A stretch of DNA of 64,000 nt from contig CM074805.1 of assembly GCA_037447605.1 (NCBI GenBank), forward strand, positions 2,327,361 through 2,391,360, read 5' to 3'. Shown here in pieces: positions 1 to 64,000 of this stretch. This DNA is from Zygnema circumcarinatum SAG 698-1b. Lineage: Eukaryota; Plantae; Zygnematophyceae. Under the pieces are notes generated by a model. It was not told the origin of the DNA and made no database searches. It saw nothing but the letters and a program-made list of their open reading frames with translations. Both the position numbers and the translations under genes were made by a program. How positions within the stretch are numbered: position 1 is the stretch's first letter; every line of letters starts with the position of its first letter.

Positions 1-124
1 CGGGAGGGAAAGACAGAAAGAGAGAAGAGGGAGAAAAGTGTTACCTCATTTTGAATGGGGACAATTTTTGTTGTGGCTTGCGTGAAAGCAAGCAACGTCG
101 ATGGGTCCACGTTCTCTTTCTCTA

Positions 125-158
125 ACATCTGGAGTTCATGTGTATGAACTCCAGATGT
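125..158. repeat. Perfect 15-bp inverted repeat (hairpin, 4-nt loop)
   Basis: ACATCTGGAGTTCAT (125-139), loop GTGT, then ATGAACTCCAGATGT (144-158), its exact reverse complement. Confidence 0.9.
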
Positions 159-980
159 GAAAACAGTTGTCGGAAAAGCAATGGCATGAGGTACAACAGG
201 TTGCTGCAGAGGTGAGGTGAGGTGGCATCTCCTCATCTGGAGCAATAGTCAGGACACAATGTGACGGTGAGTAATTAACTGCTCTAAAATTGGCTCAAAC
301 AAGAGAATTTCCTACCTTTCGCAAACCAAGACAGACGAGAGCGATGCATTCTTCATGGCAAAGGGTAGTAGAGGCAGCGAAGCACACTGAGAAGGAAAGG
401 ACACCAAGCAGGAGGCAAGGCCACGCGAACATCCTCTCTTATCTTCGTATTGCGTAAGAGTTCTTTCCAACAAAAGTATGAGAAAATAAGGATAAGGTAA
501 GGATGGGAAGAACAAAAATACGAAAAAATGGGAGGGTTGGGAAATAGAGTGAAAGCGGGAGAGAGGTGGGATACCGCGCCGGTCGGTTTTGGAGGAGCCG
601 CTGGCTGGCACTGAGCAAGAGGACGCTTCTGCCATGGCTGGGCGCACGCTAGGGAGGAGGGAGGCTGTGAGGTGGCGCAAGCGGGCTGGGAGGGGGATGT
701 CGTGCCGGGTGTGGACGCCATGGTGACGCCTGCCGCCAATACCATTCTCGCTGAGAATCGGTAAAACCACCGCTTTGGGTGGTGATAAGTCGCAGATAGG
801 TCAGTATCGACACAAGTCCTAGGGCTTCATGACCAATTTCGACTTGTAATGGTCACCAGCGTTGACTTGCATTTGGTTCGGCACGTTCGCAAAGTAATCA
901 TTATTACCAATTTCTCTATCCCCGATTACCAATTACCAAGCTGTACGATTACCAAGTTTTGTTTAAGTCTGAGACCCCCT

Positions 981-1368
981 AATATGAGGCAAAAATATGA
1001 ATTTTGCATATATAAGGTTCGTGTTACGAATAGACGGGTGGTATTACGTTAGAGTTCATGCTGGACCGCACGATCGTAATCGCATTTACATCGCATCAGA
1101 TCGTGACATTGCCTCGCTTAATATCGTGATCAGACGCGGCTAAGCGTCGCGGACGCGATGCATCGAAGTTTTCCCGCCTCGTTGTTCGCTCCCAGCTCAG
1201 ACGGCCGCATCTTTAATAATACCATATCGGGCTGCCAGACACGCCTAGTATCGCAGTATCGCACTTCATCGCTTCGCATCGCATCGCATCGGGGCTCTAA
1301 GAAGGGGAGAAGAGCGAGCGCCTTACCGCCAAGCATCGAAATGAGATAGGTGAGTTTTGCGAAGCCCG
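981..1368 (-). repeat. Left arm of a long inverted-repeat (foldback/TIR-like) family
   Basis: Reverse complement of 981-1070 (CAGCATGAACTCTAACGTAATACCACCCGTCTATTCGTAACACGAACCTTATATATGCAAAATTCATATTTTTGCCTCATATT) matches 9065-9151. Reverse complement of 1240-1368 (CTTCGCAAAACTCACCTA...GTAAGGCGCTCGCTCTTCTCCCCTTCTT...CGATRCGATRCG array) matches 8893-9015. Confidence 0.8.
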
Positions 1369-2128
1369 CACCCGCCAGCGCGCATAGTAACGCTAGTACC
1401 TGCTAGTACCTAACAAGACGGTCAATAAGCAACACAAGTTACCGCATAAAAGGTGGTTTCGCAAAAATCGGGCGAAAAATATTGAGGACGACCAGGGTGG
1501 TAAATAATGGTGACCCCTTAATCGTAGACCGGGTGCGGTTAAACGTGACGACACGGGCGCCAGCGGCACGGTAATCGACCGACCGCGGTAGCATGCATCG
1601 TATACGGATGTACCGCATCAGCATCAGATGTCGTCATTTCTATGTACAAGAGGGCGTAACGCGAAACTTCACGGTAGCTTACGCAGGGGTCTCGTATTTA
1701 CCGCCCCAAGGAGTGCGCCCCTCAAGAAATTCGCCCCGATTTTGCTTTAAAACCACCTTTTTGTACCTGCACTTGCGCTAGCTGCATCGTTTGCATCGCT
1801 CGCATCGTCCTCTGCATTTAGCCGTATCAGCTGCTACGGGCTTTGTAGCACAACGGAGCCGCGCTCGACGGATCCGGCCCCGCCGTAATCGCACATATTC
1901 ATATTCAACCGCATAATCCGTGAGTTGCCGACTCGAGAATGCGCAAAGGCGGGCGCCATGTGTTGGCGCCTAATTTTAACAAAGACACCATCCAAATTTG
2001 AAGACTCCTGCTTGATGAGCCGCCCCATTGTCGCCCATCACCTACCTGGTCTCCACGTATCGGGCCAAAGCCTCTCAAGCAAGCAAGAGGCCAATCAGTG
2101 GATCACACCAGCCGAGGCTCAAGACGGA

Positions 2129-2825
2129 TGTCGTTAAGTAGATGGGATGTCAAGTGATGCTTGTTTGTCTTTAGTGCCGGGCTTAGTAGGTATTTGTCGT
2201 GGTAGGTTTGTTGTCCTCGCTCTTCTTCCTCTTCGCCCAAAGAATGTGATGCCAAGTGAGAGAGAGAGAGAGTTCAATGCGATAGAGAGAGAGAGAGAGA
2301 GAGAGAGAAAGAGTCTTCGTGCTGATAGCATTTAGACGTCCTATTCAGCCCAGCTAGACAAAGATTTCAGTGAGAAGATCCTTTCATTGTAATGACTAAC
2401 CCCAGCCAACCGCTGTCTGGGGTGACATACCAAAATACGACCTTTATCTAAGTTGAGTCCTGTTTTCCCTTTATCGGCCACTAGCCCGGGCCATACCATC
2501 TTGTTCTATCCCCGCCTTACACATTCCTCCCAATGACCAATGATAACTAGAAGCCTAGCTAAGAGACCAGCCGAGAGAGGACAGGGAGGAGAGCCCCCAA
2601 GGAAGGGCTCTCATGCGATCGAAACCAAATTCTCACGGGTGGGAACGCCTTTCAGATCTTCTAGCTGCCCGGGCCGCTACAGACCTCTCGAATCCCCTGA
2701 TTCTGCCTAGTACGCAGCAGACCCACGTAACCAACCCAACCCTTCATTAGTTTCAGCACGCACGCGCGGGTGGCCGTACAGCACCTACAACTAGCTCAGC
2801 AGTCTCCTCTTAACCCCACTTATCT
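2129..2825 (+). repeat. 5' LTR
   Basis: Homologous to 8460-8883 (TAAGTAGATGGGATGTCAA..., a (GA)n tract, GAGCCCCCAAGGAAGGGCTCT, identical 98-nt 3' end) and immediately followed by the PBS. Confidence 0.8.
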
Positions 2826-2837
2826 TGGTATCAGAGC
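2826..2837 (+). promoter_or_regulatory. Primer-binding site complementary to the 3' end of tRNA-iMet
   Basis: TGGTATCAGAGC directly after the 5' LTR; the canonical plant LTR retrotransposon PBS. Confidence 0.9.
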
Positions 2838-2865
2838 TGAAGGTTTTGCAGATCCACGTACCTTG

Positions 2866-5262
2866 ATACGTGAGGCTGCCGATCCTATGACACTTGTCAC
2901 AACCGCCATGGACGAAGAGCTGCAACAAGAGGGACAAGCAGATCTTCATGAGTATTCAGATGAAGACTTGGGACCTCAAGAAGGACAGGCGATCGGAAAT
3001 CCAAGGACGGATTCAGATCGTGAGGAAGAAGCAATGAGAGAGATCAAGATGGGCATCACCGGCGAGAACCCTTATCCCACCGGGCTTACCTGAGCGTGAT
3101 CGAAATGATTGAAGAGTCAGCAAATAATCTATCCGGGCAACATAGCCACGATTTGCCGGGCGATATGCACTAGATGATCAAGCCAAGTGTACCGCCTGGG
3201 GCCGGCCGCTACTACCGCAGATGCCGCGGAAGAGAGGGAGGCCGCCGAACCTGAGGCCCCCCGCCCACCACGGACACAACCCCCCGGATCTCGGATAATT
3301 CACGCATCAGAGTCCTTCAAGCACGCTAGCCGCACGGAAGCCCCATGCAGCCAAGGGATTCCTCTAAGACACCCTTACCTCCCGGGCGCTCACAAGGTTA
3401 CTCCATCCCAAGAGCCCTGTGCGAGCGTAAGCCAGGGCAAGGGGCAGACGATCGCAGTGACCCTCCAGCCTTTTCGCAGACCAACCCTCCGGCAGAGAAG
3501 CACACGTCAGATCCGAAGCCTCAAAGAAGATGGAAGAGATGATGACAAAACTGATAGCCATGATTCCTGAAAAGAGTGAGGTGAGGGATACCACGGGCAT
3601 CATCACAAGAGGCTTCACCGGCAAGCAAGAAGATGCGTAAGCATGGCCGAGACACCTTTGAGGAGAAGGCAAGACAAGCGACTCGGGTTGAGGAATGTCG
3701 ATCGTCACCCTCGAGCCGGAAGCGAGGCCCGGTTCGAAGTCGGCCCCAACCGCACAAAGCGAATGTCGTCGGCACTCGACAAGGACACATTCAAGGCTTT
3801 CGCATAACGCCGGATTTCATATCCACGGCTAGACCAACTTCGCTACATAGAATGCCATGCTGATGAGCGGCCGCTTATTCAGCACGAGCGTTTTGTGCGA
3901 TGGCAAATACCATCGAACTTGCCCCGACTTTCCCCGGTTCTCCGGTTCCGCAGTAGCCATCAATGGTGAAGGATCTCCACTGGATCGCGGAGTTTCTCAG
4001 CTGCAGACAACCCGCCTCAGCCAGATGCCCGTGCCTGTTAGAAAGGGCGTGAGCGAATCTCGTATGATCAAGAGAGAGGCAACCGACATGTACGACCACA
4101 TTACATGAACGCTACAGATCCACGACAAGATCGACTCTACCAGCAGTTCCTGAAGACACAGAATCAGCAGTTGTATGATCCCTATGCTACATCTTCTAGG
4201 AACAAGCCGTCTTTCTCCGGCATCCCTGCTCAAGACGTCCGGTCAGCCCCTGTGGTGCAGCCTCTGGCCATAGCCAGCACGACCAAGCCCCTTCCCCTTT
4301 CCCCATACCCTCATGATCCTGCACATCCCATTGAGCCGGCGGTGAATCCTCACATACCAGATGTTTCTCGTCCAGGATATCGGGCTCCTTATTCCGATCG
4401 CACACCCGAAGAGAGAGAAGCTGCCAGGGCCGATCTGCGCCGTCGGATGACAGAGGCAGGGGTTCCAGAGGGCGTCTGTCTTGCCTGCGGCCTGAATCAT
4501 AATCCGCGGCTGCGTTGCGGACCATGGACCTGCACCTTCTGCCAGATCACGGGACATGATGCCCGTGTGTGCATGCGGAGACTCTCAAGTGAGAAGGCCC
4601 GAAAGGGGAAAGAGGCAGCAGCAGGGAGCTCACCTGCAGAGATCACCTTCATGGATATGCTCCCGACTACCTCCCACACTATCGAGGAACCTCGCCTCTT
4701 TCGCCCGCCCACCTCCTTCGCTACCCACTTACACCATCCCCGCAACGCCCCACCATCCACCTCGCGACCCATGGACTCCCTTCCTCGACAGACAGGCCGA
4801 AAGCCCGACCCCGCTCGGCCACGCGATCGCCCAGATTGCCGCTGCATTACAAAATCGTTATCCGAATCCCCCATCACTAAGAGGGTGCTCGCCCGGATCG
4901 CCGATTGCAAATGCCTTGGCGCAGGCTCCCCGCCAACCAAAGTGATCCTCATTCAGACCTCTGCCATTCCTCCCCTCGCCGATGTCGAACGGGCGCCAGC
5001 CTTCCGGGCACGGCTCCACCTGGCCGCCACCGGGTCCGAGAACTTACCCTCCCTCCTTCCACGGGTCATCCATTGGGATCCACGCCTGAGGAGGAAACTG
5101 ACGATCTCAATGAGGAGGAACCGACAGCGGCGCAGCCAGAGCCGAGAGCACCAGCGACAGAAGAGATGCACGTCAACCCTCCCCATCGCCCTCGGGCAGC
5201 CCGTTTCTACCCCCAGGCAGCCGACCGACGACCACCCCCCCCGACAGATGGCCTATCCCTGA
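2866..5262 (+). pseudogene. gag remnant with CCHC zinc knuckle
   Basis: Fragmented ORFs after the PBS. CTFCQITGHDARVC (C-x2-C-x4-H-x4-C) lies at 4531-4572, preceded by a CLACGLNH...C variant. Confidence 0.7.
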
Positions 5263-5569
5263 TTGAACGCATGGTTCATCAGCTCATGGGAGACAAGGCT
5301 AAGATCGGCATTACCTTGTCACAGTTGATGCAACTGGTTCCAGGTGCTGCAGCCGTAGTTCGCAAGCTGGCCGACAGTGCCGAGGCCACCCTGCGGCCTC
5401 CCACGGTTACCATGGCACCTCCTCCTGACATCCCTCACGCGACATACACCATATACACGGCGCCCTCCCGACCCGCCGCCTCCCCCGCCATCCCTCCTCA
5501 GCCGATTCAGATCCTCCCTCCCATCCCCAACACCCAACGGGCGACCATGGTCACAGGTACAAACGGTCA

Positions 5570-7954
5570 TCCCAAAGAAAGCCATGATCGACACTGAGCT
5601 ATGCTAATAGCCTGGCCCAAGCAAGTGATGAAGGCTGCAGGGGTTAAGTTGGACAAGACGCTCGAGCCCATTCCCCGATATGTGGGGGTAAAGGGGAGTC
5701 TACATGAAGGATTGGGCAGTGCCCAAGTGATCATCAGCCTTGGCGAGATGGGAGCCACGGTGAATGCGGTCATCACGGCCGCTGAGCACTATTCTATCCT
5801 GCTGGGCTCAGATTGGCTCATCGCGATGGGAGCACAAATCGATCTGCCATGTCAGCCTTCAAGACTTATCTATCGGGCGACATCGCTTCCTTCCCCATCA
5901 TCATCCTCGAGTCCCCATACCTCCTGCTTCTAAACGCCACGCCACGGCGCAGGTCTCCTACCCAGAGATCACCATGTACCATGCTGTCGGCAGCCCCCAT
6001 TCTTCCTACGGATCGGCTAATTCTGATACCGATGACGAGACTTCCCCTCCTGCTCCCCCGAGTCCAGCCCTCTGTGCGCCGACGGAGGAACTTTTTGTCA
6101 CGGCGGATAGTCAAGATCCAAATTTTCCCGTTTCACTCCAGACCATCGCGATGAAGAGTGGCCGGAGATAAGAGTCGATGCGACAGCAGCATCTCGCACC
6201 GGACAAGCATTCTCAACTACGCTGGGTGTCGCCAAAACCACCTTAGTTTTCGCACTCCATATTCACTCTATTACTCCAAGAAGACCCACCTGACAGCACC
6301 ACATCATACGTGATGCACCTCCCGCGGATGACCATGACTCCCTACCGCTCACGCCACAGCCGATGTCGAATCCATGACGATGAGAACGCGGCGTACCGCT
6401 TGATGGAACTCGAGAAGGGCCTTGGGCCAAATCACCGTTTCCGCTCAAATCAGATGGCACACTTCTATGGAGACCATCGGAAATCAATGCCGAACGGCGG
6501 GATCCCTATACATACCGATGTGGACTCCTATCTCCACTCTGTCTCCATGACCGTGGTTCTCTGCACTTGACATGTAGTCCTTTTCCGGCATCCTCGCGAC
6601 AGCTCTATCGCTTAAGACAGCCACGTGCCCACGCCGCCGCAAGTGCGCGGACGGTGCTTCCTTTGGGCTTCAGTAACGCAGCCGGCTCACCAGCCTGGCC
6701 AACTGTGTTCGCCCCTCGGCCGCCTTCGCGAACCTTACGTGGATGATGCTTCGATCCACAGCAAGGACTGGTCCTCCCACCTGCAACACATTGACCAAGT
6801 CCTTCAACAGCTCATCAGTGCGCGTCTGAAGATTGCACCCAAGAAGTGCAAATGGGGCCACCAGGAGATCACTCATCTCGGGCACCGCCTCGGCATCAAT
6901 GGACTGAAACCATCACTCGACAAGATTGAAGCGATTGGCCTTATGCCGATTCCACAGAACCTCACTCAGCTCAAGTCTGTCTTGGGACTCACCTCATTCT
7001 ATCGCCAATTCATCAAGGGCTATGCCCCATCGCCGCCCCCATGCCTTGGAGAAGACGGAGTCCACTACACACGGAGCCGAAGCGCGTGATTTGGCCTTCC
7101 AAGCCAAGAGTGCCCTCCTTCGTGCCCTTGTCCGGTGATCCATTCGGACCCCACCCCGCCTAATTATCATCGACGCTGATCGAGTCGACGGGCTTTGGGG
7201 CGCTTGCCACTGCCTTCGATGGGGAACACCCTCGGCTTCCATTATGCTAGCAGGTTTGTCTCTAAACCCAGACCAAGTACAACCCCATCGAGGGTGAGGC
7301 AAATGCTATTCTCTCGGCAATCGAGAAGTTCGGGGTTTCCACGGCCTACCAGCCCCATTATCATTAGATCACCATGCCACTCACTTGCCACACATCATGG
7401 CTACCCTACGACCTAAGTTTGCACGAAGTGATAGTTGGAGGAGAAGCAATGTACCAAGGTCACCTGACCGCTCCTACCGGCCACGGCAATGCCGACGGGC
7501 CTCGCCGCAACCTTCGCCTCCCTCCTCCTGGGTCACGACCGCCGCCTCAACCCATCCCTCCACCCACCCGCGTGAACCCAGAGCATCTTCCCATTGAGAT
7601 TTTTATTGCCGATCAAGACCTGCATGACGTCATATTCGCAGATGGGCTGATCGATATTCCGGCCATGGCCACCACCCTCCATCGCTGGCAGGACCCTGAT
7701 TTCACCCACGGCCACCCCCATGCGGATCCGTGGGAACTCCTCATGGATGACGATGGCGACGCTCCCTTACTTCCTCCCCATTTCCCCAGCGCCAATGATG
7801 TCCATTCAGACTCCTCCCTTCTGCGCTACGTCATGACCCGCACATTGCCCCCTTTTATCACGGACACCGAGAGGGCTCGGCTGCTCCGCCGCTCTCGGAA
7901 TTTCTCTGTTGATGATGACGGACAGATTCTGTACCTCCCCTCTGGCCTTCCTGT
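5570..7954 (+). pseudogene. pol remnant (protease - reverse transcriptase - RNase H), frameshifted
   Basis: KAMIDT (frameshifted DTG active site) and ILLGSDWL at about 5580-5820. FYGDHRK/INA resembles FCVDYRKLNA at about 6460-6500. YVDD...KCKWG...HLGH...VLGLTSFYRQFIKGYA at 6735-7025. RNase H-like EANAILSAIEKF at about 7295-7330. Confidence 0.85.
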
Positions 7955-7964
7955 NNNNNNNNNN
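7955..7964. other. Assembly gap (10 N placeholder); others at 8643-8652, 18772-18781 and 20338-20347
   Basis: Runs of N; the true gap lengths are unknown. Confidence 1.
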
Positions 7965-8459
7965 CGCGACGTGACATGTGTGTCACGTCACGGACGCCAT
8001 ATTATATAGTGCATAGTTTTATTATGGGAAAAAAACCCACCCACACTACTTTGTCATAGTCTCGGGTCTTATTCTGTGCCTGCTCGTGCTGCTAGGCTGC
8101 CTACACTTGTGTCGTGAGGTAGTGAGTGAGAGGGACCTTGAAGTAGTGGGAGAACTTCATTGTGGGAAGACAGTTTTATTATAAGGAGTTTTAGAGCCGT
8201 GAGCTTTCTCCTAACACTCTCTCATTGTGATTTCCGCTGTGCTTGTATTGTAGCTTCATTCTGTTGTTATGGGCGATGAGTGAAGTAAGATAGAGCTTTG
8301 AGTGTTTGAATGTCTTCATCCGTGGGAACTCAAGTTCCAATGGAGGGCGACACCCGAGGTGGCGCCGGAAGTGGGGAGCAAACCCCTGCTTCAACAGTCA
8401 GGCCTCTCAGTGGGCAGTAGGCCAATCAGGGACTGTCACTGTTGAGGCTCAAGATCTAT

Positions 8460-8883
8460 TGTCAGTGCTAAGTAGATGGGATGTCAATGATGCTTGTTTG
8501 TCTTTTAGTGCTGGGCTTAGTATTTGTATTTGCTGTGTGGTTTGTTGTCCTGTTCTTCTCTTCTTCCTCTTCAGTTCCAGCAACAGATGCTAAGTGTGAG
8601 AGAGAGAGAGAGTTCCATGCCATAGATAGAGAGAGAGAGAGANNNNNNNNNNGAGCCCCCAAGGAAGGGCTCTTTGCGCATCGAGTCTAGCCGCCGGTGG
8701 GAACGTCTTCAGGATCTCTACGTCTTCCGCTGCGCGTACCTCTGAATCCCCCGGATCCTGGCTCTATGCTGCAGGCAGATCCACAGAACCAACCCAACCC
8801 TTCATTAGTTTCAGCACGCACGCGCGGGTGGCCGTACAGCACCTACAACTAGCTCAGCAGTCTCCTCTTAACCCCACTTATCT
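8460..8883 (+). repeat. 3' LTR (interrupted by an N gap)
   Basis: Homologous to 2129-2825. 8787-8884 is identical to 2729-2826 and is not followed by a PBS. Confidence 0.8.
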
Positions 8884-8892
8884 TGTGCTACA

Positions 8893-9151
8893 GCTTACGC
8901 AAAACTCACCTAAAATCCCCGCACGTGCCGCCGTAAGAGGCGCTCGCTCTTCTCCCTTTCTTCTTGGCTTCAATACGATACGATACGAAACTCCTCGATA
9001 CGATACGAGCCGTACTAGCCGTACGAGTTAGTAGCCGATATAGTACGATACGGTACGACACGTACGGTCCAACATGAACTCTAACATAATACCGCCCGCC
9101 TTTGGTAACACGAACCTCATATATGCAAAATCAATATTTTCGCCTCATATT
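8893..9151 (+). repeat. Right arm of the long inverted-repeat family
   Basis: Inverted homolog of 981-1368 (see that feature). Confidence 0.8.
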
Positions 9152-9554
9152 GGCCAAAACCAGGGTGGAAAATATGAGGACCCCCTACTGTACAGTACAG
9201 TACCCCCCCCCCTTCCCCCTCCCCCCTCCCCCCTTAATATTTTCCACCTTAGTACTTGCGTTACCCAAGAAATTCACCCTGATTTTGAGGAAACTACTTT
9301 TAGTACGGTAAGTCTGTGTTAAGGTATTAGGAGTGTTAATATAACCTGACCTATGTTCAATACGAAATCTGTTAACGGGTTTCGAACATGGGTCACGCGT
9401 GAGTAAAGATAGAAATTGTAAAAAGCGTACGCTATGTACGGCACCAATTAGATTTCGTATAGTCAATTGTACGGCACCCATAGGAGCTCGCGTCAGGGCC
9501 CGCCGGGCGGCCATGCGCTTCCGTACATAGAGAAACAGTACGGCCGCAGGCCGG

Positions 9555-9675
9555 ACTCTAACATAATACCACCCGCCTATTGTTAACACGGACTTCCTTA
9601 TATTTTCAAATTCCAAGATTTTCGCCCAATATTTGCCGAAACCATGGTGAAAATACTAGGGGGGGGTACTGTACC
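9555..9675 (+). repeat. Third, direct copy of the inverted-repeat family module
   Basis: GACTCTAACATAATACCACCCGCCTATTGTTAACACGGAC... matches 9077-9200 (GAACTCTAACATAATACCGCCCGCCTTTGGTAACACGAAC...). Confidence 0.75.
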
Positions 9676-10543
9676 GAACAACATTTTTTATGCATGCTTG
9701 CGTGAATGTACCAGGCATGTGCAGCGACGCATCCACTGCAAAAGTCTTGGCATTATTTTTAAGACAGCGACGCCATCAAACGAACATACAGAAGGGCATT
9801 ATGAAGAAGCAATGTGAAAGGTAACGAATGACCAACAAAAGGAAAGAACTACCACAACCGTCATGCTGCTTTGCAAAGCTGCCATGCTGCATGGTGCACT
9901 GTCACATGGTTCACATCCTCCCGCATCCTCTGCAATGTGGATGCCATGGGGTCGCTCTCTCCATTGCGAATTCTAGTCGAGCAGCTTGCCATGTGCACAT
10001 CTGCCACCTCACTGGACGCTGCTCGACGACAGTGTGCAAAATGGAGTAGGGCACTCAACGGAGGACTGCTCCTACAGGCAATAACCACTCTAGCACCACG
10101 TTGAAAGCTTGAACCCATGCCATGCCATGCCATGCCATGCCGCTCTTGGACAGGAGGGTGCGCGCGACGTGGCAAAAGGGCGCAACCAGGCACTCCTTGT
10201 CACAAGCGTGCTGGTCCTGTTTGCAGTCCCGTTCCAGCGCCGTTACCGCCCATGTAACCCCGCACGGCCAAGATCTCGTTGTCGGGATCCCGCGGTCGTA
10301 CACGCGAAGCCGCCTCGACGGACCCTCCGCGTCGCGACTCGCGAGTGCGGCACGCGTATCCTTTTCGGACGGCCTCGACCGCCTGCGGACGGCCCTGATA
10401 GGCTGGCGGACGGTAGTGCGCGCGGTCGTTAGCGCGGTCGCGGGGTTTGGAGACGGGGGCCGTCGGCTCCTTTCCTCCCTCCCTCCAGGTCTTCAGGGGC
10501 TGCGGCGGGCGGCCGGGCGGGCGGTCGGGCGCGCGGGCGGGCG

Positions 10544-10576
10544 TGTACTGGTGGGCGCGCAGTACAGTACTGTACA
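10544..10576 (+). promoter_or_regulatory. Cluster of 4 GTAC motifs (candidate copper-response elements) upstream of COPT
   Basis: GTGTAC...AGTACAGTACTGTAC just upstream of a strong donor AAG|GTAAGA at 10621. GTAC is the SBP-domain (CRR1/SPL7) CuRE core. Function is inferred. Confidence 0.4.
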
Positions 10577-10811
10577 GGGCGGGCGGGCCATGGAGCCGCT
10601 GCGGCTGCCTGCAGGTGAAGGTAAGATAAGACTGCTGTGGGGCGCTACGAGAGAGAGATACTTGCGGTTGCGGAGAGCAGAGGAGAGGATACTTTGCTGC
10701 TGCGTCTGCGTAGGCTATCTGCTGCACCGCGCGCCTTGGGCAACAGGGGTAGAGGACTTGCTTGGCTGTGGGTATGGATTCTATGCACAACCACGGTGCG
10801 GTCCCTCTCCC

Positions 10812-10813
10812 TC

Positions 10814-10857
<44 letters not shown>

Positions 10858-10872
10858 TCTCTCTCTTTCTTT
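10812..10872. repeat. (CT)n microsatellite / pyrimidine tract
   Basis: Long CT dinucleotide run, probably inside a 5'-UTR intron of COPT (putative 10621-11707). Confidence 0.85.
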
Positions 10873-11718
10873 GCTCTATAATGACCGACCCTGTCCTCAC
10901 TTGGTCAGGTTATTTGACTGATTGTTGCGGCTATCATAAGTGTGGTTTCCCTTCTCCTCTCTTTGACATTCGCCTCCTTTTCTGCACCCTCCTTTCTTCC
11001 TCGTCCTCCTCCTGCGCTTCCTCTTCCCCCCCCCTTCTGTTTCCATCTCCTTGTTCACCTCCCCCGCGTCCTTCTCATGATTCTTCTCTTTCTCGCCTTG
11101 TCTTCGGCTTCTCCACCTTCCCTTTCTCCTCCTCCCTCTCTTCTTACTCGTATTCGGTCTTCTCCTACATTTTCCTTCCTGTTGCCAAAGGCTGCTGGAC
11201 TTCATGATATTTTGCGCGTCTGCTATCTCTTCAGCTTTAATTGCTGACGCCAACTTCGATTGGCTTCGACGTCAATGCTTAGACGAGACTCGGACTTGCG
11301 AGGTTATGGTTACGAAGTCTTGGAGGTGATATCCAAGTGCGGGAAGGAAGATGCTGATGTTTTTTATCGGAGAGTTTGACTATTGGCTTTTTCTTTTTGT
11401 AACACAATTCTACATTCGGGTCGTTGGATATATGCCAATCACAAGCGTCTTTCTTCTTACATTCAAATGGCTGAAACGAATGTGCAGCTAGTAGCAGCTT
11501 CCCCTAACTTTGTACTTGCATCTACCATCGATTTCTTAACTTTTGACTCACGTTGACGGAAAGGCACTTCATTCAAGCACATATATTAGACATTACAGTG
11601 GAGACATTCTCTCCCCGTATCAGCAGATTCAGCTGCCAGAGACTTGAACTGTATATTTCATTTGTTTCTAATAGCCTTTTTATCTGTGTGGCGGCAACTC
11701 CTTGCAGATAGCGTGGAC

Positions 11719-12353
11719 ATGGGTAGCTCATCTGATTCAAACATGATGATGCACATGTCTTTTTACTGGGGCAAGGACGTGACTGTCCTTGTGAGTTCAT
11801 GGACGACATCAAGCACGGGACAATACATTGCGGCCGTCGTGGCCACGATCATCTTTTGTGTACTTCATGAGTTTATGACTACATTGCGAGTTGGCTTCGT
11901 GGCAAATTCGATGTCCCATTCTCCGAAGACCATTGAAACACCTGAGAATACAAAAGTTCCACTGTAAGCATCGAAGTTTCTCGTTCACATTCTAAGGTTT
12001 CAGCAGCTGGTTGGTTATGCTCAGCTATCTCAGAGATTTCTATTGTCGGACTTCTTGTCAGTGTGCGTCGAAATCCGTTACCTATTAATGGTTCTGACCT
12101 GGGCTTTCTTGGGGTGGCTGACGGTCGCAGGTTGCAGCGTCTTACAGGGCCAGCCTCCTTGGGAAACAAGGCCATTGGAGCATTTCTGTACGGCATAAAC
12201 GTTGCAGCAGCATATATCATCATGCTGGTGGTGATGACCTTCAATCTGGGTCTCTTCATTTCAGTCGTAGTAGGCCTTACTGTCGGGTTCTTCCTTTTTG
12301 GGTACGGAAGGTGCACGCCTAGTGCCTCTGCTGAGCTCTGTTGCCCGATGTGA
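11719..12353 (+). CDS. COPT: Ctr/COPT-family high-affinity copper transporter (2 exons: 11719-11963, 12062-12353)
   Basis: Met-rich N-terminus MMMHMSFYWG, TM2 motif MLVVM-TFN (MxxxM), GLTVGFFLF in TM3 and a C-terminal CC (ELCCPM*). The GT-AG intron 11964-12061 restores the frame. Confidence 0.93.
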
Positions 12354-12968
12354 GGCAGTCCGTAAATGTCGGGGTGTTAACTCCAGTGGAGAGTATAAAG
12401 CACGCTGAAAGGGTCCGGGTTTCCGCCTCTTACAATGTTTTGCAGAACCTTTTTCCCCCCTTGTAGGGTTGCTAGGAAGTGGCGGAGCGTGTCTTTTTGA
12501 AGTACATGTGGAATCAACCAGAGTTGGAATCTGGGTATTGTATAGATGTCGATACTGAGGAAATAAACATGGCTATTATTTCTTTTTTTGAACATTGACT
12601 TGAGCGTGAGCAGAAGTTAATTAAGTTCAACTTAACCCATGTTTTCAATCTTCAGACGGTGCCTTCATTGCTCGCACGTAAGCTAAGTTGCACGACCAAT
12701 CATGTACGTTGTTGCGATCGCAGACATGGCTTCACACCTGTCTTAGTATGCAGAGACAGAATGAATGAATGGGGGAGCATGTGGAGGCATGCGTGCTAAC
12801 CTAACGTGCCTACCATGAAGTTCTGTTCCGTCCCGTTCTTAGACGAGGGCAGGTCGAACCGCGCGACTGCAATGACAGAGATTTGCAGCTTTCCCAGTTT
12901 TGCGGTCAGTTTTAAAGAATGACAAAAGCTCATGGATTGATCTCACCGATTTAGAATCAGTCCTGATT

Positions 12969-13052
12969 TGTGGCATTGATCTCATTTCACGATGGCGATG
13001 CCATCAAATGTACATGGACAGAACTGGTCGCAAAGGACCTAAGCACAAAAGA
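12969..13052 (+). repeat. Copy 1 of a ~85-bp dispersed repeat
   Basis: TGTGGCATTGATCTCA..CGATGGCGATGCCATCAAATG.ACATGGACA..GAAC.GGTCGC.AAGGACCT recurs at 57563-57643 (+) and 63151-63223 (-). Confidence 0.75.
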
Positions 13053-14523
13053 GAAAACCTTGGAGCTGAAAGCTACGCCTAGGCTCAATAACACTTCAAG
13101 CCCTAGTTCTATGGCCTGCTAAGCGGCGCAACTTTGCTGCTAACGCCAATGAGAAAGTGCCACGTGGCGTCTAGTGGCACATTGTGAAATCCAACAGTTA
13201 TGGATGACATGAGGGAGTTGGACGACGTCAGCAAAAGTTGTTGGAAAAAGCTGGGCCATGAAAAGTTGGCCAGCTGGCTGGTTAACCGGTTTATAGGCAT
13301 GCGAAAGACTCGCGTGGCTGATCAAGTCTGACTTCGACCTGTTCTCCTACTGCGTCCGCGAGTACGAATCTAACCGAACCTGGTTCCGAAGCTGTGGTCG
13401 CAAAGGTCGGCTCCATCGGACGGCGGTGAGCCTCTGCCGAGCCACGACCTCGATGTCCAAAATAGTTTCACGCTCAGTTTCCGAACCGACGTGTTCAAGT
13501 CCGATACGGTGAAGCTTCGAGGCTCCGAAGATACGATACGATGCGATATATCGATACGATGGGAGCACCTTGGCCAGTTCGGGAAGCGAGGCGGGTCGAA
13601 AGCGAAGGCGAAAGGCCCTGGCGGGGTCCTCCGGGAAGGTCCATAGGAGGCGCTGTGGCGGTGCTGCGCGGGTGGCTGGTGGCTCTGCGCGGCATACTTT
13701 GGCACTGGCAGGAGGTGTATGTGAGACGCGCACACGCAAAATCATATTATGCATCATGTTTTTTTTCATAATGTTCGTGCTGGCACTATGACATGCGACA
13801 TATCCTGAATTTGGAAAGATCAATGTGACTGCATGCAATGTGTAACTAGCAGCATTTTGCGTGCGTTTTTAGGCTAGTCATCTTTGGTAGTCCATCAACC
13901 ATCTGACGTCTCTTCTTTTCATTTTTGGTGGAAAAAAATGGAAATATTTCGGCGCCAGCATGGCTCACATGTTCGATCCCGTGACTGAATAGAAGTGTTA
14001 GCTGCCTGAGAAGTAGTGAAGATATCTTTCTTCTCTTCAAATGCAATTTCGCATTCAATGCGATAATCACTCGTGAAGCTCCTCTGCCTGCCGGAAGACC
14101 AACAAAGTATTTCCTGCAGTAGTCACAGCTGCAGTAAATGTTTTCCGTACCGTTCTATTTTGCTGCAGTGCATGTTCTCTAACCAGGAACCTCCTGCTAC
14201 AGCTACAGCTACTCCTATAACTATTTCGCTCAGACAGGGAAAGTCCCTCTAAGGATGCCTATAACAGGACCACAGTGTACAGCTGACTGCAAACTCTCCT
14301 TGTTTATCGTTATTGGGGAGGTAAGTCTGCAACAAATGCATGAAATGGAGCTTTTTGGTACATGCCGGCTCACGCAGTATTGCGTGACTGCCGGAAGCAA
14401 ACCCGACTGCACCGGTAATCGACGCCTGCCTCTTAAGGTCATGCGAAGGTTTCTGTACAAGTTACTTTGAGGTGCTTCTCGAGCGGCATTTCCTACTATG
14501 AATTCTGCTGTCTGAATGTGCAA

Positions 14524-17500
14524 CTAATAGCCTGCGTACAGTGGAACTCCATCTCCCTCTCTCTGCGACGGTGGTTGGCTGCGGACCATGCGCGCGGGCC
14601 AGCCCTGCCAAATGCTGTGGGCATCGACCAAGTCTCCCGACAGCACCAGTGTGTGCTCGAGCAGCATCGAGTACTCCTCCATGGCTGCTCCAGAAAGAAG
14701 TCTCGAGTTTGTACGAAGGGTCGCTCCCCTTCCTACTCGTAGGCGATTCAAAGAAAACTGCATCAGACAAGCATTGAAGTTCATCAGTCCCTGCTGAACA
14801 TTGCATACACACTTCAGAATGCCATGTACATTCTGGGACTTGTTTGTTTACTCGTTTCATGTGGTGGCTTAGGCCATTCCTTTAGTTGTTTCACTCTGAG
14901 GACAGTCTCCTTGGATCGGGCAAAAGGGCATTGAGGCAGGTATTATTCACTCTTAGAGCTGTTTACCTCTCCCCTGCTGTTGATGTGCGCGACAAGGCTC
15001 GCGTCGTCGACCGCGACCTCGTCCTCGAGCGTGACCAGGTCCGGCTCGGTCATCATGGGGTCGCCGGAGTTGGGGTAAAGGCAGACGTCCTTCCCAATGT
15101 GGCAGCCGAGCGCGCGGAAGTACCACACAAGGTACGCGCTGCCAAACAGAAAGGACAGCGGGCCCTTCCCGCCCACCCCCGTCGACCGCAGCCCCTCGAT
15201 GCGCCGCATCACTTGCCATCTCTGCACCCGTCAGACATCCTTGAATGCAATGATTAGTGCGGAGGCACCTAGACTGGTGCAACGATGCTGCTTAGTTTAT
15301 TGCTAGCAGTCAGCGTGGATGATTGGGTAGCTTTGTTTCTGCACCTGGTTGTAGGACGACTCATCCCACGGGTATCGTCCCTCTGTGCGCCTCCCAATGA
15401 TGAGCCATTTTGCTGCCATAGCCAAAAGCCCCTTGCATGGTTCAACCACATGGTTGACCCGAAGGCCGATGCAATGGCTTGCCAACGAAATTAGTGAGGA
15501 CTAAAAAGTTAGGGACCTTACCTACGACGACAATTGATAGTGCAGTGATTGCCACCAACACGACTGCTGATATACCGATCACCAACATCATGGCATATAT
15601 GTTCAACAACCTGGTGGCTGCATGAGTGAAAAACCAGAAATATGATTTAGTAATATGATTTGAAAAATCGAAATGGAAAGCAATATGCAGGAACAGGTGC
15701 ATATTCAGGGTCCAGTCTGCTCACAATGATTCCCCCAAGTTTGATCCTTGAGCCAGGGATCAGCCCAGTGTACTGTGAGACCGAGCACCATGAGGATGGG
15801 GATGCCGTGGAATGCAGAGACGAGTACGGACATGGCCATGGCGAACGCCACGTGCATCCCCATGGGCCACGCCCAGTAGTTCTTGGCCTTGCGCTCAAAC
15901 ATGGCGCGCGCGTACGGCGTGGCGGTCGGAGCACTCTCCGCCGCAGGATGGCCTTCGTCCCACAGCGTGGCGTTGCCTTTGGACGACCCCACCCACGTGG
16001 ACCCTGCAGGGAAGCTCATGCCTCGCGCTGCATGCACACAATGCAAGAACAGGTTAGATAAAGCAAACCATTCTGCACAAACATCGCTGTCACCTCTCCA
16101 TTTTGTTCACGAAAAAATGGTGTGCACGGACCTGCAAGTGTGCCGGAGCCAAGTGTAGCATTTCGTCCAACAGTCACGCCGGGAAGGATAACGCATCTGT
16201 CGGCCACCATGCAGCCGGACTCCAGCTTAACAGGGGCTGCACTTCTTGCATCGCAGCACATGACTTCTGATCGGGAGCCGAATACAACATCATCGCCAAC
16301 TTCGAGTAGATCAAACTCCTCGATGTATACGCCCGAGCCCGGCCAATACACATGCTTCCCGACCTGCAGGATACCCAAATGTGTAAGTTGTACTTTACCG
16401 TCCAATAATATGCACAGGGACAATGCGAGCCCTTACAAGGGCTGTTCTACCCTTTTCAAGCTTATAGAATAAGTGCACACCTTCGCTCCCAGGAGTCGGT
16501 AAATGAAGCTGATGACACCGAAATTGGGTCCAACCAGCCCTGCCACTCCTCCGAGGTCGCGGCTTGGCATGAGTTGCTTCATAAGCCACAGTCGTATGAG
16601 GTTCCATTGTGTCCGATCACGCGGACCTGGCTTTATTTTTCCCACCACATTTCGCTTGATCAATATGACATACACTAGGTACAACACCGGGCACACGCAG
16701 TCGCGGACGACCTTGAGCATAAGGAAGAGAGGCAGGCGTTCAGGAGCCCCAAACCATAGAATGAGCTGCTCCTGACTGATGGCATGCAGAAACTGCGGCA
16801 GGCTGACGTATAGAAAGAGGCACGCGACCCAGGGCGCTATCCGCACCACCTTCCCCACAAGCACGATGGGATAGCCGACGAAGAGCAGCATCGGCCAGTG
16901 CGGCGAGGGGAAGCCCACTCGGCAGTAGTCGCGGTAGCGGGGGTCCGCGTCGAGGCTCTCGTAGGAGGAGGAGCACGGCGGCAGGCAGGTCCGGTCCGGC
17001 AGGGCGGTGCCCGGGGCGAGGGTCGTCTTCTGGCAGACGACGCAGTCCCGCCCGACGGCGACGGCGCGCAGCACCATGGAGCCGCGGTCGAGGCAGAAGG
17101 GCCGCAGCACGGCGTGGTCCACCCACGCGTTGTCGCCGATCGTGATCAGGTCCCACTCCCCGAGTTTCGCGCGCTCGTGCAGGAGGACGTTGCGCCCGAT
17201 CTTCGCTCCCAGCAGCCGGTAATACCAGATGTGCCCGTTCTTCCAGTACCGGAACATGCCCAGGTGGCAGATGTGCAAGATCTGCCGGACCAAAAACCAC
17301 CGCAGGTAGTAGTGTCCCCAAAGGGGATATCGACCGGCCTTGAATCGACCGATTATGATCCATTTAAAGGCGATACCGATAAGTGGCATGACAATGTCTG
17401 CACTGACCTTGATCATCAAAATGGCAACAAGTAGTTCTGGAATCCCCAAGTACGGAGCATAATGAACTATAACGACTCCTCTCCTTGTCACATGGGTGGT

Positions 17501-20175
17501 AACCGACCAGTTCTCCCGTAGAATGTGCAGGTAGAAAATGTAGAGCTGCCAGAGAGAAACACGGGAAATTGGGTACAGTAAAACGAGAGGAATGAGCTGG
17601 ATAAGCAGTGTTGTGGGAGAAGTCGAGCTCTTCGGTCGGCAGGCTGCGATCTCCGCCTCATCATCATCAAATACCTTCTCAAACCCCGACTCAATGTCTC
17701 CCTGCATTCCAGCATAGGACGGATCGTCGGACTTATGTTTGGCTGCATTGGCATCCAACAGCCCTGTGATCATCTCTCCCATCTCCCCCACAGTGCGGTG
17801 CTGGAAAACGATCCCTGCGGGGAGGGCGAGGCCCAGCTGCCGCCGCAAGTGGGCCACCATGCGGCCCGCCGCGAGAGAGGAGCCGCCGAGTTCGAAGAAG
17901 TCGGCGTCCCTCCCGATGTCCCGCAGCGGCACGCTCAGGACCTGACTCCACGCGGCGGCCACCGCGAGCTCCGCGGGACTGGCCAGCGTGTCCTTGGGCC
18001 GCACCGCCTCCTGCGGCAGCGCGCTCAGATCGACCGTCCCGTCCTTCAGGCGGGGCAGCACGCGGCCCGCAGCGGCGGCGGTGGGGCCCACCACCACCAC
18101 ACTCCGCGGCCGCACATACGCGTTCAGCTCTCCGCGCACCATCTCGAGAAGGGCCTTGCCGTCCTGCTCGCTCCACGCCTTCTCGTCTTTGGGCACCACA
18201 CACGCGACTGCATTGCCGCGCATGTAGCCAATGCCTGCGTCAAGCAGGCGGCCTTTGCCGGCCGCCTTGGAGAGACTCTCCTCGGCGGCGAGGAGTTCGT
18301 CCTGCAGGCCGATGGGCAGCATGAGGATGGGCACTGTGAGGGGCGAGCCCTTGGGGGGGCAGGCGGCTTCATAGAGGCGGGCGGTTTGCGGCTGCGAGTC
18401 GTCCACTGCCGCCATGGCGAGCCGCTCCGCGAGCTTCACGCGCTGCACTTTGTTGGCGGCGCCGGTCGGGACCGCGTCCATGTACACCGCCACCACGGGC
18501 CACTTGGCGGGATGCAGCCGCTCGCCCACAAAGCGATGCAGCTCTTGCAGGTCCACTCGGGGATACCCCGCGTGTATCACCAGGACCACTCCCACCACCT
18601 CCTGCACCCGCCACCCTTCCACTCTGCTCAGACCACGGCTCAAGCGGGAAAGAGGGCTCTACGAGACTGACTCTCTACACTCTCTCACCCTCGGAGATGA
18701 GAATTCAAAGGGGCTTTGGATCGAAGAGGCACAAAAGGGGGCTCACCTGCAGCACGTCATGCGGAGCTGAGNNNNNNNNNNAGGCCCTGCAGGGCACTGT
18801 GGCCCCTCCGGCGAGGACGGGGGCGAGCAGGTTGCGCACTATCCCGCCCACATGGAACAGCGGCATCATGTTCAGCCCGACGTCGTCCGCGCGGAGACCC
18901 CACGAGCTCACCACGAGAGCCGCTCCGATGGCGAGATTCTCCACCGTGTACGTGACCACCTTCTTCTTGCCGCTCGTGCCGGACGTGTGCAGGACCATGG
19001 CCACCTCCGCGCGGGCGAGGGGCGCCCTCGGGAGGGGCCCCACGCCGGAGCGGGTCCCGGTCCCGCGCATGTGGACGACGACGGCCCGCGGCCGCCTCGC
19101 GCAGCGCAGCGAGAACAGCCCGCAGACCGCCGCGCTGGGCAGCAGCTCCACCACGCGCAGCCCGCCCGCCTCCAGGGCCTCCCGCAGCCCGCCCTTCAGC
19201 TCGCTCGCCGCCATTGTGTCGCCCCCCCCCACCACCACCGTGCTCACTCCCACGCTCTTCAGCTCGCTCACTATCTCCTCCTCCGTGTTCTGCACACAGC
19301 CAAGGAGGAGAGTCATCATTCTATTACGACTGACTAAAATGGGATCCTGCGCCGTCACTACATCCATGGAATGTTTACTTTTCTTCTTCTTCTTTTTTCC
19401 CTTTTCATTTTTTGGGGCCGAGGGAATTGCAAACTCTTTTCGCAATTCCTTTGTGATGGGGAGCGTTCTTTCACCTGCGGGTTGACAGGCGCGCAGGCGA
19501 TCGAGTTGATGCAGGCCACGATGCAGACCGCCATCTCCGGCCCCCCCGGCAGCACGAGGCCGAGGCGCGTCCCCGCCGCCACGCCCAGCGCGTCCAGGCC
19601 CTGCGCCGCGACCACCCGCCCGCCCGCTCAGCGCCCCTCCCTCCCTCCCTCCCTCCCTCCCCCGCCCGCCGCCGCTGCCACTGCGCGCGTGTCTGAACGG
19701 ACCTGCGGGAACTCCACGGCTGCCACGTAGGCGAGCTGCGCGTGGCTGAGAGGCTGCCGCTGGTCGGCGGCCATTATGGCCGCGCCGCTACTGCCACTCC
19801 CCGGCAGGAGGTCCGCCATGCACTCGAACTGCACCCGCCCGCACGCAGCCGGACTGAGGGAGCGACCTTGAATTGGGCAGAGAATGGGATTGAGGTGAAG
19901 GCAGTTGCTTCGCATTCGGCTGTCTTCCTCACTTCGAGATGGCTCTTCACGAAGGCTCCTGAAAACCCATTGCTGGCGATCTGGGAGCAAAACTCCTCCG
20001 ATATGGGCACCCCCCGCCATGGCTTGCTGCTGGAGAAGCGCCGCAAGAGCTTTGAGGGCGTGCGAGGAGTGGCCAGGCGCGGCGTGCCGCCACGTGGGCT
20101 CTGCCACGCGCCCGCCTTCAGCTCGCTCAGCGTGTGGTACGCCCCGGGAGAGGCTGCGCCCGTCGGGAACTCCAT
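14524..20175 (-). CDS. Pls-like (epsilon-poly-L-lysine synthetase architecture) membrane-bound single-module NRPS-like enzyme: A - T - 3x(2TM + left-handed beta-helix)
   Basis: Exons (minus strand): 20175-19933 (least certain), 19828-19703, 19600-19475, 19289-gap-18747, 18601-16481, 16363-16132, 16027-15725, 15617-15526, 15431-15345, 15221-14967, 14757-14524. All checked junctions are GT-AG and keep the frame. Motifs: A3 HTSGTSGKKK, MPLFHVGG, A10 NKVQR; T domain DFFELGGSSL (Ser codon 17876-17878); three repeats of Y.R.LG..[IV]G (YYRLLGAKIGRNV, IYRLLGAKVGKHV, YFRALGCHIGKDV) with hexapeptide periodicity, each preceded by hydrophobic helices and (K)W.IIG or ..VVG; ends QGWPA. Confidence 0.88.
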
Positions 20176-20204
20176 GGCGGCACGTGTCGCGTCGTGCCGC
20201 GCCT

Positions 20205-20435
20205 TCCTCCCCTCCCTCCCCTCCTCCCCTCCCTTCCCTCCCTCCCCTCCCTCCCCTCACCTCCTCCCTCCCCTTCCTCCCCTCCCTCCCCTCCCCTCCT
20301 CCCTCTTCTTCCTCCCCTCCCTCCCCTCCCTCCCCTTNNNNNNNNNNCCTCCCTCCCCTGCCTCCCCTCCCTCCCCTCCCTCACTCCCCTCACTCCCGTC
20401 CCTCCCTCTCTTCCTCCCTCTCTCTCTCCCTCTCT
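20205..20435. repeat. C/T-rich low-complexity tract (CCCT)n with an N gap, upstream of the NRPS-like gene
   Basis: Seen directly; it generates several spurious Pro/Ser/Leu or Gly/Arg ORFs. Confidence 0.9.
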
Positions 20436-22576
20436 CCCTTTGGACCCAAATTGAGTTATTGTTTTTGTTCCCGTTGCGGGCGACATCGGACACTTCATTC
20501 ATTAAGATACACCGACATTCTCAAAATCGTGTTTTGTCGAAAGTGACGTTTCTGACCAATAGGCGTCGCGGTTTTGAGCCGAATCTATCGTTCGTGATTG
20601 GCTGGATCTGGCCTCTGGGCGGTAAGCTTGTCGTTTGGCATGTCGCCGCGGCATCTCGCTGACGGCCGGCGATAAATGCCGGCCGTCAAGGTTTTGCCGG
20701 CGTTCCTTCAAATAGAAATTTTGCCGGTCACTACCGATACGACGGCGATATGGCGATATGGCGATATGTTGCAAAATGTGACTTTTTGAGGTAAAACTTC
20801 GTACAGTTCCCATTGCCGTCGGTGGATACGCGCAATCATTGAGGATCAATAGTACCAATCACTAATTGCCATGTGGCATATTTTGACACGTGGAATCGGC
20901 ACAATTTGTCGGCTCTCATCATGAACCGGCGAGATTCTGTCGGCCCGTCCACAGTGACACGTGACAGGGTGGCTAACGGCTCTGCTGTAACAGCCTGAAG
21001 GTGATGTACGAAATATCGGTTCTGCTGTGATATCCTGAGCATTGATTGTACGGTCGCGCGTGCAGCATCGCTTGATGGGGCCTCTGTCTCTATGCCTAAA
21101 TCTTGATGTTCCGTTGAAACAGAACTGCCAACGCAGCTGCAAAGGACCGTTTGAGGCTCGCTGGCGTACCCCCGCTGGGTGGTTCCTGGGAGGAGGAGAG
21201 GGGCAGGGGGGCGGGAAAGCCATGGCGCGGAGACGGCTCTGACCGCGGAGGGGGCGTCATGTGCCGTCCATGCAGTGGGGGGTCCCAAGCTTAAAAAACC
21301 CTAAAAACCCTGTTTTGGATGCGAACGAGCGGTACGGTGAGTACGTTTGGGTGCACAACGTTCGTCAAATTGACTTGCGCTTTTCGCACCGTCGACTTGC
21401 AACAGGTTCGGCACAGGTTCCGCAAAACCACCACTATCAGTCATCAGTCACTTTCCCTTTCGCAGTACTGATCGCCCTCAGTTCCTCAACTTTTGTAAAG
21501 TTTGATACCCCCTAATGCAGATTTTCTCAAATGAAATCTACGGATAGCGTCGCCGTTTATGCAGTGTAGAAGAAGCAGTCAATGTTTGCTTTTGCGCTGC
21601 CTGTTGGGATGGATGCAGGGGTCTGTGGCATCCAGTGGGCTGCTGACCTTCTCCACTTTGTGCTATGGCTGTTGTGTGGATTCAAACCAATTCTTTCCTT
21701 CTGCAGCACTTGAATTGTTTGCTGCGGCATGGCGCAAAAGTGAATAATTGATAACGGGGCGCATGTGGTGTCTGCGCCACGCGGTGAAGGCTACAGACCC
21801 TGCCGAAGGAGTCGTTGAACACTTACCAGCATCGCTCTGTTGGCCAAGTCGAATTGATAGTGTTAGTTCCCTTTGCAGACGTTTCCTCACTCTCTCTTCC
21901 GACAGCAGCAACTTCATCAGCTGGTTTCCCCTCTGTAGTCAACATTTCAGTCAGAGAGAGCGGCAAACGTAAAAAAGCAAAGAAAACATACAAAGACCAC
22001 ACAAAAATAATTTGGAAAATGCTATGCAACCTAAAACTCCATTAATAATAATCCAGAGGTGGTTTACAAATGATAAGTTAAGCACACAACCTTACCTTAT
22101 CACTTAAACCCTTTCCCTGAAAACCCGAGCTCGAGCTCTCTCAGCTCCCCACCACCTCCACTCAACTCAAGAGTTGACTGCACAAGTGTAGACAGAAGTG
22201 GTAAATTTTACGCTTAGCCCTAGCCTCCTATTTAAGCTTATGCGCCGCAAGGAGCTGCAGCTTCTTATTCTCCAACGATCTACCGCTCCATTATCATCCC
22301 TTGTTTGTCGGTCCATGTTCGCCGCTGCCTGCCCGCCCTGGCTCCTGTCCTTTCGCTTGCAGGCTGCTCGCCTAAGCATGTCCGTCTCTGTGACTCTCTC
22401 TCCCGCTCTCTCTCCCCTAGACCGATGGGGCCTCTTACCTGCAGCCCTTACTTGCATCGCGCCTCTTACCGCCACGTTGCGGCCCCGGATTGGCTGCCCC
22501 TTCAGCCCAACCAACCGGGGTGGCATCTCGCGCCTGTAGGCCCTCGGAATAAGCGCACAATATTAGATAGCATATA

Positions 22577-23072
22577 GGAGACTGCTATTTTCACACTTTT
22601 TTTGTCTAGATATAGACCTTTTTTTGCCCAGCAGATTTTATTTTTGAAAACAAAAGGGTTAAAAACCCGCAAAACCAATTTTATTATCCTTGCAAGCAGT
22701 TCGCGCAACGCACCAGGAGAGGCCAGGGAGAGTTTTGCTCCTCCAACATACTTCTTCGCCTAATCTTATGCAGTGTTCTCCTTCCAACAAAAACTTGAAC
22801 AGCATGAATGGTGAGCCCATGCAGAGCCTGCTGGACAGCTCTAGCGAAGTTCTAACGATTAACACTCAGCCGGTGTTGCGCATGTTGCTGGCAATAATGG
22901 CTTTCATGGTCCGCAGCAATGGCTTCTCCCAGAGATCTAATGCCTCTTGGCAATTTTTGCGGAAGTAAAATGGGGTTTAGGGTTTTTAACCCTTTCTTTT
23001 TCTAAAATAAAATCTGCCCGGCGAAAAAAGGTCTGTATCTAGACAAAAAAAAGTGTGAAAATAGCAGTCTCC
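22577..23072. mobile_element. MITE / non-autonomous DNA transposon, ~92-bp TIRs, 3-bp TSD (ATA), PIF/Harbinger-like
   Basis: GGAGACTGCTATTTTCACACTTTTTTTGTCTAGATATAGACCTTTTTTTGCC...AAGGGTTAAAAACCC (22577-22668) is the near-perfect reverse complement of 22980-23072. ATA at 22574-22576 and 23073-23075. Confidence 0.85.
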
Positions 23073-24284
23073 ATAAAATACCCCACACTTCGATTTGCCA
23101 AATCCCACAGTCGACCATAAGGCGACCCGTACACCGACACGAGGATGCAAGAATGTTTTTCGACTCTTCTGAGACCGAAAATTGGAGTCGACTTTTGACA
23201 TCAGATATCTGCCTTCAGTTAAAACCTGCCAACAAACTTTTTCGTTCTTAAGAAAAGTAGCGAGCTTGTGGAAGATGCGTGAATGGGACAGACGTCGAAA
23301 ACTTGTCTCGCACCATAGTTGTATTCGGCGTCACTAATGCATTCTGAGCCTTCCTCCAGCAGAAATGTCTGACATAGGGAGTTAACAGCCTGTATCGCCA
23401 CTGACCACGAGGATGAAAATCACGCAACAGCATGCAGAGCTCGACGTAGCGATATACTCAATGCAGAGACACAGTGCCAAGGCTTGACAAGATTCGAGTA
23501 TTTGCTGAGCTTTAGAACTGGGCATACAAGAAAGAAACAACATGATTCCATTGAGACGAACGGAACACTTCAACAAAAAATTACCACTTTCATGCGAAGC
23601 ACTACAATGTGGAACGCGATATCAACCGAATGTTGTCTCGCTCCATCCTATCCCCACTGCTGCATGACTCCTATTCTAAGTTGAACTCTGTCGAAGACTT
23701 CCTGTTGCATTTTATGATGCTTGCATTCATCTAGGCCTTCTGAAATGTCCGCATAAAAATGACGTCACGGTTGGCATTCCAGACACAAAACTGAGCGGCA
23801 AATCAGTGTGAGGCCCCCCCTGATGTGGCGTGAAGGTGCTCCAAATTGCCAAGCTCTCGTCTATTCCCACTTTCCCATCGCCCCCCCATCCACTCTCCTC
23901 TTTCTCTCCCTTCTCGCGACCCCTTCCCGTTCTCGCCCCTCTCCTCCGTTTCCCCCCCGCCCCCACTTCAATTTCCCTTTACACCACCGCGGTCACTTGT
24001 CTCGTCACTCTTCACAAAGCCGTGCAAAACCGAAGCACTAGCAGTGTAATTTATTCGCGTTGAACACCGTCGAGAGTGCTTACTTTGACTAGATGAGCGC
24101 TTAGCTTGCAAGCATGATATGTAAGTAGCTTCCATATAATCCCTATCCATCCATCCTCAATTCTCAGCAGCACCCAGAGCAGATTCTGAGAGAAGTTGTA
24201 CCCGAGTCATGGGCATTTGGACTCCACTTCCCATCATTGCAGGAGAGTCCAGGTCACTTGAAGTGCACTTGAAATAGTTTACAA

Positions 24285-27200
24285 CTAGCACCGCTCGAAT
24301 ATCTTGTACAAGTTTTCTAACGAAGCAATCTGCCGCACCAGCCAACCAAAAAAACAGGAAAAGTGGGAAAAGGCCCCATTGTCTAGATGCTGTGGCCGTA
24401 GGAATGACTACATTCAAACCTTTTTTGCTTTTTTAGACATCATGCGCCCCAGCAAACAGATTACTTGCAGGTATGAACAGAAAGGGACATATCAGATGAT
24501 GACATTCAGCGACGTATAGTTCTAGGTGCAAATGCCATTACAACCATCTGATCCGAAGCAGGGCTGACAAAGTCCCTGAAACGAAAGGGAGTGCTGAAAT
24601 CTAAGGACAGCGGCATCGAGAATGAGCAGCGATCAAATGGGCTGAAAGAAAGGTCAGCAGCGTGCTTGCTGCATATGAGTGAGAGAAGCTGGGGCAAGCT
24701 GACCTGCACAACTGTACCATCCGTGGCCATGCGAGAGGGAGGCTTCAGGAAAAACTTCAGAGCAGGGAAGAGCAGATGTTGGATTGTCCATTCCCTTTGA
24801 GCCCAGATCCTTTCTCTCTCTGCAATAGAGTCATCAGCCTCCGTCCCACCATGCGGCTGAGCATCCACTGAAGAACCTTCGCCTCTCTCTGCCTCCTGGC
24901 CCTCCCTCGTTTCATGAGCAGTCTCACCTTCCCCTCCTGCACCGACAACCATTTAAGCAGTATTTTTCAAAGGTTAATAGGCTCAGACATCGGTTCAGTG
25001 TCAGAGGCCATACACAGACAATCAGGGAGATGAGAAGGAAGCAGGCAGCCACTTCACCATGCTTATCGCCGCCCTTCAGTCCCTCCTCTCCCCCCTTGCC
25101 AGCCACCTCCTGCGGGGAAGGACGCTCGAGCAGCAGAGGATGGAGAGCATAGAAGTCAGCGATAGTAGACGCCAAGGAGTCAAAGCATTCCTTTTCGGTG
25201 TCCCAGTCGACCTGTCCACCCAACAAGTTGGCCAAGGGACGAATCATGAAAGTAGCTAATGCCCTTCTAAGACAGCAGCACGGGAGACTCCCACCTCGCG
25301 CTTCACTCCAAAAAAAAACTCTCGAACGAAGTGTTCTCCTGCAGACTTTACTCTCAAAACTGGCTCTTGAGGAGTCTCTGCTCACAGAGAGTCAGCATGC
25401 ACAGAAAAACATGCGGAATGCACGTCAGAAGGCTTAAGATCCATAAAAGAGGCAGATCTGCAGGCCAGATCTGCTCAAAATACAACGTACATCGTTCCCG
25501 AGTGCCAGAATGAAACTTGGGAGACGGTCAAGATCAGGCGTGTAATGGTCGAGCACTAATGGCAGCGTATGCAGCAGCCCATCGCTGTCGATTTCCAGGG
25601 AAAAATACTCTTGCAGCATCTCCGCCTTGCACTTCAACAGCTCCACATTCAACTGCATGCGGAGCCAATCACTCAGATAACCTTGAGCCACCCAGTTCAC
25701 CTCTCCATACAACCACTGTAAGGAACAATAACCTAGCATACTTGCAGATATGTGCGCTTTGGCAACATAGCCACCACCCTCTGCTTGATGAAACCCTACT
25801 GCTCGTTACGGAAAGCCCTACCTTGGCAATTTCTGCCTTATCCCCACTGCCGGATTGCCAGCGGCCTGCCCTCTCCTCGTCCTCGAGGGCCATCAAAAGA
25901 AGCTCTTCAAGGGGCGCCGCGCGGCTCAAGCGCAGAGCAGGACACCGCCCAAAGCGCTTTAGGGCCTGCTGCCGCACAAGCTCCTTGCTGCCCTCTCCAG
26001 GCAAGCAAGGCCCCCCAAATGAGCACTACAGGACCTCGCCATCTATGGGGACATAGACGTTCCTTCTGATGAATTCTATGCAGATTGCGAAGGTGCAAGG
26101 CCTACATTTCATCTCATAATTGGAGGAGTATGCGAGGCGAGCATATACCTAAGAGAAGCGATGTTGAGCAAGTAGAGGCGGGTGGTATGCTGAATCACAG
26201 CCATGACATCATCCGCCATGCCGATGTATGTACAATGCTTAACAATCTCCAGAAGTCCTGCACAGCACACTTCCTCACACTATTTAAAGCTAGCACCAAG
26301 TAGTGGAGGCAGCATGCCCTCCTCGGCCCCGGGTTACTAGAGCACGAACGACTAATTAACGAGTATTTTTCACCTTCACACCCCATTACTGTGCTTGAAA
26401 ATGCTCATTGTGGTTGCAGATACTGCTCCCTGTAACAAGCCCGTGATAAACCTGCGAATCTACCGATGGAGTACAAAAACTCGGATTGCTATAGCCGATC
26501 GGATCCCCCCCTGCAGTTCTTACTGGTCAACGAGAGGAGGAGCACCTGCATGGCAGCTCTGCTCTGCCTCCGCCTGCAGCTCCTGCACGCTCGTCAGCTC
26601 TGCGCTCTCTATAGGATTCCGCCGCTGCCGGACGGCCCTCCTGCCCGCCCGGGGGAGAGGGAGGGGGGGCCCTCGTCAGCTCCCCCACCAGCCAGGAAGG
26701 GAAGGAAGGGCAGAGAGCGGGAAGGGAAGGAGGTAGCAGCGCACCTTGTGGCCGCGAGGTCGGTGGGGGCACCACCGAGGGGAGGCGGAGCCTGGGGCTG
26801 CAGGAAGGCGTGAAGTCGGCCCGCGGGCTGCCACGTGTCGGTACGGACGAGCTTGTGCTCAGGGACCCTCTCAGACTGCGAGCCTGCACGTGCCCCGAAC
26901 CCATCGCCTGCTTCACAAATGGGGTTTTGGGATCGCGGGTTTCCCTGCAAGCTTTGGAAACTCGACTTTCCTTTCAACTTCCTGATCTAGTGTCTGTACC
27001 TGCACCTTCCCCGCACCCTATGCATGTGTTTTCACGCAACGCTTGGAGAATTTCCCTCGGGGTAACATAACGTTCACCTCAATTGGCTGTACCTGTCTGA
27101 CGCTGAGTAGCAGGTTCGTCGTCCTCCCTCATTCTGGCGGTCAATGGCACTGTTGACGCTCCCGGTAGAAGGGTCTGCATCAGAACTCATTCAATGAATC

Positions 27201-30200
27201 AAGATGTGCTGATATTCCTATGGCTCTTTCCCCAATGGGCCCCTTTACAAAATCAAAGTTATCCGTACTAGGAAGGCACTCCTCAGAGCCGGTTCGGACA
27301 AGCTGACCTGTGAGTAGAAAGTTCGTGAGGTGTTGGACTGCAACAAGGTGGATTCCACCGCCTTTTGAATTGCCTCCACAATAACTTCTTGGTTGAGGAA
27401 ACTGACCTGCATCCCATAACGCCTGCATTGATGTCATACGAGAAGTACAAAGGATGTCCTGGCATTCGTGAAGGCATGCAAAGTATGAGGAAAAATACGA
27501 CGAAACATAACCATGAATACCTCTTTTTTTGTGGGATGCACATTGACATCGACGTCTTGGGGAGGCAGCGTGATGGCCATGTACATGAATGCTTTGGAGG
27601 CCTTAGGAAGGGTCGCGGCGTAAACTGCCTCGCAGGCCTTCTTCAGGGCGCTGCACTCCACAAGTCTGTCTGCCCCTCCAGGACATGCCACGTGTCACTC
27701 TTCTATTGGCAATGGAGCATGCGGCTCTTTTGGCAGTACTTCTAGAAGCTTTAAGCATGTTCTGCGACATAAAAGCTCACATACACAGCCGGACAAGAAA
27801 ACAAGGAAGGTTAAGAGAGTAAGGGATCTATACTGTCTCACTTAGTCAACGGCATGAAGTGAAGCATAGGAGAACAACGCTTTAGAACAGACATGCGAAT
27901 GAGCTGGAATCAGAACCTCCTACCCCAAAAAGTTCTAATACCGTCACCATCACTCGCCCATGCTGCAACATCACTTGACCCACCATTGATGAAGAGCACC
28001 ATTGTCGTTTTCTTGGCGCTGTAGTTGGCACTTGAAACATAACCTTCCATGCTGAACTGAGCGTGCCCGGTCTCGCTCCGTTCCACCGTAACTGAGATCA
28101 ATTCTCGCGCAACCATGGGTCCATACACGGCACGAACTGCTTCAACAGGACTGCCACAAGGAACCGTGTGAATGTCCGCCCTGCTGTCTCCGTGCTGCCC
28201 CGACCAGAAGGTGGAATGAAAGTGCTCGGGTCAGAGTGAAGTTCTATAAGAGACTACAAATAATTGGTTTTTCCCAGCATTATTTTTTCTACCTCTACCT
28301 TGCCTTTCATCGGGGATTTCTCATTTCAAGGAAGCTTACAACGTGGCCACATTTAGCAACCTCTAAAGAGGACTACGTAGCAAAGAGCTCCTTTACTTGC
28401 AGTATAGCATCCATTTTCTGCATACAATTTTCCTTGCGAACATCAATTTTGTCCCAGTTTTTCTGTCTTCTCCAACAAGGTTCAACAAATAAGCAAGGAC
28501 GAACCGGCCTCTGCAGTTCAATCGACCACAGGCACCTGGCTTCGCTAAACTCTCAATTGAAGCTATCCGCACATCTGAATTAGTACGACTGTGGCTCGAT
28601 TGAGGCACCCAACCAAACTGGTATCACAGCGGACGAATGGCTGCATGTCCTGCTGTTATCCGAAGTTTTTCATGTGACGAAAAATAAGCCTGACAGAGGG
28701 AGGGAAAGAGCGCACCTTCTTGCAAGAAAAACCAACCGCCGTATTGTGTACAGCAAATCGACTGATCACGTCCAACACGCGGCTGTACTCATCGCTGGGA
28801 CTCTTGAACGCCTTTTTCCGAGCAGGCACACTGTAGAATAGGTTTTCCACCTGCACGCCGGCAATACTTTCAATATGAAATTCATTGAGATCTAAAGATC
28901 CTACAAGTACAACCGTTTCTGCCGTGTCGGCTTTTAATGCACTTCATGCGCTTGTCGAGGAGTCGAGAATACTAACATTGAGGATGAGTGATACAAAGCT
29001 GCGGGAACACCCTGATTACATAAGGAGATCTCTACTAACGAAGCTAGGCTGACCAGTCCCGGATCAACTCGATTCCTCCAAGAAAACGAGAACCTTTCCC
29101 TTGAGAAACAGGAAATGCACCAATCTTCTATGCATACAAATCACTCATTTAAACGTCTTCAAGAGGAGCAAAGTCGTTCAAGGTACCACTCTTCTTATTT
29201 AATTCTCTGGAACAAGTACGTTTGAAAAAAGTCTCGTCTCCCTTCTATCGCTCTTAAACTATTACCACAATGAAGCTGCATAAGTGTGCAAGAGACCACC
29301 GCAGACAACACGTACAGTGATTTGAGTGCCCTTGACAGCTGCACAAGGCCGCGGTTCACCTTCCATCTTCCCCTCCTTATACGTCACCCTGAATCCCAAT
29401 ACCAGCTCTTGATACTCACTAAGCTTCTTCGCGATGGCGGACTGGACAGGGATGTTCAAACCCACGTCGTTGGAATAAGCAATCGTCCTACATCCTTGCT
29501 GGACGCTTGAATTGAGGAAGTGTTAAATTGAGAAGGTACAGGACCCATGGCCAGGTTGCTTCAATTTCTAAAGCTATTGATAATCCATAGCTTTCATTAA
29601 AACGTTTCCGAAAAGTTTCACTCATAGGCAAGGCTGCCAAAGCAAAACGCAATACGCGATTTGCAGAGCGAGAGCTTCATTCAGTCCTACATTAGCTGGG
29701 ACGCCGTCATAAGTATAACATTGCCCAACTTCTGCTCTCAAAGTAACGTACTTTTTCCACCTCCACAGGGGGTTCCTTAAGGCCATACCTGTACCCATGG
29801 GAGGCTCCCGCTGTCATGGTGGTCACGGTAAGGTGCGCAACAAAGCTCATGCTAGCCAGTGCCTCGCCTCTAAATCCCATCGTGGAGATATTTTGCAAGT
29901 CTTCGAAATCCTTCAACTTTGAAGTTGTGTGACGCTCACAAAGTATCGGGAGGTCGTCATGCTGAGATGCCCACCATCCAGGCAAACTTTCCATAACTGG
30001 GAAGCACAGCTGCTCTTATGGAGACAATCGAACACAGCTGTCCAGGCAATACTTTTGAGAATGGTGAAAAGATCACGATAGAGCTGCAGTTGGAAGTTCA
30101 AAAAAAAAAAAAAAAAAAAAACAAAAACAAAAAAAGAAGAAAAAAGGAAACCAAGAAAAAAAAGAGGGAAAGCAAAAGAAACAGTCACCGCTTATCAGTA

Positions 30201-30471
30201 GAAACTCAGCATCCCGAATATGGATGTTGAGGCTTACCCTGATTCCGTGACCATTGTCAGTGATGGAGATAAGCTTGAGGCCGCCATCCTTGAGAGCAAT
30301 TGAGATGGAGGTTGCTCCAGCATCCAAGCTGTTCTCGATGAGCTCCTTCAGCGCAGAGGCGGGCCGCTGAATGACTTCGCCTGCAGCTATCCTGTTCACC
30401 ACAGACTCCTCCAGCCTCCTAATGGCGGGAGGCTCTTGAGTGTTCTCCTGCACCTCCCTTGGACCCGCCAT
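24285..30471 (-). CDS. MLH1: DNA mismatch repair protein MLH1 (multi-exon)
   Basis: [66 protein letters not shown], and terminal LYKIFERC* (the MLH1 FERC motif; stop at 24285-24287). Confidence 0.97.
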
Positions 30472-30663
30472 TGACCCCCGAAAGCCTTTCCTACTTACGA
30501 CAGGCCTCCCCTAAACATATTTTCCAACGAGAGAGAGCGAGGGACGGACCGCCATGACTGCGCCCCTCGCAGAGCTTCTTTTGAGCCACGTGGCAGTGCG
30601 GCCTTGATTCTCATCATACACTTTCTGGCAGTGCTTTCGGCCGACTGTCCACTTGCTGCCGCC

Positions 30664-33600
30664 ATGGCCTCGTGCGCTGCTGCGGCGCTCTGGAATGGAG
30701 AAGCATCCTTCTGCGCAGCTGCCGCAGGGAGAGCGCGGGAGGGAGGCGAAGGGGAGGCTTCCTTGCAGCTGAGGCTGAGCTGGCCTGCAGAGTCCAGCTC
30801 CCTGCACTTCTCTAGCTCAATTGGGGGTTGCAGGGGGCAGAGCAGAAAGCCATGGTCCTGTCGCAGGCAATGGCGGCAAACAGGGAGCCAAGCCTTGAGA
30901 GTGCTAGCTTCACAGGATGCCGACGCAAGTGAGTGTTGTCTGCTCAGAGCATGATGTGTGGGCTTCAACTGAGAGGTCCTTTGCATCCTTGGATAGAGGG
31001 AAAACGAGGCAGTTTTGAAAAAGGAGCTTCAATACCAGAAGCAAGAAAGTTGATGCTGCGAATGCAGCTGTCCGTAACATGTTGAGCTGTAATTGCTGCT
31101 GCTGCACCCCCCCCAGCTTCAATTTATCCGCCCTCTGTATCCGAAAAAAATGTTGTTTATTTCCCTGCTTCGCATACTGTTCAAGGCCGCTAGCATCCCT
31201 TTTGCTATCCTCTGCAAGCTTCAGCGTGGGTAGCAAGGTGCAGCTTTAACCAATTAAGCTATTTGTATACGAGCTTTTTCTGCAATAACTCCACTGCAGT
31301 TTTACCTATTTTGCTACGGTTTGCATGACTACCGCACTTTATCTACATTCACCAGCCGAATTCCTTGAATCTTGGTCGTTGCATTTGCGTTGCCTACGTG
31401 CATTCCACTGGTCATGATAGCTGCATTTCTGCTGGTTCTGTGCTCATCGAAAGCAGCCTGACGTCTTTCAAAGATGCAGAATCTGTTAAAACATTATTCT
31501 GGCTGAAGGTTAATGCCGTAATGGCTATGCCATCATGGTTTCTGTGATTCGTTAATAATTCATTAGTGCTTTGATTTATTCCCCTCTTGCCGGGGGTCAT
31601 TCAAGTGTGGGTTGGTCGCATTTGCCACTAAACCAAGTCATTTGTAGGCTTGAAATTGCTTAAACTTGAAATAATTGTTAATATTGGAAGTGTTTGTTTT
31701 GTTTTGTGATCGTCGCAATTGCAGAAAAACAGATAAAAGTGTTGGTGATTGGAGGCGGCGGTCGGGAACATGCCATTTGTTATGCACTTTCAAGATCACC
31801 TTCTTGTGCGGCAGTGTATTGTGCTCCAGGAAATGCTGGGATTGCTTTATCACAAGACGCTATTTGTCTTTTCGACCTGAATGTGGCTGACAGCAACGCT
31901 GTAATTAACTTTTGCAAGCAGAATGCGGTGGGTCTTGTGGTGGTTGGGCCTGAAGCACCGCTAGTGGCAGGGCTGGTAGATGACCTCACAGAAGAGGGCA
32001 TTCCTGCCTTTGGGCCATCTGCAGAGGCAGCTCAATTGGAGGGGTCAAAATCATTCATGAAGCGCTTGTGCGATAATTACTCCATCCCAACAGCAAAGGT
32101 GCGCCACATGATCCATTGCCAGGAAGGTGTGATGAAGAATGGAGATGAGCGCATGGAGGAAGGAATAGTGGGACGTGGATCTCGCGGGCTTTCACACAGA
32201 AAATAGGAGAGAAAGCGACTAAGAAGTAAGATTGGGAGTTGATGGATACAAAAGTAGAGAAAGTGGAAGGAGGAAGAGCATCGATGACTCATGAGAAGCT
32301 TTCTATGGGCCAGCAGTGGTGTGTTCAAGATAGTGATCTTTCTGAAGTTATTGCTCTGGGATGAAATTTTTGCAGTATAAAGTATTTACGGATCCGACAG
32401 CGGCAAAGGAGTACATCAGACAGCAGGGTGTACCAATCGTAGTGAAGGCGGATGGGTTGGCTGCTGGAAAGGGCGTTGTCGTTGCACACTCACTTGAAGA
32501 AGCGTTAGAAGCTGTAGACTCCATAATGGTGTCTCGTGCTTTTGGATCAGCCGGGGGGCAACTTGTTGTTGAGGAATTCTTGGAAGGTGAAGAGGTATCG
32601 TTTTTTGCACTCGTGGATGGAAAGCATGCCCTGGCCATGGGCTCTGCACAGGACCACAAGGCAGTGGGTGAGGGAGATACTGGTCCAAATACAGGGGGTA
32701 TGGGAGCCTATTCACCAGCGCCGCTATTGACTCGAAGCATGGAGGAAGCCGTCATGAGGACAATCATTGAGCCCACTGTTCGTGGAATGGAAGCCGAGGG
32801 AAGCCGTTTTGTAGGGGTGCTTTATGCTGGCCTCATGGTTGATAAACACACAGGACAACCCAAGCTCTTGGAGTATAATGTACGCTTTGGTGATCCAGAA
32901 TGTCAGGTAAATGCGTCCAGAAACTTCCTTAGCAAATTGCCTGGAAAAATGTTGCATGCCCTCCTTTGTGTGGAATGGATGCCCGAGTTAACCAGCCACA
33001 TCTCTGTGCCATGTATCATGAACGGGTTACATGTTATATTGCTTATTGAGCTTGTATGCCCACTGTATGTGCAACATTGGTCCCATTGTCGATCCCACCT
33101 GCATATATGAAGCATCCTATGCTTGGTTTTTCGCCTGTGAGCAGAATTTCATTTCTCCCACGTATGCCTTCAGGGATTTGAAATGTTTATGGCGTTAGTT
33201 GGAATTGTTGAATATAAAACATGGTGTAACTCGACGACTATGTCCACTTTAGTGACAAGGTTTCTCCCATGCTGATGATTGTAAATCTAATGGATTGGTA
33301 CAAAAGGGATAAGTAACATGAGGAGGTCTAAGCGAGTCATGGTCAGGTTGTCCACAGAGCAGATGACTATTATATATACATGTTGTGGAAGTAAATTTCT
33401 AAGGATCCTGCATTAACAGGCTGAGACATTCTTGCTACGGAGACAGAACTCACCTGGCCTCGCCTTGTGCAGGTTCTCATGATGCGACTGGAGTCAGACT
33501 TGGCGGAGGTCCTTCTAGCAGCATGCGAGGGCCGCCTTCAGGATGTCAAACTCAAGTGGTCTCCCGACGCTGCCCTTGTTGTGGTGCTCGCAGCCGAGGG

Positions 33601-33895
33601 CTACCCGGGGACCTATTCCAAAGGCGCCGTTATTGGGAGGCTCATTGAGGCAGAAGGCAGCCAACCCCAAGTGAAGATATTCCATGCTGGAACGGCGTTT
33701 GACAGCGAGAAAAGAATAGTCTCTGCAGGAGGCCGTGTGCTGGGAGTGACGGCTGTTGGGAGGGATGTGCTTGAGGCCCAGAGCAAAGCGTATGCAGTTG
33801 TGGATGAGATAGAGTGGTCGACGGGATTCTGTAGGAGGGATATCGGGTGGAGGGCTGTAGCCCGCCTCCAGAACAGCCAATCAGCCTTGAGCTAA
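30664..33895 (+). CDS. PUR2: Phosphoribosylamine-glycine ligase (GAR synthetase) with N-terminal organellar transit peptide (exons ~30664-30927, 31724-32098, 32376-32906, 33472-33895)
   Basis: [55 protein letters not shown]...[32 protein letters not shown]. Exon 1 is Ala/Ser/Arg-rich. Confidence 0.96.
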
Positions 33896-34769
33896 CAGGA
33901 GCTTCAACTGTTTTAATTTCAAGAAATTGCCTTTTTGCTGGTTTTTTCTCCACCAAAGTGCTGCAATGTGAGCTTCATGGAAGCGAGCTGAGAGAGAAGT
34001 GGAAGAGGTTGGACGACCACTGGTTGCCGCAGTGAAGGATGGTGCCAAAGGCGTGTGCATGAAAAGATAAGTGCAAAGGTAGGGAATGGACATATTTTCT
34101 ATCACATGAAGAATGCGACTACAGACAGATTATCCTACCACGTCTATTAAAGGCAATTCACTAAGTATTCTACATGAGTTTCAAGCTCGCGAATATCTGC
34201 TACACTATTCAATTAGATGATGATAAGTTCATCGAGAAGACCGTCGTTCCCAACTTTGCCCGGTGGAGTTCGGAGTTAAACTAAACCAAACCACGAGATC
34301 GTCCTCTCACTAAACTTGAGGTGTGACAGCACTCTTATCAAGAGCTACTCCAGACAAGAACAGATAGAACCTCCCTTCCATATATCTACCTCGCCGAGTG
34401 AGCCAACCCCTCGAACATCTGCAGGCTGAGCACACCGCATTCCCGAGCACGGAACTGACATTGACACCTTCTCTTACACAACTTTCTACGGACCTTTATA
34501 AACACAACCGATTTCTTCCCTAAGGAGCCGCGAATCCACGTATCCGGCTTCTTACAGCATGTACGGAGCCCGAGAAAAGCGGACAAAACCAGTTTGACTC
34601 ACCCATCTCCCATGAGAAAAAAGTCACAGCCATTCTCCAGAGTCTTGAATAAACTGCGGCTTGAGAATGGAAAGCGCCTGGAAACAGCCCCGCGGACATT
34701 CAATCGTCAAGTCAACGGCTCTGCCCGTCCTCCCATCAATGTCCAGCCTACATCCGGAAGACCTGCACT

Positions 34770-37700
34770 TCAAGATTTCCACTCTAGCCTTGTGGAAGCC
34801 ATAGACGCGTTGAGAGCTGATTTCTTTGCGCGCGCACTCTGGAGGTCGACCAAATCACCGAACAGAGTATTCATTGGGTCCTCGTTCCTCGCCAGCTGTT
34901 GGGGGGTCAGCGATTTATTAGCTGGCTGATGTTGCTGCTTAGCTAGTGCAGGCTTCTCCTGAGAGGTGGAACTCCCATTAGGGGTTACCGCGCCTACCCG
35001 TCCTGTCAGGTCAGCCCCGACACCGTCTTTGAATGACGATTGCATCTCACTGCTGCGAGGTGATAACAGCTTCTGTTGAGCGACGTATTCTTGTCGCTGA
35101 CTTGCTGCAGCAGGAGGGGGTGGCAGGGCGAGGGAACCGAGTTGAGGAGCAGTAGGGCTTCCATAAAGCATAGCCTGCTGTTGGGGACTGATAGGGCTCT
35201 GCCCAAGCCCGGGACCCTGCCCCCAAGGCATGGTGGGCTGCCCCTGCAGCTGCTGGGGGCTTCCATAGATGTACGCGCGCTGCTGCTCACTCATTGGTTG
35301 CTGGGCAGCCATGGCCCACGGAGCAACATAGTTGTTCTCCACAGGAAGTGGCACCTGTGGTTGCAGCTGCGGCTGGCCATATGTCGGCCCATAGTTGGAG
35401 AAGTGAGGAGGCTGCACTCCTGGATAAACAGACTGCGGCGAATCGGAGGACGGCTGCTGAGGGGGAGGTGGTAAGGCCGTGGCTTGGAATGTGGGAGCTT
35501 CATAGCTTCCCTCGTCAAAAGGGTTGTCAACCTGCTGCACAGCTGGAGGCTGCTGAATCTGAACTGGGGGGAGAGAGGGCTGAGGAGTCGGCACACTGCG
35601 GTGAGATATAGGCTGTCCAGGAGGGCCTGGGATAGGCCGAATAGAGGCACTGCTCAGCTCGTGTCCTGCTTGGCTTGAAGACACATCTTGTTGCTCTTGG
35701 ACTGTTGCAGGCTTTACTTGAGACGGATATTGTGGCTGCGTTGACAGCTGTACTGGTGGTGGCGGCGACACCTGCTGGGGGGGTGCGTCGTAAAAGGGAT
35801 TCGAACCAGAATTTTGAGATTGTTGAAGGACGCTTTGGTAAGACATCTGGCCACCATTGAACGACGTGGGAGGTGGCATCCGCTCCTGCGAATAGTTGGA
35901 AAACTGCTGCTGTTGCTGTTGCTGTTGAGATGGTGTAGGGGCCACTAGGGCACCTAAGCCACCACTGAGGAGGTCCTCAGATGTATATGAGGAAGACAAA
36001 GGAGATGGTCCAGGACCCGGCGGTCCTTGGGGTCGCACTGGAAGATTTGCTTGACGGCGGTTTCTGGCTGTGGACCTGCAATGCCCATAAAAACCATCAC
36101 GCAGCAGTCAGGAAAAAAAAAAAAAAAAAAAAAAGCAATACCAGCCAAAAAAAGGAACACAAAATCTAAAAAGCAGCAGCTATATGCTGGAAACGGACTG
36201 CAACTTTAGACGCTAAACAATTTTAGCAGAGGGAAGTGGACAGTAACCTATGTGCGAGCTGTCCAAAGTCGTCCTCATCCTCGAAGACGGACTCGTCAGG
36301 GTCGAAGCGTACAAGGTTTGCCGGAGGCGAAGCCAAGGAGCCCTCAAGCGGTGCCTGCCCGCCTGCTTCCAAGGTCTGATGGCGGACGAGCACCTTTTGC
36401 AAGTCATCGTTTAGTGCCAAGCCCAGCCTCAATAGCTCCTCATCCCTGCAGCACCACAGCCAAGAATGAAAAATAAATGACTCAGCGAAGACTTACATCC
36501 CACAACTGACCAAGATTGAAAAGGTCAGTGAGCTAAGAAACCACCTGTTAAGTCTCAAGTGACTGCGGATACTATGAGCAATTTTTTGGCCATAGGCACT
36601 CAAGGGATCACATCAAGCTTGCCTCTGTAAGAAGAAAGTAACAAATTTGAAATACATGCTTGTTTAAAGATATTCTAAAGAAGGGGCCAAGGAGCAGCAC
36701 AATAAGGCTGCTATATTCAGCACAAAGACAAAGAGTAGCTGTACTGCATAGTCTGTAAGCATATTCTACATTAAAGCCCAAGCAGCGTGTGACTACAGGG
36801 CATTTGAAATACAAACGAAGCCGCTCTTAACATCGTGTCGATAAAAGTGAAACTTGAACAAAAAGCGCCGCCTCCTAACTATACCCACTTAAGGCCAAAA
36901 AAAAACTAAACATCTGTCCAATTGATCAAGACAAAACCCGGCTCTACCAGCTTAAGGTGATCGAGGTAAGTCACTGCTTTGGAGCAGTGAGTTAACGCGC
37001 TTGCGTGCACCAAACCAAAATAAACCAAAACCCAAAACCTTGACTTGTAGAATTTGGACACGGATCATACTTTCCCGATTTCCTCCCTATCAGTGAAATC
37101 CCCGAGGTATCATCACTTGAAAATCGTACACAAAAGCTATGTACTAGGCACCAATACCTGCGCAGGCTAAATTGTGAAGATGAAAACTTCCAAACAGGCT
37201 TACCCTGTTGTATTGACAAGAGTCATGATGCGGCGCTGGTTGGTGTGGCATTGCTCCACAAGGTCGACAATGATATCATCCTTCAATGCCTGCGCACAAA
37301 AAATCAACCCCCAAATACTCCTGATCCTTAACACTGGCGCCAAACCACGAAACCATACATTGGTTCTTCAACTCATTAGTGTTCCACTTGCGTAAACAGT
37401 ACATGCAAATTCATAATAAACGCTATTATTCACTCTTCTCCAGCTATGACAGAATCATTCTTGGCCAATCTGCAGATCTGCATCTACGCACGTGCTATGG
37501 AACATGGGCTCTCTCACAGCACAAGATTAGTATCAGCAGTTATAAACACGTAAATCGTCAACAACACATGATAGAAAGGACAGGGGCATGTCACTAAGAC
37601 GGAGTAGTGGGCTCACACTGTCAACCCTCCCCTGAGGTTGACAAGCCAGCCGTTCCCTCCCCACATTCAGAATTTCCGCATCCTATAAAATTCACTGAAT

Positions 37701-40700
37701 CTCAAACCCTCAGACCCGACTGGGCCAGTATAAACAACCTCTGTACCTATCACACACTACGTCCTCCCGCGATAATGTGATAGAAAGCTATCTGTTACAC
37801 ATCCGATGCCGTGCTGCCATGGCAGCGCAGTGTGTGACAGAGGCATGACATCTCACTCAGCGTAGCCCCGAGCATGGCCTATCTGCATCTTCATGCAAGC
37901 CTTGTTTGCTCGGGGCAAAGCAGACCCATTTGACAGGAGAACTTTGGGACGATGCACAATTGACTGCGTGGTAGAACTTGTGCAATTTCTCATCCGCTAA
38001 TTTCTCGTCCGAAATTTTCTTTTGGTGATCCGTGCATTATGTAAATAGAAAACATGACGCGATCTGCTCGATGTCGTTTTTTTTTTATTGCCTAATACTT
38101 TCACTGAACTGAACTCCATCCAATGAATTAAATCAGGAATTGACTTTTTGAGTTCCAGATATAAGAGCTATATCCTCCACGAACTTTGACATAGGCTCAG
38201 TTATAGATGTACTGGCCTTCAACACACGCATTTCATTTGCTTGTCCTTTTCAATAGTGCTCACCTTAGAGTCGTGTATGTCCACAGCACTAAGCATATCG
38301 GCAAGCACCTCCATACTGCTTCGTGCATTCGCAATATCTCCTATCCTGCAAATCCATTCCAAGGTTCTTTAAGTTGAAGGACATGGTCCACATCACCCAT
38401 AGAAAAACAAAAGGTTCATCCTACAGACACAGAAGCCCTTTTCTCCTGCCTACACTTATGGTATCTAGTCACTGTTCCCTACTCGCCACAGGTTCACTGC
38501 AGAAATGACAGACCTCTTTCAGTTCCGCGTACTTGACTAAAGCTCTACCGACTCTTCCAACTCATTACCACATCCCAACAGCCTTAAAACACTCCTGTGA
38601 AAGCCACGCGAAGGAATGATATCCCTCCAATTCTCATCAGAGAGCCAACAAAAAGGAGTGACAAACAAACGCACAGCAGAATAAAGCGCAACGGTTCCAT
38701 GCTGCGTACCCCATGCTACCATCATTTACACCTTCCAAAGGTGGCGGAGCAGCAGTTGCAGGGCTGCCAGGTGAGCTGTATGATGGCACTGGCTGATGGG
38801 GTTCGGAAGGATGCATCGGCGGCGGGTTGAAGATGGAACTTCCATGACGACGAGGGGGGAACGACACCCCATGGCGCTGCAAAGGAAAAAGCCACCCAAC
38901 GGCCTAAGTTCAACTTTACACTGCATGCCGTCAGATCTGAACTGGCAGGACTCCTTGCTTTGTGAGCTGCTGGGAATGACACAACGTCAACCAGGTAGTG
39001 TCCTAAGCCACCCTCGTCATTTGCAACCTTCGACCTCCTACATCTCTTCTTTAGACAGCTTCAAGCGGTTATCCCTTAATTGCCATCGAAGCCCGCCGCA
39101 TTTTCTACCATCAGTGCATACAAACCCAGCTTGCTCTGACACACGTCGCAACTGAGCACGTCGCGCCTATCTCTCTTTAACGGCAAAAGCAGAACGTAAA
39201 CTACAACTCCTGTCTGTAAGCCAAGTTCTTTCCGGTTATAAAGCTAACTAGGCAGCTCACTGGGCCTTCATGGTCTAAACTGTTAAAGCCCAACTGCATA
39301 AGATTAATTCATAAATTGAGGGAGCTAAAGATTCAAAAGCAACTCCCTCTGAGACTTGCATCAACCATTTGACCTGTATCGACGAACCGTGAATTTGCTG
39401 CTTTTCACTCTATGACCTCCCTTTAGAGCGAAAATTTTAAAGGCCAATGCACCTACGCGAAGCTCATCGTAGGCTTGAAAATAGTGTGGATATCTCCCTG
39501 TTGGACCTCCGAATGCCTCCTGCCACATGTCCAGCAGCTCCAGAATTTGATCTCGGACCTGTAAGTTACTCTGCACGTACCACCGACAAGGACAAAAAAA
39601 TTGCCTTTAATCTCAGAGCTCTCAAATCCTCCCCTCTTCCGATTTGTGATGGACCTATAAACAGTTATGGTTGAAAGGAAGTCTCTTGTAAAACGAACTA
39701 CAGCCGAAAGGCTGCTTGAGGACAAGTTGCTCTATTTAAAGAGAAAGACACAGACTTCATTGAAATACTTGCGATGGCCTTTACTCTGCCATAATCTGCT
39801 ACGGCCTCTAAACTCTAAAGCCTGGCTCTTTAACCGAGGAAGTGGCTCTGAAGAAAGCACTACAGTGAGTCATTCTGGCATAAATCTCTAAGCCCAGTGG
39901 TCCGTTGGTACGTCAACGATAAAAAAATGACGCTTGAAAGCATTCTCAGTCAGTCCTCGAAACACGCCGAATTTGTCAAAAGAGTGCGTTGAGGTCGGAC
40001 AGACACCTTGCCCTCCAGTGAGGACAGGTGCATTGTGGCACTGTGCACAATAGTCGCTTGCATGGAGAGCAAGCACAAGTTATGTCATGGACGAATGGCT
40101 GTTGAGGGGCATGGTCAGTGCCATTGAGTCTACTAGGTTATCATCGGTTGCATAGCATAGCTTGAGAAAAAGCATGCTCGCATAGGCGCTTGCAATATAG
40201 CAATTGAAGAGGCGTAGTCCTGCAGCGACAGCGCAAGAACTATAGACACATAAACCTGACAAGTTGTCTTGCTGACAAAAGGAGTGTCCCGGAATAGGTC
40301 CACGGACCTTTTCTTAAAAAGAGAACGAAAAACAATCATAACCGGTTTCTCAGGGGAGAAAAAACTACGCCTGTCACCTTTCTTCATAAGTACTTGTCCT
40401 TCAAGTGAGGACATCGTTCCTAAGAGCCAAGGGACACAAGGGCCAAAAGTAAAGGAAAAAAAAGCATGCCCGCCAATAACCTGCTGTCAAAGCCAGATCC
40501 TTGACCTCCCTTCACCAAATGCAGCTACATATATAAAGAAGATATAGAGGCGAGGTGGAGTTGAAGAAAAACACTTTGGTAAAACAAGTTGCCTTAACCC
40601 ATGCTACAAAATCGCCTTGAATATAAATTGCTCTCACAGAAAGAAGTAGTTTTCTTTCAAAGCCGAGTAAAAGAATGGTTTAAAAATTGTATCAGGTTAA

Positions 40701-41528
40701 GAAAATCAAACGAGGACAATGCCATGTGCGAGTACGCACAAAAGACCCTACGCAAGATGAAGTTAAAATGTGAAGGAGTTGTCCTGGCTCAAGCAGTAGC
40801 TTTTACTACCTCAAGGATAGGAAGACGGAGACGAGGTTCTGGCGCGGCCTGAGAACTACAGTACACACGCCAATAACACCGAAATTACCTTTTTCTTTAC
40901 TATCTTCACCATCTCATGCAAAACGTCCTTTTCAGCAACTTGTACATGTACGTACTCCCCGCAATTCTTCAGCATTGTTTCCAAAAGCTGCAGCAGCTCC
41001 CCCAGAACAAGGTCAAATTTAGTGCTTTTGCAAAAGTATGTTCTACGGGGAGCAAGAGATGCTTCCACGAAAAAGTTCTTTCCCTACCGTACTCTTAAAG
41101 AAAGGTACATCAGAAAACTGTTATGAAGTGCACACGCAATCTACTCACCGTAAGTGCGAGCATTTGCACTCTGGCATCCTTGTTCTGCAGCCGCTTTTTG
41201 ATGACTTTCATCACATCACGAGCTTGACTGCAAGACTCGAGAAACAAAAAAACGGAAAAAAATTCAACGCAATAGCTGATTTACAGAATGCTGCAGGCAG
41301 TCAACCAGGCTAAGTGCATCCAGCAATTGCCATCAACCTTACCATGTCTGCAACAATTTTTCACCAGCTTCACCTGAGCAGACAACTGGCATACCTGGGG
41401 TCTGTGTTGAGGCCATCGACAATATCCATATTGCTGCTCCAGTCAGGCTGCATGAGCAGCCCACTCGTCGCCTTCTCCACCTGATGCCCCATCGGCGAGA
41501 GGCTTCCACCAGAGAATAGTTTCGCCAT
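34770..41528 (-). CDS. TOL: TOM1-like (VHS + GAT domain) ESCRT-0-like cargo adaptor with long Gln/Pro-rich tail
   Basis: VEKATSGLLMQPDWSSNMDIVD, KVIKKRLQNKDARVQMLALT, LLETMLKNCGEYVHVQVAEKDVLHEMVKIVKKK, VRDQILELLDMWQEAFGG (VHS); VLADMLSAV, DDIIVDLVEQCH, DEELLRLGLALNDDLQKVLVRH (GAT). Confidence 0.93.
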
Positions 41529-42617
41529 GGCTGAGCCTCTACAGCGCCTAATCACCTGGCACACTGCCCTGTCGCCTTGCCAGACACCTCGTTCTCTCCC
41601 GACCCCCCTCCCCCTTCCCCTTCCCCTTCCCCTTCCCCCTTCCCCCTTCCCCCTTCCCCCTCTCCCTCTCCCCCTCCCACTCGCTTCTCTTTCCCTCCCC
41701 CTCGCCCTCGCCCTCAGCGTGAGGTCGATATCCCACGTGGGGGCCCTGGCTGGCTGACGTCAGGACAGGCGCCGCGTGGCAGCAGCAGCGGCTTCTGCGA
41801 AACGGTTGCCCGGAGAGGTTGGTTGGTTGGCTGACTGGTTGGTTGGTCCGTTGGTTGGCTGGTTGGTTGCCGCCAGCTTCTTCACCTTTTGATGACGTGG
41901 CGCACCTCGAATGACGCCATCTATCCCAACGCGGACGGCTGAAGTTCAGCACTCGGCGAACTTCGTTCGCAGGTTTGCAACCTCCGCCTCAGTTTGCAAC
42001 TAGCTCCCTCTGCGCTTCCTTCGACCGACCGGCCGCAGCATGCGGTCGCACCCCTCCCTTCCGCCCTACCTCTCGTTCACGTCCGACTTTCGTTTCCAGT
42101 TTCTCTTAAGTTGCAAACCAGCGCGATTCGGTTTCTTAGAAAAAAGCAGGGAGCCCGTTCGCACGAGCGTCCGACTGTTGAACTTCGCGCGACGTCGCTC
42201 GCCTGCTGCCGGGAACGTGCGATGACCGTACTATAGCCGTACAAAGCCGTACTGTATACGGACGCAGTGCTACAGTACGCGGAATGCGTGCCCGTACCGT
42301 GATGGGGTGTCGCCTTACTGGGTAATGCCGTTGACCGCTGACTGCATGAGCAGTTAGCACAGTTCAGTCGTGCCGCACATAGCAACACGCTTCCTGTCAC
42401 AGTTCGGCAGCCCTTGAACGGCGCACGGCACAGCGAGCATAGAGCGCGACGTGACTGGCGCAAGCAAGCAAGCAGAGGGAAATTTGAAACCCGCGGGTGG
42501 CGGTTGGCGCGGGGGAGGGGGGGCCTGTCTGGCTGCGTACCTGGGGGAGCTGGGCTGGGCCGGGCTGGGCTGTGCAGGCGCGAGGGAGGGAGGGGCGGAG
42601 CGTCTGGAAGGAAGCGC

Positions 42618-45600
42618 ATGGAGGCCTGCCTGCTCTCCAGCGTCAGGCGCTACCTCGACCTATTCTGCTACGCAAATGCCATCTTCCTCGCTGAGCGTCT
42701 CTATGCGGGCTTTCCCTCCGAGGCATGGAATCAACTTCCTGCAAGCACTATCAAAACCCCCTGTTGCACGAGTCGGGTGTTGCAGGTCTGGCGTGCTGTG
42801 CTGGATCTCAACTGTGCAGGGGTGGCGTGGAGGGGTGCTGGTCGCAGGCAAATCGCCTGTTGCTCTCTCAGTGTTACTTTAGAGCAGATCAGCCTCAGCG
42901 AGCGTATCATCTCCTGAAAGGCATGTCAAAGCCTCGATCACATAGCTTTGCTCTTTGCTGCACACCAGTCGTGATAGTGTGAAGAACCAGTCGCAGCAAA
43001 ATTTACTTGAGTCGTTCTCAGAGGGAAAAGGGGGGTGATGGTAATCAGGTAGCAAGTCCGCTCAGTGCCGCTACCTGTTGGCCCTTGTCTGCTTGCAATT
43101 GCACTTGTTGCCGGAAGCCGAGGCAGCATTAACGCCACGATCTTCCGAACGACAGAACTCGGTTCGCTCCGCCTTGATTCTTTAAAGAGCCACTAGTTTG
43201 CACCTTCAGTGTTCATTTGAACGTGTGGGACGACGTTAGTTTCTGTAACATGATCTAGATTAAATTGATGCCATTTTCTCACTCATCGCTTCCAAATCTC
43301 AACCTATAGGTCGAACGTAGTGAAATTCATGTGCAATGAGCTCGGTCAATTCCTCCTTCACTCCTGCATAGAGCGCGAGGCGTGCAACTAGCCAACATTA
43401 AATGATGTTCAAGGCCTGTAATGCTTTCAAAGAGGCTTAGTTGTAGGGTGGCTGGTTCAAAGCCTTCATTGCTACTTGACTTTTTTTACATCGAGAATGT
43501 AATCCACAGGTCCCAAATGGAGGCGCTGGCCTCTACCTCCTGGGCGTCATCTGCAGGTGAGCATTTGATCACCCGGACAGGAAGTAGGGCCTGAAGACAA
43601 TGCTATTGTGAAGATTTTTGTTGACAGTTGAATTCCTGGGGAAATTTTGTGCAGACGGACAGATAGACGGCAGGCAGCTATTCAGCACTTGAGTGAAGCA
43701 TTAGCTCTTGACCCCTTCCTATGGTGCGCATACGAGGAACTCTGTCAACTTGGTGGGTGGGGACTCCTTACCACAATCTTTCTCCCTATTTTTCCCACAC
43801 CCGCAGGTTCTTCTTTACCTTTTAGCCTGCAGTTTGTTTGCTTCCAAGAAGACTTCGGTCACATAAATGTTTTGGCTGCTTGAATAGCAGGAGCTGAAGA
43901 GGAAGCTGCTCGTGCATATGGAGATGCCGCCAATGCAGCTGCCGCACAGCTTGCTCAGCAAGCTGCAACAACGGCAGTCGGTGGCGGAGCCTCTGCTCGC
44001 CAGCATTTTCAAGAGGAGGAGTTCTTCCGGTCTGGAAGTCCGCAGCACATGCACACACCGCTTGGAATTCAACTTGGATCAGGCCTTTCTGGCTCTGTTG
44101 CATCATTACCCTCTACACCCCAATCGGCCTTTTCAACTCCGCCCCCCATTTCTGCACCGGTGGGTTAATTTGCTGGTGAAGCAGTTGGAAGGAGCAGGGG
44201 TAGCATTGCAGGCACGCACTTAAATAGCCGCGGAGCGGCAGTTGGAAGAGCAAAGCAAACTGCTAACGTCACGAGGGCTCCAATTGCGTTGATGCCTAAA
44301 TCAGGTTTTACCAATGGCGCCAGCTCCTTTAGGGAAGGCTGTTCAGCAGCAACTGCAGGCAGTGCCTATCGACAGCCTTGGGTCTATGCTGGAGGGCTCT
44401 CCTCGCCTGAGGACTGGAAGTGCCCAAGGGGCAGGAGGAAGACGAAAGTTCGTTGACGAGGGGAAACTTCGTAAGGTGTGTTCTCATGTGCAAGGCTATC
44501 TTTTACTGGTAGAAGGAAATTCAGTGAGAGGAGAATTTGTGCACACTTGAACCAGTGTTGAGCAGGAGTGAAGTTACGAGTACTCATCCTAGCATACCTG
44601 TAGAAAGGCAGATGACGGACACTTAGCTGACCTTGAAACGTGTGTGAGTGCTTAGGGAATTCATATTAGATTATCTTGCAGACATCGGCACGTGTGGAAG
44701 CATGATATTGCAGTGATATGTTCAGTTGTTTTACTTTGATCTGCTAGCCTTGAGGCAAAGGCGCAGTTTGGTAGACAAAGGAGAACTAAAGCTCCCAGGA
44801 AAGGCGAGGAACAGAGTAAGGCAATTTTTTATCCAAAGGAGGGTTTGGTACACTAAGAAATTGGGCATCCAGTTTATCTGGAGGCATGGCATAAGGCTTG
44901 GTCAGGCATTTTTTTGGCGAAAGAGCGAGTTAGGCTAGAGCATGGCGCTCCAGCAGCAGCTTCAGTAGTGTGAATATTGCGTATACAGGCATGCAGGAAG
45001 GTAGTTTGTGGCTGTATAGATATAGCATACGGTGAACTGGCGCCAGGAGGGCTGAAGTAGAGGCTATTTTGAACAGGATAGCAGGCGAAGTTCTTGTGCA
45101 ACTTTTGTTAATGGAAAGGGCAGGAGCCAGCAAATTTGAAGTATTTTGGATGGTGTGCAGGTTGCTGGGAGGCTCTTTGCTGAACCTGCAGCACTTAGAA
45201 GGAGCACACGGTTGGCCGAAGGCAGCACCCGCTTGGCTGGTGGTGCAAGGAGTGGTAGTGTTGGTGCTGGCCTCGCTACAGGAGGTGAACGCGGTTCAAG
45301 TGCGACTGTGAGTGAGCGGCCGCGGCATCAAGGGCGGAGGGCAGGTGACTTGACCCCTGATGAAAGTGGTGAGTTCCGGAGTCTTGCTTTTTGTATACAA
45401 AAAACTGCAGGAGCTGGCGTTGTTTAAGAATCCGTGAAACCTTGGGCAGGAAACTCCTTTTAAATTGGCTGGAATGGAGTTGGTGTACTGCAGGACGACG
45501 AGTGGAGCTCACACAGGGCCCTACAACTGAAGGGGAGGGTATCAGCAGCAGTAGCAGCAGTAGCAGGGGAGGACAGGGAGCAGTGCGGATGACCGCCCAT

Positions 45601-48449
45601 GTCAATCGTGCGAGCGCAAGTGGTTTGATTGGGCGTGAAGCGTCTGCAGCTGAGGCACCTGTCACGGACGCTCGAATCCAGGCACAAAACGTTGGGGCTG
45701 GGTTTGGAGGGAGAGACAGTGGCAATGCCACTATTGCAGCAGTGGAAGGCATGCAGGATCTTATGGCCCTTCTTCGTGTCCTTGGCCATGCCTTAAGATT
45801 GCAGTGCATGCTGCGGTGCCAGGTGCTCTTTTGCCTCCTCGTTTTGAACATAATCTGGAGCAACTTTTTTCCGAACTGAATTTCAGTCAGCCTGACATGT
45901 CAAGGGCCTAGCCTTTTTGGGTTGTGCAGATAGTGTTACCGTTTCTTTGCTGCCGTCAATACCTCCATAATCGGAAGCTGGACCAATCAAGATTCTGATT
46001 CTGAGCAATTTTTCTGTCACAGGAAGCTCTCGAGGTGCTACAACAGCTACCTGCCCAGCAGTACGCCACCGCCTGGGTCCTGTGCCTGGTTGGTCCTCTG
46101 CCTCCTTTGAAACTCATGTGTTGCCCTGATCTGCAGACATTTTTTGAACTGCTTGGGAATGGTGGGGACTGTCAGGTGGGACGAGCACATTATGAAATGG
46201 TGGAGTATGCGCAGTCAGAACGCGCGTTCAGCTGGGCCCGCAGAGTAGCACCTCACAGCACACAAGGGCTTGCCATTTACTCCACTGTGCTCTATGTACG
46301 TGTTCATGTTTCTTACTGCTACTCAGCCAATGGTGTTGTAGGGGGTTTGGGATGGTTCCAATTTCAGTTGAGTGAAGTCAAACGCGATAGGTGCAATTTC
46401 AGTGAGTCCACATGAAGCCTTTGCAGTCAAATGCAAGAGGCATTCTGTTGATTTGACATTTCGAAATAAATCCTTCTCTGGGCCATCCATTTCTGGAGTA
46501 ATTTTGCTCGGAGAAGTAATGCGACGTCATATATTGTTGATACGCCACATGTTGTCTTTTCCTCCCTTACGTAAAATTACCTATTTACTTAGCAATAACT
46601 TTGCAGGCATTGCAGCCCCACCATTACAAAGTGCATGTCAAACAGTCAGAAAAGCTGCGGGAAGAGTAGAAGTCATCTTGGGGTTGTCAAAGCTGCATGC
46701 TGTTTTTCGGCATCATTGGGATGGGAATGGGAATGGTGTGCAGCACATGAAGAAGGAGGCAGAGCTAAGTTATCTTGCACAAGAAGCACTGGCTCTCGAT
46801 CGCCTTTCACCTGAAGCCTGGTACATTACGTGTTCTGTCACCCATGGCAAGCCTGGATGCTGGTAGTTTCGCGACTGCCAATTTCCCGATCTCCATCCTT
46901 ATTCCTCGGTTATGCTGCAGGTGCGTGATGGGAAACTGCACGAGTGCTCAAGGGGAGCATGAAGCAGCTCTCCGCTTCTTTCAACGTGCGCTACACCTTG
47001 ACTCGAACTACGCCTATGCGCACACCCTGTGCGGCCATGAGTAAGTACTGTTTATTGTGATCCCTGGTTCTTGAGCCACCCCTGCTGACGTTTTCGTACT
47101 TGAAAAGGGTGTGAGCTGCAAGGAGCGTATTTACTGAAGATTTAGAAAATTGCACTGCAGGCACGTGGCCATGGAACAGTTTGAAGAGGGAGTTGCTTGT
47201 TATCGTGCAGCACTGCGCTTGGATAATCGGCACTACAATGCTTGGTAAGTACGGATGTTTGCTGGTGTTGAGAGACAATGCTTCACATAGTGAATTGCTA
47301 AATTGCATGTTTAACTCTGGGAGATTGTTGCGAACGATGGGAAGTGGACTGCATTGATAAAAAAAACTTTCTTTCAATTGGAGCACCTTTAGGATTTGCG
47401 TCCTTGTGTTTCTTTTGATCGTATCAGACAATTAACGGCCATTCTTGCACGGAAGTGAGTGCTGAAAACCTTTTGCTGCTGCTCATGAAATAAAAAAAAA
47501 GTTAGGAATTTGGAAGGTGCTCTTTCGTTGGCTTATCTCTTCACACCGTTATCGCTGCTACAGGTATGGTCTTGGCAGCATCTACCTTCGCCAGGAGAAG
47601 CCCGAACTAGCAGAGTACCACTTTCGACGTGCCCTGCAGATTCATCAACGCTCCTCAGTGCTCCGCTGTTATCTCGGTGTTGCGTTGCATGCTATCAAGG
47701 TGACTGACAGGCTCAATTGGCCCACCACTCATTTGGCATCTGCCTGAGTGGGGATAACCTTTAGAGTTCCAACTTGTTAAATTTGAGGCGTGGAGCTCCA
47801 TAGCGCCAATGGAAATGAAATAAGTAGGGAGTTTTTCTTCCAGGTGAAGTGTACGGTGAGGCATGCTGTCTGACTGCCTGTATCAACTGGGAAGGGCACG
47901 TGCAGCGAAATTCAGAGGCGTTAGAACAACTTCAATTAGCAGCTGAAGGCGACCCACGGAATCCCTTGCCCTTGTACCAGCGCAGTGCAGTGCTGCTGGC
48001 GGAAGGGCGGCTGCAGGAGGCATTGGAAGGGGCAAAGGAGCTCTGTCAGCTGGCGTCACGAGAAGCATCTGCATTTTTCCTTCTTGGGCGGGTGAATAGC
48101 TCTTGCCGCACTCCATTGTGTTGAACCAATCGCTGCCCTGCCAATGCTTAATCAGAATGAGGCCTGGGGTCTGCAGATTTATGCCAAAATGGACGAGCCG
48201 GGGCTGTCCTTGCTGCAGCTTAGCGTGGCGCTTGATCTCAAACCGCCATCCTCAGAGGCCACCAGCATTAAGGTGCCCCTCCCGGGGCCTGCCCCTTGCT
48301 CTCAACACTGCGACTTCCGCGCTTCTGCATGGGTCAGGGTTGCCGAACTGACATCCATCTGGAGGATGGGGGGGATGGGGCAGGCTATGTTAGAGAAGCT
48401 TCCGATGCTTGGTCCAGAAGTGCAGGTCGAGGCAGAGACGGAACAGTGA
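42618..48449 (+). CDS. CDC27: Anaphase-promoting complex subunit CDC27/APC3 (TPR protein, multi-exon)
   Basis: NAIFLAERLYAGFPSE, AYHLLKG, VPNG-GAGLYLLG, DPFLWCAYEELC, LGLYSTVLY-like GLAIYSTVLY, DRLSPEAWCVMGNC, YAYAHTLCGHE, RHYNAWYGLG, REASAFFLLGR. Confidence 0.95.
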
Positions 48450-48960
48450 CAAAGGTCGCTGCCATTAGCTAGGGCACGCAATTTTTGTGGCGGGTTTACC
48501 TCCATTTCATGTTCATCCTGCTAGAAAGAATCCAATAAAGCGTGGCAAGCAAACGCTATTGCTGATGGATCTCGTTCTTTTCTTTTATCAATTGCATCTG
48601 CATGTACTGGTGGGGCCCTTTTGGTGATGTATGCCCTTCTTTTTTACAACGTCGCCTGGACCCACAGCAGCCGACTTACTGTAGAGAGTCTTGGGAGAAA
48701 GAGAGCTTTCTGTCCGACCTGTGAAGCGCTTTCCGCTAAGAAAGGCGAAAGGGGAGCCAGCCGACCAAAACACCAAATAAGACCGTTTCTATGCACATGT
48801 GAAACGGAGTCACAGTTTGTTTGAGTAATTACAGCCACGTGTGACCGTGCGACGGTAACTAGAACTGCGGACGCTCTGATTCGCACATGGAACGGCAAAG
48901 GTTAAACCCCCCTCAGCCCTGGACCTAGGGGTGGCGCGCCATGCCGTGGCCTCGCTCGAC

Positions 48961-48964
48961 GTGA

Positions 48965-48995
<31 letters not shown>

Positions 48996-49030
48996 GGCGA
49001 GAAGGAGAGGGAGAGGGAGGGAGGGAGAGG
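48961..49030. repeat. (GA)n microsatellite / purine tract in the 5' region of the snRNP gene
   Basis: Seen directly. Confidence 0.85.
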
Positions 49031-49166
49031 GTGGGGGTCGCTGCACGTGAGCGCATTCGCATTCGAGTGAAGGAGCCTGCCATGCTCGCCACAGCGGCGG
49101 CGGGAAAGCCTTGAGCGGAATGACGCCTGAAGAATAAGTGTCGACGGGAGAGCAGCGAGAGGCAAG

Positions 49167-51235
49167 ATGATGCGCGGGGCAGACGTCGCCCCCAACCAGA
49201 CCATCTACATCAACAATCTGAATGAGAAAGTGAAGAAGGATGGTGAGCACACGGGGTTCCTGACCTCGAGGAGGGCCTGCCACAGCTACGCTTGCTCTAG
49301 TAGAGCGGGCGGGGAGCTTACGGGGATAGCGGGCTGCTGCAGAATTGAAGAAATCGCTATATGCGGTTTTTTCTCAGTTCGGGAAAATACTGGACATTGT
49401 CGCCCTGAAGACTCTGAAGCTGAGGGGGCAAGCGTGGGTTGCCTTCGATGACATCACCGCGGCTACAAATGCGCTCCGCCAAATGCAGGGCTTTCCCTTT
49501 TACGACAAGCCCATGGTAGGGTCATCTGATTCTTCCTAAGAAGCTCCTCTGCGAATGATTTGTTGAACGTGTATGAATCTGTTTCCCCGGATGCTTGTCG
49601 GTCGGATCATAAATTTAGGTTTAGGACTCTGTGCGTGCCCTTTTTCTGGATTTTCCTCTCAACTTAGGGCTGCTGCGGAACAAAAGGAACCAAGTGGAGT
49701 ATGTTTGAAGGTACTCAACGCCCTACTTCAGCTGAAGGAGGTTTATTATTTACATAGTCATTGAATTCCTGCGTGACCTACAGAGTGGCGTTGTTACGGA
49801 TACATAAGGTCATTTGCTTGTTGCAGTTGTTTAGCGAAATCCATTTTATTAGTAATATTAGATGCTGGCGTGCTCCTTACCCCTTGGGTATAACTAGGCA
49901 GGCAAAAGTATAGGCAGCATTACCCTCCAAATTTGAAGAAATGAACAGTTATCTATGCCGTTCGAAAAGAACTTGATTGTTCCAGTCGCGCCACCCAAGA
50001 CACTTCGAATTTGGGGCTCAATTTACAATATGATCATTGTGGTTGATGGAGGGTGTGCCAGTAGTAAGCTATATGCTGCAGTATATTTTAGCGCTCAGTA
50101 TTGCCTTGGTTGACGACATGTAGCAACCTTTTATAGATACCCTTAAAAAATAAGCCTGTACAGACAAGATGTCTGCCCTCTATCAAGGCGCGACACTTGC
50201 AAGATAGAGTTTTTCGAGGAGGCAAAAGGTTAAATATGGGTGTGTACTTTGGGTGTGTATCTCGTGTATTTCGCGCACGCCCTGCAAATGCAGTCACTGC
50301 TTATGTTGCGCAATTCGAGAAAATGACGCCCTTGTTTCGGTGATTGGATTTCGGAAAATTCAGATCCTTGAGTAGATGTAGGGAGAACTTACTGACCACA
50401 CATCTTCTACGGGCTTGTTGCAGAGAATTTCATATGCCAAGGCAAAGTCTGATGTAATTGCTAAAGCTGATGGCAGCTATGTACAACGAGAGAAAAGGAA
50501 GAATGAGAAAGGTGGGTTGAAATGATGTTTCTGTCCCAATTTTAGGGCACCGGTGCTTTTATATTTTTGGAGAACAAGCTGAGGTTGTTCGATTTGCAGA
50601 GCATACACTCACCGATCGTATCTTAATTGTTCCATTTGTGTGACATCAACAACTTGCGCTTGTCAGGTCGCAAGCGGACGGAACAGCAACAGCCTGCGGT
50701 GGCAGCTGTTACTCCCCAGTATGGCGCCGGCTATGGAGCAGCTGCACCGGTTTTTAACCTCGCCTTTAACCCATACACAATGCATTCTTGTCGTAGTTGT
50801 TCCAGTCTTCTGCACTCGCTGGCTTGGCTGCCTTCCTTTCCATGGCAACTTGCTGATATAGTTTCTGCTGTCAGAGCTTGTAACTCGTTTCTGATGTTTG
50901 TGCCCCTAGCCGTCAACTTATGGGCTGTTTTTTTGCGGTTTCAGATCACTCCTGCGTACGCGGCACCTGTGCAGCCAATTATCCCTGAGGCTCCTGCTCC
51001 ACCAAATAATACCCTATTTTTGCAGAATCTGCCACATGATATCAGCGATCAAAGCTTGACCGCCCTCTTCCAACAATTCCCTGGGTTCCAAGAAGTGCGC
51101 ACAATCTCAGCCAGGCCCGGCATAGCCTTTGTGGAGTACAAGGACGAGGGGCAGGCAACGGTCGCCATGCAGGGTCTGCAGGGTTTCATGATCAAGCCCA
51201 CCAATCCCATGCATATTACGTATGCAAACAAATAG
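49167..51235 (+). CDS. U2B''/U1A/SNF-family snRNP protein, two RRMs (exons ~49167-49242, 49344-49516, 50424-50511, 50668-50750, 50946-51235)
   Basis: [52 protein letters not shown]...[11 protein letters not shown]; RRM2 [12 protein letters not shown]...GIAFVEY...MHITYANK*. Confidence 0.95.
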
Positions 51236-52415
51236 TGGTTAGGTCTTAATGGGGCTACTCATGTTCTCGCTCAGGCAGGCTCGACTATCGTGTAAACCGG
51301 TGAAAGAAAGCAGTGTGGTTACGCCAATTATGCCCTTAGAAGCAGGTGCAAGTAAATGAGTTGAATCATATGTTCTTCAAAGCTCTGCACCTTTTGCCTT
51401 GCTGTCTTGCAGACAGAAAGGGACTCCCTGTGCCTGACAACTGAAATTCGCTAATGGGTGAAGAAGGACCTGTCTTTTGATGAGCCGCTTACAATGCCAA
51501 CCTTCTTTGTTAACAATACTCGTGTACCGTGTCTTGGTATAATCATTCTAAACCGTAGCCGAAGCATGTGCGTAGAGAATGCAACAAATGGAAAGGTATT
51601 CCAGTAGGTATGTCAATAGTAGGGTATGTCAGGCTTAAAAATTGTCAGTAAGCCGTTTCGAGACTTTGATATCAAAACGACTACCGTACAAAGTACTTCC
51701 GTAACTTTTCTATTAGTGATACTTTTGATAAGATTCTGCTAAGTCTGACACGCCCTAGTGTCTGTAAAACAACCAGTATGGTTTCCTGGTTCCTGGTGGT
51801 AGAAGAGTGGTGTAAAGATGGCCTCTCCACTCGTTAGATGGGAACTTGCGTAGAGCAAACACAAAAATCTTCCAAGGCAATCTCAATGCGTAGTTGATGT
51901 CCCTTCAAGCTTCTGGCTCTGAATATTTTTCACAACTGGCATATTACAGCAACAAGGTTTGCCCACCAGTGTGCCACTGTAGAAAACATACAGTTTGCAA
52001 CATAACCAGAAAAGCAACCAACCAAACATACGAAACGCATGGGGAAAGACATTCTGGAACTTAGTTGCAAACATGATGTATGCAATACTTGAACAAACTA
52101 CTACCCAATACACTGAAAGTACTAGCATATTTAAACCTAAAGCACGACAGCCCTTACCCTGCTTCATACTGCATGGCAAAGAGGCTGTATGCTACCCTTT
52201 AATGTGTAAATGGCTTCAGGGAACAGCAATAGTCAATGCATATGATACAGCAATACTCGCTTCATGCTCCTTGCCTCCACAAAAAGGATCGAAAATCTCA
52301 CACTCGTACTTTTGAGTGGGAGACTTACATTCGATGCCTGAAAAAACATTAGGGTAAAAACCGCATATATAAAGCAGCAATAGTTCTCTTCTTCACGATA
52401 GTTAGACCATAAAGT

Positions 52416-53375
52416 CTATGAGCCGTCATTCTTCTTCAACGCTGTGTTCTTGACAATCTGCACAAGCAATTAGCAATATGCCGGTCACTGCCGGGCATTG
52501 TCTGATGGTCTTTCAAGTTGCAACGAAACAAGGGCACCAACAACCTTCTTATCACCCTGCAAAAGACACTGACGAAATGTCAACAACAAGTAACTCACCT
52601 GACGCAGCATGAAGTTCTCTCGTTGCAATGTAGATACTTTCTCCTCCAACTCCGCATTGCGCTGTTCAAGATCTCTCCCTCGCAACTCAAGGTCGGTAAG
52701 GTAAACCTTCTTCCGCTCTCGAGCCTGCTGCGCAGAGACGCGGTTGCGCAAGAGCCTGCATTGATACCCGAAGTGTGAGCACCTCTCCATCCCAAGACAC
52801 ATCACTATTACAAACTGCAAATTCGTTTCAACTACAAAAACACAACCCCAGTCAAAGGACCAGTTTCCCAGTCTTTCCCCCTGGAGACACCGAAGAGAAA
52901 TGGTTCTGCATTAGGACGACGCCCCACCATGCCCCATAACGCTGCCAGCACTAAGAAGTTTAGGCCTCTTTGTGCTTACCTCTTCATACGCTTATGCTCT
53001 TTATCTGCCCCTCCGCCGCTGCGCTTGCGCACAGTGCCCTGGGGCGGGCCGCCTCCACTGCTCGTAGATGCAGGAGGAGGGGGAGGGTTGTGCATCTCCG
53101 GCACACGTTGCGCGTCAGCATCAGTTTCTGCAAACCCCCTCAACGTCCAAAACCGTTTGAGGACCAGATTCTTCTGGTCTATCGGGCAATGGCTCGTACG
53201 ACTCAATCAACTATTCGACACTTCATGTAAAATATGTCAGAAAGAGCGAGGCACCACTACCTTCCCGCTGTGCACCGGAATCCACATGCCGGGACCCTTC
53301 CGCCTGTTTCAGCATCAACTCCGCCACCCCATCTCCATCCAACTCTTTCTTTGGCACAGCCGAGGACTGCATCAT
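52416..53375 (-). CDS. HY5: bZIP transcription factor HY5/HYH (exons ~53375-53261, 53129-52979, 52759-52601, 52457-52416)
   Basis: COP1-binding VP motif [12 protein letters not shown]; basic region [25 protein letters not shown]; zipper ending ENFMLRQ-IVKNT. Confidence 0.92.
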
Positions 53376-53828
53376 TTCTTTCACGCAATAACCTGCGCAT
53401 TTGCACGATAGGATACATCCTGTCAGCCACCATCCCCTCAGGGTCTAGCTACAATCCACTGCCTCCCTAGAGCTGCAAACAACAACGGCATCGCTTATCT
53501 CCACTCCTCTTCTCTTTCGCCCTCCCTCCCTATTTCCTACCCACAACCCTAATTCGATTCCCTCGTTCAGCACCAACTCCCAGACCCTAACCCTAATCTC
53601 CGCCACACTCCCGTCTGCTGCAGAATGCGGTGAAACTACTCACGCCGGTCCTGACGACAGAATTGAGTCGAAGCGGGAGGCTGGAAAGGGAACGAGAGAG
53701 AGAGGTAGGAGAGCGGCGAGAGCGAGAGAGAGTGGGAGAAGGAAAGAGGGAAGGGGGGTGAGGGAGAAAGGCCACTACGGAGGGCGGCGGGCCTTTGGCA
53801 GAATCGCGGGGCGGTCTCCCGACGGGGC

Positions 53829-53863
53829 TACGTGGCGCCTCCCTCCGCCCCCACTCACACGTG
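53829..53863. promoter_or_regulatory. ACGT-core elements (TACGTGGC, G-box CACGTG) in the HY5 upstream region
   Basis: TACGTGGC at 53829 and CACGTG at 53858. These are short motifs and function is only inferred. Confidence 0.3.
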
Positions 53864-54027
53864 CCAAAAAATACGGTCCGCCGAATATGGTATTTACCGT
53901 ACACTAAATCTTCAAAAACTATCGCTAATTTTTTTTTACTCGATTACGGGCACGAGTTAGCTCCGGAGATATTCTCGCCCTGTGGCAGCTGACATCCGTA
54001 CGGGGTTTTTTTTTTTTCGCAGTTAGA

Positions 54028-54591
54028 GTAAAACCGAACAGGTTGAGAAATTGAGAAACGAGTTTACTTAATTCTCAATTCTCAAATTTATTGAATAGGG
54101 TTGAACTTTGAACACTCGACGTCGAAACCTTTTCGATTTAAGAAGGCGAAAAGATTTTAAGAAAAATTCAAAGACTCATTGGTTTGGTCAAACGTGTGGA
54201 TTCCACTTTTGGCCACGCTGGTTCCGTGCGATTCGAGGGATCCGGTTAACCTCGGGCGCCAGCTTTGCCGTACGACTCTTCCCGCGAGCCGATCAACAAT
54301 TTATGTACGAACCTCTGGGTCCATGCGCTTTGCGATCCGCTAAAATCTCACTATTGATCCATGGACCTAAGGAATACTCAAATTGAATACGAACGATAAT
54401 TAATTGTTCAATGTTTAATTGGTTCTCAATTAAAATTGTATTGAGAATCAAATTTAGGAATTTATTTCTCATTTCTCGAAATGAATCGTGTTCACAAATG
54501 TAAGGTTTTTCTTGGGAAACTGGTTTTGAGAGTTTTTTTGTTGTGATCCAAAATCTTTAATTTCCCAATTTCTCAACCTGTTCGATTTTAC
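54028..54591. mobile_element. Putative MITE with 31-bp TIRs in the HY5 / unknown-gene divergent promoter
   Basis: GTAAAACCGAACAGGTTGAGAAATTGAGAAA (54028-54058) versus the reverse complement of 54561-54591 (GTAAAATCGAACAGGTTGAGAAATTGGGAAA): 29/31 identical. AT-rich interior; no clear TSD. Confidence 0.7.
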
Positions 54592-54839
54592 GTGAATTCA
54601 AAAATTCCAAACCTGGTCCTATATATAATTCAAAACTACAAACTGCAAACTGCAAACTGCGGACTGCAAACTGGGTTTTTCATGAGATCAATGCCACATC
54701 CTCTGGTTTTTTCCAATTTTTTTTCCCGCAAGGTTTTTAAATTGTTTTTAATCAAATATAGGGGACTAATCTTATTACAAATTTATATCTCCGAACGAGC
54801 TTGCAGGTGTCCTCCCTGAGGGAGAGCTGCGCTGGAGCC

Positions 54840-56379
54840 ATGGCTGCAGTGAGCGTGCAAGGGCTGCCCGTGCGTGACGCTGTCAGCCATGGCGGAGGCG
54901 GAGTTATCATCTCCGGCTCGCCTCTTCCCGGCCATGGCCATGGCTGCAACTTTGCTCGTCCGGCCGCCTTTGCACGTGTTGAGCCTGCAGCTTGCTGCTC
55001 ATACGAAGGTTCCTTCCTCTGCAGTTCCTCCCAGACGCCTGCACGGAGGAAAGGCGTAAGTCATTATTATTCGAGGCCGTGCATATAATCTGATGTTCCC
55101 TCTCCGTTATTTGTTTTTTAAGGGCAGGAAGGTCACTCGGTAGAAGAAGTTAGGAGCGGGAGGCGAGTCAGGAAGTTTACGAGATGTTCTGAATGAAAGT
55201 TGTGGAGCTGGGAAAGGGGAGCAGCGAAATTTCTTTGTTCGTGCATCGCTGGACGATGAATTTACGTCCGGTCGATCCGTTGCAGCAGGACTGCATCGTC
55301 GGTACCGGGATGTCGTTGAGGGAGGACACACGGCTTATCTCAAGGTAACCTTTTTCTTAGTCAAATTTGAACTTGAAACCTCATTTCTTAGCTTTACAGA
55401 TCACGCTAACTCAGCTGCTGATGTTTGCCTTTGCACTGCCGCGTATCACTTACAGAGCTCACCTTGTTAAATGACGAACTTCTAGCAACTTTACCGCTGA
55501 ACTCTGGAGAGGATTGCCGTGTAGGAATTTGTAACCGCAGCTGTGACTGCGTACGCTCTTGGATGTAGTGAGGAAGGGCTGCGAAAGGAGTTACACAATG
55601 TGCATGTTACTCCCACGACGTCAAGTACCTCTTCCAGTGGCTCCCGCATCTCAGTAGAAGAGGTACTGTATGGCTGCTGCCTTTTAGCCGTCACGTGCCT
55701 TGCTTCATATCAGCCAATTATGGACTTATTATTGGCATTCAATCCAGAACTTTGGTGGAGCAAACAGCTCCAGTAATGGATTGTCGCGCGAGAAAATTTA
55801 ATATGGTTTGTTAGGGTATGGGAGAATAACGTACAGGTGGAGGAATGCCTGCTTTGGTTAGTAATTGTATTCATCACCATCCTCTGCGCTCCGCAGCCCT
55901 GCGTCGTGCGCTGGTCCTCGTCGCCACCTGTCTCACCTGAGGGATTGCTGCAGTGGCGCGGCTTTTGTTCACTCATTGCCAATGCTTACTATAACCGTGG
56001 GATGGCTTGGTAAGTGAACTCTCTTGTACTCTCTTATGCTCGTCAGGCTAGCCCTCAAGCTGCTGTGCTCTCGAGCGCGTCGGAGAAATGTTCGTTATGT
56101 TGAATTTTTGTGGGCTCTCTTTTCAACAGCAGAATGGTGGTGTTTCTCATATGCATGTGCGCACGTGGAGGTCACTGTTCTCCCTTGTGGTGACCTCCGT
56201 GCTCACCACGAGTCAGACAGGGAGGGATTACCAGGTATTCTGTGCGACGATTGCAGATGGAGCAGCTGGCTGTAATTGGACATGCAGAGAAAGCTGATAT
56301 TGTAAGCGATCGCATGCGGATCGTTTTTGTCACTCTTGAGGTGGTGGACCCGCGCTGGGGCAGCAATGCCGCCTATTGA
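54840..56379 (+). CDS. Conserved uncharacterised plant protein, probably plastid-targeted (5 exons)
   Basis: Transit-like N-terminus. Spliced product includes FTSGRSVAAGLHRRY, AYALGCSEEGLRKEL, VEECLLWLVIVFITILCAPQPCVVRWSSSP..QWRGFCSLIANAYYNRGMAW, and YSVRRLQMEQLAV...RMRIVFVTLEVVDPRW, which I recognise as a land-plant conserved unknown family. GT-AG junctions. Confidence 0.8.
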
Positions 56380-57562
56380 CTAGCCTTTCGACTGCTTCGT
56401 ACACTCTGCTCTTTATGAACCCCGCAGAACAATTGATCTTCAATAAATTGTGTGCCTTGTCCGTCTTGCTTCAATGCAGAAGGATGCTGCATTCTCCATA
56501 TATGGAGTCGTTTGCAACTGTTTAATGCGTGTGCTTCTCTTCTGCGAGGAAGTAGTTGTCAGTATTTGTAACTTGTGTGTTTCCTTAGAGGAATTTTGCC
56601 TAGCATGTATCGTCATATTAAACACCTTTCTGGGTGGTGGGCCTTCAGGTCATCTCTCCACATTGGCCCTCTCGCTAATTGAAGGGAGTGTTCAAGCTCG
56701 ACATAAATTTATAAATTTGTACATATCCTCTCATATTTTAGGTGTCACCCAGACACCTATGTTCCCTGCTTGTTGCCACTATGTGTTTCCAACCTCAGTG
56801 CTGCCAGCTGCTGATTGCAGCCCTACTGCGCTATCCAGAAATAAACGTTCCCAAACCATTTTTCCGGCTTTTCAGAGCGCAATTTTGTCCATACTTCAGG
56901 ATCAATAACGACATTGGCTTTATTTAGGTCTTTGCAGGCGTATGTGTTTGTCATCACGATTTCCGCAGTAAACCGCACCAGCACACGTAGTTTCAGAAGA
57001 CATGTGCCCTTGTTGAATATACGGTACATGTTTTGAGTCGGTGCACTCGGGCAATGAACCAAATCCCTCAACTGCGTCCTGTCATTTCGACATTTCTCAA
57101 GGTTGTGCGTCACAAACATAATCAACGAAATATTGCGTGCGTTCTGGCAAAGGTTTATAGTTGAGGCTGATTTTATGCAGCAGCGAGCGCCTATCTTCTT
57201 TCCCTAAAGAGGTACTGAGAGGCTGAAGCATTCGAGCTTTTGATCGCAACGAGAAAGTCGAGAAACTATGCGACTGTCGAACCACTGATTTGGCCAATCA
57301 TGGTTTGCTAATGGTTGGTTGCCACTGGCAACAAATGGTTAGGTCCATTAGTCAATAGTTGGCTAGATTGGCCATCCAATGGTTCTAGCAATTGGCATCA
57401 ATGTTTGCAACCATTGGATTGCTTGGAAGCGGCGACGTCATCAAATGTACATGGACAAAGACATTGTAGAAAAAAGATAAAGCGTTCACAAACGACCGAG
57501 GAAACGGAAAGGAAAGCTGCCGATAGTGGCGACCATTCCGTTGTTTGTCAAAGGAGAAAAGA

Positions 57563-57643
57563 TGTGGCATTGATCTCACGATGGCGATGCCATCAAATGG
57601 CACATGGACAAACTCAGCATGGGGAACCACGAGGAACGGGTCG
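57563..57643 (+). repeat. Copy 2 of the ~85-bp dispersed repeat (partial extra copy at ~57431-57460)
   Basis: TGTGGCATTGATCTCACGATGGCGATGCCATCAAATGGCACATGGACAAA...GGAACCACGAGGAACGGGTCG. Confidence 0.75.
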
Positions 57644-58662
57644 AACGGTCCAATGGCTCGACCGTTCATGCATCACACTTAGAGCCTAGTCTTTACGGTT
57701 GTCTCCACGAATTACGTCAGGCGACGTCAAAAAACTTGTACGGGTCTGGTTTTCAGTTTGGCCTTCTCGGTTTCCGGCGGCAAACGTAAGATGCCTCTAG
57801 TCCTCAAAGCGCGGCAGAATTCTGCGTCGGCCAATGGCAGGCCGGGGAGGAGGGTACGACCGTACGGCGGGTGCAGAGGGACCGTACGCACCCCCAGCCG
57901 GCGGCACCGTTTGTCGCATGCGGCAGCGCCGGCGGGAGGCACCACGTGCCTGCCCTTAAAAAATGGTCAGGTTGGAAAAAGATTGGAGTGCACTTCAAAT
58001 ATCTCCGACTGAATTTTTTTCTTTATTTGATTTTTTTCTTCTAAATTTGAACCTAGCGCCGGTATCAGATGTCTCCACTCGCCATGGCTTTTGTTTTGGC
58101 AGCCCGGCGGCATGGCCGCAGTGGGAGGGCACGTCATGTCGTTCCTGATTGGCTGCCGTAAGATTTACGGTCTGCCCGACGAAATTGCGATGCTGCTGTC
58201 CTGAGGGCCTGTCCTTCCTTTCCCAGTTTCGTCTCCAAGTTACAAACCCATCCAGCCAGGTTTTTGGTAAAAAAACCGAAGTTGGGAGCCGGCACCTTAC
58301 CCACCCGCGGCTGGGATCGCACCCCCGAGTGCCGTACGGCAGTCAGCTTCTCGTGGCTAGGGGCGCTGGCTTTTGGTTTAGTCATACTGGCGACTAAACC
58401 CTCGGGATTAGTCAGTCGGCTGGCCATGACTCGAGGCGAGCATCGTCCGAGGCGATCCGCCACGTACATAAATAATGTTACATCGTTACATTTGCCAGAC
58501 GCAAATATGGCTTTTTCTCGCAGAGTTCGAGCCGCGTAAATGGGGTATAGCCCCCCCTGACTGCCTGCGCGTGCCTCGTAGGAGCAGAGCCTCTCTCACC
58601 CTCCCTCCGGCTGGATCTGAGCTCCCGCCGCCTGCACCGCTGCTCCTGCAGAGCAGGGCGCC

Positions 58663-60618
58663 ATGGCGGCTCTCGCGGCGATCTGTGCAGTGGCGCTGGT
58701 GCTGGCATGCTGTGGCCCGGCCGCAGTGCAGGGGTTTTACCTGCCGGGGATGTATCCCAGGGCGCATCCGGTGAATAGCACTGTCTTGGTGAAGGTCAAC
58801 AGTCTGACGTCTGTCGCAACGGGCCTGCCATTCAACTACTACAGTTTGCCCTTCTGTCAGCCTCCCGAGGGTATAGAGAAGATGGACGAGAATTTCGGGG
58901 AGTTGATGATAGGAGATCTGATCGAGAGCTCGCCCTATAAGTTCAGAATGATGATAGAGGAACATACTGTCAAGGTTTGCGAGACGCATCCGCTTACCGA
59001 CGATGATGTGAAGAACTTCAACCAGAAAATCGCAGATAAGTATCGCATCAACATGCTGCTGGACAACCTTCCTGTTACTGTGGAGATGATTGAGGAAAAC
59101 CCTGGCAGCATCATGACGGGCTTTCCCATCGGGTATGTCAAGGACGGAGTTGCTTACGTTTACAACCACCTTGTTTTCAAAGTCCTTGTGCACGAGTACA
59201 AAGATCCCGGGGTGGTTCGCGGAATCGCCTCAGGCGACCCTTCCATGGATGTGATTTCGGAAGGAAACAGCACTAAGAACTCCGGCTACCTTGTGGTCGG
59301 ATTCGAGGTCGCAGCCTGCAGCGTTGAGCGGAAGCCGGATGCAAGCATTCCTTCCTACTCTACTCTGGAGAAAATTGAATGTTTGAAGGCGACTCCGCAG
59401 GCGGTGAAGAAAGATGCTCAGATTGTGTACACATTCGATGTGCTGTGGGATATGAGCCCTATCGCGTGGGCGAGTCGCTGGGATGCTTACTTGAAAATGA
59501 AGGGAGATCAAGTTCATTGGTTTTCCATTCTCAACAGCCTTATGGTCATCTCCTTCCTCGCGGGCATGGTCTTCGTCATCCTCCTCCGATCTGTTCACCG
59601 GGATTTGGCTAAGGTTGAGCAGCTGGACAAGGAGGAAGCTGCTCAGATGGCGGACGAGAGTGGCTGGAAGCTTGTCGTCGGCGACGTGTTCCGATCCCCG
59701 CCATTGCCTGGTCTACTTTGCATTGTCGTCGCCAATGGTTTCCAAATCATCTGCATGGCTGCAGTTACAATCGCCTTTGCTGCTCTCGGCTTTATGTCTC
59801 CCGCTTCTCGAGGGACGTTGCTGATGGGCATGGTGGTACTCTACCTACTATTGGGAATTGCTGCCGGTTACATGGCTTCTCGTCTTTGGATCACTCTCAC
59901 AGGTTTACCCCAAAGTGTGATCTCTCTCTCATTAAAGGTGGCGTGCTTTTTCCCTGGCATAACAGCCATTGGGCTCACTCTTCTCAACTTCCTCCTCTGG
60001 CACTCGGAAAGCACAGGTGCTGTCCCGTTCTCTGTCTTCTTCGAATTATTTTTCCTCTGGTTCATTATTTCGGTGCCTCTTACGGTACTTGGCGTCCACT
60101 TCGGCATGAAGGCTGAACGTTTCCAATACCCAGTACGAACAAATCAGATTCCACGACAGATTCCGGAGCAGCGCTACCCTGCCTGGCTGATGATTTTGGG
60201 GGGTGGCATTCTGCCGTTCGGCACCGTGTACATCGAGTTCTTTTTCATCATGTCCAGCATCTGGATGCAACGCGTCTATTACGGTTTCGGGTTCCTCTTC
60301 ATTGTCCTTATCCTGTTGATCTTGGTTTGCGCGGAGGTCTCTGTCGTTTTCACGTACCTGCAGCTGACTATGGAGGATTACCGTTGGTGGTGGCGGTCTT
60401 TCATGGCGTCGGGCTCTGTAGCTCTCTACGCATTCTTGTACTCGATCAACTACCTCATTGTGGACCTCCACCGCATGAGTGGCACCCTCTCAGAAATCAT
60501 CTTCGTCGGGTATAGTATTCTAATGGTGTTCGCCATATTCTTGGCAACGGGCACAGTTGGTTTCCTTGCTTCAGCTTATTTTGTGTACTACCTTTTCTCT
60601 TCTGTCAAGCTGGACTAG
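58663..60618 (+). CDS. TMN: Transmembrane 9 superfamily (EMP70/TM9SF) member, intronless, TMN11/12-like
   Basis: 651-aa ORF: signal peptide, GFYLPG.YP, VKVNSLTS, QVHWFSILNS, GWKLVVGDVFR, YPVRTNQIPRQIP, EDYRWWWRSF, and the C-terminal KxD Golgi-retention signal SSVKLD*. Confidence 0.97.
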   Translation: MAALAAICAVALVLACCGPAAVQGFYLPGMYPRAHPVNSTVLVKVNSLTSVATGLPFNYYSLPFCQPPEGIEKMDENFGELMIGDLIESSPYKFRMMIEEHTVKVCETHPLTDDDVKNFNQKIADKYRINMLLDNLPVTVEMIEENPGSIMTGFPIGYVKDGVAYVYNHLVFKVLVHEYKDPGVVRGIASGDPSMDVISEGNSTKNSGYLVVGFEVAACSVERKPDASIPSYSTLEKIECLKATPQAVKKDAQIVYTFDVLWDMSPIAWASRWDAYLKMKGDQVHWFSILNSLMVISFLAGMVFVILLRSVHRDLAKVEQLDKEEAAQMADESGWKLVVGDVFRSPPLPGLLCIVVANGFQIICMAAVTIAFAALGFMSPASRGTLLMGMVVLYLLLGIAAGYMASRLWITLTGLPQSVISLSLKVACFFPGITAIGLTLLNFLLWHSESTGAVPFSVFFELFFLWFIISVPLTVLGVHFGMKAERFQYPVRTNQIPRQIPEQRYPAWLMILGGGILPFGTVYIEFFFIMSSIWMQRVYYGFGFLFIVLILLILVCAEVSVVFTYLQLTMEDYRWWWRSFMASGSVALYAFLYSINYLIVDLHRMSGTLSEIIFVGYSILMVFAIFLATGTVGFLASAYFVYYLFSSVKLD

Positions 60619-61209
60619 GCTGGGCTTATAGCAGGCTTGCTGCTCAGAAATTTCATAGTCGTATGTTAGAAACCGGTGTCCATCAGAGTCGCAATTGGAT
60701 GGCTGCTAGTGGAATCACAAGGAAGCAGTCATTATTTTACAAACAATGCCGTCTTTTGTCTAGAAGTTGCGTAAAGCCTCATCCACTTCTCTGAATTTCA
60801 TGTGGTGGTCAGACTTTACAAACTGGTTATTTTTTCTGCAGTCCAGCAATCTTGTTTTCGATTGAATAATGCAATCGTAGTGGTGTTTTTCTATGAGTCT
60901 TTTTCTGCACATGTGGATGGTTCTGAGTGCTCCGTGTTCCGAAAACGATTTGACCCCCTGTGAAGGTCAGATTCGCTGATGGTAGCTCCTTACTGGCAGT
61001 CGCGCAGGCTTATGATTTTGGAAGTTAGTTCCTATAATGTCAGACTGTCTGCGAGAACTTCCAAAAAGCTATCTTCAGCTGCTCCAAATAACCGATTTCA
61101 AAGTTGTCCACTCTCGCTAATAGTGCAGCTCCGTCAGCGAAAGGTTAAAGCCTATGCTTTCTACTACACTGCTGTCATGTGGGTTGAAGGGAAAGTGTTG
61201 CAGACCTAT

Positions 61210-61314
61210 TGTCAGCTTTGTGTTTCCTCCTGTCAGTTTTCGGTTTCCTCTTGTCAGATTTAGGTCTCCTTATGTCAGATTTAGGTCTCCTTATGTCAGC
61301 TTCAAATTTCCTTT
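61210..61314 (+). repeat. 21-bp minisatellite, ~5 copies (2 perfect)
   Basis: TGTCAGCTTTGTGTTTCCTCC / TGTCAGTTTTCGGTTTCCTCT / TGTCAGATTTAGGTCTCCTTA x2 / TGTCAGCTTCAAATTTCCTTT. Confidence 0.8.
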
Positions 61315-63150
61315 GCATCTCTTCATTGTGAGCATCCTCGCCGCACACGTCCCAAGGATCATGACTTCCTCCGTCGGTGGGAGAAGACTGTCTTATGAGC
61401 CAGCTGCTGCATGCTTCTCAATGTATGAGGGGGAATTTGTTAGGACGCGCTGGAAGGGAGTGGTTCCCACAGGACGGCTCCTGGATCGTTCGAGATTTTA
61501 GTCGTTTTGTCGCGTGATTTACGAAAGCGCTCGCAAGTTTGAGGACATGCAAATCAGTTTCTCACGCGACAGTCGAAATGTGCATTCACTTCCATGGCTG
61601 TGGTCCGTTCCCTCTCTGTGAAGAAGACTTATCTCGAGGGGGTCATGCAGAGTTACAGTATTGGATTTGCAGACTGTCCTTTGGAAGCCGTTCATTGAGA
61701 ACAATGGCGTCTATCCCTGTGCGCAGACGCCAGTCAATAAGCACAACGCCCATGTAGAGCCATCGCAGAACCCTATGAACCCCAAGAGACCAACTGTTCT
61801 GAAGCTCTTGCTAGTCTATGTCTTGAGCGATCCCATCCGATGGCGGGCCATCCGGTCAAAGACACCACCGCCTTGCTGCCCACCGTAACGCCCAAGCAAG
61901 GACTCCCAATTTCCTCCCGGAAACCCGCGAGCTGCGCCAAAAATTCCCAAATGGCGGGTCCCAGCGAAGCGATTTTTTTCCACCACTTGAAAGCAGCACC
62001 GTACCGTGGCCGCTGACTGCGACTGACTGATTTCTGATTGACTGACTGACTAACTGCCAGCTGCCCGCCTCCCTCCCGACTCGAAAATTTTCCGACGGGT
62101 TCTGTTCTGTCTGTTCGCACGTCCGGGTGACCGTACGGTACGGCCGAGCGAGACGTGCCCGCGGCCGGCACCGACAGCAGGACCGACCGACCGGCTGACC
62201 GACTGACCGACCGCGCGATCCCCGCCGTCCGCTGGGCGCCACGATCCGATCGGGCGGTCCGCGTCGCGACGGGAAGGCCGCCCAAGGCCAGCCTCCAGGT
62301 GCAGGGCAGGTGTGACGTCATGGTTGCCAGTGCTGACGAGGCAATCAGTCCGAACCTAAAGGCTCCCTCGCAAAAGTCAAACAGCCGTACCAGTGGCGAT
62401 AATGGGTGCCTCCAAAACGATTTTTGTCCTGCCCGGGACCGCGGGAGGGGCAGCATGGGGCCAAAACTCGAAAAAATCTGACGTTTTGTGTTCGTCAGCA
62501 AGCTGCCGGCTCTCAGTTTCCCGTTGAAAACCGCTGGCGGCCATGTACTCAAACCTAGTTTTACATTTACTATTTTGTCATTTTTAAGAAAGAAAACGAC
62601 AGCGTCAAGTCGACGTGGCGACCATCGGAGCACGAAATTTGACCTGGTCGGTGGGATCTAACGGTACTGATGCGCCACGTGTCCGACTTCACATATTGGG
62701 GGCCACCCCCCCCCCGCGGCCTCCCCGCCGGTTTCAAGCTGGAGCCGCTCGTGCGGACGGCTCGCAACTCTGGTTAAGAAACCCGAGGCGGGCTGCGCTC
62801 GCAACTTGAGTGAAAAACTGAAAAGGAAAAACGGGACGTGACAGGACCAATGCCCGCGTGCACTACAGTACAGTATTGCTTGGACCGCCCGTCCGGACGG
62901 CCCGCCTGCCGGCCCTCCCCCGTGCGCCCGCCGCCCTTGGAGGCGCATGCACCCGCGGCCACGCTCGCAGCCTTCACAGCGTGGCCTCGCCTCCGCCTTC
63001 GACGCGCTATGGCTGTTGGTGACCGTCCGATGGCCAGCCGCCCCACCCTTCCTTCACGCCACGTGGCTATGTCGACCTTCGCGGCTGCTGCCAGAGCCAT
63101 GTTGTTGTTGTTGTTGGCCCTAGAAGCAAAGTTCCGCTCATGACTCTCGT

Positions 63151-63223
63151 CCTGAGGTCCTTCGCGACCCGTTCCTCGTGGTTCCTCATGTTGCCTTTGT
63201 CCATGCTCACTTGATGGCATCGC
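63151..63223 (-). repeat. Copy 3 of the ~85-bp dispersed repeat
   Basis: Reverse complement: GCGATGCCATCAAGTGAGCATGGACAAAGGCAACATGAGGAACCACGAGGAACGGGTCGCGAAGGACCTCAGG. Confidence 0.75.
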
Positions 63224-63977
63224 GCTCGCGAGCCCCATGCCCCATCCAATCCCAGATCGCCCCCATGACGACCGCGCCTGCGCCAGAGGCTCATGTCATG
63301 TCATGTCCGGGTTCGCATTCGAGGGGTCCGAGGATCGTCGCGTGGCCGGACGGCCAACCGGCGGCCGGCAGGTGCCGGTGCCGGTTGCCGGCCGCCGGTT
63401 GGCCGGCTCGCCAGGGTCCCCCCGCCGGCGGCCGGGGACCGCCGTCCCCATCCCGTCCCCGTCCCTGTCCCCGTCCCCGCGCTCGTCGTCCCGAAGCGGC
63501 GCGCCGACACATTGTCCGTGGCGGGGCGGGCGGGCGGGTGGGCGGGCGGGCGGCGCAATTCGCGTTCCGGCGAGCGGTCCCTCCCTCCCTCACGCGGGGC
63601 TCCGCGCGCTCGAGCAAGCGCGGTTGGTTGCGGCGGTCACCGGCGGTCACCGACGGTTCGGAGGCGTCGCATCTACCGGAAGCGGGGCGCTCTGAGACGC
63701 GCTCTGCAACTGACACGTGGAGGGGGGATGGACAGGTGGCCGGGGAGGAGGGAGGGAGGGAGAGGGGGAGAGAAGGGGAGGAGAGAGGGAGAGGGGGGGA
63801 GGAGAGAGGGAGAGTGGGGGAAGGGAACGAAGCGTTGGAGTGAATACGTCGTTGCTGGAGGCATGGAAAGGAGGCAGGTTCGGGGGATGGACGTGAGGAG
63901 TGCGTAGGGAGAGCGTTTAGGGTTGGGAGGTTTTCTGGTCGGGAGGGCGCTTAGGGTTGGTAGCGAGGGAGGAAGAC

Positions 63978-64000
63978 ATGGCGACGGTTGAAGTTAGCAA
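63978..64000 (+). CDS. Possible start of the next gene (MATVEVS...), truncated by the window edge
   Basis: GACATGGCG in a good plant Kozak context after a GA-rich leader and TTAGGGTT telo-box-like motifs. Too short to identify. Confidence 0.3.

Follow-up and report, generated by a model that had tools for sequence, protein, structure and literature searches.

Gene structure and expression

The analyzed window, 64,000 nucleotides of contig CM074805.1 of Zygnema circumcarinatum SAG 698-1b, contains a Pls-like gene on its minus strand, with the ATG at 20175-20173 and the stop codon at 14526-14524. The start codon lies in the context GCCGCCATGG, and the 11 coding blocks specify a protein of about 1646 aa. 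The features of the locus are as follows (positions within the window):

19933..20175, minus strand: coding exon 1, 81 aa, Ser/Thr/Arg/Pro-rich N-terminus beginning with the ATG at 20175; based on the ORF and a GT donor, without an RNA joint
19703..19828, minus strand: coding exon 2, beginning of the conserved ANL N-terminal domain (FECMADLLPG...)
19475..19600, minus strand: coding exon 3, ..GLVLPGGPEMAV..APVNPQ; Pfam AMP-binding on ORF 19358-19615
18782..19289, minus strand: coding exon 4, pre-gap part, with the P-loop TSGTSGKKK (18986-18960) and PLFHVGG
18772..18781, no strand: assembly gap of 10 N, real length 604 letters; ~201 codons of the adenylation core (motifs A5-A8)
18747..18771, minus strand: coding exon 4, post-gap part, ..SAPHDVLQ; RNA joint 18600>18746 in three runs, GT..AG intron on the minus strand
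16481..18601, minus strand: coding exon 5, 707 aa, comprising the ANL C-subdomain, vestigial NRPS A_sub, T domain, TM1-TM4 and LbH1
18451-18449, minus strand: A10 Lys of the ANL C-subdomain, in exon 5
18271-17939, minus strand: vestigial NRPS A_sub, in exon 5
17962-17768, minus strand: T domain, in exon 5, with its Ser at 17878-17876
17608-17552, minus strand: TM1, in exon 5
17434-17351, minus strand: TM2, in exon 5
17236-16958, minus strand: LbH1, in exon 5
16891-16811, minus strand: TM3, in exon 5
16729-16643, minus strand: TM4, in exon 5
16132..16363, minus strand: coding exon 6, first part of LbH2; RNA joint 16361>16479; Hexapep, E 1.7e-8
15725..16027, minus strand: coding exon 7, end of LbH2 and TM5 (15866-15771)
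15522..15617, minus strand: coding exon 8, TM6 (15582-15526); RNA joints 15617>15725 and 15412>15522
15345..15412, minus strand: coding exon 9, KWLIIGRR..G.Y.WD motif; RNA joints; TIGR02353 match
14967..15221, minus strand: coding exon 10, LbH3 with TEPDL (15050-15036) and AHINSRG (14990-14970); RNA joints 15221>15345 and 14757>14967
14524..14757, minus strand: coding exon 11, end of LbH3 (LLEHTL, QGWPA) and stop; RNA joint in three runs
15129..19515, plus strand: spliced antisense transcript(s) over the gene, with GT..AG joints 15129>15816, 16049>16254, 16382>16679 and 16382>19515

The assembly gap in exon 4 was examined before all else. In place of the window's 10 N, DNA contig X2 and RNA-derived contig X7 each carry a 604-letter stretch between 18771 and 18782. 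Since 18771 falls on codon position 3 and 18782 on codon position 1, a frame-keeping gap must have a length of 1 mod 3; 604 has this property, and the reading frame is therefore kept across the gap. With these letters counted in, 1646 codons make up the gene model in one open frame. The Zygnema gene and P0191, the ortholog of a related alga, have the same spacing of 211 residues from GGAT(V/I)PC(R/K)A to the Ser of AFS... At the gap edges, loose ends of RNA contigs continue VPCRA with FDAAQFWDLL and precede SAPHDVLQ with HPAIKDTIAF; both fit family motifs. The motifs NAAGG and YGMTECMP fall inside the gap. As a correction to the initial annotation, motifs A5-A8 of the A domain all lie within the gap, and none of them is visible. 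The annotation named an inactivating lesion in the gap as a possible refutation; the frame-keeping length and colinearity with the ortholog speak for the gene, while the core is known by length alone.

Six of the ten introns are backed by RNA joints, and the introns are canonical. No RNA joint was present among the RNA contigs for introns 1, 2 and 16028-16131; for the last of these, the exon 7 acceptor at 16027 was picked by fit to the family consensus. The acceptor position of exon 2 is common to the L001 ortholog, and the family consensus starts at this exon. In the related alga, exon 2 has no Met and is closely preceded by a stop, which makes a further exon upstream necessary. In three runs, an RNA loose end at 19293 has ..IACAPVNP joined to exon 4, whose pre-gap part matches Pfam AMP-binding (E 7e-14) and is 51% identical to P0191.

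The gene is transcribed and spliced according to the RNA-derived contigs, which are unstranded. Many of the RNA contigs carry variants of a second copy or allele, and the copy in the window could be a decaying or silent duplicate, in which case the RNA would stem from antisense transcription or from that second copy or allele. DNA run X2 contains two variants (14611, 14631), with roughly doubled depth on the parts they share. RNA contigs often have the alternative letters, lack 9 nt at 18059 and carry another 3' tail before 14581, and the 604 gap letters are known by length alone. Against such decay, every visible exon has an open frame, the T and C-terminal region keeps 41 of its 42 invariant or near-invariant positions, indels between the copies are in-frame or intronic, and some RNA-derived contigs match the window exactly (for example X7 at 14400-14661, X8 at 18226-18606 and 17288-17350). 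A silent duplicate is thus quite improbable. Taken jointly with the family assignment given below, the locus is likely an intact, expressed nuclear gene, with the frame open over the visible exons and the gap core known by length only.

Domain organization

Scans of raw ORFs against Pfam and NCBIfam revealed AMP-binding at 18705-19445 and 19358-19615, PP-binding (E 1.1e-15), Hexapep, and TIGR02353 (NRPS_term_dom) on five separate ORFs, including exon 11, which covers TIGR02353 positions 641-695 (E 4.8e-8). The carrier motif is FFELGGSSL, with Ser786 encoded at 17878-17876. By hydropathy, the model has six strong helices, paired as residues 876-894/934-961, 1115-1141/1169-1197 and 1383-1414/1442-1460. 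The protein is laid out as an ANL domain, a vestigial NRPS A_sub without the A10 Lys, a T domain, and three units of a TM hairpin followed by LbH. Condensation, thioesterase and reductase domains were not matched by Pfam or NCBIfam in any exon ORF, nor in full-length homologs. The order initially proposed, A, T and three repeats of two TM helices plus LbH with no C, TE or R domain, is upheld by the domain scans and hydropathy; the phosphopantetheine Ser of the carrier (LGGSSL) and the intact visible frame are borne out as well.

Distribution and phylogeny of the family

Homologs were found in hundreds of fungal genomes, chytrids, Mucoromycota, cryptophytes, chrysophytes, Rhizaria and the green alga Coccomyxa. 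Among 247 long homologs, 199 were of the AAE3 type and 26 of the NRPS type. The eukaryotic AAE3-type proteins form a clade with 100/100 support, in which the genes of Zygnema and the related alga are sister to Coccomyxa (95/92). Aligned from end to end, the 1646-aa model is 36-38% identical to P0002 and P0004 over about 1100 aa. Its domain order, length (about 1550-1750 aa in the family) and placement in the clade are those of the family, which shares the motifs NAAGG, YGMTECMP, KW..IGR, TEPDL, AHIN, LLEHTL and QGWPA. Database labels of its members are "Carrier domain-containing protein" and "putative peroxisomal-coenzyme A synthetase", and no literature characterizing the ANL/A_sub/T/Pls-type C-terminal family was found. 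This layout, an AAE3-type ANL domain, vestigial A_sub, T domain and Pls-type C-terminal part, is a conserved, uncharacterized family across eukaryotes. Of the earlier proviso that the family might prove widespread and characterized, only the first half came true. The earlier argument that land plants lack NRPSs is not directly applicable, since the organism is a streptophyte green alga. The family tree roughly tracks organismal groups, and vertical descent would fit it.

Contaminant DNA, or a very recent fungal or bacterial transfer, might be suspected, as the nearest named full-length homologs are mostly fungal. However, the gene has ten spliceosomal introns, with positions common to the related alga, whose GC3 differs (0.43 vs 0.78), and it was found in at least 20 sequencing runs from eight studies. 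Its neighbors are ordinary nuclear genes (EMP70, GARS, RRM, MLH1), with a retroelement also in the flanks and no gene cluster, and the tree groups it with the related alga and Coccomyxa, outside fungi. Such an origin is extremely improbable.

Adenylation domain

The best PDB matches of the A domain of a homolog were the oxalyl-CoA synthetases 6qjz (1.8e-71), 5ie0 (1.1e-68) and 8aff (4.4e-56), and the next match reached only 2e-39. For the visible part of the Zygnema A domain, the best models were FadD7, malonyl-CoA and MenE ligases, not TIGR01733. The A domain is an oxalyl-CoA-synthetase-like (AAE3/Pcs60) ANL domain rather than an NRPS amino-acid domain. The NRPS-type A domain of the initial annotation is therefore not supported, the best matches being acyl-CoA/oxalyl-CoA ligases, and an isopeptide homopolymer made from a diamino acid becomes unlikely.

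The closest structural and sequence relatives of this ANL domain are AAE3 of Arabidopsis and Lathyrus and Pcs60 of yeast. The P-loop, PLFH, YGMTE, TGD, GRxKE and A10 Lys motifs of these enzymes are present in the family; unlike them, its ANL domain is fused to carrier and membrane domains, and a PTS1-type free C-terminus is impossible. Ser289 and His319 (AtAAE3 numbering) bind oxalate and define oxalyl-CoA synthetases. Ser289 is replaced by Ala or Gly in 128 of 133 family members and His319 by Pro in 130 of 133; the pocket changes H216>G, C288>A, S289>A, A313>G and H319>P were each found in 115-131 of the 133. The visible residue at H216 is Gly in the Zygnema protein. The Ser289 and His319 positions are inside the gap, and P0191 has Ala and Pro there; from this ortholog and the family, the Zygnema residues at S289, A313 and H319 are predicted to be the replaced ones.

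The A_sub ahead of the carrier was recognized as a vestigial NRPS A_sub by hhalign (probability 98.7%, E 1.6e-16). Its SGKVDR motif is now DGTVDL, and the catalytic A10 Lys is gone.

Relation of the C-terminal region to Pls and PosA

The AlphaFold model of the T and C-terminal region of homolog P0002 (pLDDT 89.7, pTM 0.89) has three TM hairpins and three LbH domains. Its best whole-length match was the PosA model (E 8e-38, TM 0.61, 916 residues aligned), while single LbH units matched galactoside/maltose acetyltransferases and WcaF. The model of Zygnema exon 5 (pLDDT 85.2) had NRPS A_sub-PCP segments as best PDB matches. In the PosA paper, the LbH domains form an approximately threefold assembly, and homologs in lower eukaryotes are reported. 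Six paired TM helices, each pair followed by a soluble LbH domain of about 180 aa, as in Pls/PosA, are present in the Zygnema protein, on the evidence of its hydropathy and of the exon 5 and P0002 models. In the third LbH, 90% or more of the rows of alignment A1 (64 rows, bacterial Pls-type proteins included) keep E1543 (TEPDL) and H1563 (AHIN). On these sequence and model comparisons, the carrier domain and C-terminal part are of the Pls/PosA type and homologous to the Pls/PosA terminal domain.

The kinship to the Pls family noted initially is thus borne out for the C-terminal part by the TIGR02353 matches and the fold match of the homolog to PosA, while membership in the Pls (TIGR02353) family is not. 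Taken exon ORF by exon ORF rather than as a single spliced chain, the Zygnema protein scored 108 bits on the 736-aa ORF and 16-32 bits per other exon; full-length P0002 scored 203 and the bacterial Pls-type protein P0136 scored 590, against a cut-off of 423. Membership in the Pls/PosA equivalog was rejected on these scores.

The family resembles Pls/PosA in combining adenylating and carrier domains with six paired TM helices, each pair followed by LbH, in one polypeptide with no TE, and in the conserved Glu and His of the third LbH. It differs in the AAE3-like origin of the adenylating domain (not TIGR01733), the extra vestigial A_sub, its separate clade, the identity of only about 25% between the Zygnema and bacterial Pls-type proteins, and a product that is unlikely to be a diamino-acid polymer. 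The shared T and C-terminal architecture and fold, together with the lower-eukaryote homologs of the PosA paper, would suit a true Pls/PosA-type synthetase making a cationic isopeptide homopolymer from a diamino acid, but the Zygnema protein lacks the Asp235/Lys517 diamino-acid pocket, having His at the Asp235-equivalent position (PLFHVGG), and its only NRPS-type A_sub has lost the A10 Lys. The true fungal epsilon-PL synthetase, Epls of Epichloe festucae, is 51% identical to Streptomyces Pls, with the lysine pocket retained, and is largely restricted to Clavicipitaceae; it is likewise eukaryotic, membrane-bound and of Pls architecture, whereas the family described here is spread across eukaryotes and has an AAE3-type A domain. 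A true Pls/PosA-type synthetase is therefore very improbable. We consider it likely that the gene is intact and expressed and encodes a Pls/PosA-type NRPS-like enzyme whose amino-acid-activating core was swapped for a complete AAE3/Pcs60-type ANL domain.

Proposed mechanism

The ANL domain would adenylate a carboxylic acid, the same one family-wide and not oxalate, because both oxalate-specific residues are replaced throughout the family. It would then attach the acid, in thioester linkage, to the phosphopantetheine arm of the T domain in the same chain, and this T domain would hand it on to the LbH assembly anchored in the membrane. In the third LbH of that assembly, the near-invariant Glu (TEPDL) and His (AHIN), a putative catalytic pair judging by their conservation, may activate an amine or hydroxyl nucleophile. 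The acyl unit could be moved at or through the membrane to a separate acceptor, in a Dlt-like surface or lipid acylation; alternatively, a monomer with its own nucleophile could undergo repeated transfer, yielding a polymer as in Pls.

The same logic is followed by LpxA and LpxD, acyl-ACP-dependent acyltransferases that are trimeric LbH enzymes and use carrier-bound donors. They bear on an alternative scheme, in which the ANL domain is a free acyl-CoA synthetase and LbH takes acyl-CoA directly, as LbH acetyltransferases do, with a vestigial or regulatory T domain. The ANL domain is indeed a complete CoA-ligase-type domain, C-subdomain and A10 Lys included; among solved LbH folds, CoA-dependent acetyltransferases come nearest; and the A_sub of the same protein is already vestigial. 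This scheme is nevertheless unlikely, as LpxA and LpxD demonstrate that LbH enzymes can take carrier-bound donors and the Zygnema protein, like 90% or more of the 64 sequences aligned, retains FF.LGG.S with its Ser; with this motif conserved across eukaryotes, the T domain is not expected to be dead.

For the carrier-dependent enzyme, the product is probably not polylysine. We tentatively suggest that conserved membrane enzymes from fungi to green algae couple AAE3-derived loading to a Pls-type LbH assembly and make an undescribed product, a possibility rather than an expectation. It could be a non-cationic polymer, such as a polyester or polyamide of a small bifunctional acid, or the carrier-dependent acylation of a cell-surface or membrane acceptor. 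If so, the algal gene would represent, in the streptophyte lineage, a pathway that may have disappeared from land plants.

In the DltA/DltC/DltB system, an ANL enzyme similarly loads a carrier, and the acyl group is then delivered by a membrane-associated transferase to an acceptor that is a lipid or part of the surface. The likeness to Dlt and Lpx is an analogy of mechanism only: the Zygnema enzyme has all parts in a single chain, and its transferase would be an assembly of LbH domains, which the published PosA model shows as threefold, unlike the MBOAT of Dlt.

Gene structure and the assembly gap

Open pieces identified in the ORF listing and three-frame translation form a chain on the minus strand from 20175 to 14524, and every intron of the resulting model is GT..AG.

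Coding blocks of the gene model (window positions, strand, basis)
20175-19933, minus: block 1, gene model, without an RNA joint
19828-19703, minus: block 2, acceptor position common to exon 2 of the related alga
19600-19475, minus: block 3, joined to exon 4 in an RNA loose end at 19293
19289-18782, gap, 18771-18747, minus: block 4, interrupted by the assembly gap
18601-16481, minus: block 5, gene model
16363-16132, minus: block 6, gene model
16027-15725, minus: block 7, acceptor by fit to the family consensus
15617-15522, minus: block 8, gene model
15412-15345, minus: block 9, gene model
15221-14967, minus: block 10, gene model
14757-14524, minus: block 11, gene model

RNA joints back six introns (14758-14966, 15222-15344, 15413-15521, 15618-15724, 16364-16480, and 18602-18746). 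Intron 16028-16131 was placed by the consensus fit, and an alternative acceptor at 16003 was ruled out by its spacing relative to that consensus; introns 1 and 2 are without an RNA joint. In the ortholog of a related alga (contig L001, 7846-13186), the acceptor of exon 2 lies at the same place as in the window gene, as do the 4/5 and 5/6 exon boundaries. Colinear RNA contigs covering 19720-20201 suggested starts at about 20020 or 19818, with no intron 1. These starts were set aside for two reasons: the RNA there is possibly antisense (joint 16382>19515), and exon 2 of the related alga, which has the same acceptor, lacks a Met and is preceded by a stop, so that an upstream coding exon is expected. 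The 5' end of the model is provisional, exon 1 being an unproven prediction. Its N-terminal ~60 residues (19933-20175, minus strand), abundant in Ser, Thr, Arg, Pro, and Ala and with few acidic residues, look like a putative organellar transit peptide. Directly upstream of the ATG at 20175 lies a purine-rich low-complexity tract of the (GGAGGG)n type (20200-20460), with an N gap inside it at 20338-20347.

Another gap, 10 N at 18772-18781, interrupts the adenylation core. The preceding exon part ends in GGATVPCRA, and the sequence beyond starts with SAPHDVLQ, followed by a 145-nt intron and the end of the adenylation domain; these edges indicate that ~200 residues (motifs A5-A8) are absent from the window. 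We compared contigs of public runs with window positions 14400-20300. Two of them bridge the gap, a DNA contig (X2; length 2140 letters, depth 157) and X7, which is RNA-derived and carries spliced joints; in each, 604 letters separate 18771 from 18782. The frame demands a length of 1 mod 3, because 18782 is the first base of a codon and 18771 the third, and 604 complies. When 604 N are placed in the gap, splicing gives a single open frame of 1646 codons. In P0191, the ortholog encoded on L001, the stretch from GGATIPCKA to the Ser of AFSVHHDVLQ comprises 211 residues, identical to the window model. RNA loose ends at the gap edges translate into VPCRA/FDAAQFWDLL and HPAIKDTIAF/SAPHDVLQ, in agreement with the family consensus Fd...FWd and lAFsvpH..lqE. 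The edge sequence is known from these 30-letter ends, and the 604-letter interior is represented as N. Queries with the 736-aa ORF and the exon-4 ORF found no protein of this alga in protein collections.

Pls/PosA-type C-terminal part

The ORF 16433-18643 (736 aa) matched the Pfam families PP-binding (E 1.1e-15), AMP-binding_C, and Hexapep, and the ORF 16016-16423 matched Hexapep (E 1.7e-8). The NCBIfam model of the Pls/PosA terminal domain, TIGR02353, matched five separate ORFs, with a top score of 108 bits for residues 403-722 of the 736-aa ORF; the last exon corresponds to profile positions 641-695. Hydropathy of the window protein revealed three pairs of helices, six in total.

The T domain and C-terminal region of P0002, a full-length homolog ~38% identical to the window protein, were modelled with AlphaFold from a 64-row alignment including the window's exon 5. 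The model (pLDDT 89.7, pTM 0.89) consists of three long helical hairpins and three left-handed beta-helix (LbH) domains. Its top whole-length match in AlphaFold DB/Swiss-Prot was PosA of A. baumannii (E 8e-38, TM 0.61, 916 residues), for which the same six-helix, threefold LbH arrangement was predicted in the PosA paper. Single LbH units resemble galactoside and maltose acetyltransferases and WcaF. A PDB sequence search and structure comparison found no solved structure spanning the whole Pls-type C-terminal domain. Exon 5 of the window gene, modelled on its own, reached a pLDDT of 85.2. The window protein keeps 41 of the 42 invariant or near-invariant positions of the T and C-terminal region. 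Among them are the Ser of the T domain and, in the third LbH domain, the Glu of TEPDL and the His of AHIN, residues that bacterial Pls-type proteins likewise conserve. The Pls-like layout proposed in the initial annotation, an A domain, a T domain with its Ser, and three units of a TM pair plus LbH, is confirmed by Pfam, TIGR02353, hydropathy, and the homolog's fold match to PosA; the interpretation given there finds partial support.

Adenylation domain and substrate pocket

AMP-binding (Pfam) was found on ORFs 19358-19615 and 18705-19445. The nearest models to the visible A part of the window gene are FadD7-type, malonyl-CoA, and MenE ligases. For the complete A domain of P0002, the top structures were oxalyl-CoA synthetases (6qjz, 1.8e-71; 5ie0, 1.1e-68; 8aff, 4.4e-56), and the next structure followed only at 2e-39. 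The bacterial Pls-type protein P0136 matched TIGR01733, and TIGR02353 at 590 bits. An AAE3-type domain, that of oxalyl-CoA synthetases, was present in 199 of 247 long homologs and the NRPS type in 26. By these comparisons, the gene resembles a Pls-type enzyme in architecture, but the assignment to the Pls/PosA family itself fails on two tests: the A domain is oxalyl-CoA-synthetase-like, and the match of the 736-aa ORF fails the TIGR02353 cut-off.

Oxalate binding in AtAAE3 involves Ser289 and His319, two residues found specifically in oxalyl-CoA synthetases. The nearest ortholog, P0191, has Ala and Pro at these positions, and the pocket is near-invariant in 133 full-length family members (H-V/I-G-G, N-A-A-G-G, Y-G-M-T-E-C-M-P). 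In the window gene PLFHVGG is visible, and the remaining pocket motifs, with the Ser289 and His319 positions, fall in the gap. Oxalate was rejected as the probable substrate on the pocket residues of the ortholog and the family. Since the pocket is near-invariant and both oxalate-binding residues are replaced, the family probably activates a single, conserved acid other than oxalate.

A segment of ~110 residues separates the A10 Lys of the ANL domain (AANKVQR, 18451-18449) from the T domain. Short BLASTP of this linker against a bacterial Pls A_sub found nothing; the similarity emerged in profile-profile comparison, where the family profile of the segment matched bacterial Pls-type A_sub with a probability of 98.7% (E 1.6e-16). 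Its A10 motif is changed from SGKVDR to DGTVDL, so the Lys is lost. AMP-binding_C matches the segment weakly (20 bits, Pfam), NRPS structures align from ~60 residues ahead of the T domain, and the structures nearest to the window exon 5 model are NRPS A_sub-PCP segments. The simplest history is a Pls-type ancestor in which the A core was swapped for an entire AAE3-like enzyme, leaving a vestigial A_sub.

Distribution and origin

An exhaustive search yielded 491 representatives at E 1e-30 or better. Fungal members include chytrids, Mucoromycota, Ascomycota, and Basidiomycota, among them Neurospora, Fusarium, and Trichoderma; others are the cryptophyte Hanusia, the chrysophyte Epipyxis, Phaeothamnion, Mataza (Rhizaria), Artemidia, and the green alga Coccomyxa. 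Their database annotations read hypothetical, "Carrier domain-containing", or "putative peroxisomal-coenzyme A synthetase". No land-plant names occurred among the 120 matches listed of 385. The Atlas contains a further cluster in which members of known phylum are mostly Chlorophyta. A preprint reports a dinoflagellate gene with an NRPS_term_dom domain, its function given as unknown. The window gene belongs to the AAE3-type family, a eukaryotic variant of wide distribution for which no description was found in the open-access literature.

In a maximum-likelihood tree of the T and C-terminal region, thinly sampled and without an established root, AAE3-type proteins form a clade (100/100) separate from bacterial Pls. 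The window and L001 genes pair (100/100) as sister to Coccomyxa (95/92), and fungi cluster broadly by phylum. Kinase, PP2C, and UPF0426 genes lie on the genomic contig L001; this content and its GC3 (0.43 vs 0.78 in the window gene) indicate a different species. Descent within the green lineage fits this thinly sampled tree better than recent transfer.

Neighbours of the gene (window positions, strand)
6625-7089, plus: RVT_1 reverse-transcriptase fragment, in a GC-rich stretch at 4-8 kb
24506-25385, minus: MLH1 C-terminal exons
32361-33110, plus: GARS ATP-grasp exon
50627-51235, plus: RRM protein
58663-60618, plus: EMP70/TM9SF ORF, 651 aa, apparently intron-free

The RVT_1 fragment is probably a retroelement remnant. 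The setting of the gene is ordinary nuclear; a biosynthetic gene cluster is ruled out, since the gene is surrounded by housekeeping genes and a retroelement.

Proposed mechanism and significance

The protein combines, in this domain order, an ANL domain with visible catalytic motifs, a T domain with its Ser, and a membrane LbH assembly of Pls/PosA type. The ANL domain would adenylate its acid and load the T domain, which would hand the thioester to the LbH assembly. There the conserved Glu of TEPDL and His of AHIN, both in the third LbH, could activate an amine or hydroxyl nucleophile, and the product would be made at the membrane or passed through it. The identity of the acid would determine whether the acyl unit is passed once to a separate acceptor, as in Dlt, or added to itself repeatedly, as in Pls.

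To our knowledge, the only role described for Pls-type enzymes is the synthesis of antimicrobial cationic polymers, in bacteria and a few fungi. The window gene belongs to a far larger eukaryotic branch with an oxalyl-CoA-synthetase-like loading domain and a strictly conserved non-oxalate pocket, which together imply one common substrate and product across fungi, several protist groups, and green algae. Neurospora, Fusarium, and Trichoderma are routinely transformed, so the product and the site of the enzyme are directly testable. For the green lineage, the gene adds a membrane enzyme that depends on a carrier protein, and its place beside the chlorophyte Coccomyxa does not look like that of a recent import.

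Antisense transcripts and a second copy or allele

The RNA contigs carry no strand information. Four joints with good plus-strand GT..AG consensus (15129>15816, 16049>16254, 16382>16679, and 16382>19515), found in up to three runs, point to antisense RNA that is spliced and spans most of the gene (15129-19515, plus strand), which may explain the colinear cover of 19720-20201.

The gene also has a second copy or allele that differs slightly from it. The DNA run of X2 contains both letters at 14611 and 14631 at about equal depth, with approximately twofold depth where the copies agree, and alternative letters are frequent in RNA contigs. In the latter, 9 nt are also deleted in frame at 18059, inside the vestigial A_sub; intron 3 is 162 nt shorter (window 19309-19470), and the C-terminal tail differs before 14581. 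One RNA contig carries ~40 clustered substitutions (window 17288-17570).
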